From Chrysochromulina tobinii (lineage: Eukaryota): a stretch of 51,049 nt of DNA. The position numbers and the translations under genes were made by a program. Below, piece after piece: positions 1-51,049 of this stretch. The stretch covers positions 1 through 51,049 of the forward strand of contig JWZX01003175.1 in assembly GCA_001275005.1 (NCBI GenBank). The letters are read 5' to 3'. How positions within the stretch are numbered: the first letter of the stretch is position 1; each line of letters opens with the position of its first letter. Under the pieces are notes generated by a model. The model made no database searches. It was not told the origin of the DNA and saw nothing but the letters and a program-made list of their open reading frames with translations.

Positions 1-552
1 AAGAAGAAGAAGCGGGGCAGCAAGCAAGTGCTATTTGAAGTTGGCGCGAACGAATGCGACGTTCCTGGCGTCTCCGCAGGCGATGCAGCAGCAGGCGCTG
101 CAGCAACAAGCATTCCAGAGGCAAGCAATGCGGCTCTCAGTGGGGCCCTCACAACGTCCGTCTGTACCCAGCTGCGGCAACCAAAGAAGAAGGAGCGACA
201 GAGGCAAGCCCCCGCAAGTCCGAAGGCAGAGGCGGAGGAGCAAGCTCGCGAGCAGGCGGTGCAGACAGCGGCAACGGCGCAGGCTGCAACGGCAGCAGCA
301 GCGGCGAAGGAGGCGGAGCACCCGCCTCCCAACTTCATCTGCTCGATCACGCACGACCTCATGATCGACCCGGTCTCGGCTGCAGATGGCCATACCTACG
401 AGCGGCGTGCGATCGAGGAATGGCTCGTCGGCCACTCGACCAGTCCGATGACGGGCGCCGAGCTCGAGGTCAAGATGCTCTTCCCCAACCTCGCCATCCG
501 CTGTCTCATCCACACATGGCAGGAGGACCTGCGCTCGGCGGGAGCCTCATGA
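1..552 (+). CDS. U-box E3 ubiquitin ligase domain protein, 3' part (5' end outside window)
   Basis: Frame open from base 1 (KKKKRGSKQ...) to TGA at 550-552; C-terminal PPNFICSITHDLMIDPVSAADGHTYERRAIEEWL...TSPMTG...LFPNLAIRCLI is a canonical U-box. Confidence 0.9.
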   Translation, partial: KKKKRGSKQVLFEVGANECDVPGVSAGDAAAGAAATSIPEASNAALSGALTTSVCTQLRQPKKKERQRQAPASPKAEAEEQAREQAVQTAATAQAATAAAAAKEAEHPPPNFICSITHDLMIDPVSAADGHTYERRAIEEWLVGHSTSPMTGAELEVKMLFPNLAIRCLIHTWQEDLRSAGAS

Positions 553-652
553 TCGGCCAGCTGCACAACCGACTTTACTGTGCCGCACAAGCCAAGCGCT
601 GCCCTTGACCACGCTGCTGCATCAGACATGGGGGCTCCTCCTCTGGTCACTG

Positions 653-709
653 AAGACGCAGCGGACGCAGTGGGCTTACATAAGACGCAGCGGACGCAGT
701 GGGCTTACA
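653..709. repeat. 28-bp exact direct repeat x2
   Basis: aagacgcagcggacgcagtgggcttaca at 653-680 and 682-709. Confidence 0.9.
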
Positions 710-809
710 GGGTCGTGTCTAAAGAGATAGCAGTGCGTGCAGGCAGCCTCGAGACTGAGACCACGGAACAGACGATGAGACGAGACTCGAGAGTGTGTTA
801 CACTTTGGA

Positions 810-897
810 GCGTGCACAGCTGCAGGACCAAGCGCGGCGTGCACAGCTGCGGCGCGGCGTGCACAGCTGCAGGACTCTTGGGAGCGTGCACAGCTGC
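810..897. repeat. four copies of gcgtgcacagctgc with short variable spacers
   Basis: Copies at 810, 837, 857 and 884 in the region between two convergent genes. Confidence 0.85.
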
Positions 898-1424
898 AGG
901 GAGGAGCACGGCGCACGGCAGCACGCAGAGGTGCATGTTTGAGTCCGAGTGCACCGAGTGTAAGGGTCTTGTCGTGAGACAGTCCGTAAGTCCGAGAGCG
1001 TGCGCGCGCGCGGTGTCGACGGTACGCACCACACTAGATGACACGAAGTAAAAAGAAGTACGTACGAGTTTAACGACCCCCGCGCGCCGCGGAGCGGAAA
1101 CGGCACATCACGTCGGGGCGAGGCGCGAGGACGTGCGGGGGACGAGCGACCCGCAACGGCATGCAAGATCCAAGAAGCGTGGCGGTCTTCTCTGTGCATC
1201 ATGTGCACTTGTTACGTGGCGTGATGGGTGACACTCGAACGTAGCGTAAAAATCCTTATGCTTTCGTTTACGCCACTTGTAAATAAGTTCTAAAGTACAC
1301 GACAGTCCGCTCTCCTCGGTCTGTGTCGCTCATTGTCATCCCTCTGATACAATGTACTTACAATGTACTACAAGTGCGTCCTACACGATGCCATGCAATT
1401 CATGCATGATACTCAACAGCATGA

Positions 1425-4400
1425 TCAGGCGCCCTCGAGCGCCTCGATCGCTGTCTTCACTGCGGACACAACCTTCGACGCCTCCGCCTCGTCCCGTGGG
1501 CCATCGCGGCGCCACCGATCGTCGTCGAGGTGGCGCGCTGCATTCGCCCAAATGCGGAGCGAGTGCAGCCGATCTTTCAGGTCGGTCCGCATGCCACACT
1601 CGCGACGCCAATAGTTGATGCGCTCCTCAAAGCCCTCGGGCGCCAACGCCGCCCTTCCGGCATAGATGGCGTCGAGTCGAGACATCACGCTGCTGAACGC
1701 GAGCAGCATGTTGTCCTTGATGCCCTTGTGCGCATCGGAGCCCTTGCGCATCTCACGCACCTGCAGCGAGAGCGGCGTGGGCACGTAGCATGCCGCCGAG
1801 CTCGCGGGCTGCTCCGAGCTTGAAAGCACCGAGCCGTCGAGCGCGCCGCGGCCGGTGCCAGTGCTCCCATCGTCATCAGCCAGGCTCGTCAGCGTTGCCA
1901 GCGCGGTGGCTACCGTGAGCCTCTTCCGCACACTGCCGTGGCACAAACCCGACGCAGCAGACCGGACGACATCCTTGATCGCCACCGCCACGTGCGGCGG
2001 CCAGCCAGCCTCGGCATCGGCGAGCTTCACGGCATCGATGTCGGGGAAATCGAGCTCGAATGACTCCTCGCAATTGTCAATCATGTTGAGAGGCGATCGG
2101 CCAGTGAATGCTACAAGCAGTGTGATGCCCAGCGCCCAGCCATCGGTCGCTGACGAATACTCGCGTCCCTGGACGACCCCCGGGTCGAGATACCCGCGGG
2201 TCAGGTAGAGCGCATTCGACGCGCTCTTCATCTTCGATGCCTCGGGGTCGGCATCCATCTTGGCGAAGCCCGTGTCTGCGAGGTAGGCGTTGAGCTCGTC
2301 GTCGAGCAGAATGTTCTCCGGCTTGAAGTCGCGATGGACGACGGCGCCCTTGCCGCCAGGCACCGGCGTGTGCAGATAGAGCAGCGCGTCGGTCGCCTGC
2401 TGCAGGATGCGCAGGCGCTGGTGCCAAATCAGAGGGCTCAGCGACGCACCGAGGCCGAGGCGGCGCAGGTGCTCGGGGTCGGCCTCTTTTGGCCACAGCC
2501 GATCGGCGAAGCTGCCGCCGCGCATCAGCGGGAAGACGAGGCACGGCGCCTCGTGCTCAAGATAGTAGCCGAGCAGCGGCAGCAGGTGTGGGTGGCTGCA
2601 CTGCTGCAGCACATTCACCTCGCGCTGCAGATCGGCGAGATCGTGCACGCCCGACTTGGCGCGCTTGACGGCGACGGGCTTGTGGCGCAGCCACAGCGGC
2701 AGGCCCGCGGGCGGCAGCGACGGCAGCGCATCCGCGGTGAAGACGCGGCCGTAGCCGCCGCTGCCGATGAGCCTCTGCTCTCCAAAGCCGTCCGTCGCCG
2801 CCGTAAGCTCGGCGAGGGTGAGGGCGACGGCCGCAGGCGGCGCCGAGGGAGCCTCCGGGGCCACCGATGCTGGGTCCTCTTCTGCGGATGCTGAGCCTGC
2901 GGCAGGAGGCGACTGTGTGACCTCCAGCAGTGACAGCTTCGACAGGCTGGCTTGCATCATCTCCGACGCGTGCTTGCGACGCAGCTTCTGGCTCTCCTGC
3001 TTGCGCTTCTTGTGCAAGCGCTCGCGCATCGCCCTCGCCTCCGCCAACACACCCTCGCTCGCGCGCGCGTGGTGCTCCTCGATCGCACCAATCAGGCCCT
3101 CGTACTGCGAAGCCGCCATGGCCACACGCAGCGCCTCGTCAGCGGTGGCAGAAGGAGCGGGACCCACGACGCCCTCGTCGCCAGCTGGCACCGCCACCTC
3201 GGCGCTGCCACTCGCGGCCGCTGACGCACTCGTTAATGGCGCTCTCGCCTTGCTCGCCCCTGTCGGCTTGGCTTTGGCTTTCTTGCTCGCTTTCTTCTTC
3301 GGCGCCTGCTGCTTGTGCGCCCCCTCCGCCTCCTCCTCAGCCAGCAGAGCCGCAGCGGCAAGCTCAGCTGCCCGCTCGGCTGCCGCACGCTCCGCAATCG
3401 ACACCGGAGTGGCCGCAGCGATGGTCGCAGGTGGGTGCGTGCGTGCGAAGCGCCTGTAGCGCAGGAACGTTGCGATGGCGGTGTGGCCTTGGGCCTCTGC
3501 AACATCGAGGGCTGTGCCATTAGGCGATCGAAAGTCAGTGCGTGCGCCAGCATGCACGAGCAGCTTGACGATGTCGATCGAGCCCGCGAGACAAGCAGCG
3601 ATCAAAGGCGTGACGCCGTCGCTGGCTGCCTGGTCGACGGCGGCGTGGGCGGCGAGCAGCAGCTGCACGCAGTCGCCGTGGCCTTTGATGCAGGCGGCGT
3701 ACAGAGGCGTGGCGCCGTCGCTGGCTGCCTGGTCGACGACGGCGTGGGCGGCGAGCAGCTGCTGCACGCAGTCGCCGTGGCCTTTGATGCAGGCGGCGCT
3801 CAGAGGCGAGTTGCCGTTGCTGGCTGCCTTGTCGACGGCGGCGTGGGCGGCGAGCAGCAGATGCAAGCAGCTTCCGTGGCCTTTGATGCAGGCGGCGTAC
3901 AGAGGCGTGTCGCCGTCGCGGTCTGCCTGGTCGACGGCGGCGTGGGCGGCGAGCAGCAGCTGTACGCAGTCGCCGTCGCCTCTGTCGCAGGCGACGATCA
4001 GAGGCGTGGCGCCGTTGCGGTCTGCCTGGTCGACGATGGCGTGGGCGGCGAGCAGCAGCTGCACGCAGTCGCCGTGGCCTCTGTCGCAGGCGACGAGCAA
4101 AGGCGTGGCGCCGTCGCTGGCTGCCTGGTCGACGGCGGCGTGGGCGGCGAGCAGCAGCTGCACGCAGTCGCCGTGGCCTCCGTCGCAGGCAACGTACAGA
4201 GGCGTGGCGCCGTTGCGAGCTGCCTGGTCGACGATAGCGTGGGCGGCGAGCAGCAGCTGCACGCAGTCGCCGTGGCCTCTGTCACAGGCGGCGTACAGAG
4301 GCGTGGCGCCGTTGCGGTCTGCGTGGTCGACGATGGCGTGGGCGGCGAGCAGCAGCTGCACGCAGTCGCCGTGACCTCTGTCACAGGCGGCGTACAGAGG

Positions 4401-4904
4401 CGTGGCGCCGTTGCTGGCTGCCTGGTCGACGACGGCATGGGCGGCGAGCAGCAGCTGTACGCAGTCGCCGTCGCCTCTGTCGCAGGCGACGATCAGAGGC
4501 GTGATGCCGTTGCTGGCTGCCTGGTCGACGGCGGCGTGGGCGGCGAGCAGCAGCTGCACGCAGTCGCCGTGGCCTGTGATGCAGGCAACGTACAAAGGCG
4601 TGGCGCCGTCGCTGGCTGCCTGGTCGACGATGGCGTGGGCGGAGAGCAGCAGCTGCACGCAGTCGCCGTGGCCTTTGATGCAGGCGGCGTGCAAAGGCGT
4701 GGCGCCGTCGCTGTCTGCCTGGTCGACGGCGGCGTGGGCGGCGAGCAGCAGCCTCGTGCATTTAGGGTGACCAGTCTCACATGCAATACGCAGGCAAAGG
4801 TGGAGGTGGGCCGCTTCTTTCACGCTGTCGACGAGGCCCACAGCCTTGGCCTCGTCGCCGCGCCGGAGCGCGTCGACGATCGCGTCCAGGGTCACGATGC
4901 TCAT
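1425..4904 (-). CDS. Ankyrin-repeat + IRAK/Pelle(RLK)-like protein kinase + putative DUF4145/HEPN-like C-terminal domain protein (~1159 aa)
   Basis: ATG at 4904 (MSIVTLD); ~13 ankyrin repeats (TPL..AC..GH..CVQLLL); kinase motifs LTLAELTAATDGF..RLIGSGGYGRVF, VAVK, HRDFKPENILLD, DTG (for DFG), TRGYLDP; tail FEERINYW...LKDRLHSLRIWANAARH. Confidence 0.88.
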   Translation of the reverse strand: MSIVTLDAIVDALRRGDEAKAVGLVDSVKEAAHLHLCLRIACETGHPKCTRLLLAAHAAVDQADSDGATPLHAACIKGHGDCVQLLLSAHAIVDQAASDGATPLYVACITGHGDCVQLLLAAHAAVDQAASNGITPLIVACDRGDGDCVQLLLAAHAVVDQAASNGATPLYAACDRGHGDCVQLLLAAHAIVDHADRNGATPLYAACDRGHGDCVQLLLAAHAIVDQAARNGATPLYVACDGGHGDCVQLLLAAHAAVDQAASDGATPLLVACDRGHGDCVQLLLAAHAIVDQADRNGATPLIVACDRGDGDCVQLLLAAHAAVDQADRDGDTPLYAACIKGHGSCLHLLLAAHAAVDKAASNGNSPLSAACIKGHGDCVQQLLAAHAVVDQAASDGATPLYAACIKGHGDCVQLLLAAHAAVDQAASDGVTPLIAACLAGSIDIVKLLVHAGARTDFRSPNGTALDVAEAQGHTAIATFLRYRRFARTHPPATIAAATPVSIAERAAAERAAELAAAALLAEEEAEGAHKQQAPKKKASKKAKAKPTGASKARAPLTSASAAASGSAEVAVPAGDEGVVGPAPSATADEALRVAMAASQYEGLIGAIEEHHARASEGVLAEARAMRERLHKKRKQESQKLRRKHASEMMQASLSKLSLLEVTQSPPAAGSASAEEDPASVAPEAPSAPPAAVALTLAELTAATDGFGEQRLIGSGGYGRVFTADALPSLPPAGLPLWLRHKPVAVKRAKSGVHDLADLQREVNVLQQCSHPHLLPLLGYYLEHEAPCLVFPLMRGGSFADRLWPKEADPEHLRRLGLGASLSPLIWHQRLRILQQATDALLYLHTPVPGGKGAVVHRDFKPENILLDDELNAYLADTGFAKMDADPEASKMKSASNALYLTRGYLDPGVVQGREYSSATDGWALGITLLVAFTGRSPLNMIDNCEESFELDFPDIDAVKLADAEAGWPPHVAVAIKDVVRSAASGLCHGSVRKRLTVATALATLTSLADDDGSTGTGRGALDGSVLSSSEQPASSAACYVPTPLSLQVREMRKGSDAHKGIKDNMLLAFSSVMSRLDAIYAGRAALAPEGFEERINYWRRECGMRTDLKDRLHSLRIWANAARHLDDDRWRRDGPRDEAEASKVVSAVKTAIEALEGA
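3614..4750 (-). repeat. 99-bp coding tandem array (11 near-identical ankyrin repeats)
   Basis: Unit xTPLxxACxxGHGDCVQLLLAAHAxVDQAxxxG recurs every 33 codons with near-identical DNA. Confidence 0.95.
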
Positions 4905-5227
4905 AGGCCTGAGCTCTTCGGTCGTCTCTTCGATCGCAAAGGGCCCCTCGTGTCGTGCGTCATGACTCCCCTTGCTGCCGTGCGAAGCCCGATATGGTAA
5001 TATGCATGCATGCTCGGCCGGACAGGAAAGTTTGCAGCCAACAAAATGTGTGAACGTTAACACACGCGACAGGAACTTCGTTGCGACTTTCGCGTAATCC
5101 TCACACAGAATTTGAGCCTGCCCGCTCCAGCCTCCACGCGAGCACGCCACACGATCAGAGCCACCCGACCCCACAGGAGCACCGGACGATACTGTAATTT
5201 GTAAAGTAAGCCAACGCGTCCCCACTC

Positions 5228-8200
5228 TCACACCCCAAAGTCCGACGCATTGACGAGCGTCTGAGCTTCGCGCGGAGCCTCTCCGTCCGTACGGAGCCTC
5301 TCTGTGCGCACGATCCACGCGGGAGCGGCGCGTGCGGCCGGGGAGTCGAACAGCGAGGACACCGACACAATGAGCCCTCGCTTGTCGTCGTCATCCTCCT
5401 CCTCCGCTGCCTGCGCCGGCGCCGGCTCCTTCACCTCCTCCTCCTCCTTCCCGTACGCCACACGTCCGTTGCCGCCGCCGGCCTGCTGATTGCCGCTGAT
5501 TGCTGTTGATTGCTGCTTGGCTCGCAGCTTGGTCCGTTGGCGGCGCGCCTTGGCTTCCTCGAGCAGATCGAGCATCGCCCCACTCCCTTCGCCATTGGTG
5601 ACGATCGGCATCGGCTCGAGGCCGTAGCGTTCGTTGTGAGCCTGCTGCACTGCGCGCCGGCGGTCGGTCTCGTCAATGGCGCGCTTCATCGAGCCGGTCA
5701 CGCGGTCGGCAAAGAGCAGCGCCGTGCCACGTACGTGGCGCGCTGCACGCCCGATGGTCTGGATCAACGCTGTACTTGAGCGTAGGAAGCCCTCCTTGTC
5801 CGCGTCGAGCACCGCCACCAAGCTCACCTGATGAGGCGGCCCAGCTCTCAGTGCGATCTCAGAGGCGATCAGCGTCACTCAGCGTCACTCAGCCGCATTC
5901 CAAGGGTAATCAGCGTGGTAATCAGCGCCCATCAGCGCCCATTAGAGGCCATCAGAGGTCGTCAGAGGCCATCAGAGGCCATCAGCGCACCTCCGGCAAG
6001 TCAAGCCCCTCCCGTAGCAAGTTGACGCCCACGAGCACGCTCAGCTCGCCATTCCGCAGCGAGCGCAGCAGACGCACACGCTCGAGCGGTTTCGTGCCGG
6101 AGTGCATGTGCGCCGCCGCTAGCCCATGCTCGCGCAGTGTCGAGGCAAGCCGCTCCGCACTCTCGCGGGTGAGCACTGTGGCGAGCGTACGTTCGCCTAA
6201 TTTGGCACGCAGGGACGCCTCTGCGATGAGCTCGTCGAGCTGTGCCGCGCGTGGGCGGATCTGCAGAGGCGAGCAGAACTCATCAGAGGTCATCAGAGGC
6301 CATCAGAGGCCATCAGAGGCCATCATGAGGTCATCATAGGCCATCAGAGGCCATCAGAGGCCATCAGAGGCCATCAGAGGCTCATATGCGAGCGCACCTC
6401 CACCTGTGGGTCCACAATGTGCGTTGGTCGCAGCACAAGCTCTGGTAGCGACCCCATCGCCTCCTCACCCCCCCTCCTCCCCCTCCTCCCCCCCCGCCTC
6501 GCTCGCGCCGTACCGAGCGCCCCTTGCATGCGCGAGCTCGAACGCTCCTGGCGTGGCCGACACAAAGACCGCCGACGGTACGCGAGCCCAAAACTCATCG
6601 TGCGTGAGGGGGCGGTTATCGAGCGCCGAGGGCAGCCGGAAGCCATGCTCGACGAGGCAGAGCTTTCGGCGCCGATCGGCCGGGTACATGGCGCGTAGCT
6701 GCAGGGGCGCGCGACTCATCAGCAATTCGGAGATCGGGTTGGGGATGGGGGGGTGGGATGGGGGGGTGGGATGGGGGGTTGGGATGGGAGTTTGGGGTTG
6801 GGGTTGAGGTTGGGGTTGGGGTTGGGGTTGAGGTTGGGGTTGGGTCAGGTATTGGGGGGGATTGTCCATCAGCGTCACTCGAGCCGCACCTGTGGCAGCG
6901 CCACGTGTGACTCGTCCACAAGCAACAGATACTCCGGGGGGAAGTAGTCCAGCAAGGTCAGGGGGGCGGCACCGGCCGGTCGACCAGCGAGATGACGCGA
7001 GTAATTCTCGAGGCCCTGGGCCAAGCAGAGGCAACCAGAGGCTAATTAGACGCAATCTAGTTGGCCATCAGCGCCCCATCAGAGGCAATCAGAGGCAATC
7101 ATAAGTCACTCGGAGTGAGCGCCCCATCAAAAGTCACGGGCATCCCACCTTGCAGTATCCCTTGTGAACGAAATCCTCAAGGTCGGCACACACCCTCCCC
7201 TCAAGACGAGTCGCCTCGGCCAGCCGGCCATCCGCCCGGAGCGAGGCAAGACGAGCATCCAGCTCCGCCTTGACGTCGTGCAGCACACGCGCGCGCTCGC
7301 TCTCGGGCAGCACGTGGTGCGAGGCGGGGAAGAGGACGAGCTCGTCGGCGGCGCTTGAGACGGCGCTTGGGACGGCGCCGGCGCCGTCCGCCGCCGCAGT
7401 CGCTTCCGCCACGGCAAGCACCGCTGCGATTTCGTCTTCCTCGTCGATCAGAGCGCTTGTGGGGGCTTCGGAGATTGGATCTCGCATGATGGCCATTACC
7501 TGGACGGCGCCGCCCCCCGCCACCTCCGCCATCGGCGCTACCTGTGGAGACGTGTCCGCCTGCTGTGAATGGTCCGCTGTCCGTGAATGGTCCGCTGCCC
7601 GTGAATGGTCCGCTGTCCGTGAATGGTCCGCTGGCTGTGAATGGTCCGCTTGCTGGGGGAACTGCAATGCGAGCCGCACACGCACCGCCACCTCGGAGGC
7701 GACCGGATGCACACGCAGCTCATAGTCCGTGCTACCGCCACCTCCCACCGCCGCCAGGCTATACTCGCCGCGCTCGGGCTTAGCACGCGTGTCGGCCACA
7801 GGTTCATACTGCAAGCGCTGCAGCGCCGCGAGTAAGTGCGTGAGGGACGGGAGCGTGTGGCCCACACGCAGCGGAAGGGCTGCCTCCTGGTACTGGTCAG
7901 GGACTCCCAGCCCGTAGATGCAAGAGACTGAGGCGACGACCACCTGTGGGGCGATACGGGGCGTGCTCAGAGAGGCCATCAGAGAGGTCATCAGAGAGGT
8001 CGTCAGAGAGGTCATCAGATGAGAGGTCATCAGAGGAGCGGTCATCAGAGAAGGATCACGCAGAGCACTCACCACGTCAGTGCGCGAGAGCAGCGCCGCG
8101 GTGGCGGCATGACGAAGCCGGTCGATGTCTTCATTCACCGAGGCCGTCTTCTGCAAGTACACGTCAGCGGTGGGCTGATAGGACTCTGGCCTGTAGTAGT

Positions 8201-9047
8201 CATAATAGGACACGAAGTACTCGACGGCGTTGTGGGGAAAGAAGCCGCGCAGCTCCGCCCAGAGCTGAGCCGCGAGCACCTGCATGCAATGAGAGAGGCC
8301 ATCAGTGGCCGTCAGAGGCCATCCTCAGGTACGGGGCGCCGTGATGAGCACCTTGTTGGGCGCAAGGACGAGGGTCGGCCTGCCGGTGGTCGCAATGAGC
8401 TGTGCCATCGCAAAGGTCTTCCCCGTGCCCGTAGCCCCTTTGAGGACAAGACGCCGTGGACCCACCTTGGGCGCCGCGAGGGACGTAGCAAGGCGCTCGA
8501 CCACTCCCCGCTGCTCAGCAGTCGGTGGCCAGATCGAGCGGAGATCAAACGACCGATGGGCGCGAAGGTCGTCTCGCCCAACGAAGCTCTCTACCGCCTC
8601 TCGCTTCGCCTCTCGCGCCGCCTCGACGACACCCGCGTCGACCTCTTCGAAGGCCGCGAGCGTCTCCGCAGATAGGGACGGCACCGACGACTTGAGCGAC
8701 GCTGTCGGCGACGGCGTGAGCAAAGGGGCTGGCGTGGGCGGCAGCAACGGCGACAGCAACGGCGCGTCGGTGAGGCCACCCATGATGTCGTCGAGACTCG
8801 AGGGCGCCGTCGTGGGCGCCGGCTCGCGCGGCCGCCTCGTCAGTTGAATCTCATGCAGGAAGCGCAGCGCCGTGCTGAGCGTCGCCCGCAGCGCTGCCTC
8901 GTCGGCGGCCTCCTCGGTGTCCAGCTGGTGCCCGCGGATCCCGAGCCGGTGCGCCATCAACCGGCGCTGCCGCTTGGCGCTCGCCGCAATGGCACCCGCG
9001 GTCGTCGAGGCCGTCGTCCAGCGTGGGTCTGTCGGCAGCCGCAGGAC
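5228..9047 (-). CDS. uvrB: UvrB-like excinuclease helicase portion (exons 9047-8352, 8279-8073, 7943-7149, 7015-6890, 6698-6398, 6260-5991, 5827-5228); probably fused to upstream UvrC portion; one +1 frameshift near 6468-6474
   Basis: GATGTGKT Walker [57 protein letters not shown] Walker [60 protein letters not shown]; motifs rejoin exactly across phase-0 GT-AG introns. Confidence 0.93.
5828..5990 (-). repeat. Intron containing 10-bp GATGGCCTCT-type tandem repeat
   Basis: GT..AG boundaries restore DLPE|VSLV; ccatcagagg units on + strand near 5930-5985. Confidence 0.85.
6261..6397 (-). repeat. Intron composed largely of (GATGGCCTCT)n
   Basis: About ten ccatcagagg-like units at 6281-6381; boundaries restore DPQVE|IRP. 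Confidence 0.9.
6740..6860 (+). repeat. Intronic G-rich tract with (TTGGGG)n-like repeat
   Basis: ttggggttggggttgaggttggggttgggg... at 6792-6844 inside intron 6699-6889. Confidence 0.85.
7565..7650 (-). repeat. 18-bp coding repeat x5 (ADHSxx) inserted in UvrB
   Basis: gtgaatggtccgct core repeated with 18-bp period. Confidence 0.9.
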
Positions 9048-9130
9048 CTGTGTGACCAGCAGCGGGGGGGGGGTGGTGAGTATGGAGGAGGAGGGGGAGG
9101 GGGGCGTGGGTCTGTCCGCAGCCGCAGCAC

Positions 9131-10666
9131 CGGCGGCAGAGGGCGTGAGAGAGGAATGCGACCGGTAGAGGGCGTCGTGCCGAGCGCGCCCTGGCTCGCC
9201 TTGGCGCGTTGCAGGCCGGCCACGATGGAGGTTGCAAGGCGCCTCCCGATGCCCGGTACGCGCCGAAGCGCCTCCACATCCGCCTCACAAAGGGCGGCAT
9301 ACGTCCCGAAATGGTCAAACAGCGCCGCACGCCGCGTCGCTCCGATGCCACTCGTCCCGCCGAGGGCCGTGAGCGCCGACTCGAGCGCAGCCGCCTCTCG
9401 GAGCGCCCGGTGGCCTTCGAGCGCCGTGGCGTGCGCCTCGTCCCGCGCGCGGCGCAGCAGCAGCAGTGGCTTCGATTCGGCGCCACCGGCCGGTGAGCGC
9501 CACGGCATGCCGCTACCAATGCCGCTACCAACGGCGCTACCAACGGCGCTACCAACGGCGGACGTTGCGTCCGCACTCGCCTCGTGGTCGATTGCATGCT
9601 TCACACTCGCCTCGTGGTCGATTGCATGCTTCACACTCGCCTCGTGGTCGGCGTTCTCGGGGGTGAGCCACAGCAAGCTTGCCGACTCGACGCCATCACC
9701 GCCACCGCCCTGATTTCTGGCGGCCGCGCCAATCGTGTGGAATCCATACACGGTCTCGTTCCCCTTTGCCAGAGCGATTAAGGGCACGTGGCGAGCCTCA
9801 GTGGTCGCCAGCGCCGAGCGTGCGGCGTGGAGCTGCCCTTTGCCGCCGTCGATGAGGATGAGATGCGGCAGCGGACGGGACGTTGGCGAGCGTGACCATG
9901 CCGTGGATGCCGCCCCATCATCATCCTCAAGCTCGCCGCCCCCCGTACCCCCCACCTTCCCACACCCGACCTGCGGTGCTGGCGCGAAACGGCGCCGAAG
10001 GCCTTCGACAAGTGCCGCGCAGTCGTCGGCCGCGGGTGCCCTCTGGATCGGCCAGCGCTGGTGGCGAGCAGGCGCGGGCTCGCCGTCGACGAGCACGGCG
10101 CTCGAGACCACAGTGTACTCGCCGCCAAAGTGCGAAACGTCGAACGCCTCGAGCAGCCGCGGCGGGCCGTCGAGCCCGAGCCAAGCTTGCACCGCCTCGA
10201 GCGCCTCGACACGGCGACGCGCGGCGAGAGCACCGGCGAGCATGGCGCGCACGGCCGCACCGCTGAGGCCGAGGCGCACTGGAGCGTCCACTGCGCCGGC
10301 ACGCTCGTTGAGTGCGACGGGCAGCACCGCTCTCGTGGCCTCCGCGCTGCGGAGCCGCCGCAGACATTTGGCCGCGAGCCTCGCCGAGTCTGCTGAAAAT
10401 GGGCCGTGAACAGTGCCGTCCAGAGCGCCACCGGATGACCGGCGCGTGCGCACAATTCCATCCTCATCTACGGTCAAGTAGAGCTCCTCCGGCAGATCCG
10501 TCAATCTCGGGTTGGCAGCCTCGAGCTCGGCTTGTAAGATGAGAAGCTCAGCACTCTGCGCGTGCTGCGCATGGTGAATCTGGCGCACCGCGGACGTGGC
10601 GCGAGGAACCGAAAAACGTAGGCGCATCGCGAGGCCCGTGCTCGCAATGCAGAGCACAGCGAGCAT
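9131..10666 (-). CDS. uvrC: UvrC-like portion: RNase H-like 5'-incision endonuclease + helix-hairpin-helix domain, with N-terminal targeting-like presequence; exon 1 of a probable UvrC-UvrB fusion
   Basis: ATG 10666 MLAVLCIASTGLAMRLRFS; EAFDVSH, LPHLILIDGGKGQL, IALAKG, RARDEAH, GIGATRRAALFDHFG, LRRVPGIGRRLA; no GIY-YIG motif visible. Confidence 0.88.
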
Positions 10667-10926
10667 GGTGATGGCGGGCCGCCGTCCGCGAAGATGCGCC
10701 TTCACGGGCACAAAGATTCCTGGAAGGAACTCTCGACGACGCTTGGAGACCTAGGTCAACGGCACACTTGGAGGAGAGGGGTCTCCTTGTGGAACGTTGT
10801 GAGTTTTGGGCGGGTGTCGGCGACTGTTTCGTCCTTTCACGCGGGCAGCATGTTCTCCGCTGCACTCCGTCCGCTCTTTGCTCAGGGGGCTGTGTCCGAT
10901 CGAGCACACGCGTGGCGCTCCCGCAC

Positions 10927-12774
10927 ATGAGTCGGCGGCAATCCGTTGCGGGAAGCAATCTGGGCTTCTCTCGCGAGTTGGCCAGTCTCTTTTTTGAGGC
11001 AGACGTGGAGGGCGACAGAGAGGTCACGTTTGGCGAGTTTTCGAGTCGGATAGTGCCAACCAAGATGCTCGCAACCTCTTCCAAGGAAGAAATCAGAGAG
11101 CTCTTCGACAGCATCGACACGGACAAGTCTGGTAAGATCTCCATGAACGAGCTCTTCCTGTGGACACTCAAGTACGCGCAAGAGGAAACGGGTACCGGGA
11201 TAGATTCCGTCTTCCGTCGGTACGACAAATCGGGCAGGGGCGCGTTGACCATCACTGAATTCTGCACAGCTGCCGAGGAGCTCGGCTTTGGAGCAGCTGC
11301 GCACGACGTCTTCATAGAGCTCGATCCGGATGGTTCGGGGCAGGTCAGCTACTCAGAGATGAAGATAATGCTCGGACAGCGCTTGCTTTCGCCCATCGCC
11401 AAGCGGTTCATACGAGCAATGGCGTTCGACGCGGCGCAAAGAGCGGTGGAAGTGGATACTACAGGTTGGACATTGCGCCCCGAGAGCAAAGAGTCCATCC
11501 GAGAGCAAGTGCTCGAGAAGCTCAAGAGTTGCGCTCCTGCTCGAGCGAGCGACCTTTACCGCGCCATGAGCGGCGGTACCAACTTTATCCTCGGACGACA
11601 CAACTTCCACTTGGCCATGTCGCGAATTGGGATGCCGCCGAATCAGGAGGCGCTCGAAAAGGAACTTTACGACGACATAGACGGCGACGGCAGCGGCATC
11701 ATTGGCGACAGCGAATTTGTGGCTTGGCTGGCCGGTGGCGCCAGTCGCAGAGCGCGTGCTCGGAAGCTGACACTGCGCACGGGCCTTCTCGCGAATGCTC
11801 CCAAGTGGACGGGCGAGTGGGACGCAAACCGTCTGCGCCACGCGCTGCAGCTCGCGTTGATCCGAGCGGCCATCGCGCCCATCGATCTCATCCGCGGGTA
11901 CGCAGGCGATGACGCGAGCTTCTCAAAACAAGAGTTCCTCTCGATGCTCAAGCGACTCGTCAACGACCCGGGTGATCTATGGGAGACGCTCCGCGACGTG
12001 GTGATCGAGCTCTTCAACACGATCGCGGGTAGTAATAAGTCGGTCGACGTGACGGAATTTCAGTCGTGGCTGCAGATGGGATGGATGGAGGCCAAGCGGG
12101 ACGCAACGGGCTCCACGATCGAGGGCACGGGCCCCCTGGACGAACGGGTGGTCGAGACGGCGATCGAGCATTCCGCAGCGGCCGCCCTGAAGGTGGCGTC
12201 TTCGGCAACGACGGCCGTGCAGCGCCTGCAGCGGAGCGCCGTCTCGAGCACCCGCAGTGCACCCACTCTCATCGGCAAGCGCCATGTTGAGCAGCTCAAC
12301 GCGTTGATGCAGCCATTGCTGCCTCGCACGTGGCCCGCAAAAGAGGGCGACCATTCGTTTGCAAGGCGGTGGGCCTACCGGCCCAAAGCCTGCCTCGTTG
12401 ACAAAAGGCCGGTCCCCGTTCCGGATCCGCCGTTACCGCCGTGGCGGCTCACGCGCGCACGGATTGAAGGTCGCCACTTTCTCGTGCGCGAAGAATCCGA
12501 GGGCGTGCGGCCGCTGCGACGGGGCGAAGCCGCCCGCAAGCGAGCCGTCTGCTTTTACCAGGAGCACCGGCCGGCGCCATCCTGGGCGCCATCCCCGATG
12601 CATCGCACACCTCCATCGCGGCCGCTTGGGCAGCCAGGCGTTTTCGACGCTCGGACCTCGCTCCCGTTTGCCGGCGTGTCGAGGACGGTGATGACCGTGC
12701 AGGAAGTCGTGATGAAGGACCTCGCTGACGTGCGCGTGGCTGATTTCCTCGGGAGGACAAAGAACACGCGTTAG
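10927..12774 (+). CDS. Multi-EF-hand calcium-binding protein
   Basis: ATG 10927 (MSRRQSVAG); EF loops DVEGDREVTFGEF, DTDKSGKISMNEL, DKSGRGALTITEF, DPDGSGQVSYSEM, DGDGSGIIGDSEF. Confidence 0.88.
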   Translation: MSRRQSVAGSNLGFSRELASLFFEADVEGDREVTFGEFSSRIVPTKMLATSSKEEIRELFDSIDTDKSGKISMNELFLWTLKYAQEETGTGIDSVFRRYDKSGRGALTITEFCTAAEELGFGAAAHDVFIELDPDGSGQVSYSEMKIMLGQRLLSPIAKRFIRAMAFDAAQRAVEVDTTGWTLRPESKESIREQVLEKLKSCAPARASDLYRAMSGGTNFILGRHNFHLAMSRIGMPPNQEALEKELYDDIDGDGSGIIGDSEFVAWLAGGASRRARARKLTLRTGLLANAPKWTGEWDANRLRHALQLALIRAAIAPIDLIRGYAGDDASFSKQEFLSMLKRLVNDPGDLWETLRDVVIELFNTIAGSNKSVDVTEFQSWLQMGWMEAKRDATGSTIEGTGPLDERVVETAIEHSAAAALKVASSATTAVQRLQRSAVSSTRSAPTLIGKRHVEQLNALMQPLLPRTWPAKEGDHSFARRWAYRPKACLVDKRPVPVPDPPLPPWRLTRARIEGRHFLVREESEGVRPLRRGEAARKRAVCFYQEHRPAPSWAPSPMHRTPPSRPLGQPGVFDARTSLPFAGVSRTVMTVQEVVMKDLADVRVADFLGRTKNTR

Positions 12775-13058
12775 GTAGGTTAGAGTTCGCACCGTTCCAT
12801 CAAGAGTCGCAGGCTTGCTCCCACGGTGTGTGGTGGCGGCGGCCGGAACTCGCAGGGACGCCCCTTATCAGCTCACACTCCATCCCCTATCGTCGTAAAA
12901 AAAGCCCAAAACGACGCGTCGATTAAGTCTCTTTTGGGAAAGTCTTTTGTTTCGCATCTTTTTCGCACCGGGTGCGAGGCCCGCGCAGCGTCGGGGTCTT
13001 CGTGTCGCTCGGGCTCGCTCGCAACTCTCGCTGACGCGCAGCACTCGTGGCCGACTCC

Positions 13059-16000
13059 ATGACAGATTCTGAATCCGTAATGGTGAATGAGCCTGAGCTT
13101 TCTGACTATGTTGAGCTTGCTCAGCCATCAAGGCCATCCCCGCCATCGCCATCTCCCCCATCACCGCCGCCGCCGTTGCAACCACCACCACCACCGCCGC
13201 CGCCGCCATCGCCGCCACCGCCACCGCCACTATCGCCACCCTTGCCGCCGCCATCGCCGCCGCCACCGCCGCCATCGCCCTCACCGCCGCCACCATCGCC
13301 GCTGCCTCCGCCTCGGCCTCCGATGCCCCCGACACAGCCTCCACCGCCATCGCCCCCGCCGCCCCCGCGTCCACCCCACCCGAGCAAGCCACCCAGACAC
13401 CCCTCGATGTTCGCACTCCCCAAAGTCCCGAAGCTCCCATTGGAGGACCTTCCTACTATGGCACTCGGCGGGCTTATGGCCCCGATGATGGTCGCTATGG
13501 GAATCCACCACGTGCTGGGCGCGCTGCTGCTCGTCATGACAATGCTCTGCGTCTGTTGGCGAAGAGCCGCACCTTTTGGCGGTGCCGGCGGCGGTGCCGG
13601 TGGTGCCGGCGGCAATGGCAAAGGCAAGCCCGGGTACTTGCGTCTCGAGGATCTCGATGATCTCGACGAGGATCTCGAGGAGGGGAGATTGCGCGATCCG
13701 CGTCCTCTTCCTCGTCCACCACCGCCAACTCGTGCAAACACCCTGGCGAACACCCTCCTCTCGACTCAACCCCCTAATCCCGATCCTGTGCGTGGGCGCC
13801 GTCCGTCGCACGAGCATCAGACGGCGTCGTCGCGGGCGCCCTCGGATCCCAAGCCCCCCCTCGTCGTCCAGATCCCCTCACTGTTCTCTACCGCCACCAC
13901 CTCTTCGCCCAGGGCGGGCTCAAAGCTCACCCGCGCGGCCATGGCCACGAGCGCCGCGAGCCCGTCTGCGATCGCGGCGGCTGCGACGCCACGCCCACCG
14001 CATGGCTTCGTATCGCATGCAGAGTGGGCACCGGACCTTCCATTTGTGTGCCATCCCATGCCGTCGGAGGCACCTCCCCAGGGTGCCACGCCAGGCAAAA
14101 ACAGCCTAGCCCCCCCCGTGCGTTCTAGCTCCGAAGACCCATCCCTCGCTTCATCCCTCGAGGAGGACGAGGCGGAGGTCGAGAAGGATTCTGCGCGTGC
14201 GGCGGCGGAGATCCAGGGAGGAGTGGCCGCCTACCTTACGTATCAGCGGGCGGAGAAACGTAAAACGGAGAGGGAACTGGCAGCCAAGTTCGTGGTCAAG
14301 GAAGCTGAGGCCGTAGCCGCCTGGGAGACCGCTAAGGATGCGTGGGTGGCCGTGGACGCTACTATTGCAAGAGCAGACCTGGACTCTCAAGCGTCGTGGC
14401 AGAGCCCTAGCACAGCGACTGCCATCGTCGAAGTGACCCACACCCCGCATTGCTTCGAGCCGTTCCAACACGCAGTGGCCGAGATGGTACTGGCCACCAG
14501 GACGGCGCTACTGGGCGTCGATGAGGAGGCCTTGGCTCGGGAAGAGGAGCGAAGGCAACTTGAGGCCGCCGAGGCGATGAAACTCGCGAAGCACTATGCT
14601 CTCACGATCCTGGCCCATCACCAAGAGTCTCGGGCGTGGCGCACGTGGAAGGCAGTCACCGAAGAGGCGTGGGAGAAGAAGCTCGCATGGGTTCGCTGCC
14701 GTGCCTTCTTCATCAGGACTTACCGACGAAAAGGATTCGATCAGTGGTACGACGTCGCGAGTGCCACGTGGTCTCGAGAGCTCCAGATCATCACCGAGAT
14801 CGAGACTTGCCGACAGTCGCGCGCCTTTGGGCGCTGGCGCGTGGACTACGAGGCGGATCGTATGATGAGGAAGCGCCTCGTCAAGCTCGCCCACAGGTGC
14901 AAGTACTCTGCTTGCTTTCAGGCGTTTGCCAACCCGACAGCCGATAAGTACAAGGCCTTCGAGCGCCTGCGCGACCATGCCGCTGCCAGGCGGGCGCGAC
15001 AGGCAGCGGTGGCAAAGTTCACGGCCGTCCAAGTGCCGTATCAGATGCGCCTTGCGCTTCTCCACTGGAATGAGTCAAGTGCGGCGGCGCGCACGGCGGA
15101 GGAGCGTACCCGCCGCGTCCTCGCCCGACTCAACCCGGCCTCCGCCTCGATGCTCAAGGCCCTCGAGAAGCTGCACGAACACGCCCTGTTCGTTCACAAG
15201 GTCGAGAGCGCCGCACGTGGCTTCCTGTACGGAAACGTGCGACGGGGCTTCATGACGTGGGCTGGCCTGCGCCAAGAGAAGCTCGTGCATCAGCAGCAGG
15301 TGGTCTGGCTTGCCGTGCAGCGCGGCCACCGAGTGGGGGCCCTTCAGGAGATGTTCGAGGAGATTACGCCGTCCGTCATCGAAGAGCTGATCCAAATGAA
15401 GGACGCTCAGGGGACCACGCCGCTACTCTGGGCATCCAAGCGTGGATTCGGCGATATTGTCGAGGTGCTCCTCGCGTTCAGCAGCGACTTGGAGAGCGTA
15501 GTAGGCGCGCGTGACGCTGACGGCTGCTGCCCGCTGCACCATGCTGCCCGTCGCCACCACAATGAGATTGTGGCGATGCTTCTCGATGCAGGCGCCGACG
15601 TGCACGCCAAGAATAGCGTCGACAAATCGACGGCGCTCCATTGGGCGGCACGCAAGGACAATGGCGTCGCCATCCAGATGCTCCTTGAGGCGGGCGCCGA
15701 CCGCGAGGCGCAGAACTCGTGGGGCGCGACGCCCTTGGACAATGCGCTGTTTGCTAAGTGTTGGCATGCGGTGCAGCTCCTTGCGACGGACGCCGAGACG
15801 TTACGGGCGGCCGCCGAAGAGCTTGCGATCGAGCGGATCGTGCGCCCAACGGCAGAGGAGCGACACGAAAAATTAGCGAAGCTGGCTATGAATACGATGG
15901 TGCAGCGCGAGAATCGTCGCCAGAAGCTCGAAGCTCAGCACCAGGCTCGTGAGCAGCAGCAGGCTGCTATTGACGAGGCCGCGCGAGCCGCGCGCCGCCA

Positions 16001-16805
16001 GGGGGCTGCCGATCGTGCCTTGGCACGCGCGCTGCTGCCAGCGGCTGGGCACAAGCTGTCGGTTACCAAACAGAGGACCGCTTCTCCTCGGAAGCAAGCG
16101 CCCGGTGGCAATGGCGGCGGCGGCGCCCGAGACGGCACCCCGTCGAGCCCCCCTTCCAAACGTGCGGGGGGCAAGAGTAGTGCTCTGAGTTTGCGCGCAC
16201 TCGAAAAGGAGCTCAAGAAGAAGACTGGCGAGACCGGCGCTCCCGTGCCGCCGCCGACCACGGCGATGGTCCCCAGCTGCAGCTCCGTGGCTCCCGCAGA
16301 AGAGTTGTGGCGCGGCTTCTCGCTCGCGCAGCATGAAGAGCTCAAGCGGTGTGTGGACGAGGCGCGAGCGGCTGTCGAGGAGGCGGGGCCGCATGCGATG
16401 GACTTCATCAAGAAGCGGCTCGCCGAGGCTGAGGCGTGGCTCGATGATCTCGCGGCGGTGAATGCAAGCGCAGCGGCGGGCATTGAGCTCGACGGAGACT
16501 CTGCCGCCGAGACCTCTTCGAGCTCGGCTTCAAGCCTTGTGCCGGCCGAGTTGGAGCTGCCGAACGACGCCCTCTTGTTTGAGGCGACCTGTTCGCTCTC
16601 GCCCGTGTCGGCGAGCGAGCTGACGCCGCCGCCCGCGCACCCATCCGCGAGCCCAAGCTCCGGCGAGTCGTTGTCGTCGCGTCACTCGCACCGTTCACCC
16701 AAAGGGGCAAGCGAGTCGCCGATGCAGCGGCAGGTGCGCAAGGATCGGCTCAAAGCGCGCACGTCGGCAGGCCACAAGACGCCCGGCCCGCGACGCAAGA
16801 TTTAG
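13059..16805 (+). CDS. Large protein: Ser-Pro-rich N-terminus, transmembrane segment, helical W-containing (Sfi1-like) repeats, ~4 ankyrin repeats, coiled coil
   Basis: SPPPP runs 13135-13400; hydrophobic VLGALLLVMTMLCVCW followed by RR; RAWRTWK/KGFDQWY/RAFGRWR/RRGFMTW; GTTPLLWASKRG, CPLHHAARRH, TALHWAARKD, GATPLDNA. Confidence 0.8.
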   Translation: MTDSESVMVNEPELSDYVELAQPSRPSPPSPSPPSPPPPLQPPPPPPPPPSPPPPPPLSPPLPPPSPPPPPPSPSPPPPSPLPPPRPPMPPTQPPPPSPPPPPRPPHPSKPPRHPSMFALPKVPKLPLEDLPTMALGGLMAPMMVAMGIHHVLGALLLVMTMLCVCWRRAAPFGGAGGGAGGAGGNGKGKPGYLRLEDLDDLDEDLEEGRLRDPRPLPRPPPPTRANTLANTLLSTQPPNPDPVRGRRPSHEHQTASSRAPSDPKPPLVVQIPSLFSTATTSSPRAGSKLTRAAMATSAASPSAIAAAATPRPPHGFVSHAEWAPDLPFVCHPMPSEAPPQGATPGKNSLAPPVRSSSEDPSLASSLEEDEAEVEKDSARAAAEIQGGVAAYLTYQRAEKRKTERELAAKFVVKEAEAVAAWETAKDAWVAVDATIARADLDSQASWQSPSTATAIVEVTHTPHCFEPFQHAVAEMVLATRTALLGVDEEALAREEERRQLEAAEAMKLAKHYALTILAHHQESRAWRTWKAVTEEAWEKKLAWVRCRAFFIRTYRRKGFDQWYDVASATWSRELQIITEIETCRQSRAFGRWRVDYEADRMMRKRLVKLAHRCKYSACFQAFANPTADKYKAFERLRDHAAARRARQAAVAKFTAVQVPYQMRLALLHWNESSAAARTAEERTRRVLARLNPASASMLKALEKLHEHALFVHKVESAARGFLYGNVRRGFMTWAGLRQEKLVHQQQVVWLAVQRGHRVGALQEMFEEITPSVIEELIQMKDAQGTTPLLWASKRGFGDIVEVLLAFSSDLESVVGARDADGCCPLHHAARRHHNEIVAMLLDAGADVHAKNSVDKSTALHWAARKDNGVAIQMLLEAGADREAQNSWGATPLDNALFAKCWHAVQLLATDAETLRAAAEELAIERIVRPTAEERHEKLAKLAMNTMVQRENRRQKLEAQHQAREQQQAAIDEAARAARRQGAADRALARALLPAAGHKLSVTKQRTASPRKQAPGGNGGGGARDGTPSSPPSKRAGGKSSALSLRALEKELKKKTGETGAPVPPPTTAMVPSCSSVAPAEELWRGFSLAQHEELKRCVDEARAAVEEAGPHAMDFIKKRLAEAEAWLDDLAAVNASAAAGIELDGDSAAETSSSSASSLVPAELELPNDALLFEATCSLSPVSASELTPPPAHPSASPSSGESLSSRHSHRSPKGASESPMQRQVRKDRLKARTSAGHKTPGPRRKI

Positions 16806-17226
16806 AGATGGAGTAGAGGCTGGTACTCAGACGAGTGGAAGTTCCCGTGCGATCCTGGCTTGTGTGAGATGCACCGGCGTGCACTTCGTGCCGCAAGTGC
16901 GACCACAAGGCCCCCGCCGAGCCATCTCGTCACTTCTCAGCATGTGGCGAGCTCAGTGGCGAGCACGACAGTCGGTGTATCCGACGCGATTCATTTCATC
17001 AATGGCTGTGGTCAATATCTAATTTGCAATTTGTCATCCGCATCGCGCACGGAGCGCAAAGCCGTAGTCGCGTACACATGGAGCCGTTAAAGTTTACACG
17101 ACAGGGAGGCGCTAAAGGCTAAACCTTAACCTTAAAGCCTGCGGTATCGTACCGTACGGGGGGTATCGAGTCTCGGGCAACTGTGCCATAGTGCCGAGTT
17201 CTCTACTATTTGCTTCTACTTTTCTT

Positions 17227-18600
17227 TCAGCCGTTCTTCATAGAGCATGCCAAGTCCTGCTCGCCCAAACTGACCCGCACGCAGCGGACCTCTTGGTGGA
17301 CCACCTCGGCCGCCTCTTGGTGGACCGCATTCCGAGTCTCCGTCCTGAACCTCCGTCTACGTGATGATCGCCGTGGACCCGTCAGCGGAGTCGCCTCATC
17401 CACCCGAGACCATGATATGTTGGCTCTACGCGACCAATGGCCATACATCATTCCGGTGCCATTGGGTAGCAAGCAACGCGAGCAAGTCTCCACATTCATC
17501 AACAGCGCGCGGCCGCCCAAACAGTAGACACTCAGCCTGCGATGGAACAAGTGCTGCAAGAAGAAGGACTCCGCCGAGGGGCTCCGCCAAGCAGCAGGGT
17601 GCATCGGATGCGTGGTGCAGCGGGGACGAGAAGCTTCGCCCCTCGATAGGAGCTCGGGTGTACACTGGGCTCGTGGGGGATCGGGGTCGAGAAGCGACGA
17701 CCACATCTCCACGCGTGAGCGCTCCCAATACTGCGCGTCGCTGATCGCATACTCCCCGGCGTCGATAGATCGTTTCTTATCTCCAGCGGCTAGGCGCACA
17801 GCAGATGCAGTTCCGATAATGACAGTGTCGTCGATGGCGCCTTCGACATAAGGAGACACAAATGCAAAAATGCTCGAGTTGCGCACGAGCATCGGTTGTC
17901 CTAGGAGGCTCATCATGAATTGTCCGGTGGCCGCATCCCGGTGCCAGCTGAGTTTGGTGAGGTAAGTGTACAGGTACGCATCGGGCCGCGTCTTGACGAT
18001 GACGTCGTACTCTGGGCCCACCAAGCTCAGTGCGCGCTCCCAGAGTACGTACTGCGAGTACAGGTGGAGGTGCCACGATTCCGGGTCCGGGCCCAGAATC
18101 GACGTGTTCAGCCTCGCGTACTCGCCTAGCCAAAGCCCATTGAGAGCAAGGCCGGCCTTGTAAAACGACTTGCGAACGGCAGCTTCCGCCGCTCCGTGGC
18201 CTCCATGTTCGAGACCAAGCACGCACTCCGATTCGCGGTCGAACCAAGAGGCAAGGAAGATGCCAGCTGGCGGCGATTGCTTTAGCATCTGCTCGGTTGC
18301 CAGGTTGCGCGAGCACCGTTGCCAGTGCCGTAAGCCTCCTGCAATTGCGATTGCCACTCGAATAGGAGCGCCAGCCGGTGCTGCCTCAGCCCACGGCGCT
18401 GGTCGACAAACGTGTGTGCCTGGCCTTTTCTTGGCTGCCTTTTGCAATAGAGCAACGCACTCTGGCACGCCGTGCGCCCGTTTGCCAAAGAAGTTGCACC
18501 TCCGCCTCAACGGATGCTTTGGAAAGAAGAGCGCGCAGCACCGCCAGCCGCAAGTCGAGACATTGCATGAAACACGGCAAGCCGACTTGCATGACAGCAT
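17227..18600 (-). CDS. Hypothetical protein, putative glycosyltransferase-like fold; start uncertain
   Basis: 457-aa ORF with IRVAIAIAGGLR and YDVIVKTRPD motifs resembling an uncharacterised 'xAxCxSGxxR...YDxVIRxRPD' family. Confidence 0.6.
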   Translation of the reverse strand: MLSCKSACRVSCNVSTCGWRCCALFFPKHPLRRRCNFFGKRAHGVPECVALLQKAAKKRPGTHVCRPAPWAEAAPAGAPIRVAIAIAGGLRHWQRCSRNLATEQMLKQSPPAGIFLASWFDRESECVLGLEHGGHGAAEAAVRKSFYKAGLALNGLWLGEYARLNTSILGPDPESWHLHLYSQYVLWERALSLVGPEYDVIVKTRPDAYLYTYLTKLSWHRDAATGQFMMSLLGQPMLVRNSSIFAFVSPYVEGAIDDTVIIGTASAVRLAAGDKKRSIDAGEYAISDAQYWERSRVEMWSSLLDPDPPRAQCTPELLSRGEASRPRCTTHPMHPAAWRSPSAESFFLQHLFHRRLSVYCLGGRALLMNVETCSRCLLPNGTGMMYGHWSRRANISWSRVDEATPLTGPRRSSRRRRFRTETRNAVHQEAAEVVHQEVRCVRVSLGEQDLACSMKNG

Positions 18601-19378
18601 GCCGCGAACGGCCTTTCACGCGCTGCGCCGGTACACAACTGTATGTTTGGTTACCGGTCGAACTATACCGTACGCTTTCTGTGGGAAACGCGGCGCGAGC
18701 GATGGAGAAGAGCCTTAACTATACGCGAAAGCCACATACAGCTGTACATGTACGCTAAACTGACCCAGAGCGCATGGAGTCACGCGATACACGCCCTATA
18801 CGGCTATACGTGCTTGCCTATATTAAACCCAGGCGCTGCGGCATACGCGGAGGCGTAATATGCAGCTTGCAGCCAAGCGCAACACGCCCATACGCAGGGC
18901 TATACGACGCGAAACGCCGGGGCTCTGAGGCGCCACACACTCAGTACGCCGTAGCCATCGGAGCTCATCGTCATGAAGTACCACCTTGTATGTGCTACTC
19001 CCCGCCCGGGGATAAATCGTGGTTGCACCTCTCAACCACAGCGGCAAAGGTTCAGCAGCCTCGCTTGCATCTACCCGTCGGCGCCCTCCCCACCTCACTT
19101 CTGTGCCCCCGTGCCTTGAGATGAGCGTGGTGCCCTGGCGGCCTGCTAATTGTTGGACATGCGTGGTGCAAATCTGTGCAAATATGTGCACATCTGCATC
19201 GGACATCCGAAGCCCGATGGCGTCCTCGTCCTCGCAGGCTCTTCTCGACGCCGCCTCCCAGCAGCGGTGGACGTCCGGACGGCCGAGGCGGCGCGCCGTC
19301 AGAGCATCAGCCCAATGAGCTTCGTCAGAGCACCAGCCCAATCAGCCAGAAGGCGAGCGTGGCCGAAAATGAGCTTCG

Positions 19379-21562
19379 TCAGAGCATCAGCCCAATGAGC
19401 CAGAAGGCGAGCGTGGCCGAAAGCGCGGAGACGAGCATGGATGCCGGTAAGCCGACCAGCACAAAGTCGGCCGCGTTGACGTACGCTCGCCCGTAATCAT
19501 CCTCAGCGAGCAGTGAGTTGACGTTTGGGAAGCTGGACATGGGCAACGCCATGGCGGCGGAGCACGTCAGAGTACAGCAAAAGACGATCTGGGCGGGAGC
19601 GCCCGCGTGCGCGCCAATCGACGCGATGAGCGGCATCGTCACAATCGCGGCGACCGTGTGAGAGACAAACGACGTGATGACCAGCATCGCCCCAACGAGC
19701 TCCGCGGTGAGCAGCCACACACTGGTCCCACCGAGTGACAGCTGCGCTTTGAGCAGCGAATGCGAAGCGAGGTGGAGCAGACCTGACTTGGAGACGGCGA
19801 GCCCGAGGGCATTGCCCCCTCCGATGAGGGCGAGCAAGTGCCAGTTCAGCCCGTTGAAATCGTCCTTCGTGAGGAAGCCAGAGCCAAACGAGCCGACCAC
19901 GAGCGCCAACCCAACAACCGCAGGGTCGCCAAACGTGTCGTGCAGCGGCGGGAACGAGAGCGTCGCCCAGAGCACAGTGGTCGCCATAACACAGCAGAGC
20001 ATTGACAGCTCCCGCCGGCCGAGCTTCTGCTTCTTCTCGATGGAGATGCGCGGCAGCTGGGCGCAATCAAACGGACGCAGCAGCAGCAGCAGCAGGCCGT
20101 GCACAAGGAGCAGCCCAATTTCCGCGATTGGGAGAGCCACGAGGAACCAGGTACCAAAGCCGATGGTGGCTCCCCTGTACGCGAGCGCCTGCAGCGCCAC
20201 CGCGTTCTGCGGCGACGCGATGGGCGTGAGCATGCCGCCGAGGTTGCACGAGAAAGCGAGTCCGAGCACCAGAGCCTTGGCGTAGCGCGAGCCGCCGGGC
20301 ATCTCGCGAAGGAGAGGAGTGAGCACGTTGAGCAGCAGGATGGGCGCGGTCACGTTGGAGACGCACATGGACGTCGCGAGACCGAGCTGCATGATCACCA
20401 GCATGAAGGCGAGCGGGTAGCGGCCCAGCCACTCGCTCAGCGCCGACGCAAGACGGAGCTCTAGCTGGCAGCGACTCACCACGGCCGCGGCGACGAGGCC
20501 AGCGAGCACGAGCAAGATGACTGGAGACCCGAACATGGAGGAGAGGAGCAGTTTGGCGGCGTCCGCGGCCTCCATGGCCGGCGTGGAGCCGGAATCGTCG
20601 GTGGTGTCGTGCTGCACGTCCCCGTGCTTGCCCGTGTGCTCCTCGGGCTCCGCGGGCATCACGCGACCCAGAACGACCAGTACGGGCACGAGCAAGGACG
20701 TCACAAAGTACGGCAGCGCCTCGGTGAGCCAGAGCGTGATGATGCTTAAGAGAACGCACGCGCATCGCTTCTCGAACTCGTTATTGCCATCCGGGTCCAG
20801 CAACGGCGTCAGCAGCAAGACGGCGCACGCGACCAGCACCGAGGCCACCACACCCCAAACACGCGGTGTCGAGGAGACCGGAGCTTGCGGGGCGCACTGC
20901 TTGCGACCCTCCGCCTTCATGCTGAGCACCGCCTCGGCGTTGGAGCACAGCTGCTCGAGCGCCACCATCCAGTCCTCGATCTCGCTCAGCCCGGTGTAGA
21001 AGGGCTCGGCGGACAGCCGCTTCAGAATCTGTGGTTGCCGTGGCGTGCCTCCGATCAGCTTGTCGAGCTTCTTCACAATCTTGCGGATACCCTCGTGGTT
21101 CACGAGGACGAACGAGCGCAGCCTGGCGCACGCGCAGTACGTACTTGTTACCAGCTGCTGATCGACTGCGCGCTCCGACGCGTTGTATGACTGCGTTGTG
21201 GGGCTGGCTTTGTATACGCTGAATGCATTCTGCTGCAATAGTACCTCCATGCTCTTCCTGATTTTATCATGCTGCTCTTTGACGTGTGTATTCATTCGGA
21301 CCACATCGGCGTCGAGAACCTCGTTGAAGGAGTGCTCTATCTCCGCCAGCTTCGAGGCGCTCATGGTCATCAAGGGCATCCCAGCGGAATCGTCACGCGA
21401 TGCCCTTGATGACCTCGGTGACGATTCGGCTATCGAGACGTCGTCCTCGGTCTTACTCGACGGAATCTGCTTCATGATGCGCTTCATCTTCTCGTAGCTC
21501 AAGTAGTGCTGACGCCATTCGGCGATCGCCCGGATGTCGACGACCTGGCCGAACTTGACCAT
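19379..21562 (-). CDS. SPX-domain SLC13/DASS-type low-affinity phosphate transporter (Pho87/Pho90/Pho91-like)
   Basis: MVKFG...EWRQHYLSYEKMKR and NHEGIRKIVKKLDK (SPX); LWLTEALPYFVTSL, SMCVSNVTAP, CNLGGMLTPIASPQN, AMALPMSSFPN; many TM helices. Confidence 0.93.
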   Translation of the reverse strand: MVKFGQVVDIRAIAEWRQHYLSYEKMKRIMKQIPSSKTEDDVSIAESSPRSSRASRDDSAGMPLMTMSASKLAEIEHSFNEVLDADVVRMNTHVKEQHDKIRKSMEVLLQQNAFSVYKASPTTQSYNASERAVDQQLVTSTYCACARLRSFVLVNHEGIRKIVKKLDKLIGGTPRQPQILKRLSAEPFYTGLSEIEDWMVALEQLCSNAEAVLSMKAEGRKQCAPQAPVSSTPRVWGVVASVLVACAVLLLTPLLDPDGNNEFEKRCACVLLSIITLWLTEALPYFVTSLLVPVLVVLGRVMPAEPEEHTGKHGDVQHDTTDDSGSTPAMEAADAAKLLLSSMFGSPVILLVLAGLVAAAVVSRCQLELRLASALSEWLGRYPLAFMLVIMQLGLATSMCVSNVTAPILLLNVLTPLLREMPGGSRYAKALVLGLAFSCNLGGMLTPIASPQNAVALQALAYRGATIGFGTWFLVALPIAEIGLLLVHGLLLLLLRPFDCAQLPRISIEKKQKLGRRELSMLCCVMATTVLWATLSFPPLHDTFGDPAVVGLALVVGSFGSGFLTKDDFNGLNWHLLALIGGGNALGLAVSKSGLLHLASHSLLKAQLSLGGTSVWLLTAELVGAMLVITSFVSHTVAAIVTMPLIASIGAHAGAPAQIVFCCTLTCSAAMALPMSSFPNVNSLLAEDDYGRAYVNAADFVLVGLPASMLVSALSATLAFWLIGLML

Positions 21563-21806
21563 GGCGGCCGCCGCGAGGTACGCCGCGCCAGCGGCAGGCA
21601 GGAAGCGCCTGCAACAAGCGCCAGTATCCCAAGGCTGCGCGGGAGATAAATCGATCTCCACGTGCCTCGTCGAAATAAGCAAGCACTGCGTCAATGCAGC
21701 AGATTTCATCATACATTCTAGGGTGCGGCACACGATTCGGACGTCCCCCTCCGGGAGTTCACGCGCGCACGCTGTGAACTTTTTGCTTCCTTCCTGCTGG
21801 AGCAGA

Positions 21807-23699
21807 ATGAAAGAATCGCTAGAAGCCGCACCGGCAGCGGCGGCCACAACGCACCCTCTCGAGTCCTTCCTCACCTGCACGGTGTGCAACCAGTACTTTG
21901 ACGACCCGCACGTTCTGCCGTGCTACCATCGTTTTTGCAAGCGCTGCCTCAGCACGAGCGGGCGCTGCGCCCTCTGCCGGCAGCCCTATTATCCAAAGGA
22001 CGTCGGCCAGCGGGACACGGTGCTCAGCAGCACCGTGTCGCGCTTCTGCGAGGTGCTCGCGGCATCGCGTGTGAGTTCGAAGCTCGTCGAGCCGGTGCCA
22101 TCCAAGGCTGCGTCACCCTCTGCCGCTGCGGCCGTGCCGCCGCCAGCCCTATCCGTCGTTCCCACCCCCGTCGTTGCCGACAGAGATCACCGCGAAGTGC
22201 TCGAGGCGCGGCTGCTGTTCATCGAGAAACGCCTGCGCGTGACCGCTGCGCTCATCGGTGCGCAGCACGGCCCCGGCGGGCTCCAGGGCACATTGGGGTT
22301 TTGCAAGGTGCCCCCGTTGCCCCTCGAGGATGCGGCACGGACGGCAGCAGCAGCAGCAGCAACAGCAGCGTCAGCGTCATTTGCGCCACCAGCAGAGGAG
22401 GTACGCGCGAACGCGCCAGGCAGGCCCTCGGAAGGTGCTCGCAGCCCCAAGCAGAGCCGCCGCGAGGTAGAGGTGGAGGTGGAGGCGGAGGCGGAGGCGG
22501 AGGCGGAGGCGGAGGATGCGGCGCCTTCCGTAGCAGCAGCAGCGCATCCTCCAAAGCGGCGGTGCAGCCTGCGCGGGCACGATGTGGGTACTCCTCCGCT
22601 CGGTGAGGCCGAGGTGGCCGAGGCGGATGCGCTGTGTTGGGCGTCGTCTGCGCTGCCAGCGCTGCCTGCAATACCGGCTCGTGTGCCGTCAGCGCCGCCG
22701 CTGCCGCCGTCTGGCACGAGGCAGCAGCAGGAGGAGGAGGAGCCGCCACCGCCGCCGCCGCTGCCGCCGCCGCCGCCACTGCCGCCGCCGCTGCCAGACG
22801 CGGAGGTGGAGGGGGAGATGAAGGCGGAGGCGGAGGAGGACGAGGACGATGAGGAACCTGCTCCATCCGAGATCCGCTCGCCGTGCATCTGCACATCGGG
22901 CCTCGACGCCGAGCAGGAGCGCCATGTGGAGCGGCTCGTGCGTCAGCTTGGTGGCAGCGTGGCCAAGCAGTGGAAGCCAGCGGTGACGCATCTGGTGGCC
23001 GCCGAGAAGCAGGCAGGCTCGAATGCCGCGCGCGCTGCCCTGAGCGCTCGAGGCGGCGCGCCCGATGGACGCACACGATGCGCCGCGCGCACCCAAAAGT
23101 ATTTACGAGCCGTGCTCACGGGCCAGTGGGTCGTCCGGTTCGGCTGGGTACTCTCGACTCAACGCGCGGGCTTCTACGTTGATGAGCAACGGTTCGAGTT
23201 CGCCGGCGACATGTCGACCCAGATGGCCAATGGCATGGGTCGTGGCGCGCCACGTAACGGGCGGCTTCGCAAGCTGCAAGGCAAGCCAGCCCTCCTTGCG
23301 AACCATCAGTACGTGCTGCACGGGCCAATCCGGGAGCTCAAGGAGAAGGACTTGCACGAGCTGCTCGGCCTGATGGGCGCCAAACCGCTGGCCGAGCTGC
23401 CCAACACCCTCGAGAGCTTCCCTGCTCTCGCCGCCGCCTCCGCCTCCCGCCGCCGCTCAAACGGTCGCGCAAGCTCGGGCGGGTTGCTCGCGAGTAAGGT
23501 GCTCGTGTTCTGCGAGAGCCATCCCGATGAGCATGAGGCCGAGTTCCGGCAGCGCTGCCTCAAGCACCAGATCAGGCCGCTCAAGCCGCAGTGGGTCTTC
23601 GACACCATCTCGTACCAAGCGCCTCGACCGGACGTCGAGGCGTACGGCTTCACTGAGTCGGTGCTCGAGAGGGCGGGCCTGGTCGCCACGGACCGTTAG
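21807..23699 (+). CDS. RING finger + tandem BRCT protein (BRCA1/BARD1-like)
   Basis: ATG 21807; C3HC4 RING CTVC..PCYHRFCKRC..CALCR; BRCT1 CTSGL..LGGSV..VTHLV..RTQKYLRAVLTGQWVVRFGWV; BRCT2 ..LMGAK..KPQWVFDTIS. Confidence 0.88.
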   Translation: MKESLEAAPAAAATTHPLESFLTCTVCNQYFDDPHVLPCYHRFCKRCLSTSGRCALCRQPYYPKDVGQRDTVLSSTVSRFCEVLAASRVSSKLVEPVPSKAASPSAAAAVPPPALSVVPTPVVADRDHREVLEARLLFIEKRLRVTAALIGAQHGPGGLQGTLGFCKVPPLPLEDAARTAAAAAATAASASFAPPAEEVRANAPGRPSEGARSPKQSRREVEVEVEAEAEAEAEAEDAAPSVAAAAHPPKRRCSLRGHDVGTPPLGEAEVAEADALCWASSALPALPAIPARVPSAPPLPPSGTRQQQEEEEPPPPPPLPPPPPLPPPLPDAEVEGEMKAEAEEDEDDEEPAPSEIRSPCICTSGLDAEQERHVERLVRQLGGSVAKQWKPAVTHLVAAEKQAGSNAARAALSARGGAPDGRTRCAARTQKYLRAVLTGQWVVRFGWVLSTQRAGFYVDEQRFEFAGDMSTQMANGMGRGAPRNGRLRKLQGKPALLANHQYVLHGPIRELKEKDLHELLGLMGAKPLAELPNTLESFPALAAASASRRRSNGRASSGGLLASKVLVFCESHPDEHEAEFRQRCLKHQIRPLKPQWVFDTISYQAPRPDVEAYGFTESVLERAGLVATDR

Positions 23700-23835
23700 G
23701 GTCACTGACTGTCCCCCCCACACATTTCACAGGGTGTATTATACGGGCGAGCCGAGATGAGACCTAATGAGATTCAGAGGAAACTACCGAGAAACTACCA
23801 TTCAACACTCTGCATCCCGTTCGTCCGTCGGCATA

Positions 23836-24665
23836 ATGCTCTCTGCGTCCTTCATGCCTCGCACCGCCGCGCCGGCGTTCGCTACGTCTGCTCTGTCTCG
23901 CTCGACGCTCCGCATGGACTCGCGCGACGACCTGGCTGATCGCATCAACAAGGCGGTGAGAGCATCGCCCACACTCCTGCCGATGCTTGCCCGCTTTCTA
24001 AATCCTGAGCGCGCATCCGCGAGCGCCATCACCACTGACTCGAGCTCGCATCCCGTGCCATGCACGCGCAGGTCCCCGTGCTGTCGGACACCGTCGCAAA
24101 TCCGACCTACCTCACCACCGCCGGCAACTTTGATCCGAACGCCTTCGTGCAGTCCCTGCCAGGCATCTCCGGCCCGCTTGGCTTCTTCGACCCCGCGGGC
24201 TTTTGCGCGAGCAGCAATGGCGCCAACGGCGCGGCGACCGAAGGCAAGGTGCGCTTCTACCGCGAGGTGGAGGTGAAGCACGCCCGTGTTGCAATGCTCG
24301 CGGCCTTCGGCTTCCCCGTCGCTGAGCAATGGCATCCGCTCTTCGCCACCGACGACGCGCCGTCCTTCTCGGCCTTCCAGCAGACGCCGCTGCAGACCTT
24401 TTGGCCCGTGGTGGTCGCTGTCATCGCCGTCATCGAGATCTTCTCCATCTTCCCGGCCTTCGAGGACCCCAACATCGAGGGCTGGGCCATCAAGTCGACG
24501 CACACCGCGGGCGACTTCGGCTTCGATCCGCTCGGTCTCAAGCCCAAGGAGCCCAAGGAGCTGATGGAGATGCAGACCAAGGAGCTCAACAACGGGCGCC
24601 TCGCCATGATCGCAATTGCGGGCATGGTGGTGCAGGAGGCCGTCACCGGCCAGAAGCTCTTCTGA
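23836..24665 (+). CDS. Lhcx: Light-harvesting chlorophyll a/c-fucoxanthin protein, Lhcx/LI818-like (exons 23836-23955, 24072-24665)
   Basis: PLGFFDPAGF, FYREVEVKHARVAMLA, AEQWHPLF, GDFGFDPLGLKP, TKELNNGRLAMIA; phase-0 GT-AG intron joins presequence exon. Confidence 0.92.
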
Positions 24666-24857
24666 GCGCGCGCCCTTGAGGAGTCTCCATAGCGCGCCCT
24701 TGAGCCTTGTGCCATGAGGTGCGCCCTTGAGGTGTCGCGTGAGCCCTTGAGGTTGTAGAAAAACTGTTCTGTCTTCCGATTCCCCAGATGTCGTGCGGCA
24801 CCACGGCTTGAGGATTTTGGGTTGCGAGTGCGTGCCCACGACGGCGTTCACACCTTA

Positions 24858-27683
24858 ATGGCGGAGTCAAGGCGAGTGCTGCCGAGCAACTTCTCGGCGA
24901 CGAACAAGCGCCGCTCGCCCGATAGGCCCGTGGCTGTGCCACAGACGCACCCCAGTAGCTCTGCCGGCGGCGGCAGTGCATCTTCTCAGCCAGTGCCGTC
25001 GAGACTCGCGTCGGTCGGCTCACACCCAGCCAAGGTGCCACGAAGACTGCCACCGGGCTTCGGTGCGCCTGCATCGCAAGCTGCTGCAAACGCGGCACCT
25101 TCGGCCTCGCACGCCGCTGTATCGCCAATCACCGTCACGCTTTCGCTGCTGTCGCCCACGGCGTTCGCCGTGCGCTGCTCTCGCGCGCACTCCCACGTAC
25201 AGCAGCTCCTCGACTCGGTGGCTGTGGTGGCTCTGCCGCCAGAGGAACGGCTGCGCCTCGAGGGCAGCGCCAGCCGTGACGCCGGCGTCGTCGTGGCGGC
25301 GTACTCGTTGAGCGCGTACGAGGCCGTGCTCGGCTCGCTCAGCGGCGCCCCGTCGCACTGGCGACTCACTCTGGTGCAGATACCACGCCCGATCCTCGCG
25401 GCTGCGACCCTGGCCCCCGCCACCTCGGGCCGCCAAGCGAGCGGCCGCAGCACCGTTCTGGACCGTCTCCCCGAGGGACTACGCGCTGCCCTTGCACCGC
25501 ACCAGGCCGAGGGCATCGAGTTCATCGCGCGCCGTCGCGGGCGCGCGCTGATAGCTGATGAGATGGGAGTGGGTAAGCTGATGGCCTCTGATGGCCTCTG
25601 ATGGCCTCTGTTGGCCTCTGATGGCATCTGATGGCCTCTGATGGCCTCTGATTGCTTCTAGCTGATGAGATGGGAGTGGGTAAGCGACTCCAAGCGGTCG
25701 TACCAACCCCGTCTCTGGTGGCCTCTGATGGCCTCTGATGGCCTCTGGTGGCCTGTGATGGCTTTTGATGGCCTCTGATTGCCTCTGATGGCTTCTGGTG
25801 GCCTCTGATGGCCTCCCTCATCAGGCAAGACACTCCAAGCGATCGGAGCCCTCGCTCTGTACCGTGACGAGTGGCCCGCCGTGGTCCTATGCCCGTCGGC
25901 CGCACGCTTCCAATGGCGGGACGAGCTGCTGCGCTGGCTGCCCGAGCTAGCATACGATGCGGGCGTGCGCGTGCACGTACCTCTCTCGGCAAGCGCCGCC
26001 ACCGCCGCTGACCACGACGACGACGCCGCCGACGCTCTCGACGATGCGGGCGCATCGGCACCGCCATCTCTCGCGCCCTCTGCCCTCGTGCATGTGCTCT
26101 CGTACGACCTCGCCGTGCGCTGCTCCGCGGCGCTCAGCTTGCTCGCACCGCGCGTGATCGTGTGTGACGAATCGCAGTATCTCAAGTCTCGCACGGCGCA
26201 GCGCACGCGCGTTGTGCTCCCCCTCCTAGCGCAAGCTTCGCGAGCCTTGTTGCTCTCGGGCACTCCCGCGCTCTCATCGCCGTCAGAGCTCTACACGCAG
26301 CTGCATGTCCTCGCGCCCCAGGTCTTTGGCAGTTGGACTGGCTTTGCACACCGCTTCTGCGATGCCAAGCGCACGCGCTACGGTCTGGATGTGAGTGGAG
26401 CGTCGAACCTGGCCGAGCTCCATACGGTCATGTTTGCCACCGTCGCGCTCCGAAGGACCAAGAATCAGGTGCTCGCGCACTTGCCTCCCAAGCGGAGGGA
26501 GGTGCTGCTGCTCCCGTGCAATGCGGGCGAGGGCGACGTGCGAAGGCTCGAGAAGCTCCTCAACGCGGGCGAGGGGGTGGATGGCGCTCGTCACGGCGCT
26601 CATGCTGCTGGCGGGGGTGGTGCTGGCGGGGGTGGTGGCGGCGGGGATGGTGGCGGCAGGGGCGGAGGCACCACTGGCGGCGGCGGCGGCGGCGGCGGTG
26701 GCACCGGCGAGACTCGCGCGCTGCTGCTGAGCGCGTACCAGGACACCGGCATCTCCAAGCTGCCCGCTCTCATCCAATACGTGCGCACTCTCGTGGCGTC
26801 ACGAGCCTCCCATCCCAAAGTCCTCTTATTTGGTCATCATTTGGCGGTGCTCGATGGAGTGGAGGAGGGCGCGCTGGCTTGTGTGGCACACATTCGGATT
26901 GATGGCGCGACGCCGCCTGCAGCGCGCCATGCGGCCGTGCTTCGCTTCCAGCAAAGCGCCGAGTGCCGCGTGGCCCTGATCGCCATCTCGGCCGGTGGCA
27001 CCGCCCTGACGCTCACGGCGGCCTCGCACGTTGTCTTCCTCGAATTGTACTGGACCCCAGCTGCGCTGCTGCAGGCCGAGGACCGTGTGCATCGGATCGG
27101 GCAGACGGCCGCGCGCGTGCAAGTGACCTATCTGCTCGGGGCGGGCACACTCGACGAGGCGTTGTGGGCGGCCCTCAAGCGCAAGTCGCGAGTGCTCGGT
27201 GAGACGCTCGAGGGGCGCGCGGAGGCCTGTGCTACGACCGGCGTGGCGGGAGCTCTCTCCTCCTCCTCCTCCGCCGCCGCTGCCGACTCCGCCTCCGCTA
27301 CCAGCACAGGTCTGGCGAGCGGATTGCTGCTGGCAGCCGGAGCGGTACGTCGGCTCGACGCCCTTGGCCACGTGTGTGACGGTGCGACGAGCCGCTTCTT
27401 CACAGCGCCCGCCACGGCGCCGCCTCTGCCGGCGCGTGCAGCCGCACTCAGGAAGATCGGAGCGAACGCGGGAGTGCCCATCAATTTGGTCGAGGAGGAG
27501 GAGGCGGCGGCGGCGGAGGAGGAGGGGGAGGTGGTAGCGGAGCAGCACCGGCTAGTGGAGCGGCTGCTGCTAGGTGAGATGGATGGCCTTGCGCACGTGA
27601 TGACGGCAGCCACCTCGACGGAGGGTGCGGTCGACGCATCTGAAGATGTCGACCACGACGATGCGATTGATGGAGCTGAGTAG
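24858..27683 (+). CDS. SNF2-family annealing helicase, SMARCAL1/ZRANB3-like (exons 24858-25572, 25825-27683)
   Basis: LAPHQAEGI, LIADEMGVG|KTLQAI across intron, CDESQYLK, LLSGTPALS, LRRTKNQVLAHLPPKRR, IRIDGATP, LTLTAA, QAEDRVHRIGQ. Confidence 0.92.
25573..25824 (+). repeat. Intron with two blocks of (GATGGCCTCT)n and an internal copy of the exon/donor junction
   Basis: Repeat blocks ~25578-25650 and ~25720-25815; 27-bp copy of 25552-25578 at 25659-25685. Confidence 0.9.
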
Positions 27684-27978
27684 CGGACGCGGCGCGACGG
27701 TGGCGTGGATCACACGCATGTAACAGCTAACTACGCATTTGAGGAATTATAATAATAATGAAGTAGACCCGTCGCTCTCAAACAAGATACGTGACGCGCG
27801 ACGGTTACATCAGTACCATAAGCCTACGTCATTGTATCATGCGCGGCTCCAGCCACTAGACAAGACCTTCTACGTTCTAGGCGCAGCCACCTTGACCTTC
27901 CTCACTGTGAGAGTAATTCCTGAGCGCAGCCGCGGGCCTCAGTCGAGTCAAAGCCAAAGGCATCCCAAAAGCCGGCCC

Positions 27979-29343
27979 TCAGTCAAAGCCAAAGGCGTCC
28001 AAAAATTCGTCGGCCGTCGCCGTCCCACCATTCACGTCGACCTCGGACGCGTCAAACTTGTGCATGCCGCCCGCCACCTTGACGCCCTGGGCCTCGAGCG
28101 CCTGCATCTTGGCGATCCTCTCATCCTCTTCCTTCTCCTTCTGCTTGGCCTTGAGAGCGTTCTCCTCAATCTTCTTCTTCATCTCCGCCGCCTCCTGCTC
28201 CTTGAGCGCCTTGAGGTCGAATGCCGGCTCGTACGGTGCGGTAGGCAAAGCCGAGGGCATCGAAGCAGCAGAAACAATAGGCTCGTCCTCGTTGTGGTGG
28301 TCGTCGTCGTCGTCGGTGGCATCATCCACTTGAAAGCGCTCGCCCGCGTGCGCAGCGGCGGCGCGCGCGGCCGCCTCGTCCTCGGCGGCGGCTGCCGCAC
28401 CGTCCAGCCGCGCCGCCACCGCCGCCGCCATCGCAAACGCACCGAGCAGCTCAGCCTCATCGAGACCGAGAGTGCCGATGAGCACCAGTGAATGCAATGG
28501 ACCGCCAAAGTCGATCGCACGCAGCTCCTCGAGCGTGCCGGTGACCACTTGCTGGTCAGCATGGCCCACGCGCGACACGCCAATGGCGCGCGCCTCGGGC
28601 GGACACACTCCCTCCGCACGCTCTGCCTCGACGGCAAGCAGTTGCCCGATGGCCTGCCGTATGGACATGTAGCGCGGAGGCAAGTACTCGGGCTTCTTGC
28701 CCTTGGCCAGGCTGATCATCGTCGGCTCACGCACCTTGATGTCGAGGAGCGCGAGCGTGTGCAGGCCGGCCCGCCGGTTGGCAGCCACCTTGGCATAGAA
28801 CGAGTCTGGCCGCCACGTTTGCGAGAAGAAGGGGATCGAGATGGTCTCGCCAAAGCGATAGAGCTGCAGGCCACAGCAGCCGATCGCGTTCATGATCGAG
28901 GCGTTGTGCACCACGTGGGTCGTCACGCCAAGCTCACGCGCACGCGCGAGCAGGTCGCAGTGCGTGGTTGCGCCGAACGGGTCGCCGACGACCAGCATGG
29001 CGATGTCCTCGTGCCGCGCACGCTCGAGGATGGGCTCGATCTCCGACTCGACGAGCTCGCGCGGCGCCTCCTCGATCTTGATGCTCCACGCCTCCTCGAG
29101 GCGCGCGCGTGGCACGCCGAGAATGGATGTGTACGCTTCGAGATACACAGCCGAGCACTTTTGGACGGCGCGCAGGCCCTTGAGCGTAATGTCCTGAGGT
29201 GGTCAAGGCATGGAGCAGGCCGAACGAGAGGTGAGTGTGCGCTAATATTCTTCGAAGGGGCAGGGGATTTCGTGGTGCTTGCAGCCTCGGATATAGCTCA
29301 CCTCCTCATCGGCGAGGCCGAGGCCGATCAAGTGGAATGGCAT
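27979..29343 (-). CDS. DPH5: Diphthine methyl ester synthase with long C-terminal extension (exons 29343-29302, 29193-27979)
   Basis: LIGLGLADEE|DITLKGL, VYLEAYTS, LVVGDPFGATTH, HNASIMNAIGCCGLQLYRFGETISIPFF, HTLALLDIK, FGGPLHSLV. Confidence 0.95.
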
Positions 29344-29499
29344 GACCGGGCCGGTCTGAATGGACGCGTCGGGCCACGTGTCGCCAATCTCAATTGCCAC
29401 CCACCTCGTTTCTTCTTTCTCGAGAGGTGATGATCTGAAATCCATCATTCTGGTTCGACTCGTCGCCCGCGTCTCACGTGATTTCACGAGATTTTTCAT

Positions 29500-30420
29500 A
29501 TGCCGCAAGGAAGCCTTCGCCTGAGTCTCTGCTTCGCCGTTGCCCATGGGTTACGAGTGGGCACTCTTCCGATGCCTCCGGAGCCGATATTGCGAAGTGT
29601 GTCGATCGGGTCAAGCAGTCTTGTTACGCAAACGCTTCCGCTAAGCAGCGTTGCCCGATGGCCAGTGTGGATCGCACCAGGTGATGCGAGCACCGTCACA
29701 TGCATAGCCGGGACCATGGCCGAGGACGAAAAAGGTGGTTGGGTGAACCCGCTCACGTTTGAACAGCTATGGCTTCCGCAGGGCTTGGCGATGCCAAAGA
29801 GCCGCGCAGCGCTGGGAGCGGTTCTCAAGAATGGTGTTCCTCGCTTTCTGTTCCCGACCACCGCGACCACGGTCGGAAGTGATGGTGGACGGCGACTATG
29901 GTACAACCGCGGAGTGAATTCCCTGCCGCTAGCGAAGACGTGGCTCACATTTGGAGACATTCCCATCAATGATCTGCGTCTGTCGGCGTACACCCAGCTC
30001 CTTCCCAAGACGTTCGGGTCCAAGGAGGCGGAGGTTGGGAGTGACGAGGCGGTGGATTTGGCCATCCGCAGGAGCGTATGGAAGCCCGTGCTTCCACTGA
30101 TCTCCGTGGCCGACGCGTTCAACACCATCTTGGAAGTCATGGCGAGTGCTCCAGATGCCCTGGGCGAGGGCTTCTGCTACCTCATCGTGCCGCTCAGTGA
30201 GGAGATTGCGCTACCCGAGGAGGCCATCCAGCCTGGGAACCGGCTTCGTCTCTTCCTCTCGGACGTTGACGCCACCGAGGGCAAGCCCCTCAATCTTGAC
30301 GACCGCGAAGGCTGGAAATGGACTCATGCCGAGTGCGATCTGTCGATGTTCGAGACCGAGTCCGGGAGGGAGAGTGACTTCATGCCGGAGGTGTACAAGC
30401 CGCTCTTCTTGAGTGAGTGA
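29500..30420 (+). CDS. Hypothetical protein with signal-peptide-like N-terminus (possibly plastid-targeted)
   Basis: 306-aa ATG-initiated ORF, globular composition, LSLCFAVAHG leader; divergent from DPH5. Confidence 0.7.
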   Translation: MPQGSLRLSLCFAVAHGLRVGTLPMPPEPILRSVSIGSSSLVTQTLPLSSVARWPVWIAPGDASTVTCIAGTMAEDEKGGWVNPLTFEQLWLPQGLAMPKSRAALGAVLKNGVPRFLFPTTATTVGSDGGRRLWYNRGVNSLPLAKTWLTFGDIPINDLRLSAYTQLLPKTFGSKEAEVGSDEAVDLAIRRSVWKPVLPLISVADAFNTILEVMASAPDALGEGFCYLIVPLSEEIALPEEAIQPGNRLRLFLSDVDATEGKPLNLDDREGWKWTHAECDLSMFETESGRESDFMPEVYKPLFLSE

Positions 30421-30971
30421 AGCTGAGCAGGAGCGGGCGAGCGCGGCTACGGAAGGTTTCGTCAACCAATTTGTTCTCCTCTGTTTCGTAACGGATGAGC
30501 ACAGTAGACGCGAAAAACGAGATGCAGATGGCCGGACGATGGTCGCCAGAGGCCGGCCGACCAAGCATCCAGGGCGGAGGACGAGGCAGTGAATCCTCGA
30601 TACCCGGCGGGAGTACGCTTGCGGATACACCGATCCATCGCGCTCCGCGGAAAGACCTCGCCCTCACAGTGAACTGCACGCTCCGTGTGCCACGCGCAGT
30701 TTTCGGCGCGGCGGCTGAGCCATCTTGGTCGCCGTCGAAACAGGAGACAGACTACAGCCGAAATGGTTACGGCCGTTTTGACCCGGTGCTGGGCACGGCT
30801 CATAACGCACACGCATTGCCACTTGCTGCGCCTAACGACTCCTTCGCTGAGAAGCCGCGCGATTTCGAGTCACGTCATTTGTCGTGGCAGTGCAAGCCGA
30901 GCATCGAGGGTGGCATCTTTGGCAGTGGAGCATCGCAGAGTGATGCGGGCCGCCGCGGTAGTGGCGGCGGC

Positions 30972-31095
30972 ATGAGCGACCCTTTTCTCGGCCGGCTGCA
31001 GCAGGCCGAGGAGCGCGACCAGATGCAAGCACAGCAGATCTATGCGATGCAGCAGCAGCAGCAGCAGTACGCAATGCAACAACAGCGGCAGCAGC

Positions 31096-31145
<50 letters not shown>

Positions 31146-32798
31146 GCGCCGCCGCCGCAGCAGCAGCAACAGTGGCAGCAGCACAACGCGCCGCCGCCCG
31201 CGCAGCAAGCGCCCCAATACGGGCAGGCGCAGGGAGGCATCCAGCGTGACGGTGCGGCCACGATCATGCCCATCATGGCGCTCAACCCGTACCAGAACAA
31301 GTGGACGATTCGCGGGCGGCTTATGGAGAAGGACTTCCGTAAGTACTCGAATGCCAAGGGCGAGGGCAAGCTCTTCAACCTGATGGTGGCGGACGCATCG
31401 GGTGAGATCCGCGTGACTGGCTTCACCGATGTGTACGAGCAGATCTACGACTCGCTCGTGCCGGGCGCCGTGTACCTCATCTCGGGCGGCTCGCTCAAGC
31501 CCAAGAATCCGCAGTACAACACGACGGCGCATACCTTCGAGATGACGCTCAACCGCGGCTGCACATTTGAGGTGACCGAGGAGCCGCAGGGTGCCGAAGA
31601 GATCGCGCGGCACAACTTCAAGTTGGTGCGCATCGATCAGCTCGAGCAGCTGCCGGACAATGCGCAGGCGGACGTGTGTGCGATCGTCGTCAGCTGCACC
31701 GAGCCGCAGACCTTCGTGGCGAAGACTTCGGGCAAGGAGATGACGAAGCGCGTACTCGAGCTCGCCGACCAGAGCCAGACGAAGATCGAGCTCACATGCT
31801 TCGGCGAGCCGAAGCAGCAGCTCGGCGAAGGCATGGCGATCGCGGTGCGCAACGCCAAGGTCGGCTCGTGGAACTCCAAATCGCTCACCATCTGGGGCGA
31901 CAGCCAGATCACGATGCACCCGGATATCCCGGTCGCGCATGAGCTGATGGGGTGGTGGCGAGCGCACGGCTCGTCGCAGCAGCTGCGCTCGCTCTCGGTC
32001 GCGGGCGCGAACGGCGGCGGCGGCAAGCCCGCGCGGCGCATCTACTTCAGCGACATCGAGGAGCAGGCCCTCGGTCTCAACGGCGAGCCTGACATGTTTC
32101 AGGCGCGCTGCCGCGTCACGAACATCAAGACCGACCAACGGCAACTGTGGTACATCGCGTGCCCCCACTGCAAGAAGAAGCTCACGAACGTCGACGAGAT
32201 CGGCGATCTGCAGGGGCACTGCGAAAAGTGTGATAAGACGGTCGGCGGCCAGCGCCGCTGGATCTTTCAGGCCACGTGCAACGACTCGTCCGGCTCGCGC
32301 TACGTGTCCTTTTTCGACGAGACCGCGACGATGCTCCTCCAAGGCAAGTCGGCCGACGAGATCGCCCAGCTCAAGGAGTCGAACCCAACGGCCTTCGATC
32401 GCCACTTTCTGCGCTGCTGCTTCTCGACGTACATGCTCAAGGGGCGCATCAAGAACGAGGACTACAATGGCGAGCAACGCATCAAGGTTTCGTGCACCGC
32501 GCTGCAGCCCATCGACTTTGTGGCCGAGGGGCGCCATCTGCTACATGAGATCCTGCAGCATATGGGCGTAGGCGCCGGCGCCGGCGCCGGCGCCGGCGCA
32601 GCGTACGGCGGCGCGGCCTACGGCGGCGCGCCGTACGGCGGCGCGCCGTACGGCGGCGCACCGCCGGTGATGATGGCCGGCGGCGCTCCCGCCCACCACG
32701 GCGCTCCAGCCCACCACGGCGCTCCAGCCCACCACGGCGCTCCCGCCGGCATGGTGAGCATGCCCTACGGCGACGCAGCGTACGGCGGCGCCTACTGA
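30972..32798 (+). CDS. RPA1: Replication protein A large subunit-like (OB-A, OB-B, Zn-OB-C); start may be upstream (30495)
   Basis: PIMALNPYQNKWTIRGR, GEGKLFN, DASGEIRVTGF, WYIACPHCKKK..CEKC, polyQ N-terminus, Gly/Ala/Tyr-rich tail. Confidence 0.93.
31049..31143 (+). repeat. (CAG)n polyglutamine tract
   Basis: Interrupted CAG run encoding polyQ in RPA1 N-terminus. Confidence 0.9.
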
Positions 32799-33201
32799 GG
32801 AGGCTGACGAAACTGACGAAACTAAGGAGGGTGACGAGCGGGGCAGCAAAGCACGGCGGGCAGCGGCGGACTGCGACGAGATTTGGGACGCATGTACGCC
32901 ACGCCGCCCCGGGTGGCGGCGGCGGCGCAGCTCCAAGTACGGCCCGGGCGAAGCAGCCCGTGCGCCGCGTGGACGCGTGGACCTCGCTGGCAGCGGTGTG
33001 CACCTGTGGCGGGCGCGAGCGGGCAGGGACTGGGAGGCAACAAGAGCTCGAGAGACGGGGCCCATGGGTGACCGTGGGCCACGCGGGCGAGCCCAGCCGG
33101 CGCGGGACGCCGGGACCGGTGCAGGCGGGGGAACTCAGGGTCAGCTCTGAGGGTCGAATTTCGTAACTGTTAAACGTATATTCACAGCCGATTCACGCGA
33201 A

Positions 33202-34581
33202 TTGATCGAGACGTCTGTGACACTCAGCGCCGAAAGACCAGCGCGCGCGCGCGAGCCGCCATCGCCCGAGAGCGCGTCGCCATCGATTGCGGAGCTCGAG
33301 GCGAAGGTAGCCTCGCAGGCGACTGATACGGACTCGTTGGTCGCCAAGGAGGAGGCCATCCATTTGCTCTCGGAGCACTACGCAGAGACGGCACAGGCGG
33401 ACAAGCTGGTGGCTCTCGTGGCGGCGCTGCGACCCTTCTTCGCCGTGGTGGCGAAGGCGAAGACGGCTAAGATCGTGCGCACCCTGATCGACCAGCTCGC
33501 CAAGATTCCCAACACGCTGCCGCTGCAGATGCAGCTCTGCCGCGACTCGATTGCGTGGTGCAAGGCGGAGAAGCGCTCGTTCCTCCGCCAGCGCGTGGAA
33601 GCGCGGCTGGCCGCGCTGCTGCTCGAGTCGAAGATGTACACCGACGCGCTCGCGCTGCTTGACGAGCTGGTTCGCGAGGTGAAGAAGCTCGACGACAAGC
33701 CGCTGCTCGTCGAGATCAACCTCGTCGAGAGCGCGACGCACCACGCGCTGCGCAACCTGCCCAAGGCGAAGGCGTCGCTGACGTCGGCGCGCACCGCCGC
33801 GAACGCGATCTACTGCCCGCCGCAGCTGCAGGCACAGATCGACGTGAACGCGGGCATCATACACGCCGAGGAGAAGGACTACAAGACGGCCTTTTCCTAC
33901 TTCTACGAGGCGCTCGAGAACTTCGACTCGATCAACAGCCCGCGGGGCGAGGACTGCGTCAAGTACATGCTGCTGACGAAGATCATGATGAACAACCCGG
34001 ACGAGGTGACGTCGATCATCAACGGCAAGCCGGGCATGCGCCACCAGGGCGCGGGCCTTGAGGCCATGCGCGCCATCGCGACTGCGCACCAGCAACGCTC
34101 CTTGATCGAGTTCGAGACCGCCCTCTCGACGCACGCGGCGCACTTGACGGCGGATCCGATCATCTCCAACCACCTGGCGGCGTTGTACGACATGCTGCTG
34201 CAGGAGAACATCTGCCGCATCATCGAACCCTACTCGGTTGTCGAGACTGCGCACATCGCCACCGTGATGAAGTTGCCACTCGAGAAGGTCGAGCAGAAGC
34301 TCTCGCAGATGATCCTCGACAAAAAGTTCCGCGGCATCCTCGACGCGGGCGCGGGCTGCCTCGTGGTGTACGAGGACCAGGCGGTAGACACGACGTACGA
34401 CGAGGCGCTCGAGACCCTAGGCAACATGAGCAAGGTCGTCGATGCGCTCAATGTGAAGGCCAACAGCCTGGTGGGCGGCGCCTCGAAGGCGAAGGACGAC
34501 AAGGACGACAAGAAGAAGGAAGAGAAGGGCAAGGAGGGCAAGGAGGACAAAAATCTCATCAAGAAAAAGCCTAAAAAGTGA
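33202..34581 (+). CDS. RPN6: 26S proteasome regulatory subunit RPN6/PSMD11; true start uncertain (possible first exon 33064-33139)
   Basis: KAKTAKIVR, EKRSFLRQ, EVKKLDDK, AKASLTSARTAANAIYCPP, DYKTAFSYFYEA, PCI domain IIEPYS..VEQKLSQMILDKKF.GILD. Confidence 0.95.
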   Translation: MIETSVTLSAERPARAREPPSPESASPSIAELEAKVASQATDTDSLVAKEEAIHLLSEHYAETAQADKLVALVAALRPFFAVVAKAKTAKIVRTLIDQLAKIPNTLPLQMQLCRDSIAWCKAEKRSFLRQRVEARLAALLLESKMYTDALALLDELVREVKKLDDKPLLVEINLVESATHHALRNLPKAKASLTSARTAANAIYCPPQLQAQIDVNAGIIHAEEKDYKTAFSYFYEALENFDSINSPRGEDCVKYMLLTKIMMNNPDEVTSIINGKPGMRHQGAGLEAMRAIATAHQQRSLIEFETALSTHAAHLTADPIISNHLAALYDMLLQENICRIIEPYSVVETAHIATVMKLPLEKVEQKLSQMILDKKFRGILDAGAGCLVVYEDQAVDTTYDEALETLGNMSKVVDALNVKANSLVGGASKAKDDKDDKKKEEKGKEGKEDKNLIKKKPKK

Positions 34582-35585
34582 GGCGCCGTGTGGCCTGGTC
34601 GGAGTGGGGAAGTGGACGGAGCGTGGTGCCGCTAAGTGATCGCGGCGAGAAGTGAAGCTCGACAGGAGCTGCGGCCCGGCGCCGAGCAGAGGCGCGATCG
34701 TGTCGTGGCATCGCGCGCCGGGACCCGGGGCCGTTGTAAAGTCGGAGAGCCGGCCAATTGGTGCCACGACAGCTCCCCGCCTGCCTCCGGAGATCGCTGC
34801 CGCGGAGAGCGGAGATAAAAACCGTTTTTTGTATAAATGGGGACCGGACGACGCGCGCCACCGCGGGGGCCGGTCGCCGGACCGCAGCGGAGCTCGCGCT
34901 CGGCTGTCAGCAGCTCAGCACCACAGCAGAGAGCAGTGGAGAGCGGAGGACAGCGCCGCGTACAGACGAGTCGGATGTCAACACGACATACACAACACCG
35001 CGGACCGAACGACAACGGACAAGGGCCGTGCAGCTCAATTGGTGTTAATTGGCCGCTAATAGAGGTAGCTGCGAGCGGAGGGAGCTTTTAGAGCGCGGGA
35101 GGCCGGAGCTATTTCCGTTACACGTTTGCACATCGCAGGCGCAGCTGTATGCCGGAGCCGTCTCCGGAACGATCGACGCCGTTTCAGATCATAACGCTTA
35201 TCAATCGAATGGGTTACCATAAATCATAACCCGGACGGCGGCGACGCGGCATAGACGGAAGACGCCCCGCGGCCCGCGGCGACAACTAGAGAGCTAGCGG
35301 CACGCCGCACGCCGGGGTTAGGGTTTTGTACGAACAGCTCAACACGCTACGGCCGTCAGGGCAGCAGGCAGGCCGAGTCTGTGTAAGAGAGCTCGCTCAG
35401 CTTCTGAGACTCGCTCGGGCAACCGCGCCGGCGGGAGGGGAAGTGTCTCTGGCGCGTCGCGCCCGCTCGCGCGTGACCCACCGCCCCCGGCAACATCACG
35501 CGGTGGTAGACCATGACGTAGACCGTTTACGAACTTGTACCTTACTTGATGTGTGCCTGTGATATGAACCTCGACCGCGCGAGGG

Positions 35586-36158
35586 CTAGAGCTCCTGATC
35601 AGCCCCGAGACTGTGGAAGAAATAAAAGTAGACCGCCGTCCCCAGTAGTAGTGCGGAAACTATCTTGGTGTTCCTCTTTATGCGGATGTATTCCTCCTCC
35701 ATCATCTTCTTCACCTTCTCCTCCAGGGCTGGCTTCTTCGTCTCGACGTACTTTATATCACTCAGCAGCTTGATCATCTCGCCGGCCACGGCATGGTGCT
35801 TATGCTTCGGATTCTTTGCGTACGCCTGCGCCAACGGCAAGACAGCCTTATGGCCTCTCTTCTCTGGAGCCGGGTCGGCCTTGAAGAGCAGAAGCAGCGC
35901 CTGCCACACACACGGCAAAGAATTCAGGTTGCAGTACGGGCCGACGCCGGGAAGCTTCAAGGGCGCGCGGTGCGGGGCTCGGCGCAAGGGCGTCTCCCTG
36001 CGCACCAACATGTCCACGTCGCCGTTCTCCACTGCCATGCTCAGTGGCGTCTCGCCAACATAGTTCACGTCCGGGCTTTGATGGCGTCTGAGAGCATTGT
36101 AAACTGTGTGGAGCCTTCCGGACCCGACATGAGAGATGAAGTCCATAGCCACGGACAT
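35586..36158 (-). CDS. Small ankyrin-repeat protein with C-terminal transmembrane anchor (exons 36158-36006, 35900-35586)
   Basis: NYVGETPLSMAVENGDVDML|ALLLLFKADP after removing 105-bp GT-AG intron; C-terminal IVSALLLGTAVYFYFF. Confidence 0.75.
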   Translation of the reverse strand: MSVAMDFISHVGSGRLHTVYNALRRHQSPDVNYVGETPLSMAVENGDVDMLVRRETPLRRAPHRAPLKLPGVGPYCNLNSLPCVWQALLLLFKADPAPEKRGHKAVLPLAQAYAKNPKHKHHAVAGEMIKLLSDIKYVETKKPALEEKVKKMMEEEYIRIKRNTKIVSALLLGTAVYFYFFHSLGADQEL

Positions 36159-36560
36159 CGCTGCCCGACGGCCGAAAGGCTTCGCCTCGGAGACGAAAGG
36201 CTCGCTCAATTTCCAAGTTCACCACTCAAAAATGGAAACCGTCTTCGGTTTTGCTGAAATCAAAATAAAGTGAGGAGACCAATTTAAACTCAAAGTGAAA
36301 GGGACATCAAGGGAGGCATTCGTTTCAGAGTCACTCCTAGTCCTGACTACTGGATTCGCACGCGCGCACAGTCACACATGCGAATCATGATGCGAATCCC
36401 GTGTACACCTGTGACCTGATTCCGCGCGCTAAGCCGTGTTTTGGTGCACGGCCCACGGCTATAACCTACACTGAGTACACGCGCGGAGCCCCGCGCGGAG
36501 TACTACTAGCCTGCTTGGAATCGTCTGTTGATCCAAAAGTGTAAAGTCGCCTCACAAAAG

Positions 36561-37524
36561 TCAGCGCTGCGTCAGCGCCAGCAGCCGCTCCATCTCCTCT
36601 GATGACAGTACATCTGCCTCCCCTTCATGCAGCGTGCCAAGTCCCACGGTACCGAAGCGCACCTGTGCATGCAAGATGGAGGGCTCAGCGCGAGGGTTGG
36701 GGGAGGCTGCAGGGCGAACGGGGCCCAGGTCATGTCCAGGTCCCACGGCGTATCAGCTCACGCGAAACAGGTCGTCCACGCTGTGCCCAAGGGCACCGAG
36801 CATCTTGCGGATCTGCCGGTTCTTGCCCTCCCCGCAGTACGATGCGTAGGGAGCGCGATTCGTCAGATTCGTCAGATTCGTCAGATTCGTCAGATTCGTC
36901 AGAGCGCGATGCGCGGCTGTTGTTGTCCGGCTGAGCGGTGCGCGCAAGTATGTCGACGCCACGGTCTAGCGCCTCAGCCCACCCGCCCGCTTGCAGCCTC
37001 TCGACCACACATGCCCGCGTGGCGGCTCGCGCACTGGCCCCAGATTTGGGCACGCTGATCTCAACGCCCGCCGCAAGACTCGCGAGCTCGCTGTCGGCAA
37101 GGCGGCGCCGCGTGACGACGTGGTACTCCTTATCGACAGAGCTTCCCTCCACGCCACGCCCCGGCCGCAGCAGCCGTGCACACAGCGCTGCGTCAGTTGT
37201 GAGAAGTAGAAGCCCACGGCTCGCTTTGTCCAACCGCCCGATTGGAACCACTGGCCGTCCCGCTGCTGTCAATGCGACCTGTCTCGCCAGAGTCGTATTG
37301 TGTTGCAAGATGTTCACGCCGTCCGAAGTTGGCAGCGTCGTGGACAGCACGCCAGCAGGCTTCCAGTACCGAAACACCAGGCGCGGCAGGGCACTGGCCT
37401 TCCCTTGGGCGTGTCGGCTGCGAAGGAAAGTGCGATGATTAGTCCAGCGTGCGTCATGAACCAGATGCACGCGGGAATGCACAAGGCCGCTCAAGGCCAT
37501 GAACAAAAGGCAGGATTGCTGCAT
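36561..37524 (-). CDS. RNA pseudouridine synthase, RsuA/RluE/RluF family (intron 36663-36761; apparent +1 frameshift at ~36830-36833)
   Basis: YWKPAGVLST, PIGRLDKASRGLLLLT (catalytic Asp), KEYHV, LRIVL/EGKNRQIRKM, LFR|VRFG; hydrophobic leader. Confidence 0.88.
36858..36903 (-). repeat. 9-bp coding repeat x5 (SDE)
   Basis: attcgtcag repeated five times on + strand. Confidence 0.9.
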
Positions 37525-38024
37525 CCACGTTTCAGGAGTATGCAGAGACGTGCCGTCTCCAGGGCCGGCCGCCCCTACACCAAGGCTTTCGGGACAAAGG
37601 AGATGAGCCTCTCCTGGGCTTTCTTGTTAACAGTGAAACAGGACACAGTGAAGACCGGGAACCGAATCTAAGACACGCTCTGGGAAGCGTTAAGCGGGTA
37701 AAGGTTAGAGCAACCGGTGATCTGCGAGCCTCTCCTGGTCGGGTTGTTTCCTGTGAACGTGAGTGCCGTTTCTGGAGTGTCGTGAAGAAAGGAACAAAAC
37801 TCCCTCGCCGCGTTGCCCGTTGCCTCGCCTTGCCAGCGGCGCTGCGCTCGAGCCGTGACCTGCCGTCCAAGCTGCCGTCGTCGCTTGCCGTCGTCGCGCT
37901 CTTGTCGTCGCGCTCTTCGGTCGTCGCGTGCCGTGAGCCGCGTGAGGTCGTGACGTGGGAGGAAAATTCTAAAACTGGGCTCGCGTTTCCGCGAAAACGG
38001 GGAAGCGGTAACGGTGCTAGATCA

Positions 38025-38600
38025 CTAGGCCCGCTTACTCTTCTTCTTCTTTCCGAACCCAGACGCTGAGCGCATTGCACGTGCACTGGGATCCGCATCG
38101 CTCAGGACCCCGGCACCGTCGTCGGCACCAGCGATGGCCGCTGCGGCAGACGGTGAGCCCTCTGGTGGCCGCGCCTCCTTAAGCTCGATGGCCACCTCCT
38201 GCAGCAGCTCGGAGCGGCCCTTGAGGTCCGCCCGAAGGCAGAAGACGGCCGCGGTGATAATGCCGAGGTTGACAAGCAGGTTGCCCGAGTCGGCCATGGC
38301 GTCCTTTTGGCCGACGAGGCGCAGGACGCTTACGTAGCTGGCAATTGATGCGGCGGCGATCGTCGCCGGGTACAAGAAGAAGATGCGCGCCTGCCGGAAG
38401 GGTGCGCGTACCTCGGCCGTCATCTTCACCTTTGTGCTGTATTCGCACATCGCTGGTGGCCGATCGCACCGTTGAGCACGTTGCATGGGCATGCACACGG
38501 GCATGGCCGAGCGTGTGATCGTCGCCAGAGCAGGTGCGTGCAACGCGCCGCTGCTGGCGAGGCAGCACGCGCAAAATGTCAGTGCGAAGCTTTTCGCCAT
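38025..38600 (-). CDS. Plastid-targeted membrane protein, DUF3493/LPA1-like
   Basis: Signal + transit-like leader MAKSFALTFCACCLASSGAL; AEVRAPFRQARIFF motif followed by two hydrophobic helices. Confidence 0.72.
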   Translation of the reverse strand: MAKSFALTFCACCLASSGALHAPALATITRSAMPVCMPMQRAQRCDRPPAMCEYSTKVKMTAEVRAPFRQARIFFLYPATIAAASIASYVSVLRLVGQKDAMADSGNLLVNLGIITAAVFCLRADLKGRSELLQEVAIELKEARPPEGSPSAAAAIAGADDGAGVLSDADPSARAMRSASGFGKKKKSKRA

Positions 38601-38797
38601 CGAAAACTCTTTCCGCGAGATCATTCGGGTCAAGCCTTGATGAAATGCGTCACTCGTGTCTGCTCCTTGGGTTGGTGCGAGGTGGTTTGGAGCAATTAAT
38701 GACGGTTTGATCATGGAATTGTGAACGTTTCGTCATCGACCCCCGCGGAGGTGACCTTCGTCGGCGAGCTTGTGCAGTCTCGTGCTGTTCCGAGCGC

Positions 38798-39310
38798 ATG
38801 GCTTCGACGGGCGGCCCACGTGCCGCGGGCTCCGGTCGAGCCGATGAAGGCAAGTTCAGGCAGCGCGTCGACACGCACTACAAAGTCATGGCTTCTGCAA
38901 AGAATCATATTCGCCTGTCGGGCAAGGTGGGCCTCGCGAGTTCAATGGGCTTTGTGGCGATGTCGGGCGCCGCGCTCGCGCAAGAGCACATGGCAGTTGC
39001 CGCTATCTCGTTCTTCTACGCTGTCCTTGGCGCTGTAACCCACCGCGCCTGGTCTGGCGCTGCGGGCAGTGGGAACGCGGAGAAGAATGCCGCCTCATAT
39101 CAGAGTATGCTACGCGTAAATGGTCTCTCTTTGCTCACTGCCTTTTCGGCCATCGTTCTATTCGACAGCCCACCCATGAACATTCTCCTCGGCTTCGGCG
39201 GAGTCTGGGTCATCAGCATGGTGGCCTGTGCCATGGCCTACAGGGCAACCTCGTCGCTGCTCGACGCGTTCAAGCAGCAGAAGGATAAGGCTGCAAGCAA
39301 GGCGAGTTAA
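38798..39310 (+). CDS. Jagunal-like ER membrane protein
   Basis: N-terminus MASTGGPRAAGSG...FRQRVDTHY..K resembles the conserved Jagunal start (MASRxGPRAxGTDGSDFxHRERVAxHY); four hydrophobic helices; basic C-terminus. Confidence 0.75.
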   Translation: MASTGGPRAAGSGRADEGKFRQRVDTHYKVMASAKNHIRLSGKVGLASSMGFVAMSGAALAQEHMAVAAISFFYAVLGAVTHRAWSGAAGSGNAEKNAASYQSMLRVNGLSLLTAFSAIVLFDSPPMNILLGFGGVWVISMVACAMAYRATSSLLDAFKQQKDKAASKAS

Positions 39311-40452
39311 ACATGAAGAAGCGCGCGGATGCGTTGCGTGGCGCAGTATATGGAGGATGTCGGCTCCACGTGTGGGTCGCTCTGCGGCTGTGTGAGATCG
39401 GTCCTCACTAGCGCCGACCTCCGCTCGTGTAAACACACCACACTTGTACGCGGCGTTGCAATCATTTGTGAGCGGCGACCGGAGCTCCGGGGAGTTCGGC
39501 AGAAAAATTAAGAACGGTCCGACGTCCACACGAGACACGTCCTCCACAGCTCCGGCCCACTCCCAGCGCCCAGGTCCAGCGAGACGCGCTCACAGCGTGC
39601 GGGTTGTCAGTTGCGTCGTCCCGGCCGCCGGCGGACCCTGCGTTAAACCCTGCGCAGACCAGTCGACCAGAGACGAGAGAGTCCGCACGATCATGATGAA
39701 GATTGAAGTGATGAAAAAGTCTAAATACTAAAGTGAAGTCGGATTCGAAGATGCGTCGTATTCGAAATATGTGTGCGCGGGGAATGGCCGGATAAATTGA
39801 GATCGATTGCGTGGATTACTCAGATACCAACAGTCGCACACGCACATTGCACACGCACACATGCGCTTTTAAACGTTATAAAACTATAACGTTATAAAAC
39901 TATAACGATCGCCTCGCGCGCCGTCCCGGAATCGTCCGCGACATGCGACCACGATCATGCGACTCGCTCGTCAAAGCTCGTCATCGAATCCGTCTCCGCG
40001 GCGCGTGCGGTGCGACCCGCGCCGGGCGTCGGTCGGCGTTATGTACTATGAAACCAAAAAAGTTAAAAGCGTGCCGCAGAACGCGCCAGTCGCGCCACGG
40101 TGGCTCCACCTCCAGGTCGGTGAACTCGGTGTGAGTCCAGCTGTCGCCGGTCCCCGGAGACCCCACCCTCAAGCAGCGCGACCGGCGTCGGCCGTCGCGT
40201 GAACCAGGGTAACGTCGTTTCTACTGAGCGTTTCATTGGATCTTGGAGGTTGCAGGCTCTTTGGTTGGAGCATGGGTTGGAGCCCGGCGCCGACCCCACC
40301 GCGGGGCCTGGTTAGCTTATTATTGAGCACAGCAGCACCTCCACCGCACGAGTGAGTTCATGCGCACCTCGAGAGAGAAGTGAGAACCTCTCCCGCCCGA
40401 CCTCAAGCCTCGCACCGAGTGAAACGCAAGTACCAAGTTCTTGCCGGCTTTG

Positions 40453-41797
40453 TTAGCGGGCTTTGGCTTTTGACCTTCGCTTGCTGCGTACCGGGCGACT
40501 CTCCTCGTAACGACGCTGCGCCTCGACCATCGCGCGCCGCGCCTCCAAATAGCGCGCGAAGGCGGCCGCCTCGTCGCCGGTGGCCACACGGCGCACGCCT
40601 CGAAGGCGCTCGACAAGCACGTCGACGGCGTCCATCCATGTTGGCGCCATCTCGAGCGCGAGCGTCGTCGAACCATTCAGTGCGGCCGGCTGCCCCATCA
40701 ACGGCTCCCTGTAGATAAGGGTCGGCGCTGCCGCGACGAGCCCTCGCTGGAGTCGTTGCAGTTCGGGCTCTGGCATCGCCAGCAATGTCTGGAGCGCCTG
40801 CCGCGCGCGCTCGGCGTACTGCTTGTGGTCACGCACGCGTGGTCGAGGCGCGCCATCCGTCCAGTCCAACAGGACGCTTGACTCGTTGTAGCTTGGCCCA
40901 ATGGTCCGGCCAGAGGGTCCGCTGTCCAGGATGGAAGAGGACGGGCACACAGCCGACCGAGAGGGCGTCCACGATGCCCGGCCGTGGCAGCGTATCGCCC
41001 GGCGGCTGAAGGCAAAAGTCCGCATCAGCGTACCGTTGGATGGCCTTCTCAGCGCCGTTGCCGCTCATCGAAATCCATACCCACTGGCACTGGTGCGCCT
41101 CGAGTGCGCGGCATGCGTTGCGGAGCGCCTTGCGCCACGCGACGAAGCCGTGAGCGTCCGCGTCGACGTGGCCCCACGAGGCGGCGGCGTACGCAATCCG
41201 CAGCGCACGCTTCCTGCCCGGACCCATCTGGTGCCGCTGCTGCGCCGCGAGCAACGGCGTGCGAGCATGACTCAAATAAGGCACCACGAGCCGGCGACAG
41301 AACCCGCGTGTGCCGCGACCAGCGGCCTCGGACTGCAGGCCGGGCACATTGCCGGTCACGCGCACGATTGGGTCGGCAAGGCCCTTTTCGCAGCTGCGCT
41401 GCGCACCCCACAGGCCCGAGCACAGGGCCGTGCCGGAGCCATCCGCATCTGGCCCGCCGATCACGACGAGTGGCCGTCCGGGGCAATGGCGCTCGCCCAG
41501 CTCAGCGAGCCGTGCGGCGATGCCCGGCCGACATGCGGCCCTTGCCTCCGCGGTCGAGTTGCGGCTGCCCATCGGCGACGCAATCACGCAGCATGTTGCA
41601 GCCGCGGCGTTGGCAAGCCGCGCCCGGTGGCGCGCAAGCCGGTAGAGGACGACGTGTGGCAGATCGTGCCAGTCGCTCATATGAAAGTGGCTCTCCGCCG
41701 GCAGCCCCGTCAGCGGACGGCCCCACGACGGCAGCATGCGTGCGAGCGTCGCTGTGTGATTGTCCTCTTCCTCCAAGAGGTAGAAGAACGACGCCAT
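40453..41797 (-). CDS. Exostosin-like (GT47) glycosyltransferase; apparent +1 frameshift near 40897-40899
   Basis: VVPYLSH, ADFCLQPPGDTLPRPGIVDALSVGCVPVLF; C-terminal LLAMPEPELQRLQRGL..APTLIY..DAVDVLV lies in the adjacent frame. Confidence 0.82.
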
Positions 41798-42602
41798 TTT
41801 CGTTCACAGGGGCTTCCTATGGTGTGTGCGAGTGTGAGGGAATTTCTCAATAACTCACTCACTCTCACTCACCATGGTATCACCGAGGACAGTATACTGG
41901 CGGCTTGGCTGGCGGAGGCGAAGTGAGAACAACGCTGACTGAATTTAACTCGGGAGAGGCTCGGTGGACGGTGGTCGGTGCCCTTGTGACCCTTGTCGAC
42001 CGCACCTCCACCTGCATACCACCTGCACGGGGTACAGTGTGAATATGTTGAGATTTTCGCAAAAAGGGACGATCGTATAGTCTCTCCTGAGGTCTCCGCA
42101 CGGTCTTTGAGCGTCTGAAATTTAATTAATGTCGTAATTCAAACGCTCTTCGACGAAGCACGCCTTTCAATCGATACCGCATAGGTTATAGGTCGAACTT
42201 CCACACCGGTCACAGAGGTGGACTGCCGCGCATGGACTATGGCATGCCATGTGCTACTCACCGTATACTCACCGAGTACAAAATGACCGTCTGCCGACCA
42301 AGAACGGGGCAACGCAATACCGCGATCGTTCACCGATTTGCGATTAGGCGCGTCCCAATTAGAACTCCACATTTCTGCAGAGATTATGGGTGATGCGTGG
42401 CAGTCTGGGCGCGCGATGACCACATGCCCACCGCTGCCGGCCCGAATCGCCTCCTCCTTCTCCTTGCCTTCTGCATCGGCTTCTCCTCGAGCACCGATGG
42501 CCATTCTGCATCAATAATCTCCGGCCTCATCTCTACTCCGCGATCTCCCGCGATCTCCCCAGCTGTGTACGAGATCCTATTCGCGAGGAGCACCACACGG
42601 AC

Positions 42603-43400
42603 TCACAGCGAGTCGATGATCGCAGCCCGCTTCGCCTCATACTCTGACTGCGTCACCAGCCCGGCCTCGAGCAGCTCGGTGAGCTGGACCATGCGTTCCT
42701 TGACGCTCTTGACCTTCACATCTGCCTTCGGCATGGGCTGCTGCGCACGGTCCGCCGAAGCCGTCACGGGGGGTGGCGCTTGGGCTGCCGAAGGAGCAGG
42801 AGCACTGCACGCCGGCGACCCGTCACGAGTCGCCGAACCCTCACGAGTCGCAGGTGGCACTCGGAGAGGCGGTACCACCATGTTGTCTGACGGGCCGCTG
42901 GTGCCATAGGGCCGCCTGAAGTCCTCGTTGGACATCGCGCTGAAGTCGCGGGCGAGGCCAGGCGAGCGCTTACGGCGCTCACCGTCAACCGGATAGGACT
43001 GCGCCGGATAGGACTGCATGGGCGCCGGGCCGTTACCGGACTGCGCCTTGAAGGCCTCGTACTCCTTTTCGCGACCCGGAATGGCAGACTCAGCGCCAAA
43101 CTCCACGGGCGGCATGTAGTCGGTGTAAGACTGGTAGAAGTTGCGCTGCTGGCCCTGCCAGTTCGGGGCGTCGATGCCATCAGACACGTCCACTGGCATG
43201 CACGTCGAACCTGCCTCGCTGATCACGCACTCATCAGGATTGACGGGAGAGTTGTCCGGTGCATCGAAGTTCGCCAGCGGCTGCGCGCAGCGACTGGCCG
43301 CAGCGAGGAGCGCCGGACGCGGCACGTTCACGAGGCGATGCAGGCCCGTCGATTGTAGCATCATGAGGCCAGCGGCTGACATGGCGAGGAGGTAGAGCAT
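42603..43400 (-). CDS. Signal-peptide protein with C-terminal SHOCT-like domain
   Basis: MLYLLAMSAAGL leader; terminal SVKERMVQLTELLEAGLVTQSEYEAKRAAII. Confidence 0.78.
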   Translation of the reverse strand: MLYLLAMSAAGLMMLQSTGLHRLVNVPRPALLAAASRCAQPLANFDAPDNSPVNPDECVISEAGSTCMPVDVSDGIDAPNWQGQQRNFYQSYTDYMPPVEFGAESAIPGREKEYEAFKAQSGNGPAPMQSYPAQSYPVDGERRKRSPGLARDFSAMSNEDFRRPYGTSGPSDNMVVPPLRVPPATREGSATRDGSPACSAPAPSAAQAPPPVTASADRAQQPMPKADVKVKSVKERMVQLTELLEAGLVTQSEYEAKRAAIIDSL

Positions 43401-43879
43401 GATGGTCGTCGGCGATGGTGAGCACTCAAGGTGGACGGTCTTGATGAATCGGCAAGGTGGCGTTCGTGGCGTTCACGGGTTAGGGACGATTCATCAAGGA
43501 TCTGTGGAAAATGGCGAATATTCCGAGACAGATTCCATTCTGCGGCCGAGGTCGTCCAATCTGAAATCACCAGTGAAATCACTCGTCGCGCAAGCTCGTG
43601 GACGTTTGTTGCCTCGAGGGTTCCAGCCCGCGAGACCTCGACCACAGGAAGACCTCGACTCATCGAGAGACGAGCGAGGCGCGGACTAGCGGACCACGGT
43701 GTCACGTGAGACAGATTTCACCACGAAAGAGAATAAGAAACCAAGTAAGAAACTTTGTGAAAAGCACAAGAACCACCCACACTAGCCATGCTCGTGAGCC
43801 CACGGGCCGGCGCTCCAGCCAGAAGCCCCAGTCGATCGCGTTCACCAGGATTCACGAACGAATCGCTCGACGTGCCGAA

Positions 43880-44644
43880 ATGCTAAAGGCCGGCTTCTGC
43901 GAGGGCCTCGTCGACGTCGAAGGCGCGTTGCGTAAACGGCCAGCTAGCCTCGTCATCGACGTGGGTGCGTATGACGGCGCCGACGCGGTCAAGTTCGCCA
44001 GCGCAGGGCACAAGGTGATCTCCATCGAGGCAACACCCGCCAAGAAACATGCTATTCTCAAACGGATCTCGCGCAGCTCGCACGCGGACCGAATCACCTT
44101 CTTGCTAGCCGCCGCATCGAGACGGAGTGGTAATGTGACATTCACGACGTTTGGCAAGGGCAGCATGCAAGACCAGATACGGCCGCAAGGATGGACCGCC
44201 AATTCTCACGAGGTGCAGGTGCCCGCCGTGACACTCGATAGCGTAGTGGGTCCGACGGCGCATGTGCTGTACGCCAAGATCGACGCGCAGGGCCACGACG
44301 GCGCGGTGGTCCTCGGCGCGCGCGGCTTGATAGCGACGCAGCGGCTGCAGTTCATCTCCCTCGAGGTCTCTCCTCGCCTCGCCACGAACACGAGCGAGTA
44401 CGTGGAGGCGCTTGCACTCTTGCTCGCGCATGGCTATGCGTGCATGGATTGCTCGCATGGGTGGACGCCGCACCCGACCGTGTACAGCGTGCGTCAAGCC
44501 GACTGGGCGCCGCGAAAGTCGAGCCGCACGGTCGAGGCGCGGCTGGCTGAGCTCGCGCGCAACGCGCCGTGCGACCGCATCGCCAGCGGCTGCTGGACGA
44601 ATGTGGCTTGCGGTCTCGCCAAGTCACGTTCGTCTTTCACATGA
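43880..44644 (+). CDS. FkbM-family SAM-dependent methyltransferase; start uncertain
   Basis: VIDVGAYDG, VISIEATP, VPAVTLDSV, YAKIDAQGHD..V..GA. Confidence 0.85.
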   Translation: MLKAGFCEGLVDVEGALRKRPASLVIDVGAYDGADAVKFASAGHKVISIEATPAKKHAILKRISRSSHADRITFLLAAASRRSGNVTFTTFGKGSMQDQIRPQGWTANSHEVQVPAVTLDSVVGPTAHVLYAKIDAQGHDGAVVLGARGLIATQRLQFISLEVSPRLATNTSEYVEALALLLAHGYACMDCSHGWTPHPTVYSVRQADWAPRKSSRTVEARLAELARNAPCDRIASGCWTNVACGLAKSRSSFT

Positions 44645-44889
44645 TTTTTGTTGAACTTTCCCTGTCTTTCTCGTCGGCGTTCACAATTCTCCGAGTGGCT
44701 GTGTACCCTGATAGTTCATATTTGGGTCTCGCCGCACTTTATCTCTTTATGGCTGTTTCTCAGCTCTCCGTCTGCATGTGTCTCATCCGAGGCCTGGCCT
44801 GTATTGTATTGTATTGTCTTCACGGCTGTGCTGCTTACGTGTTGTGTGTATTAACAGTGTATTAACATGAACCCTACCGGTAATAGGAA

Positions 44890-46668
44890 ATGTCGGGCAT
44901 CCCACCTCCCAACATCGCCATCATCGGCGGCGGGATCGGCGGCGCCTTTGCGGCCGCGTGGCTCCGCAACGCGTCGGTGCGCCACCTCGACGTCTACGAG
45001 GCAAGCGAGCGTATCGGCGGCCGCACGCTCGCCACGCAGGATCAGGATGAGACATGGGCGACTGTGGAGCTCGGCGCGACGATGGGCATCACTGAAAATC
45101 GCTATATCCTCGAGGCGGCGCGGTCGCTCGGCCTTGCCACAGAGCTGCGTTCTGAGGTGAGCTGGCGGGGCGGCGGGCGCCTTGCGATCGTGGGCGCGGG
45201 TCGAAAGCTCGCCTTCGAGGAGGGGGCTTGGAAGGCGACGACGCTCGTGCGCCTGCTCTCGCGCTACGGCGGGCGAACGCTCTACCGCCTGGGGCAACAA
45301 GGATCAGAGTCTATCCGCAACTTCAGCCGCATCTACGCCGCTCAGGATGACGGCCGAGCTTTTGCGACCGTCGATGAGTTGCTCGCAGTCGGCGGCTTGC
45401 ACGAGTGGCCGCGGCGATCCTGCGCCGAGGCCATGGCGGTGCTCTTCTCCGACGCCGCCGCTCCGGCGGCCACGGAGCTCGTGGCCGGCTTGATGCGCAA
45501 CAATTATGGGCAAGACTGGGCGCCGAGTGGCGCTCTGTGCTGCTTCACTGCCATCGCGCCTCTCGCAGCGGGCGGCTCTGCAGCTGCCATTGGACTGGTG
45601 GGAGGCTGGGAAGAACTGACGCGCGGGCTCCTACAAAGCAGCAGCCGCAGCCGCAGCCGGCGCGGTAGTGCGGGCGAAGACGATCCTGCCGCTGCCACCA
45701 TCGGTGCGACGAGACCCCAGCTCCATCTCAGCAGGCAAGTCACGTCAGTCGTCACACAAGATGACGGCCGTTTCGTCCTGAGCTTCGCTGACGGCTCGTC
45801 GGCTGCGCGCGTGTACGACCATGTGGTGCTCGCGGCGCCGTGCCCGACGCTGCCGGCGACCGCGGAGGCGCACGACGAGAGCCCCAACCTGCTACGCCGC
45901 TGCGCCCCGGTGCCCTACCAGCACGTGTACGTAACGCTCGTCTGGGGCCTGCTCGATCCTGCATATTTTGGCAAGTCCGAGCACGCCGCGAGCTTCAACG
46001 CCAAGTTCTCGGACGTGCTCGTCGCCGACGCGGCGGGCCGTTCGGTGCCGTTCTTGAGCATCGGCCGCTTCGACGAGCAGCACGCGCCCCCTGCTCACGA
46101 CAGCGCGCCCCCTGCGTTCCCTTCGGCGGCGGTGAGCGCTCACGACAGCGCGGAGTGCGCGCGCCTGTACGCCGGCGCTCACGACGGCGCGGGCGCGATC
46201 CCGCGCTGGAAACTCTTCTCGGCGCAGGAGCTGAGCCCGGCGGACCTCGCGCCGCTCATTCTGTGCCACGAGGAGAGGCTGACGGTACGGCATGCGTGGA
46301 CCTCGCCCGGCGCGTACCCGATCAGTCGGCCACGCAACCTGAGCTCATTCGTGCTGCATGAGAGTGTAAGCGGTGGCCTGTTCCTCCACCCCTCCGCCAT
46401 CGAGGCGGCCACTAGTGCCATGGAGGTGGTCGCCGTCGCCGCACGCAACGCAGCGCTCCTGTTGGTGCAGCGGCTCGCGCAGATACGCCGAGCCAATCGC
46501 CTGCGGGAAAACGCCGAGCTTCACCAGAAGTTCGTCGAGGCGAACGCCGCGAGGGCGGAGGCGGACGCCGCGCCACCAAAGTCGCAGTTCCCGCGAGGGG
46601 AGACGCCGAACGCCAAAGTTGGAAAGGGCGAGTGTGCTGCTGGCGAGCGTGTGCAGCCAGGGGAGTGA
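44890..46668 (+). CDS. Prenylcysteine oxidase/lyase-like FAD oxidoreductase
   Basis: IAIIGGGIGG, VYEASERIGGR, VELGA, RNNYGQ, YDHVVLAAP, AYP, IEAATSAMEVVAVAARNAALL. Confidence 0.88.
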   Translation: MSGIPPPNIAIIGGGIGGAFAAAWLRNASVRHLDVYEASERIGGRTLATQDQDETWATVELGATMGITENRYILEAARSLGLATELRSEVSWRGGGRLAIVGAGRKLAFEEGAWKATTLVRLLSRYGGRTLYRLGQQGSESIRNFSRIYAAQDDGRAFATVDELLAVGGLHEWPRRSCAEAMAVLFSDAAAPAATELVAGLMRNNYGQDWAPSGALCCFTAIAPLAAGGSAAAIGLVGGWEELTRGLLQSSSRSRSRRGSAGEDDPAAATIGATRPQLHLSRQVTSVVTQDDGRFVLSFADGSSAARVYDHVVLAAPCPTLPATAEAHDESPNLLRRCAPVPYQHVYVTLVWGLLDPAYFGKSEHAASFNAKFSDVLVADAAGRSVPFLSIGRFDEQHAPPAHDSAPPAFPSAAVSAHDSAECARLYAGAHDGAGAIPRWKLFSAQELSPADLAPLILCHEERLTVRHAWTSPGAYPISRPRNLSSFVLHESVSGGLFLHPSAIEAATSAMEVVAVAARNAALLLVQRLAQIRRANRLRENAELHQKFVEANAARAEADAAPPKSQFPRGETPNAKVGKGECAAGERVQPGE

Positions 46669-46891
46669 CGGCAGCGTGTGGCTGAGGGCATGTTGTAGGG
46701 GTAACGGGAAACACATGTGAGATGTGTTATCATCGGTATCGCGTGCGCCTTCGTGCGTCTGGCGAAACCGAAGTGCAGCAACAGCGGGTGCAGCAAAAGG
46801 AACCCTCGATAAGATATGGCTTATGGGAGAGAGCTTGTGGCCGGACGTGAATTTGAGACTGTGTGGTGAGCGCGCGCGCGCGCGCATGGGT

Positions 46892-46914
46892 GGGGGACCG
46901 CGACGAAACTGACT
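46892..46914 (+). promoter_or_regulatory. 23-bp element upstream of NFS1, identical to 49679-49701
   Basis: gggggaccgcgacgaaactgact ~150 bp before the ATG; regulatory role is inference. Confidence 0.5.
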
Positions 46915-47062
46915 AACAAACAGACTGTGAATTTGAGCTCGGGTCGGCTGCTTTTCCGTCGTGATCGCCAGCCTGGCGTCCGAGAAGAAGCGGACGCGCC
47001 CACAAACTGGGCAGACCAGGAAAGGGCCCACGCGCGCACGTGCAAGTACTTCGATCGCTGTG

Positions 47063-48400
47063 ATGCAGCTGCGCAACTTGTCTCAGTTGCTTGTCGCCCG
47101 CGGCCGATTCTCGCGCGCCGCTGGCTCCTGGCGCGGCCTCATCACTTCGGCAGGGGGCGAAGTGGTCAGCATCGCTGGGCAGCATCGGCCCGGGCGGGCC
47201 ATCTACCTCGACTCGCAGGCGACGACGCCGCTCGATCCGCGTGCGCTGGATGCCATGCTGCCATATCTGACGGGCGTCTACGGCAATCCGCACTCGCGCA
47301 CGCACGCCTACGGCTGGGAGTCGGGTGACGCCGTCGAGACGGCGCGCGAGCAGGTGGCGTCGCTGATCAGTGCGGACCCCAAGGAGATCATCTTCACGTC
47401 GGGCGCGACCGAGTCGAACAATATGGCGATCAAGGGCGTGGCTCACTTTTACAAGGAGAAGAAGAACCATCTGATCACCACGGTGACCGAGCACAAGTGC
47501 GTGCTCGACTCGTGTCGCTCGCTTCAACGGGAGGGCTTCGAGGTCACCTACCTGCCGGTGGGCAAGGACGGGCTGGTGGACCTGAAGGCACTCGAGGCGG
47601 CCATTCGGCCCGAGACGGTGCTCGTCTCCGTCATGCACGTGAACAATGAGATCGGCGTCGTGCAGCCCATCGCGGAGATTGGCAAGCTGTGCCGGTCGCG
47701 CAAGGTCTTCCTCCACATCGATGCGGCCCAATCTGTGGGCAAGATCCCGGTGGACGTTGACGCGCTCCACGTCGACCTGATGTCCATCTCGGCGCACAAG
47801 CTGTACGGCCCCAAGGGCATCGGCGCGCTCTACGTGCGCCGTCGACCACGCGTGCGCCTGGAACCCGTCTTCTCCGGAGGAGGGCAGGAGCGTGGCATGC
47901 GGAGTGGCACGCTGCCGCCGCCTCTGATCGCAGGTTTCGGCGCGGCGTGCGAGATCTCGGGGCGCGAGATGGCGCGCGACCTCGCGCACGTGCAGCGGCT
48001 CTCACGCAAGCTGCACAAGGGCATTGTGGAGGCCATCCCCCATGTGGTCGTCAACGGCTCCATGGACTCTCGCTACCCCGGCAACCTGAACGTGTCGTTC
48101 GCGTACGTCGAAGGCGAGTCGCTCATCATGGCGCTCAAGGACGTCGCCGTCTCGTCAGGCTCGGCGTGCACCTCCGCCTCACTCGAACCCAGCTACGTGC
48201 TGCGCGCGCTCGGCGTCGAGGAAGACATGGCGCATACCTCGATCCGGTTCGGCATTGGTCGGTTCACCACGGACGCCGAGGTGGACTATGCGATACAGAC
48301 GTGCGTGAAGCACGTGGAGCGGCTGCGCCAGATGTCGCCGCTGTGGGAGATGGTACAGGAGGGCATTGATCTGCGCACCATCAAGTGGTCGTCCCATTGA
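47063..48400 (+). CDS. NFS1: Mitochondrial cysteine desulfurase
   Basis: Arg/Ser-rich presequence; [39 protein letters not shown] (PLP Lys), [27 protein letters not shown]. Confidence 0.97.
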
Positions 48401-48506
48401 CGGCGCCCAATTCCAATTTGGGGACATGCGACGGTTACATTGACGGTTACATTGACGGTTACATTGACGGTTACATTGACGGCGCCCAATTTGGGGACAT
48501 GCGACG
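48395..48506. repeat. 12-bp tandem (gacggttacatt x4) flanked by duplicated stop-proximal sequence
   Basis: Units at 48430-48477; cattgacggcgcccaatt and ccaatttggggacatgcgacg occur on both sides. Confidence 0.85.
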
Positions 48507-48804
48507 CACCCTGCGACGGGCGATGTGGAAGCCTGACGCACATGATGAGCCACATGCTGCCGCGTGGAGGGAAGAGAGGGGGTTTTGAGTCGCATCTTTC
48601 GGTCGGCAAGGGCCGAGGCGGGTGCCTGGCACGGAGCGAAACTGCTTGAACTGCTTGTACGAGTGTGACGGATTGGGTAGCGCGTTGTTTGTGACTTCGA
48701 GATGGTGCAAGTTTCGTCCGGTTTGGAACAGTACGCATCGGAAATTGAGGTTCGTCATCTCGCGTGCATCGACGAAATCGCGCACACATTGACCGATCTC
48801 TCGA

Positions 48805-49368
48805 ATGCTGAGTTCGGACTTCATCGTCATGGGCGTGGCGGAGATTGAGACCGGAAACCATCGATATATTTGTGACGCGCTCCTCACGTCACTCCACAAC
48901 CCGCGCCGTTCGCTTGTCGAGTCGGTGACCCTCACGTCGAACAACATGCGTCAGACGGACTTCATCCTCGTGGGCCCCACGAGAGACGTGCTGCCCCTTG
49001 CTGAGGACCCCGCCTGCCAGGCGGCATGGGTGCACAATCACCGCCGTACCCTTGCTCACGCCGCCGACTGCCACACGCTTCAGCTGCGGGTCGAGTGCCC
49101 CACCAACCTCGAGGCCAAAGTCGACCTCCCTGGCGGTGTATACGACTGCAGCTACTCGAGCAATGGAGACTCGACCCCCTCTCCTTGCACACCTTCGCGC
49201 GCTGGTGACTTCTTCATCGCCGGCAAGAGGGTCGATACTCCTTGCCCTGGCCGCCGCAAGCTGAATGTTCAGCCGTCGCCATCGATCTTGCAGGAGGTGA
49301 AGCTTCAATTGCGTGAGCGCAACGAGCGCACCTCAAACGATTCAGTCATGAGCCCGGTCATCTCATGA
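48805..49368 (+). CDS. Hypothetical protein
   Basis: 187-aa ATG ORF of non-repetitive composition filling the gap between NFS1 and the next gene; no recognised motif. Confidence 0.5.
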   Translation: MLSSDFIVMGVAEIETGNHRYICDALLTSLHNPRRSLVESVTLTSNNMRQTDFILVGPTRDVLPLAEDPACQAAWVHNHRRTLAHAADCHTLQLRVECPTNLEAKVDLPGGVYDCSYSSNGDSTPSPCTPSRAGDFFIAGKRVDTPCPGRRKLNVQPSPSILQEVKLQLRERNERTSNDSVMSPVIS

Positions 49369-49678
49369 CGTGGGGAGAAGAAGATCCAAGATCATCACAC
49401 CCGGGCGGTACCCCTGAACCCGGAGTGCCGCCATGGGTGCGCTGCCGCTTCGGGTACCTGTGCAGGGTACTTGTGGACGCCTCGAGGACGCCCCACTGCG
49501 CGCACTGAGCCGCAGCGTACCTTCCCCGGCCGTGCCGTCCTCAGCGATGGTGCACACACCTGATGTACAGCACTTTCAAGGTAGTACTAGAGTATGCAAG
49601 GTCGTAAGTAAGGCGCTGCTCGAGTGTACGATATTGAGCGGTGGAGCCGTCCTTTGAGACGATCGTGCGGTGAGCGCG

Positions 49679-49701
49679 GGGGGACCGCGACGAAACTGAC
49701 T
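49679..49701 (+). promoter_or_regulatory. 23-bp element upstream of TPR gene, identical to 46892-46914
   Basis: gggggaccgcgacgaaactgact ~160 bp before ATG 49860. Confidence 0.5.
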
Positions 49702-49859
49702 GACTGACGGAGGGGGATGTGAATTGGCCTGTTTTTTCGGTGTGTCGGCGACTTTCGTGAACGAACCCCTAAAAAGGACAGCTCGATCATCCTTGCAAAC
49801 GGCTCTGGTCAATGCCTCCAACTTCGAGTTCCTCAGCCACCAACCTTTCCGCACGCGCG

Positions 49860-51049
49860 ATGGACCCCAAGAGGTCCAAGCTTGCGACGCTCAAGAATCT
49901 GCCCGCCGCGGCCAACGCCTTTGCTGCTGGAGCGGTCGCCAAGGCGTCCGGCCAGAACGGCCTCTTCGTGCCCGACGGCCAGACGACTGCGCCGGCGAGC
50001 TCCGCAGGCAGCAGCCGTGCGTCGACAGCGATGGAGCCGGTGCCGCCGCCGCCGCGTGCACCGCCGCCCGCGGCGCGTGGTGCCGAGCTCGCACGGCTGC
50101 TGAGCGCCATCGGCACAGACCTACACGCTCCAGCCGCCGACGTCGCGCTGGCATTCTTGAGGCGCGCCCTCGCCTCGGCGCCCAAGGGCGGCGCGCTCGA
50201 GGCGGAGGTGATGGGCAACGTGTGCGTGGCGCTCAATTCGCTTGGTCGGCACTCAGAGGCGCTGCAGATGGCCGAGAACGCGTGCGAGGTGCTCCGCGCG
50301 GGTGGCGGCGGCCGCACGGCGCAGACCCAACTCGCGGCGATGCTGCACAACAAATCATGCTGCCACGAGTTCCTCGGCAATCGGACGGCGGCACTGGAGA
50401 CGGCAGAGGCGGGGCTGAAGCTCGCCACGAAGCTCGGGCTTCCCGACGACGACGCGCTCCTGCAGCGGCTCACCCAGTCCAAGGCCGATCTAGTGAAAGC
50501 TCTCACCGACCCGTCCCTTGCCAAGAAGGCGGCCGTCGTGGCCGACGATGGAGGCGGCAAGGGCAAAAGCCGCGTGGCAATGCTCGCGTCGGACACGCTG
50601 GCGCTGCGCTGCTCGCTGCCGCTGCTCGAGGGGCTGCTGACTGCCAAGGCCGAGGCCGAGGCCGCGCGCGACGAGGCGCGCACCGCTGCGAACGACGCGC
50701 GAGCGAAGGCGGAGGAGGAGGCGGAGAAGGCCAGAAGGCAGGTGGCCGAGGTGGAGGCGGCGATGCGCAAGGCGGCGGAGGAGGCGCAGCTCCGGCTGTC
50801 CGTCGAGCAGGCGGGCGCCGTCGCGCTGCAGCAGAAGCTCAACGCCGCGGCCAACGCGGAGAAGGACGCCGAGCTCGCGACGGCGGCGAGGGCTCGGGAG
50901 GCGGCGCTAGAGGAACTCAGGCAGCAGCTAAACGAGTCGCGCACCGCGTGCGCGTCCACGGAGGAGCAGCGGCGCGCGGCGGCCGAGGCGGCCGCGGCGG
51001 CCAAGGCGGCGCTCGAGACGGCGCGACGCGAGGCGGCCGAGGCGGCGGC
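49860..51049 (+). CDS. TPR-like repeat + long coiled-coil protein, 5' part (runs off window; absent from ORF track)
   Basis: ATG 49860 MDPKRSKL..., no stop to window end; VMGNVCVALNSLGRHSEALQMAENA and MLHNKSCCHEFLGNRTAALETAEAG are TPR-like; Ala/Glu/Arg-rich heptads follow. Confidence 0.8.
   Translation, partial: MDPKRSKLATLKNLPAAANAFAAGAVAKASGQNGLFVPDGQTTAPASSAGSSRASTAMEPVPPPPRAPPPAARGAELARLLSAIGTDLHAPAADVALAFLRRALASAPKGGALEAEVMGNVCVALNSLGRHSEALQMAENACEVLRAGGGGRTAQTQLAAMLHNKSCCHEFLGNRTAALETAEAGLKLATKLGLPDDDALLQRLTQSKADLVKALTDPSLAKKAAVVADDGGGKGKSRVAMLASDTLALRCSLPLLEGLLTAKAEAEAARDEARTAANDARAKAEEEAEKARRQVAEVEAAMRKAAEEAQLRLSVEQAGAVALQQKLNAAANAEKDAELATAARAREAALEELRQQLNESRTACASTEEQRRAAAEAAAAAKAALETARREAAEAA

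Follow-up and report, generated by a model that had tools for sequence, protein, structure and literature searches.

Does an alga encode a sensor, a kinase and a ribonuclease in one chain? The question is raised by a gene of Chrysochromulina tobinii in the window, which is the whole 51,049-nt stretch analyzed here (contig JWZX01003175.1). Its product belongs to a multi-copy haptophyte family and combines ankyrin repeats, a kinase resembling RLK/Pelle and what is predicted to be a HEPN RNase. We favor, at a probability of roughly 0.55, a one-chain cytosolic defence receptor-effector. The features are as follows.

1425..4904, minus strand: complete ORF P0001, 1159 aa, with ankyrin array, linker, kinase and HEPN-like tail (open reading frame, Pfam)
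3459..4793, minus strand: ankyrin array, 13 repeats, residues ~38-482 (Pfam, per-position counts, pN/pS)
2970..3365, minus strand: family joint and helical linker, with an Ala/Glu helix, a Lys-rich patch and a conserved helical block (relatives compared)
1899..2823, minus strand: RLK/Pelle/IRAK-like kinase (Pfam, sequence and fold matches, residue conservation)
1779..1868, minus strand: spacer of about 30 aa joining kinase and tail, predicted to be disordered (model residues 325-354 have pLDDT<50)
1428..1787, minus strand: HEPN-like all-helical domain, DUF4145-related, residues 1040-1159 (model, structure ranking, Pfam)
1530..1556, minus strand: predicted active-site helix with Arg1117, Ala1120, Asn1121, Arg1124 and His1125 (relatives aligned)
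1..552, plus strand: 3' end of a convergent neighbor gene, the same joint/linker followed by a U-box (E 1.3e-16)

The frame on the minus strand is unbroken from the ATG at 4904 to the stop at 1425, and locus L001 holds an identical CDS. The sequence-only reading had placed ankyrin repeats, a helical linker, a kinase and a tail in one ORF, and frame and Pfam confirm this architecture; its claim of an intronless gene stands insofar as the frame is open throughout. The ATG at 4904 is supported as the start because paralogues start at the matching place. An upstream start at GTG 5318 was ruled out; paralogue similarity ends at the ATG region. No transmembrane helix is apparent in the 1159-aa protein, and its segment of peak hydrophobicity falls within an ankyrin repeat. 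Family copies are many and dispersed, and some are broken. A transposon-like unit with common ends was considered and rejected, no shared flank between copies being found beyond about 40 nt.

Pfam assigns residues 710-1002 (E 3.4e-28) to Pkinase, approximately nt 2777-1899, in agreement with the earlier placing at ~2823-1885. The Gly loop at 714, Lys747, Glu762, Asp859, Asn864 and Asp877 are in place, and thus all active-kinase residues (Lys, Glu, HRD..N and the metal-binding Asp) are present. Relatives conserve the Lys in 67/70, the Glu in 73/73, HRD in 85/87 and DTG in 88/88 rows. This DTG motif, which holds Asp877 and replaces DFG, had been missed in the sequence-only reading. Such a replacement is uncommon, and kinase function could suffer from it. 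Activity is likely from the residues present, though not certain because the Phe of DFG is Thr. In a ranking of the best 60 sequence matches against solved structures, the best were SYMRK, PBL2, BIK1, FERONIA and IRAK1/4 (E 2.5e-25 to 1e-15), and the best fold matches of the kinase model are also RLK/Pelle/IRAK kinases (TM 0.73-0.83 over the target). The nearest proteins outside the family include grass RLKs. IRE1 and RNase L entries did not occur among the matches listed for the kinase and tail models, which does not exclude them. The proposed placement in the IRAK/Pelle/RLK clade, not that of IRE1/RNase L, is borne out by plant RLKs and IRAK being closest in sequence and fold among the matches listed. 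Because of this kinship, there is good ground for one part of the suggested convergent sensor-kinase-ribonuclease, namely that an RNase L-like layout was assembled independently. PADLOC matched the kinase and ankyrins of the family and otherwise gave scattered single-member matches.

Is the tail a HEPN domain? It had been drawn at ~1720-1425; the quoted sequence is exact, but residue 1040 (about nt 1787) is where the conserved domain starts, ahead of the drawn boundary. The AlphaFold model of the tail is all-helical with pLDDT 85. Among 48,161 chains, the top structure matches include 1wwp (Z 9.6, rmsd 2.9, 100 aligned), 5yep (Z 8.8, rmsd 3.2, 106 aligned) and 2hsb, which is titled HEPN (Z 8.5, rmsd 2.7, 95 aligned), and MntA-HepT 6m6w gave Z 9.5 (rmsd 2.5, 102 aligned); these are modest scores for an aligner whose Z under about 13 can mean a common helical arrangement. 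We take the first 11 matches to be HEPN or HEPN-clan structures, in part by title or by PMC3710099 Table 1. The structural expectation was thus recovered in part, with HEPN-clan structures ranking first but zero Foldseek matches of the tail model at E<=0.001 against PDB and BFVD. Zero matches were also obtained for the tail sequence against solved-structure sequences and for the window protein's own tail against Pfam. At the family level, DUF4145 (PF13643) matches 21/71 members at E<=0.1, the best being P0071 (E 9.6e-6, 26 bits against the Pfam cut-off of 23.1), and HsdR matched weakly in 3/71. KEN, presumably Pfam Ribonuc_2-5A, is absent from the Pfam families listed for these 71 members, and another HEPN family scores there. 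Matches in ESM Atlas (scores 0.80-0.90) serve as leads only, among them DUF4145, Csm6-HEPN and RNase LS clusters. The DUF4145-type affinity suggested earlier is therefore upheld by the fold ranking and the 21 matching members. It is very unlikely that the tail is an unrelated helical bundle resembling HEPN by chance: Z 9.6 lies within the helical range flagged for the aligner and designed helical bundles reach Z 7.0-7.7 against the tail model, but the structure ranking, the P0071 match above cut-off and the location of the RNxxxH motif agree independently. Model and sequence together make the tail most likely a HEPN domain.

Tail relatives numbered 32 at E<=0.01 among 581 candidates, and the tail family comprises 150 representatives at 50% identity (E<=0.001); all named members are haptophytes. 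A kinase is carried by 45/45 longer tail matches. Among the 37 representatives with >=100 aa upstream, a kinase match precedes the tail in 32 and is absent in 5. Pattern scans, which reach close relatives only, found relatives in 0/29 pattern matches from viral contigs and in 0/21 from prokaryotic genomes. The spacer between kinase and tail varies among relatives. KEN packs directly on the kinase C-lobe in RNase L and IRE1. This matters for the idea that the algal protein descends from IRE1/RNase L as a true but divergent orthologue, which we find barely credible. The domain order is the same as in RNase L, and entries of PMC3710099 Table 1 list KEN as a HEPN family with kinase fusions, some of them including ankyrins. 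Against descent from them, the top matches of the kinase are RLKs and IRAK, both in sequence (best 60) and in fold, the tail matches DUF4145, and a predicted disordered spacer parts it from the kinase.

The predicted active site lies close to where the long central helix ends; most family members carry RNxxxH there. The R-polar-xxx-H motif is kept across the family, with Arg in 87, Asn in 112 and His in 109 of 116 representatives, and the expected conservation of the Asn and His among homologues is thereby seen. The candidate catalytic His that had been assigned to codon 1530-1532 is His1125 (codon 1532-1530). In the proposed R..xN...H motif, the Asn and His hold, whereas its Arg is Arg1117 and residue 1120, the canonical HEPN Arg position, is Ala. 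Most relatives have Arg at this position. The window copy has Arg1124, one helical turn past the canonical position and directly before His1125. Replacing the Arg that is Ala in the window copy killed Las1, as described in 10.1101/760058. An Ex3[KR] motif was not demonstrated in the tail.

The 116 representatives carry the Arg at the canonical position only (85), before the His only (29) or at both (2). A tree built with both Arg positions masked requires 12 switches, at least 6 of which are forced by well-supported branches. The canonical Arg is encoded by CGC in 10 distant loci. In 17 loci that nest among Ala-type paralogues and have lost the second Arg, it is encoded by AGG. The different codons point to a fresh re-origin of the Arg, and between closely related paralogues some of the switches may reflect gene conversion and not new mutation. 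An Arg that is always at one of two positions and has switched repeatedly suggests a working active site in the tail. From the 116 relatives, the tree and the codons, we infer that Arg1124 stands in for the canonical Arg.

These data bear on whether the HEPN fold merely binds RNA or nucleotide or dimerizes, the output being kinase signaling as in IRAK and plant cytoplasmic RLKs; in a narrower form, RNxxxH paralogues cleave RNA and Ala-type copies do not. We regard such an output as fairly unlikely. The window copy does lack the canonical Arg, the catalytic residues of the kinase are conserved, and non-catalytic HEPN domains are described in section 6 of PMC3710099. However, relatives down to about 35% identity retain the His, the Asn and one Arg, and 0/116 sequences lack both Arg positions. 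Ala-type copies form an old and diversified clade with its tail under purifying selection, and PMC3710099 mentions families whose Arg may be substituted by a different basic residue. We keep the predicted RNase as the preferred output.

What could the protein sense? Pfam counts 13 PF00023 stretches (E 9.6e-68, 1159-aa ORF), as many as the ~13 repeats first reported. The array interior consists of 11 near-identical 99-nt units that differ mainly at repeat positions 2-4, 6, 10, 11, 14, 15 and 30. Repeat number differs among loci, with 4-14 repeat anchors, although short-read assembly may distort the arrays. Across 79 distinct repeats from 12 loci, pN/pS was 0.356/0.142 at six positions that we take to be DARPin binding positions versus 0.130/0.122 at the others, the pairwise comparisons being non-independent and several of the loci alleles. 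Entropy was 2.05 at DARPin-type positions versus 0.71 elsewhere (permutation p 0.0008), and a conservative count of changes gave 1.26 at binding positions versus 0.59 elsewhere. The pN/pS was 0.29 for the kinase and 0.27 for the tail. A predicted binding face that diversifies while kinase and tail are conserved is a pattern as in immune receptors.

The ankyrins are one of several swappable N-terminal modules of the family, another point absent from the sequence-only reading. The joint/linker is the point behind which relatives exchange the N-terminal module, and it follows ankyrin, Sel1, cold-shock and unannotated N-termini. The N-terminal type switches repeatedly on a kinase tree whose outgroup is two plant RLKs only. 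In the neighbor gene, the U-box stands where kinase-HEPN would be; its full ORF is in L001, and its Sel1 array falls beyond the window. This ORF shares 58% identity over 618 aa with the Sel1-kinase-HEPN member P0032.

Building on the architecture, fold class, family and conservation patterns, we propose the following activation. The ankyrin groove would bind a foreign or stress-altered protein, and binding would gather at least two copies via the linker and kinase, with trans-autophosphorylation. Two HEPN domains would then pair into a composite active site, in which Arg1124 of the window copy would replace the canonical Arg in catalysis. RNA cleavage would shut down translation or kill the infected cell. 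A regulated RNase for endogenous stress or RNA turnover, IRE1-like in purpose and with no defence role, seems improbable to us. IRE1 and Las1 are indeed HEPN-type RNases in housekeeping, and the analysis observed no virus link, but dispersed copies, variable repeats, swapped N-termini, diversified faces and broken copies are unexpected of a housekeeping regulator. In support of the defence receptor-effector, section 9 of PMC3710099 ties lineage-specific HEPN expansions to defence. More tentatively, haptophytes may possess their own polymorphic immune repertoire, in which exchangeable, fast-diversifying repeat sensors (ankyrin, Sel1 and others) are coupled by a shared joint to one of two effectors, an IRAK/RLK-type kinase with a HEPN RNase of bacterial-defence type or a U-box ligase like that of the neighbor gene. 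Kinase-HEPN would then be an independently evolved RNase L acting against virus-infected cells by killing or silencing them, with a catalytic Arg that shifted to and fro on the active-site helix.

Haptophytes rank among the major primary producers, and the viruses known to infect them are giant viruses (PMC11953307). Full-text searching found no published description of the family, on which the full supplementary lists of PMC3710099 and subscription papers may still bear; haptophyte terms are absent from the one supplement file of PMC3710099 searched. For haptophyte immunity, the family supplies concrete candidates that can be cloned, and a named candidate catalytic residue together with a named putative binding surface makes the idea directly testable. 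With the natural Arg shift, the residues required for HEPN catalysis can be probed. If our reading is true, eukaryotes evolved sensor-kinase-RNase coupling two or more times, recruiting different kinases and HEPN families.

Among known systems, RLK/Pelle/IRAK proteins differ from the algal protein, which has DTG for DFG and a HEPN-like tail and is without an ectodomain or death domain. DZIP3/hRUL138-type animal HEPN proteins have expanded and carry TPR, ankyrin or other modules for sensing (PMC3710099 Table 1); the fusions listed there are without a kinase, and no Pfam or sequence link to the algal family was found. DUF4145 of prokaryotic defence systems is the best Pfam match of the algal tail family. 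In the entries of PMC3710099 Table 1 considered here, its hosts are bacteria, archaea and dsDNA viruses, and its fusion partners include REase, helicase, Sel1 and TIR but no eukaryotic kinase. The algal family differs in having such a kinase, conserved Trp residues and an Arg that shifts position. IRE1, like the algal protein, has a kinase followed by a HEPN-superfamily domain. Its activation is driven by oligomerization, which is the template for the mechanism proposed here. However, the algal protein is without a luminal sensor or membrane anchor, and its kinase group and HEPN family differ. RNase L senses 2-5A, and no such ligand is indicated for the algal protein. Both share the order of ankyrin array, kinase fold and HEPN-superfamily tail, with no transmembrane helix apparent in the algal protein. 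RNase L has a pseudokinase and KEN, whereas the algal protein has an RLK/Pelle-like kinase that retains its catalytic residues and a DUF4145-related tail on a flexible spacer. The algal ankyrins, in contrast to those of RNase L, vary in number, have near-identical repeats and can be replaced by Sel1 or other modules in a multi-copy family. These algae likely rebuilt the layout of RNase L, an antiviral enzyme of vertebrates, with parts of other origin, probably as a defence protein that infection triggers.

The gene is one open frame on the minus strand, from an ATG at 4904 to a stop at 1425, encoding 1159 amino acids. Its Pfam domains are 13 ankyrin repeats and a kinase (residues 710-1002), matching the roughly 13 repeats and kinase of the sequence-only reading, whose tail sequence and His codon are identical to the ORF translation. 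The last 121 residues gave no Pfam match. The AlphaFold model of this tail is all-helical (pLDDT 85). Among 48,161 chains compared with it, 1wwp ranked best (Z 9.6, rmsd 2.9, 100 aligned residues); 5yep (Z 8.8, rmsd 3.2, 106 aligned) and 2hsb (Z 8.5, rmsd 2.7, 95 aligned) were also found. Four of the first 11 rows are HEPN by title (2hsb, 8xdj, 7ae2, and 9oik), and we take 1wwp, 5yep, 9fcv, and 6yx5 to be HEPN or HEPN-clan proteins. With 1ylm, 1jog, and 3l0i, assigned likewise in Table 1 of PMC3710099, all 11 rows are HEPN or HEPN-clan by title, that table, or recall. A second structure ranking placed MntA-HepT entries on top (Z 9.5). The HEPN scores are modest: designed helical bundles reach Z 7.7 against the tail model and Foldseek returned no match at E<=0.001. 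A chance fold resemblance is nevertheless improbable, because DUF4145, evidence independent of the fold ranking, is matched by 21 of 71 family members at E<=0.1 and exceeds the Pfam cut-off in one of them, P0071. The tail very probably has the HEPN fold, with modest scores, and the proposed DUF4145 affinity is supported.

The HEPN motif is Rx4-6H with a polar residue following the Arg (PMC3710099, section 6), and Las1 requires both its Arg and His (10.1101/760058). We aligned 149 tail representatives, 116 of which cover the motif. Arg is at the canonical place only (RNxxxH) in 85, only at the residue before the His in 29, at both positions in two, and at neither in none; Asn is kept in 112/116 and His in 109/116. 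This copy is of the shifted-Arg type (Ala1120, Asn1121, Arg1124, and His1125). Of the R..xN...H pattern proposed earlier, Asn and His are conserved; its Arg is Arg1117, and the canonical Arg position (1120) is Ala here. Residues 1120 and 1124, the two alternative Arg positions, sit towards the end of a long helix (AlphaFold model residues 69-86), a four-residue spacing that would put both on one helix face.

In a tree built from 120 distinct tails, masked at both Arg positions and leaving out the one row that lacked a motif match, the Arg type changes 12 times, at least six of them forced by well-supported branches. None of 200 bootstrap trees, from a bootstrap not fully settled, allows a single change. 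In a metagenome scan that gave 69 loci, up to five with one assembly prefix, the motif is readable in 63. Ten distant loci encode the canonical Arg with CGC, and 36/63 lack it; the remaining 17, which group within the Ala-type paralogues, use AGG, and their second Arg has changed to Ser. From these switches and the codon split, Arg appears to have left the canonical site and re-arisen by new mutation, with one Arg always retained; gene conversion may underlie some switches between close paralogues. We take this retention as a strong, though indirect, sign that a working site needs an Arg beside the His. RNase activity itself is a prediction, probable somewhere in the family and slightly less so for this Ala-type copy. 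A non-catalytic tail with output through the kinase seems rather unlikely beside the retained Arg.

The kinase itself is likely active, as predicted from its residues. Among the tail-carrying proteins gathered, a set that contains near-duplicates, 67/70 retain the catalytic Lys, 73/73 the helix-C Glu, and 85/87 HRD, and all 88 of 88 rows have DTG instead of DFG (window 2274-2276, minus strand, in this copy). Among the best 60 of 999 sequence matches to solved structures, plant receptor-like kinases are top (SYMRK, E 2.5e-25; PBL2; BIK1; FERONIA) and IRAK4 ranks next. The first fold matches of the predicted kinase-plus-tail model are SYMRK, BAK1, FERONIA, BRI1, IRAK1, and IRAK4, so both approaches bear out the IRAK/Pelle/RLK type first suggested.

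A profile built from 13 tails yielded 150 representatives (50% identity), of which 116 reach E<=1e-10. A kinase match precedes the tail in 32/37 representatives with at least 100 upstream residues; in most of the other five, as we read them, a partial tail follows sequence that is unrelated or looks frameshifted. With a 35-sequence tail profile, 45/45 longer proteins found have the kinase. In the reverse check, 9/13 newly found family kinases carry the tail, and in the other four the sequence breaks off inside or at the kinase end. These counts mark the tail as a domain shared across the family and coupled to this kinase. In P0225, a Sel1-repeat member, the kinase is 75% identical to that of this copy and the tail, still RNxxxH, is far more divergent (profile E 2.8e-13), possibly an effector domain replacement. 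Scans with a reach limited to close relatives found none in viral contigs or prokaryotic genomes.

The DNA of the 11 internal ankyrin repeats is near-identical, with few variable positions. At what we take to be the six binding positions, as in designed ankyrin libraries, pN is 0.265 and pS 0, against 0.089 and 0.108 elsewhere. For 79 distinct repeats from 12 loci (picked from 69 as full-length ankyrin copies, some being alleles), pN/pS is 0.356/0.142 at these positions and 0.130/0.122 elsewhere; mean entropy is 2.05 versus 0.71 bits (permutation p 0.0008), and a conservative minimum-change count gives 1.26 versus 0.59. In the same loci pN/pS is 0.29 for the kinase and 0.27 for the tail. Judged by these patterns, the sensor end is evolving in a receptor-like manner. 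A housekeeping or stress RNase is an unlikely account beside such a sensor. Repeat anchors number 4 to 14 per locus, subject to assembly error. Loci sharing a 3' flank (L011/L012/L008, L025/L028, and L006/L021) differ in repeat number (4 vs 12, 6 vs 8 anchors), through either allelic length variation or assembly collapse.

What precedes the shared joint, linker, kinase, and tail differs between relatives: some have Sel1 repeats, others a cold-shock domain, beta-propeller repeats, or sequence with no annotation. In a kinase tree of 32 rows, well-supported branches force four changes of the ankyrin label and two of Sel1; single rows may be chimeric gene calls. In P0012, nested among ankyrin members, a cold-shock (nucleic-acid-binding) domain replaces the array, through either a genuine exchange or a chimeric gene call. 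The effector end varies in a convergent neighbour:
Window 1-552, plus strand: end of the convergent neighbour gene, with U-box; full ORF at 6203-8518 (minus strand) in L001, a locus with a CDS identical to the window gene
This neighbour has a Sel1 array and the family joint, with a U-box where the kinase-HEPN part would sit, and shares 58% identity with family member P0032 over 618 aa. Together with the swapped N-termini, the U-box behind a shared joint makes both ends exchangeable, and the neighbour hints at a broader system in which sensors and effectors are mixed and matched. Upstream of the ankyrin-kinase gene and on its strand (window 5228-10750, minus) is presumably a fused UvrC-like and UvrB-like gene, labelled by eye from motifs and split by introns of 10-nt tandem repeats.

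Close paralogues (L001 versus L006, L007, L012, L017, L020, L025, and L029) are 87-90% identical in coding DNA in different surroundings, and the similarity stops within ~25 nt of the stop and ~40 nt of the start. Poly-A or a shared terminal repeat was not seen at these gene edges; retrocopying and gene conversion confined to the coding sequence are both compatible with this pattern. L034, L047, L051, and L068 are frame-broken.

We consider a one-chain defence receptor that turns ligand sensing into RNA cleavage the best reading of these sequences, with a probability of about 0.55. The repeats would bind a ligand, leading to oligomerisation and kinase autophosphorylation; the HEPN domains of the oligomerised chains would then pair and cleave RNA, ending in cell shut-down or death. 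Characterised HEPN nucleases act as dimers (10.1101/760058).

Source-named relatives come from Chrysochromulina tobinii, Emiliania huxleyi, and Calcidiscus leptoporus, most relatives having no source name; by this evidence the window very likely belongs to a haptophyte near Chrysochromulina. The kinase-tail family is real, haptophyte, and apparently undescribed. Full-text literature searching, with subscription papers and the full PMC3710099 supplement outside its reach, found no description of it. The main text of PMC3710099 does not mention Emiliania, and the accessible part of PMC3268121 has nothing on haptophytes for this question. PMC3710099 lists kinase fusions for KEN (Table 1) and describes defence-linked HEPN expansions in other eukaryotes.

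The likeness to RNase L and IRE1 lies in the proposed way of working of a kinase-HEPN protein. The kinase group differs, however, being RLK/IRAK-like here by best matches (best 60 of 999 in sequence, and fold), and the tail matches DUF4145. The KEN domain of IRE1 and RNase L packs directly on the kinase, whereas ~30 low-confidence residues lie between kinase and tail in our predicted model. For these three reasons we do not place the protein in the RNase L/IRE1 group, and true orthology is highly improbable. The haptophyte kinase-HEPN family is a different version of the known sensor-kinase-RNase plan.

What the first reader, a model, noticed from the sequence alone, without database searches (positions are those of the whole stretch)
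5228..10666. Spliced single-gene UvrC-UvrB fusion with an organelle-type presequence in a eukaryote
Seen: removing an 83-bp phase-0 GT-AG intron (9130-9048) joins the UvrC ORF (..SRPLPP) in frame to [10 protein letters not shown]...MAHRLG.. and on into the UvrB Walker A exon; six further phase-0 introns restore UvrB motifs exactly, giving ~1509 aa once one extra G is discounted. N-terminus is a hydrophobic stretch then Arg/Ser/Ala-rich. Established: UvrABC is the prokaryotic NER system with separate subunits; eukaryotic nuclei use XP proteins. Inference: a bacteria-derived, domesticated, organelle-targeted (plastid or mitochondrial) excision-repair enzyme in one polypeptide. No UvrA is in this window.
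Basis: partly seen in the sequence, partly recalled or inferred. Interest (0 to 1): 0.85.

Follow-up and report, generated by a model that had tools for sequence, protein, structure and literature searches.

The report
One-cut UvrC-UvrB fusion in algae
An alga's nuclear genome carries one spliced gene that joins only the rear cutting half of the bacterial repair nuclease UvrC to the damage-checking helicase UvrB; relatives occur in several algal groups, and the protein likely repairs chloroplast DNA with a single cut and without the usual partner UvrA.

Summary
The fusion is real. RNA contigs show all seven GT-AG introns spliced, including the 83-nt intron joining the halves (one sample). Two other assemblies lack the extra G; in one, the model reads as an open 1509-aa frame. 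The same UvrC-then-UvrB order occurs in Prymnesium, Aureococcus, Norrisiella, Cymbomonas and unnamed relatives, several as intron-free ORFs.

Only the 5'-cutting RNase H domain and HhH pair of UvrC remain, catalytic triad intact. The 3'-cutting GIY-YIG domain is a vestige, both UvrB-UvrC handshake motifs are gone, and UvrB's UvrA-binding surface has eroded while its ATPase motifs and damage hairpin are kept. The UvrB half groups with photosynthetic cyanobacteria; an alphaproteobacterial origin is rejected.

Best reading (inferred): a plastid, UvrA-independent, single-incision helicase-nuclease. Location, absence of UvrA and activity are untested. The scan earlier found an opposite-order UvrB-UvrC fusion in a diatom and a lone red-algal UvrB on other DNA. 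Ten paper searches found no description. New variant; interest 0.7.

The parts
10595..10666 (-). Putative organelle leader, residues 1-24: short hydrophobic stretch, then Arg/Ser/Ala-rich, no acidic residue before 40
   Evidence: similar short leaders in P0133 and P0001; not run through a targeting predictor
10352..10552 (-). Vestige of the UvrC N-terminal half, residues 39-105: last GIY-YIG helix, beta-sheet motif and GPF helix; the conserved Glu of the helix aligns to Gln45
   Evidence: profile-profile score 23.5, E 0.006, probability only 6%, above 60 of 60 column shuffles; low-confidence region in the model
9398..10219 (-). UvrC C-terminal RNase H-type nuclease (5' incision), residues 150-423, triad D176, D273, H412 intact, with two low-complexity insertions
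   Evidence: Pfam PF08459 E 2.6e-26; alignment to 2nrt; model matches 8b0q at Z 22.9, rmsd 2.7, 172 aligned
9209..9355 (-). (HhH)2 DNA-binding pair, residues 438-486
   Evidence: Pfam PF14520 E 2.1e-10
9131..10666 (-). Exon 1
9048..9130 (-). Intron 1, 83 nt, GT-AG, phase 0; its removal joins the UvrC and UvrB halves. Its first 27 nt repeat the first 27 nt of exon 2 (25 of 27 identical)
   Evidence: RNA joint in X2 and X4; read-through tail differs in frame in the 93% relative P0163
8352..9047 (-). Exon 2: linker of about 170 residues, conserved at its start, then UvrB start with Walker A at 8438-8415
8073..8279 (-). Exon 3: UvrB beta-hairpin with its aromatic base residues kept
7149..7943 (-). 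Exon 4: UvrB domain 2, diverged and with insertions, UvrA-contact positions lost; start of domain 1b
6890..7015 (-). Exon 5: DESH Walker B motif
6398..6698 (-). Exon 6; the window has one extra G in the run 6474-6468 that two other assemblies lack
5991..6260 (-). Exon 7: helicase C-terminal domain
   Evidence: Pfam PF00271
5228..5827 (-). Exon 8: motif VI, PF12344, then a low-complexity tail with no UVR (UvrC-binding) motif; stop at 5230-5228

Best explanation
This is one spliced nuclear gene for a 1509-residue protein that joins the 5'-cutting half of UvrC to a UvrB helicase, likely imported into the chloroplast, where it would act without UvrA as a one-cut repair nuclease. Shown: the splice, the open frame, the domain content, intact nuclease triad, ATPase motifs and hairpin, loss of GIY-YIG and of both UVR motifs, erosion of the UvrA-binding face, and a UvrB half that groups with photosynthetic cyanobacteria. 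Inferred: (1) the leader sends it to the plastid; (2) the covalent linker replaces the UVR-UVR handshake that bacteria need to bring UvrC to UvrB; (3) with no UvrA loader, UvrB loads where DNA is already open or nicked (transcription or replication bubbles, stalled forks, a lesion already cut on its 3' side), uses ATP and its hairpin to lock at the lesion, and the tethered RNase H domain cuts once on the 5' side; (4) a polymerase and ligase, or another nuclease, finish the patch. This mirrors what bacterial UvrBC does without UvrA on bubble or 3'-pre-cut substrates.
For: Splice and frame. Order conserved in four named algal lineages and unnamed relatives; P0013, P0133, P0002 and P0010 run from UvrC into UvrB as single called ORFs. 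A full-length UvrC profile matches the 9 UvrC-then-UvrB proteins tested only from position 357 onward; it finds GIY-YIG in the opposite-order fusion P0024 and a weak UVR match only in the two unfused algal UvrBs, so loss of the handshake goes with fusion. Domain 2 identity to cyanobacteria is 0.24 against 0.55-0.65 elsewhere; between bacteria it is 0.44 against 0.60-0.70. UvrA contacts named in PMC3458569: R183 is Arg in 133 of 133 bacterial and 3 of 11 algal rows, E215 is Glu in 107 of 133 and 0 of 11, while the DNA-binding R190 is kept in 10 of 11. Tree. Of 60 listed strain variants 36 are synonymous, none a stop. PMC5814901 section 28: UvrBC binds lesions without UvrA and cuts only substrates with a bubble or a prior 3' incision.
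Against: No genome is held, so absence of UvrA and of a separate 3' nuclease in this alga is untested. Domain 2 still folds in the Aureococcus model (block pLDDT 76-88) and could have co-evolved with an algal UvrA; the algal domain-2 columns are insertion-rich, so residue assignments are approximate. PMC5814901 states there is no evidence that UvrBC alone excises damage, and in D. radiodurans the GIY-YIG point mutant is impaired in both cuts (PMC10085695). Leaders of P0051, P0149 and P0139 are not clearly hydrophobic (starts may be mis-called). The UvrC half is tied to cyanobacteria only at SH-aLRT 88. Algal branches are long and three have odd composition. The key splice is seen in one sample.
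Confidence: 0.5

Rival explanations
1. The fusion is one part of a complete plastid excision pathway: a separately encoded UvrA loads it and a separate GIY-YIG nuclease (Cho-like, or a second UvrC-type gene) makes the 3' cut first.
For: The hairpin and all ATPase motifs are intact; domain 2 is predicted folded; in E. coli and T. maritima the 5' cut follows the 3' cut (PMC10085695); another algal fusion, P0024, keeps GIY-YIG.
Against: UvrA-contact residues are lost across 11 algal rows while the DNA-contact residue is kept; the gene faces an EF-hand gene 260 bp upstream and the six frames of the window hold no further UvrC match.
Confidence: 0.22
2. It no longer reads lesions but is a structure-specific fork or flap nuclease for organelle replication restart and recombination, working like Hef, FANCM or XPF-ERCC1 (helicase fold plus one nuclease plus HhH pair; recalled, not tested).
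For: Single nuclease plus (HhH)2 plus SF2 motor; the same UvrC domain makes a damage-independent 5' cut (PMC7835731 section 6); the Prymnesium and Aureococcus forms add an HRDC domain and have altered hairpin bases.
Against: The window's own hairpin keeps the aromatic residues of bacterial UvrB; UvrBC did not favour a single/double-strand junction on tightropes (PMC5814901).
Confidence: 0.2
3. The same enzyme works in the mitochondrion, or in both organelles, not only the plastid.
For: The leader is short and Arg/Ser/Ala-rich, as mitochondrial leaders also are; origin does not fix location.
Against: Hydrophobic start typical of a signal peptide; cyanobacterial sister group and rejection of an alphaproteobacterial clade, p-AU 0.00056; every named carrier is a plastid-bearing alga.
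Confidence: 0.2
4. Two adjacent genes, or a main intron-retaining message giving a 569-residue UvrC-only product that stops at 8957, with UvrB starting at the overlapping ATG 8958.
For: An open frame 10666-8957 and an ATG at 8958 exist; intron 1 was joined in only 2 of 6 RNA runs; no contig spans the whole gene.
Against: A spliced contig runs from the HhH region to 8664, about 290 nt past that ATG; the read-through tail is in another frame in P0163; relatives are single ORFs with the linker start conserved.
Confidence: 0.04

Closest known systems
Bacterial UvrABC excinuclease (UvrB: 1d9z, 3uwx, 6o8e; UvrC C-terminal half: 2nrt, 8b0q)
   Same: UvrB motor, hairpin and fold (TM 0.89 over the target for the Aureococcus model); RNase H triad and HhH pair.
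   Different: One chain; no GIY-YIG, Cys-rich, UVR or RNase H1 parts of UvrC; no UvrB C-terminal UVR; eroded UvrA-binding face; spliced nuclear gene with a leader.
UvrA-independent UvrBC activity of E. coli (PMC5814901; Zou 1997 and Moolenaar 1998 as cited there and in PMC7835731, not read)
   Same: UvrB plus the UvrC C-terminal nuclease acting without UvrA; single 5' cut on pre-opened or pre-cut DNA.
   Different: There a side activity of two full-length subunits held by the UVR handshake; here the architecture seems reduced to that activity and made covalent.
Opposite-order algal UvrB-UvrC fusion (P0024 cluster; earlier scan finding e1-7547540 in a diatom)
   Same: UvrB and UvrC in one chain behind a leader; cyanobacterial affinity; degraded domain 2; no UVR family listed for P0024.
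   Different: Order UvrB then UvrC; keeps GIY-YIG and lacks HhH; lies outside the UvrC-then-UvrB clade in both trees, so a separate fusion event.
Unfused algal UvrB (Cladosiphon P0070, P0021; Cyanidioschyzon in earlier scan notes)
   Same: Same algal UvrB clade, same domain-2 erosion.
   Different: No nuclease half; keep a weak C-terminal UVR match.
Hef / FANCM / XPF-ERCC1 helicase-nucleases (recalled)
   Same: SF2 motor, one nuclease and an HhH pair in one machine.
   Different: Their nuclease is ERCC4-type, here RNase H-type; analogy only. The Hef family hit covers only the HhH or helicase stretch.
Plant 'uvrB/C' (AT2G03390; PMC4824065)
   Same: Nuclear gene, plastid-targeted, name suggests excision repair.
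   Different: Per the paper it carries only the UVR motif and a YccV domain; no UvrB motor and no UvrC nuclease. Unrelated to this gene.

Membership tests
UvrB | SF2 ATPase motifs (Walker A, DESH, motif VI) | tested here: met
UvrB | Damage-sensing beta-hairpin with aromatic base | tested here: met
   residues from 765 match B. caldotenax UvrB
UvrB | Domain 2 with UvrA-binding residues | tested here: not met
   No PF17757 hit; own profile E 1.6; positions 183 and 215 changed in the window. The fold itself is predicted kept in a relative
UvrB | C-terminal UVR motif that binds UvrC | tested here: not met
   No PF02151 and no match to the UVR stretch of the UvrC profile
UvrB | Whole-protein score above the curated cut-off | tested here: inconclusive
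   Relatives P0001 and P0133 score 721-733 bits against a cut-off of 743; the joined window protein was not scanned
UvrC | C-terminal RNase H nuclease with D-D-H triad | tested here: met
   D176, D273, H412
UvrC | (HhH)2 DNA-binding pair | tested here: met
UvrC | N-terminal GIY-YIG nuclease for the 3' cut | tested here: not met
   No match to profile positions 1-350; only a weak vestige with Gln at the conserved Glu
UvrC | Central UVR motif and inactive RNase H1 platform | tested here: not met
UvrABC excinuclease | UvrA present and required for loading | not testable with these tools
   No whole genome held; none in the window
UvrABC excinuclease | Dual incision around a lesion | not testable with these tools
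   Needs biochemistry; the domain content predicts one cut
Plastid-targeted protein of endosymbiotic origin | Sister to photosynthetic cyanobacteria | tested here: met
   UvrB half SH-aLRT 98, sister genomes carry psaA/psaB, 7 of 7; UvrC half weaker, 88
Plastid-targeted protein of endosymbiotic origin | Bipartite signal plus transit peptide | tested here: inconclusive
   Composition fits; no predictor or localisation
Hef/FANCM/XPF | ERCC4-type nuclease domain | tested here: not met
   The nuclease is UvrC RNase H-type by sequence and fold

The most novel reading that the evidence does not exclude
Algal plastids run a UvrA-free repair pathway that evolution built twice by fusing UvrB to UvrC in opposite orders. 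This lineage went furthest: it dropped the 3' nuclease and turned the excinuclease into a self-loading, single-incision helicase-nuclease, a bacterial-parts counterpart of XPF/Hef, shared by green algae, chlorarachniophytes, haptophytes and pelagophytes through gene flow between plastid lineages.
Probability: 0.4. Interest if true: 0.85.

Novelty: new variant of a known kind. Interest (0 to 1): 0.7.

Why it matters
A review of plant organelle repair says nucleotide excision repair seems absent from organelles and that flowering plants encode no UvrA, UvrB or UvrC (PMC6981420, passages). Here is an expressed, conserved, cyanobacteria-derived UvrC-UvrB gene in four algal lineages, two of them bloom-forming surface plankton. 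It gives a single protein with which to test two open questions: whether plastids excise bulky lesions, and whether UvrB and UvrC can process damage without UvrA, which PMC5814901 left unexplained. The natural deletion of the 3' nuclease and of both handshake motifs is an experiment that bacterial work has only approached with mutants. The fusion is also a rare shared character for tracing gene flow among green, chlorarachniophyte, haptophyte and pelagophyte plastids.

Tried and rejected
Pseudogene: rejected; the frameshift is absent from L139 and L140 and listed variants are mostly synonymous (the tables were cut, so 60 of a larger set). A hidden small intron at the G run: the GT-AG pairs there that restore frame end in purine runs and are not needed. 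A lost GIY-YIG exon nearby: none in six frames. Bacterial contamination: rejected by spliced introns and eukaryotic neighbours. Fusion by read-through of a cyanobacterial operon: uvrB and uvrC lie 0.4 to 2.4 Mb apart in 5 of 5 sampled photosynthetic genomes where both sit on one contig. RNA contigs did not cover the G run. Plasmid search: 0 of 237 matching records cover 80% of P0133. Viral contigs: 5 loci with UvrC-like matches, not followed. First metagenome scan found nothing. Protein atlas: only bacterial UvrB or UvrC clusters under 0.9. The model of residues 1-130 was low-confidence and the fold search covered only 152-503, so no fold can be named or excluded there. The HRDC-type N-termini did not align to the GIY-YIG vestige (score 14.8, 3 of 60 shuffles as high). 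Three genomes I first labelled photosynthetic lacked psaA/psaB and fell outside the sister clade. I did not search for algal UvrA: bacterial hits would crowd the capped lists. Host identity stays unproven: the LHC search gave chlorophyll a/c-type and other algal hits without fixing the group. Supplements of PMC5462543, which may list such a protein among plastid-targeted families, could not be read.


Full report
Observation. The gene lies on the minus strand from 10666 to 5228. Eight exons and seven phase-0 GT-AG introns give 4531 nt, one base too many. RNA contigs from four runs (three samples) show a joint at each intron. The key one, skipping 83 nt at 9130-9048, stands in X2 and X4, which are one sample; the X2 contig runs from the HhH region to 8664, past both the unspliced stop at 8957 and the ATG at 8958. 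These contigs differ from the window by 1-5%, so they are strains or close kin, and the tool warns that joints laid below 95% likeness can come from other organisms. In four further runs intron 1 was not joined; two RNA contigs end inside the 27 nt that intron 1 shares with exon 2 and cannot decide, and two runs of unknown kind keep the introns. The extra base is an assembly slip or minor variant: of 4 loci found with a degenerate pattern, 2 are this gene, 99.98% identical with one gap in the G run at 6474-6468, and L140 reads as 1509 aa without a stop. In the 93% relative P0163 the read-through past exon 1 falls into another frame, as expected of an intron.

Context. The window is eukaryotic and photosynthetic: light-harvesting protein, LPA1-like protein, RPA70, RPN6. 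A haptophyte host is my inference from the intron repeats (recalled) and from freshwater plankton holders; it was not established. No whole genome is held.

Family. A search for longer relatives of exon 1 returned one protein, a 1455-aa fusion at 44% identity. Searching with it, 6 of the 120 listed proteins carry both the UvrC RNase H and UvrB families, and a seventh is a partial fusion. Named members with the order UvrC then UvrB are Norrisiella sphaerica, Prymnesium parvum, Aureococcus anophagefferens and Cymbomonas tetramitiformis; Prymnesium and Aureococcus add an HRDC domain. Several relatives are single called ORFs from UvrC into UvrB. Public names are 'hypothetical', 'type III restriction enzyme' or 'excinuclease B'. 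One cluster, P0024, has the opposite order. Cladosiphon and P0021 have an unfused UvrB.

Anatomy. Exon 1 holds the RNase H-type nuclease and the HhH pair; the triad D176, D273, H412 aligns with T. maritima UvrC and the model matches 8b0q at Z 22.9, rmsd 2.7, 172 aligned. A profile of 65 full-length bacterial UvrC matches the 9 UvrC-then-UvrB proteins tested only from position 357 of 606, but finds GIY-YIG in P0024 and a weak UVR match in the two unfused UvrBs. Residues 39-105 align weakly to the last GIY-YIG helix, beta motif and GPF helix (score 23.5, probability 6%, above 60 of 60 shuffles), with Gln at the conserved Glu; that this Glu is the catalytic one is recalled, the paper giving E76 for T. 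maritima. The 3' nuclease therefore appears eroded rather than never present. The UvrB half keeps Walker A, hairpin, DESH and motif VI. Domain 2 is the exception: 0.24 identity to cyanobacteria against 0.55-0.65 in the other regions. Of the UvrA contacts named in PMC3458569, R183 is Arg in 133 of 133 bacterial rows and 3 of 11 algal rows, E215 is Glu in 107 of 133 and 0 of 11; the DNA-binding R190 is kept in 128 of 133 and 10 of 11 (9 bacterial rows were dropped because the anchors were not found, and algal columns are approximate). The Aureococcus model still folds domain 2 and matches whole UvrB structures.

Origin. A tree of 47 of 153 UvrB sequences, 501 columns, domain 2 and the truncated P0167 left out, places 10 algal rows sister to 7 cyanobacterial genomes at SH-aLRT 98; all 7 carry psaA/psaB, and 3 others of the phylum that fell elsewhere lack them. 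A faster tree of 138 rows agreed. Forcing the algae together with three alphaproteobacteria is rejected, p-AU 0.00056; the test was run after the tree was seen, alphaproteobacterial sampling is thin and algal branches are long. The UvrC-then-UvrB proteins form one clade in both halves (91 and 99), with P0024 outside, so the two orders are separate fusions. The UvrC half is tied to cyanobacteria only at 88. In 5 of 5 sampled photosynthetic genomes with both genes on one contig they are far apart, so the fusion more likely arose after transfer to the nucleus. PMC5462543 (passages) reports green-derived plastid proteins in ochrophytes and transfer from pelagophytes to haptophytes, which would fit the patchy spread; I did not test this.

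Mechanism. In bacteria GIY-YIG cuts 3', the RNase H domain cuts 5' and also makes a damage-independent 5' cut, and the UVR handshake is needed for both the 3' cut and that extra cut (PMC7835731 section 6). UvrBC finds lesions without UvrA but cuts only DNA with a bubble or a prior 3' incision (PMC5814901 section 28). A chain that has lost the 3' nuclease, both handshake motifs and the UvrA face, yet keeps motor, hairpin and 5' nuclease, is best read as that activity made permanent: load on open or nicked DNA, verify, cut once. I put this at 0.5, a full pathway with separate UvrA and 3' nuclease at 0.22, a lesion-blind fork or flap nuclease at 0.2, and two genes at 0.04. Plastid location I put near 0.75. 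The fusion itself is about 0.95. Against my reading: UvrA absence is untested, excision by UvrBC alone is unshown in that paper, and in D. radiodurans losing the GIY-YIG glutamate impairs both cuts.

Literature. Ten full-text searches listed no paper describing an algal UvrB-UvrC fusion; the library lacks most subscription journals. I saw passages of PMC6981420, PMC10085695, PMC4624840, PMC3458569, PMC4824065, PMC5462543 and bioRxiv 10.1101/2025.10.07.680570, and passages plus one section each of PMC5814901 and PMC7835731. Supplements of PMC5462543 were not readable and may list this family. The plant 'uvrB/C' is only a UVR-motif protein. Earlier notes of this scan report a diatom UvrB-UvrC fusion and a red-algal UvrB, so algal Uvr genes are not new to the scan; this order and the loss of the 3' nuclease were not among the notes returned.

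Verdict. Observation confirmed, interpretation partly supported, new variant of a known kind, interest 0.7.

Noticed in passing
P0024 cluster (9 members): An unnamed 1774-aa fusion in the opposite order, UvrB then UvrC, with GIY-YIG kept and HhH missing; its UvrC groups with photosynthetic cyanobacteria at 94.
   Followed up: partly
window 9130-9104 and 9047-9021: The first 27 nt of intron 1 repeat the first 27 nt of exon 2 (25 of 27), which suggests a recent local duplication at the fusion joint; the relative P0163 differs here.
   Followed up: partly
P0051, P0149, P0314, P0315: A second subfamily; the two full-length members end in an HRDC domain and have changed hairpin bases, and all four share an R-x-W-W motif in the linker that the window's subfamily lacks. 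Whether one alga carries both types is open.
   Followed up: partly
window 5330-5300: A short Pro-x-Trp motif is conserved near the otherwise variable C-terminus in the window, P0001, P0012 and P0133; role unknown.
   Followed up: no
window, all seven introns of this gene: All seven are phase 0, and most carry the same short degenerate tandem repeat, which also occurs near 25580-25815.
   Followed up: no
window 1425-4904 (-): Intronless 1159-aa ankyrin-repeat protein kinase with about a dozen near-identical 99-nt repeats, directly downstream.
   Followed up: no
window 10927-12774 (+): EF-hand protein starting head-to-head 260 bp from the fusion's ATG; a shared promoter is possible.
   Followed up: no
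window 23836-24665 (+): Light-harvesting protein gene with an intron; its true first exon begins at 23836 with a short leader.
   Followed up: partly
window 21534-23699 (+) and 30495-32798 (+): A RING plus BRCT protein and RPA70, both nuclear DNA-repair type, lie in the same window; probably chance.
   Followed up: no
window 19379-21712 (-): SPX-domain anion transporter of the phosphate-sensing type.
   Followed up: no
P0014: Bacterial-type UvrB of 871 aa with a duplicated C-terminal part (two Helicase_C and two PF12344 stretches).
   Followed up: no
L081-L085: Five viral contigs carry UvrC C-terminal-like matches; may be host DNA at prophage edges.
   Followed up: no
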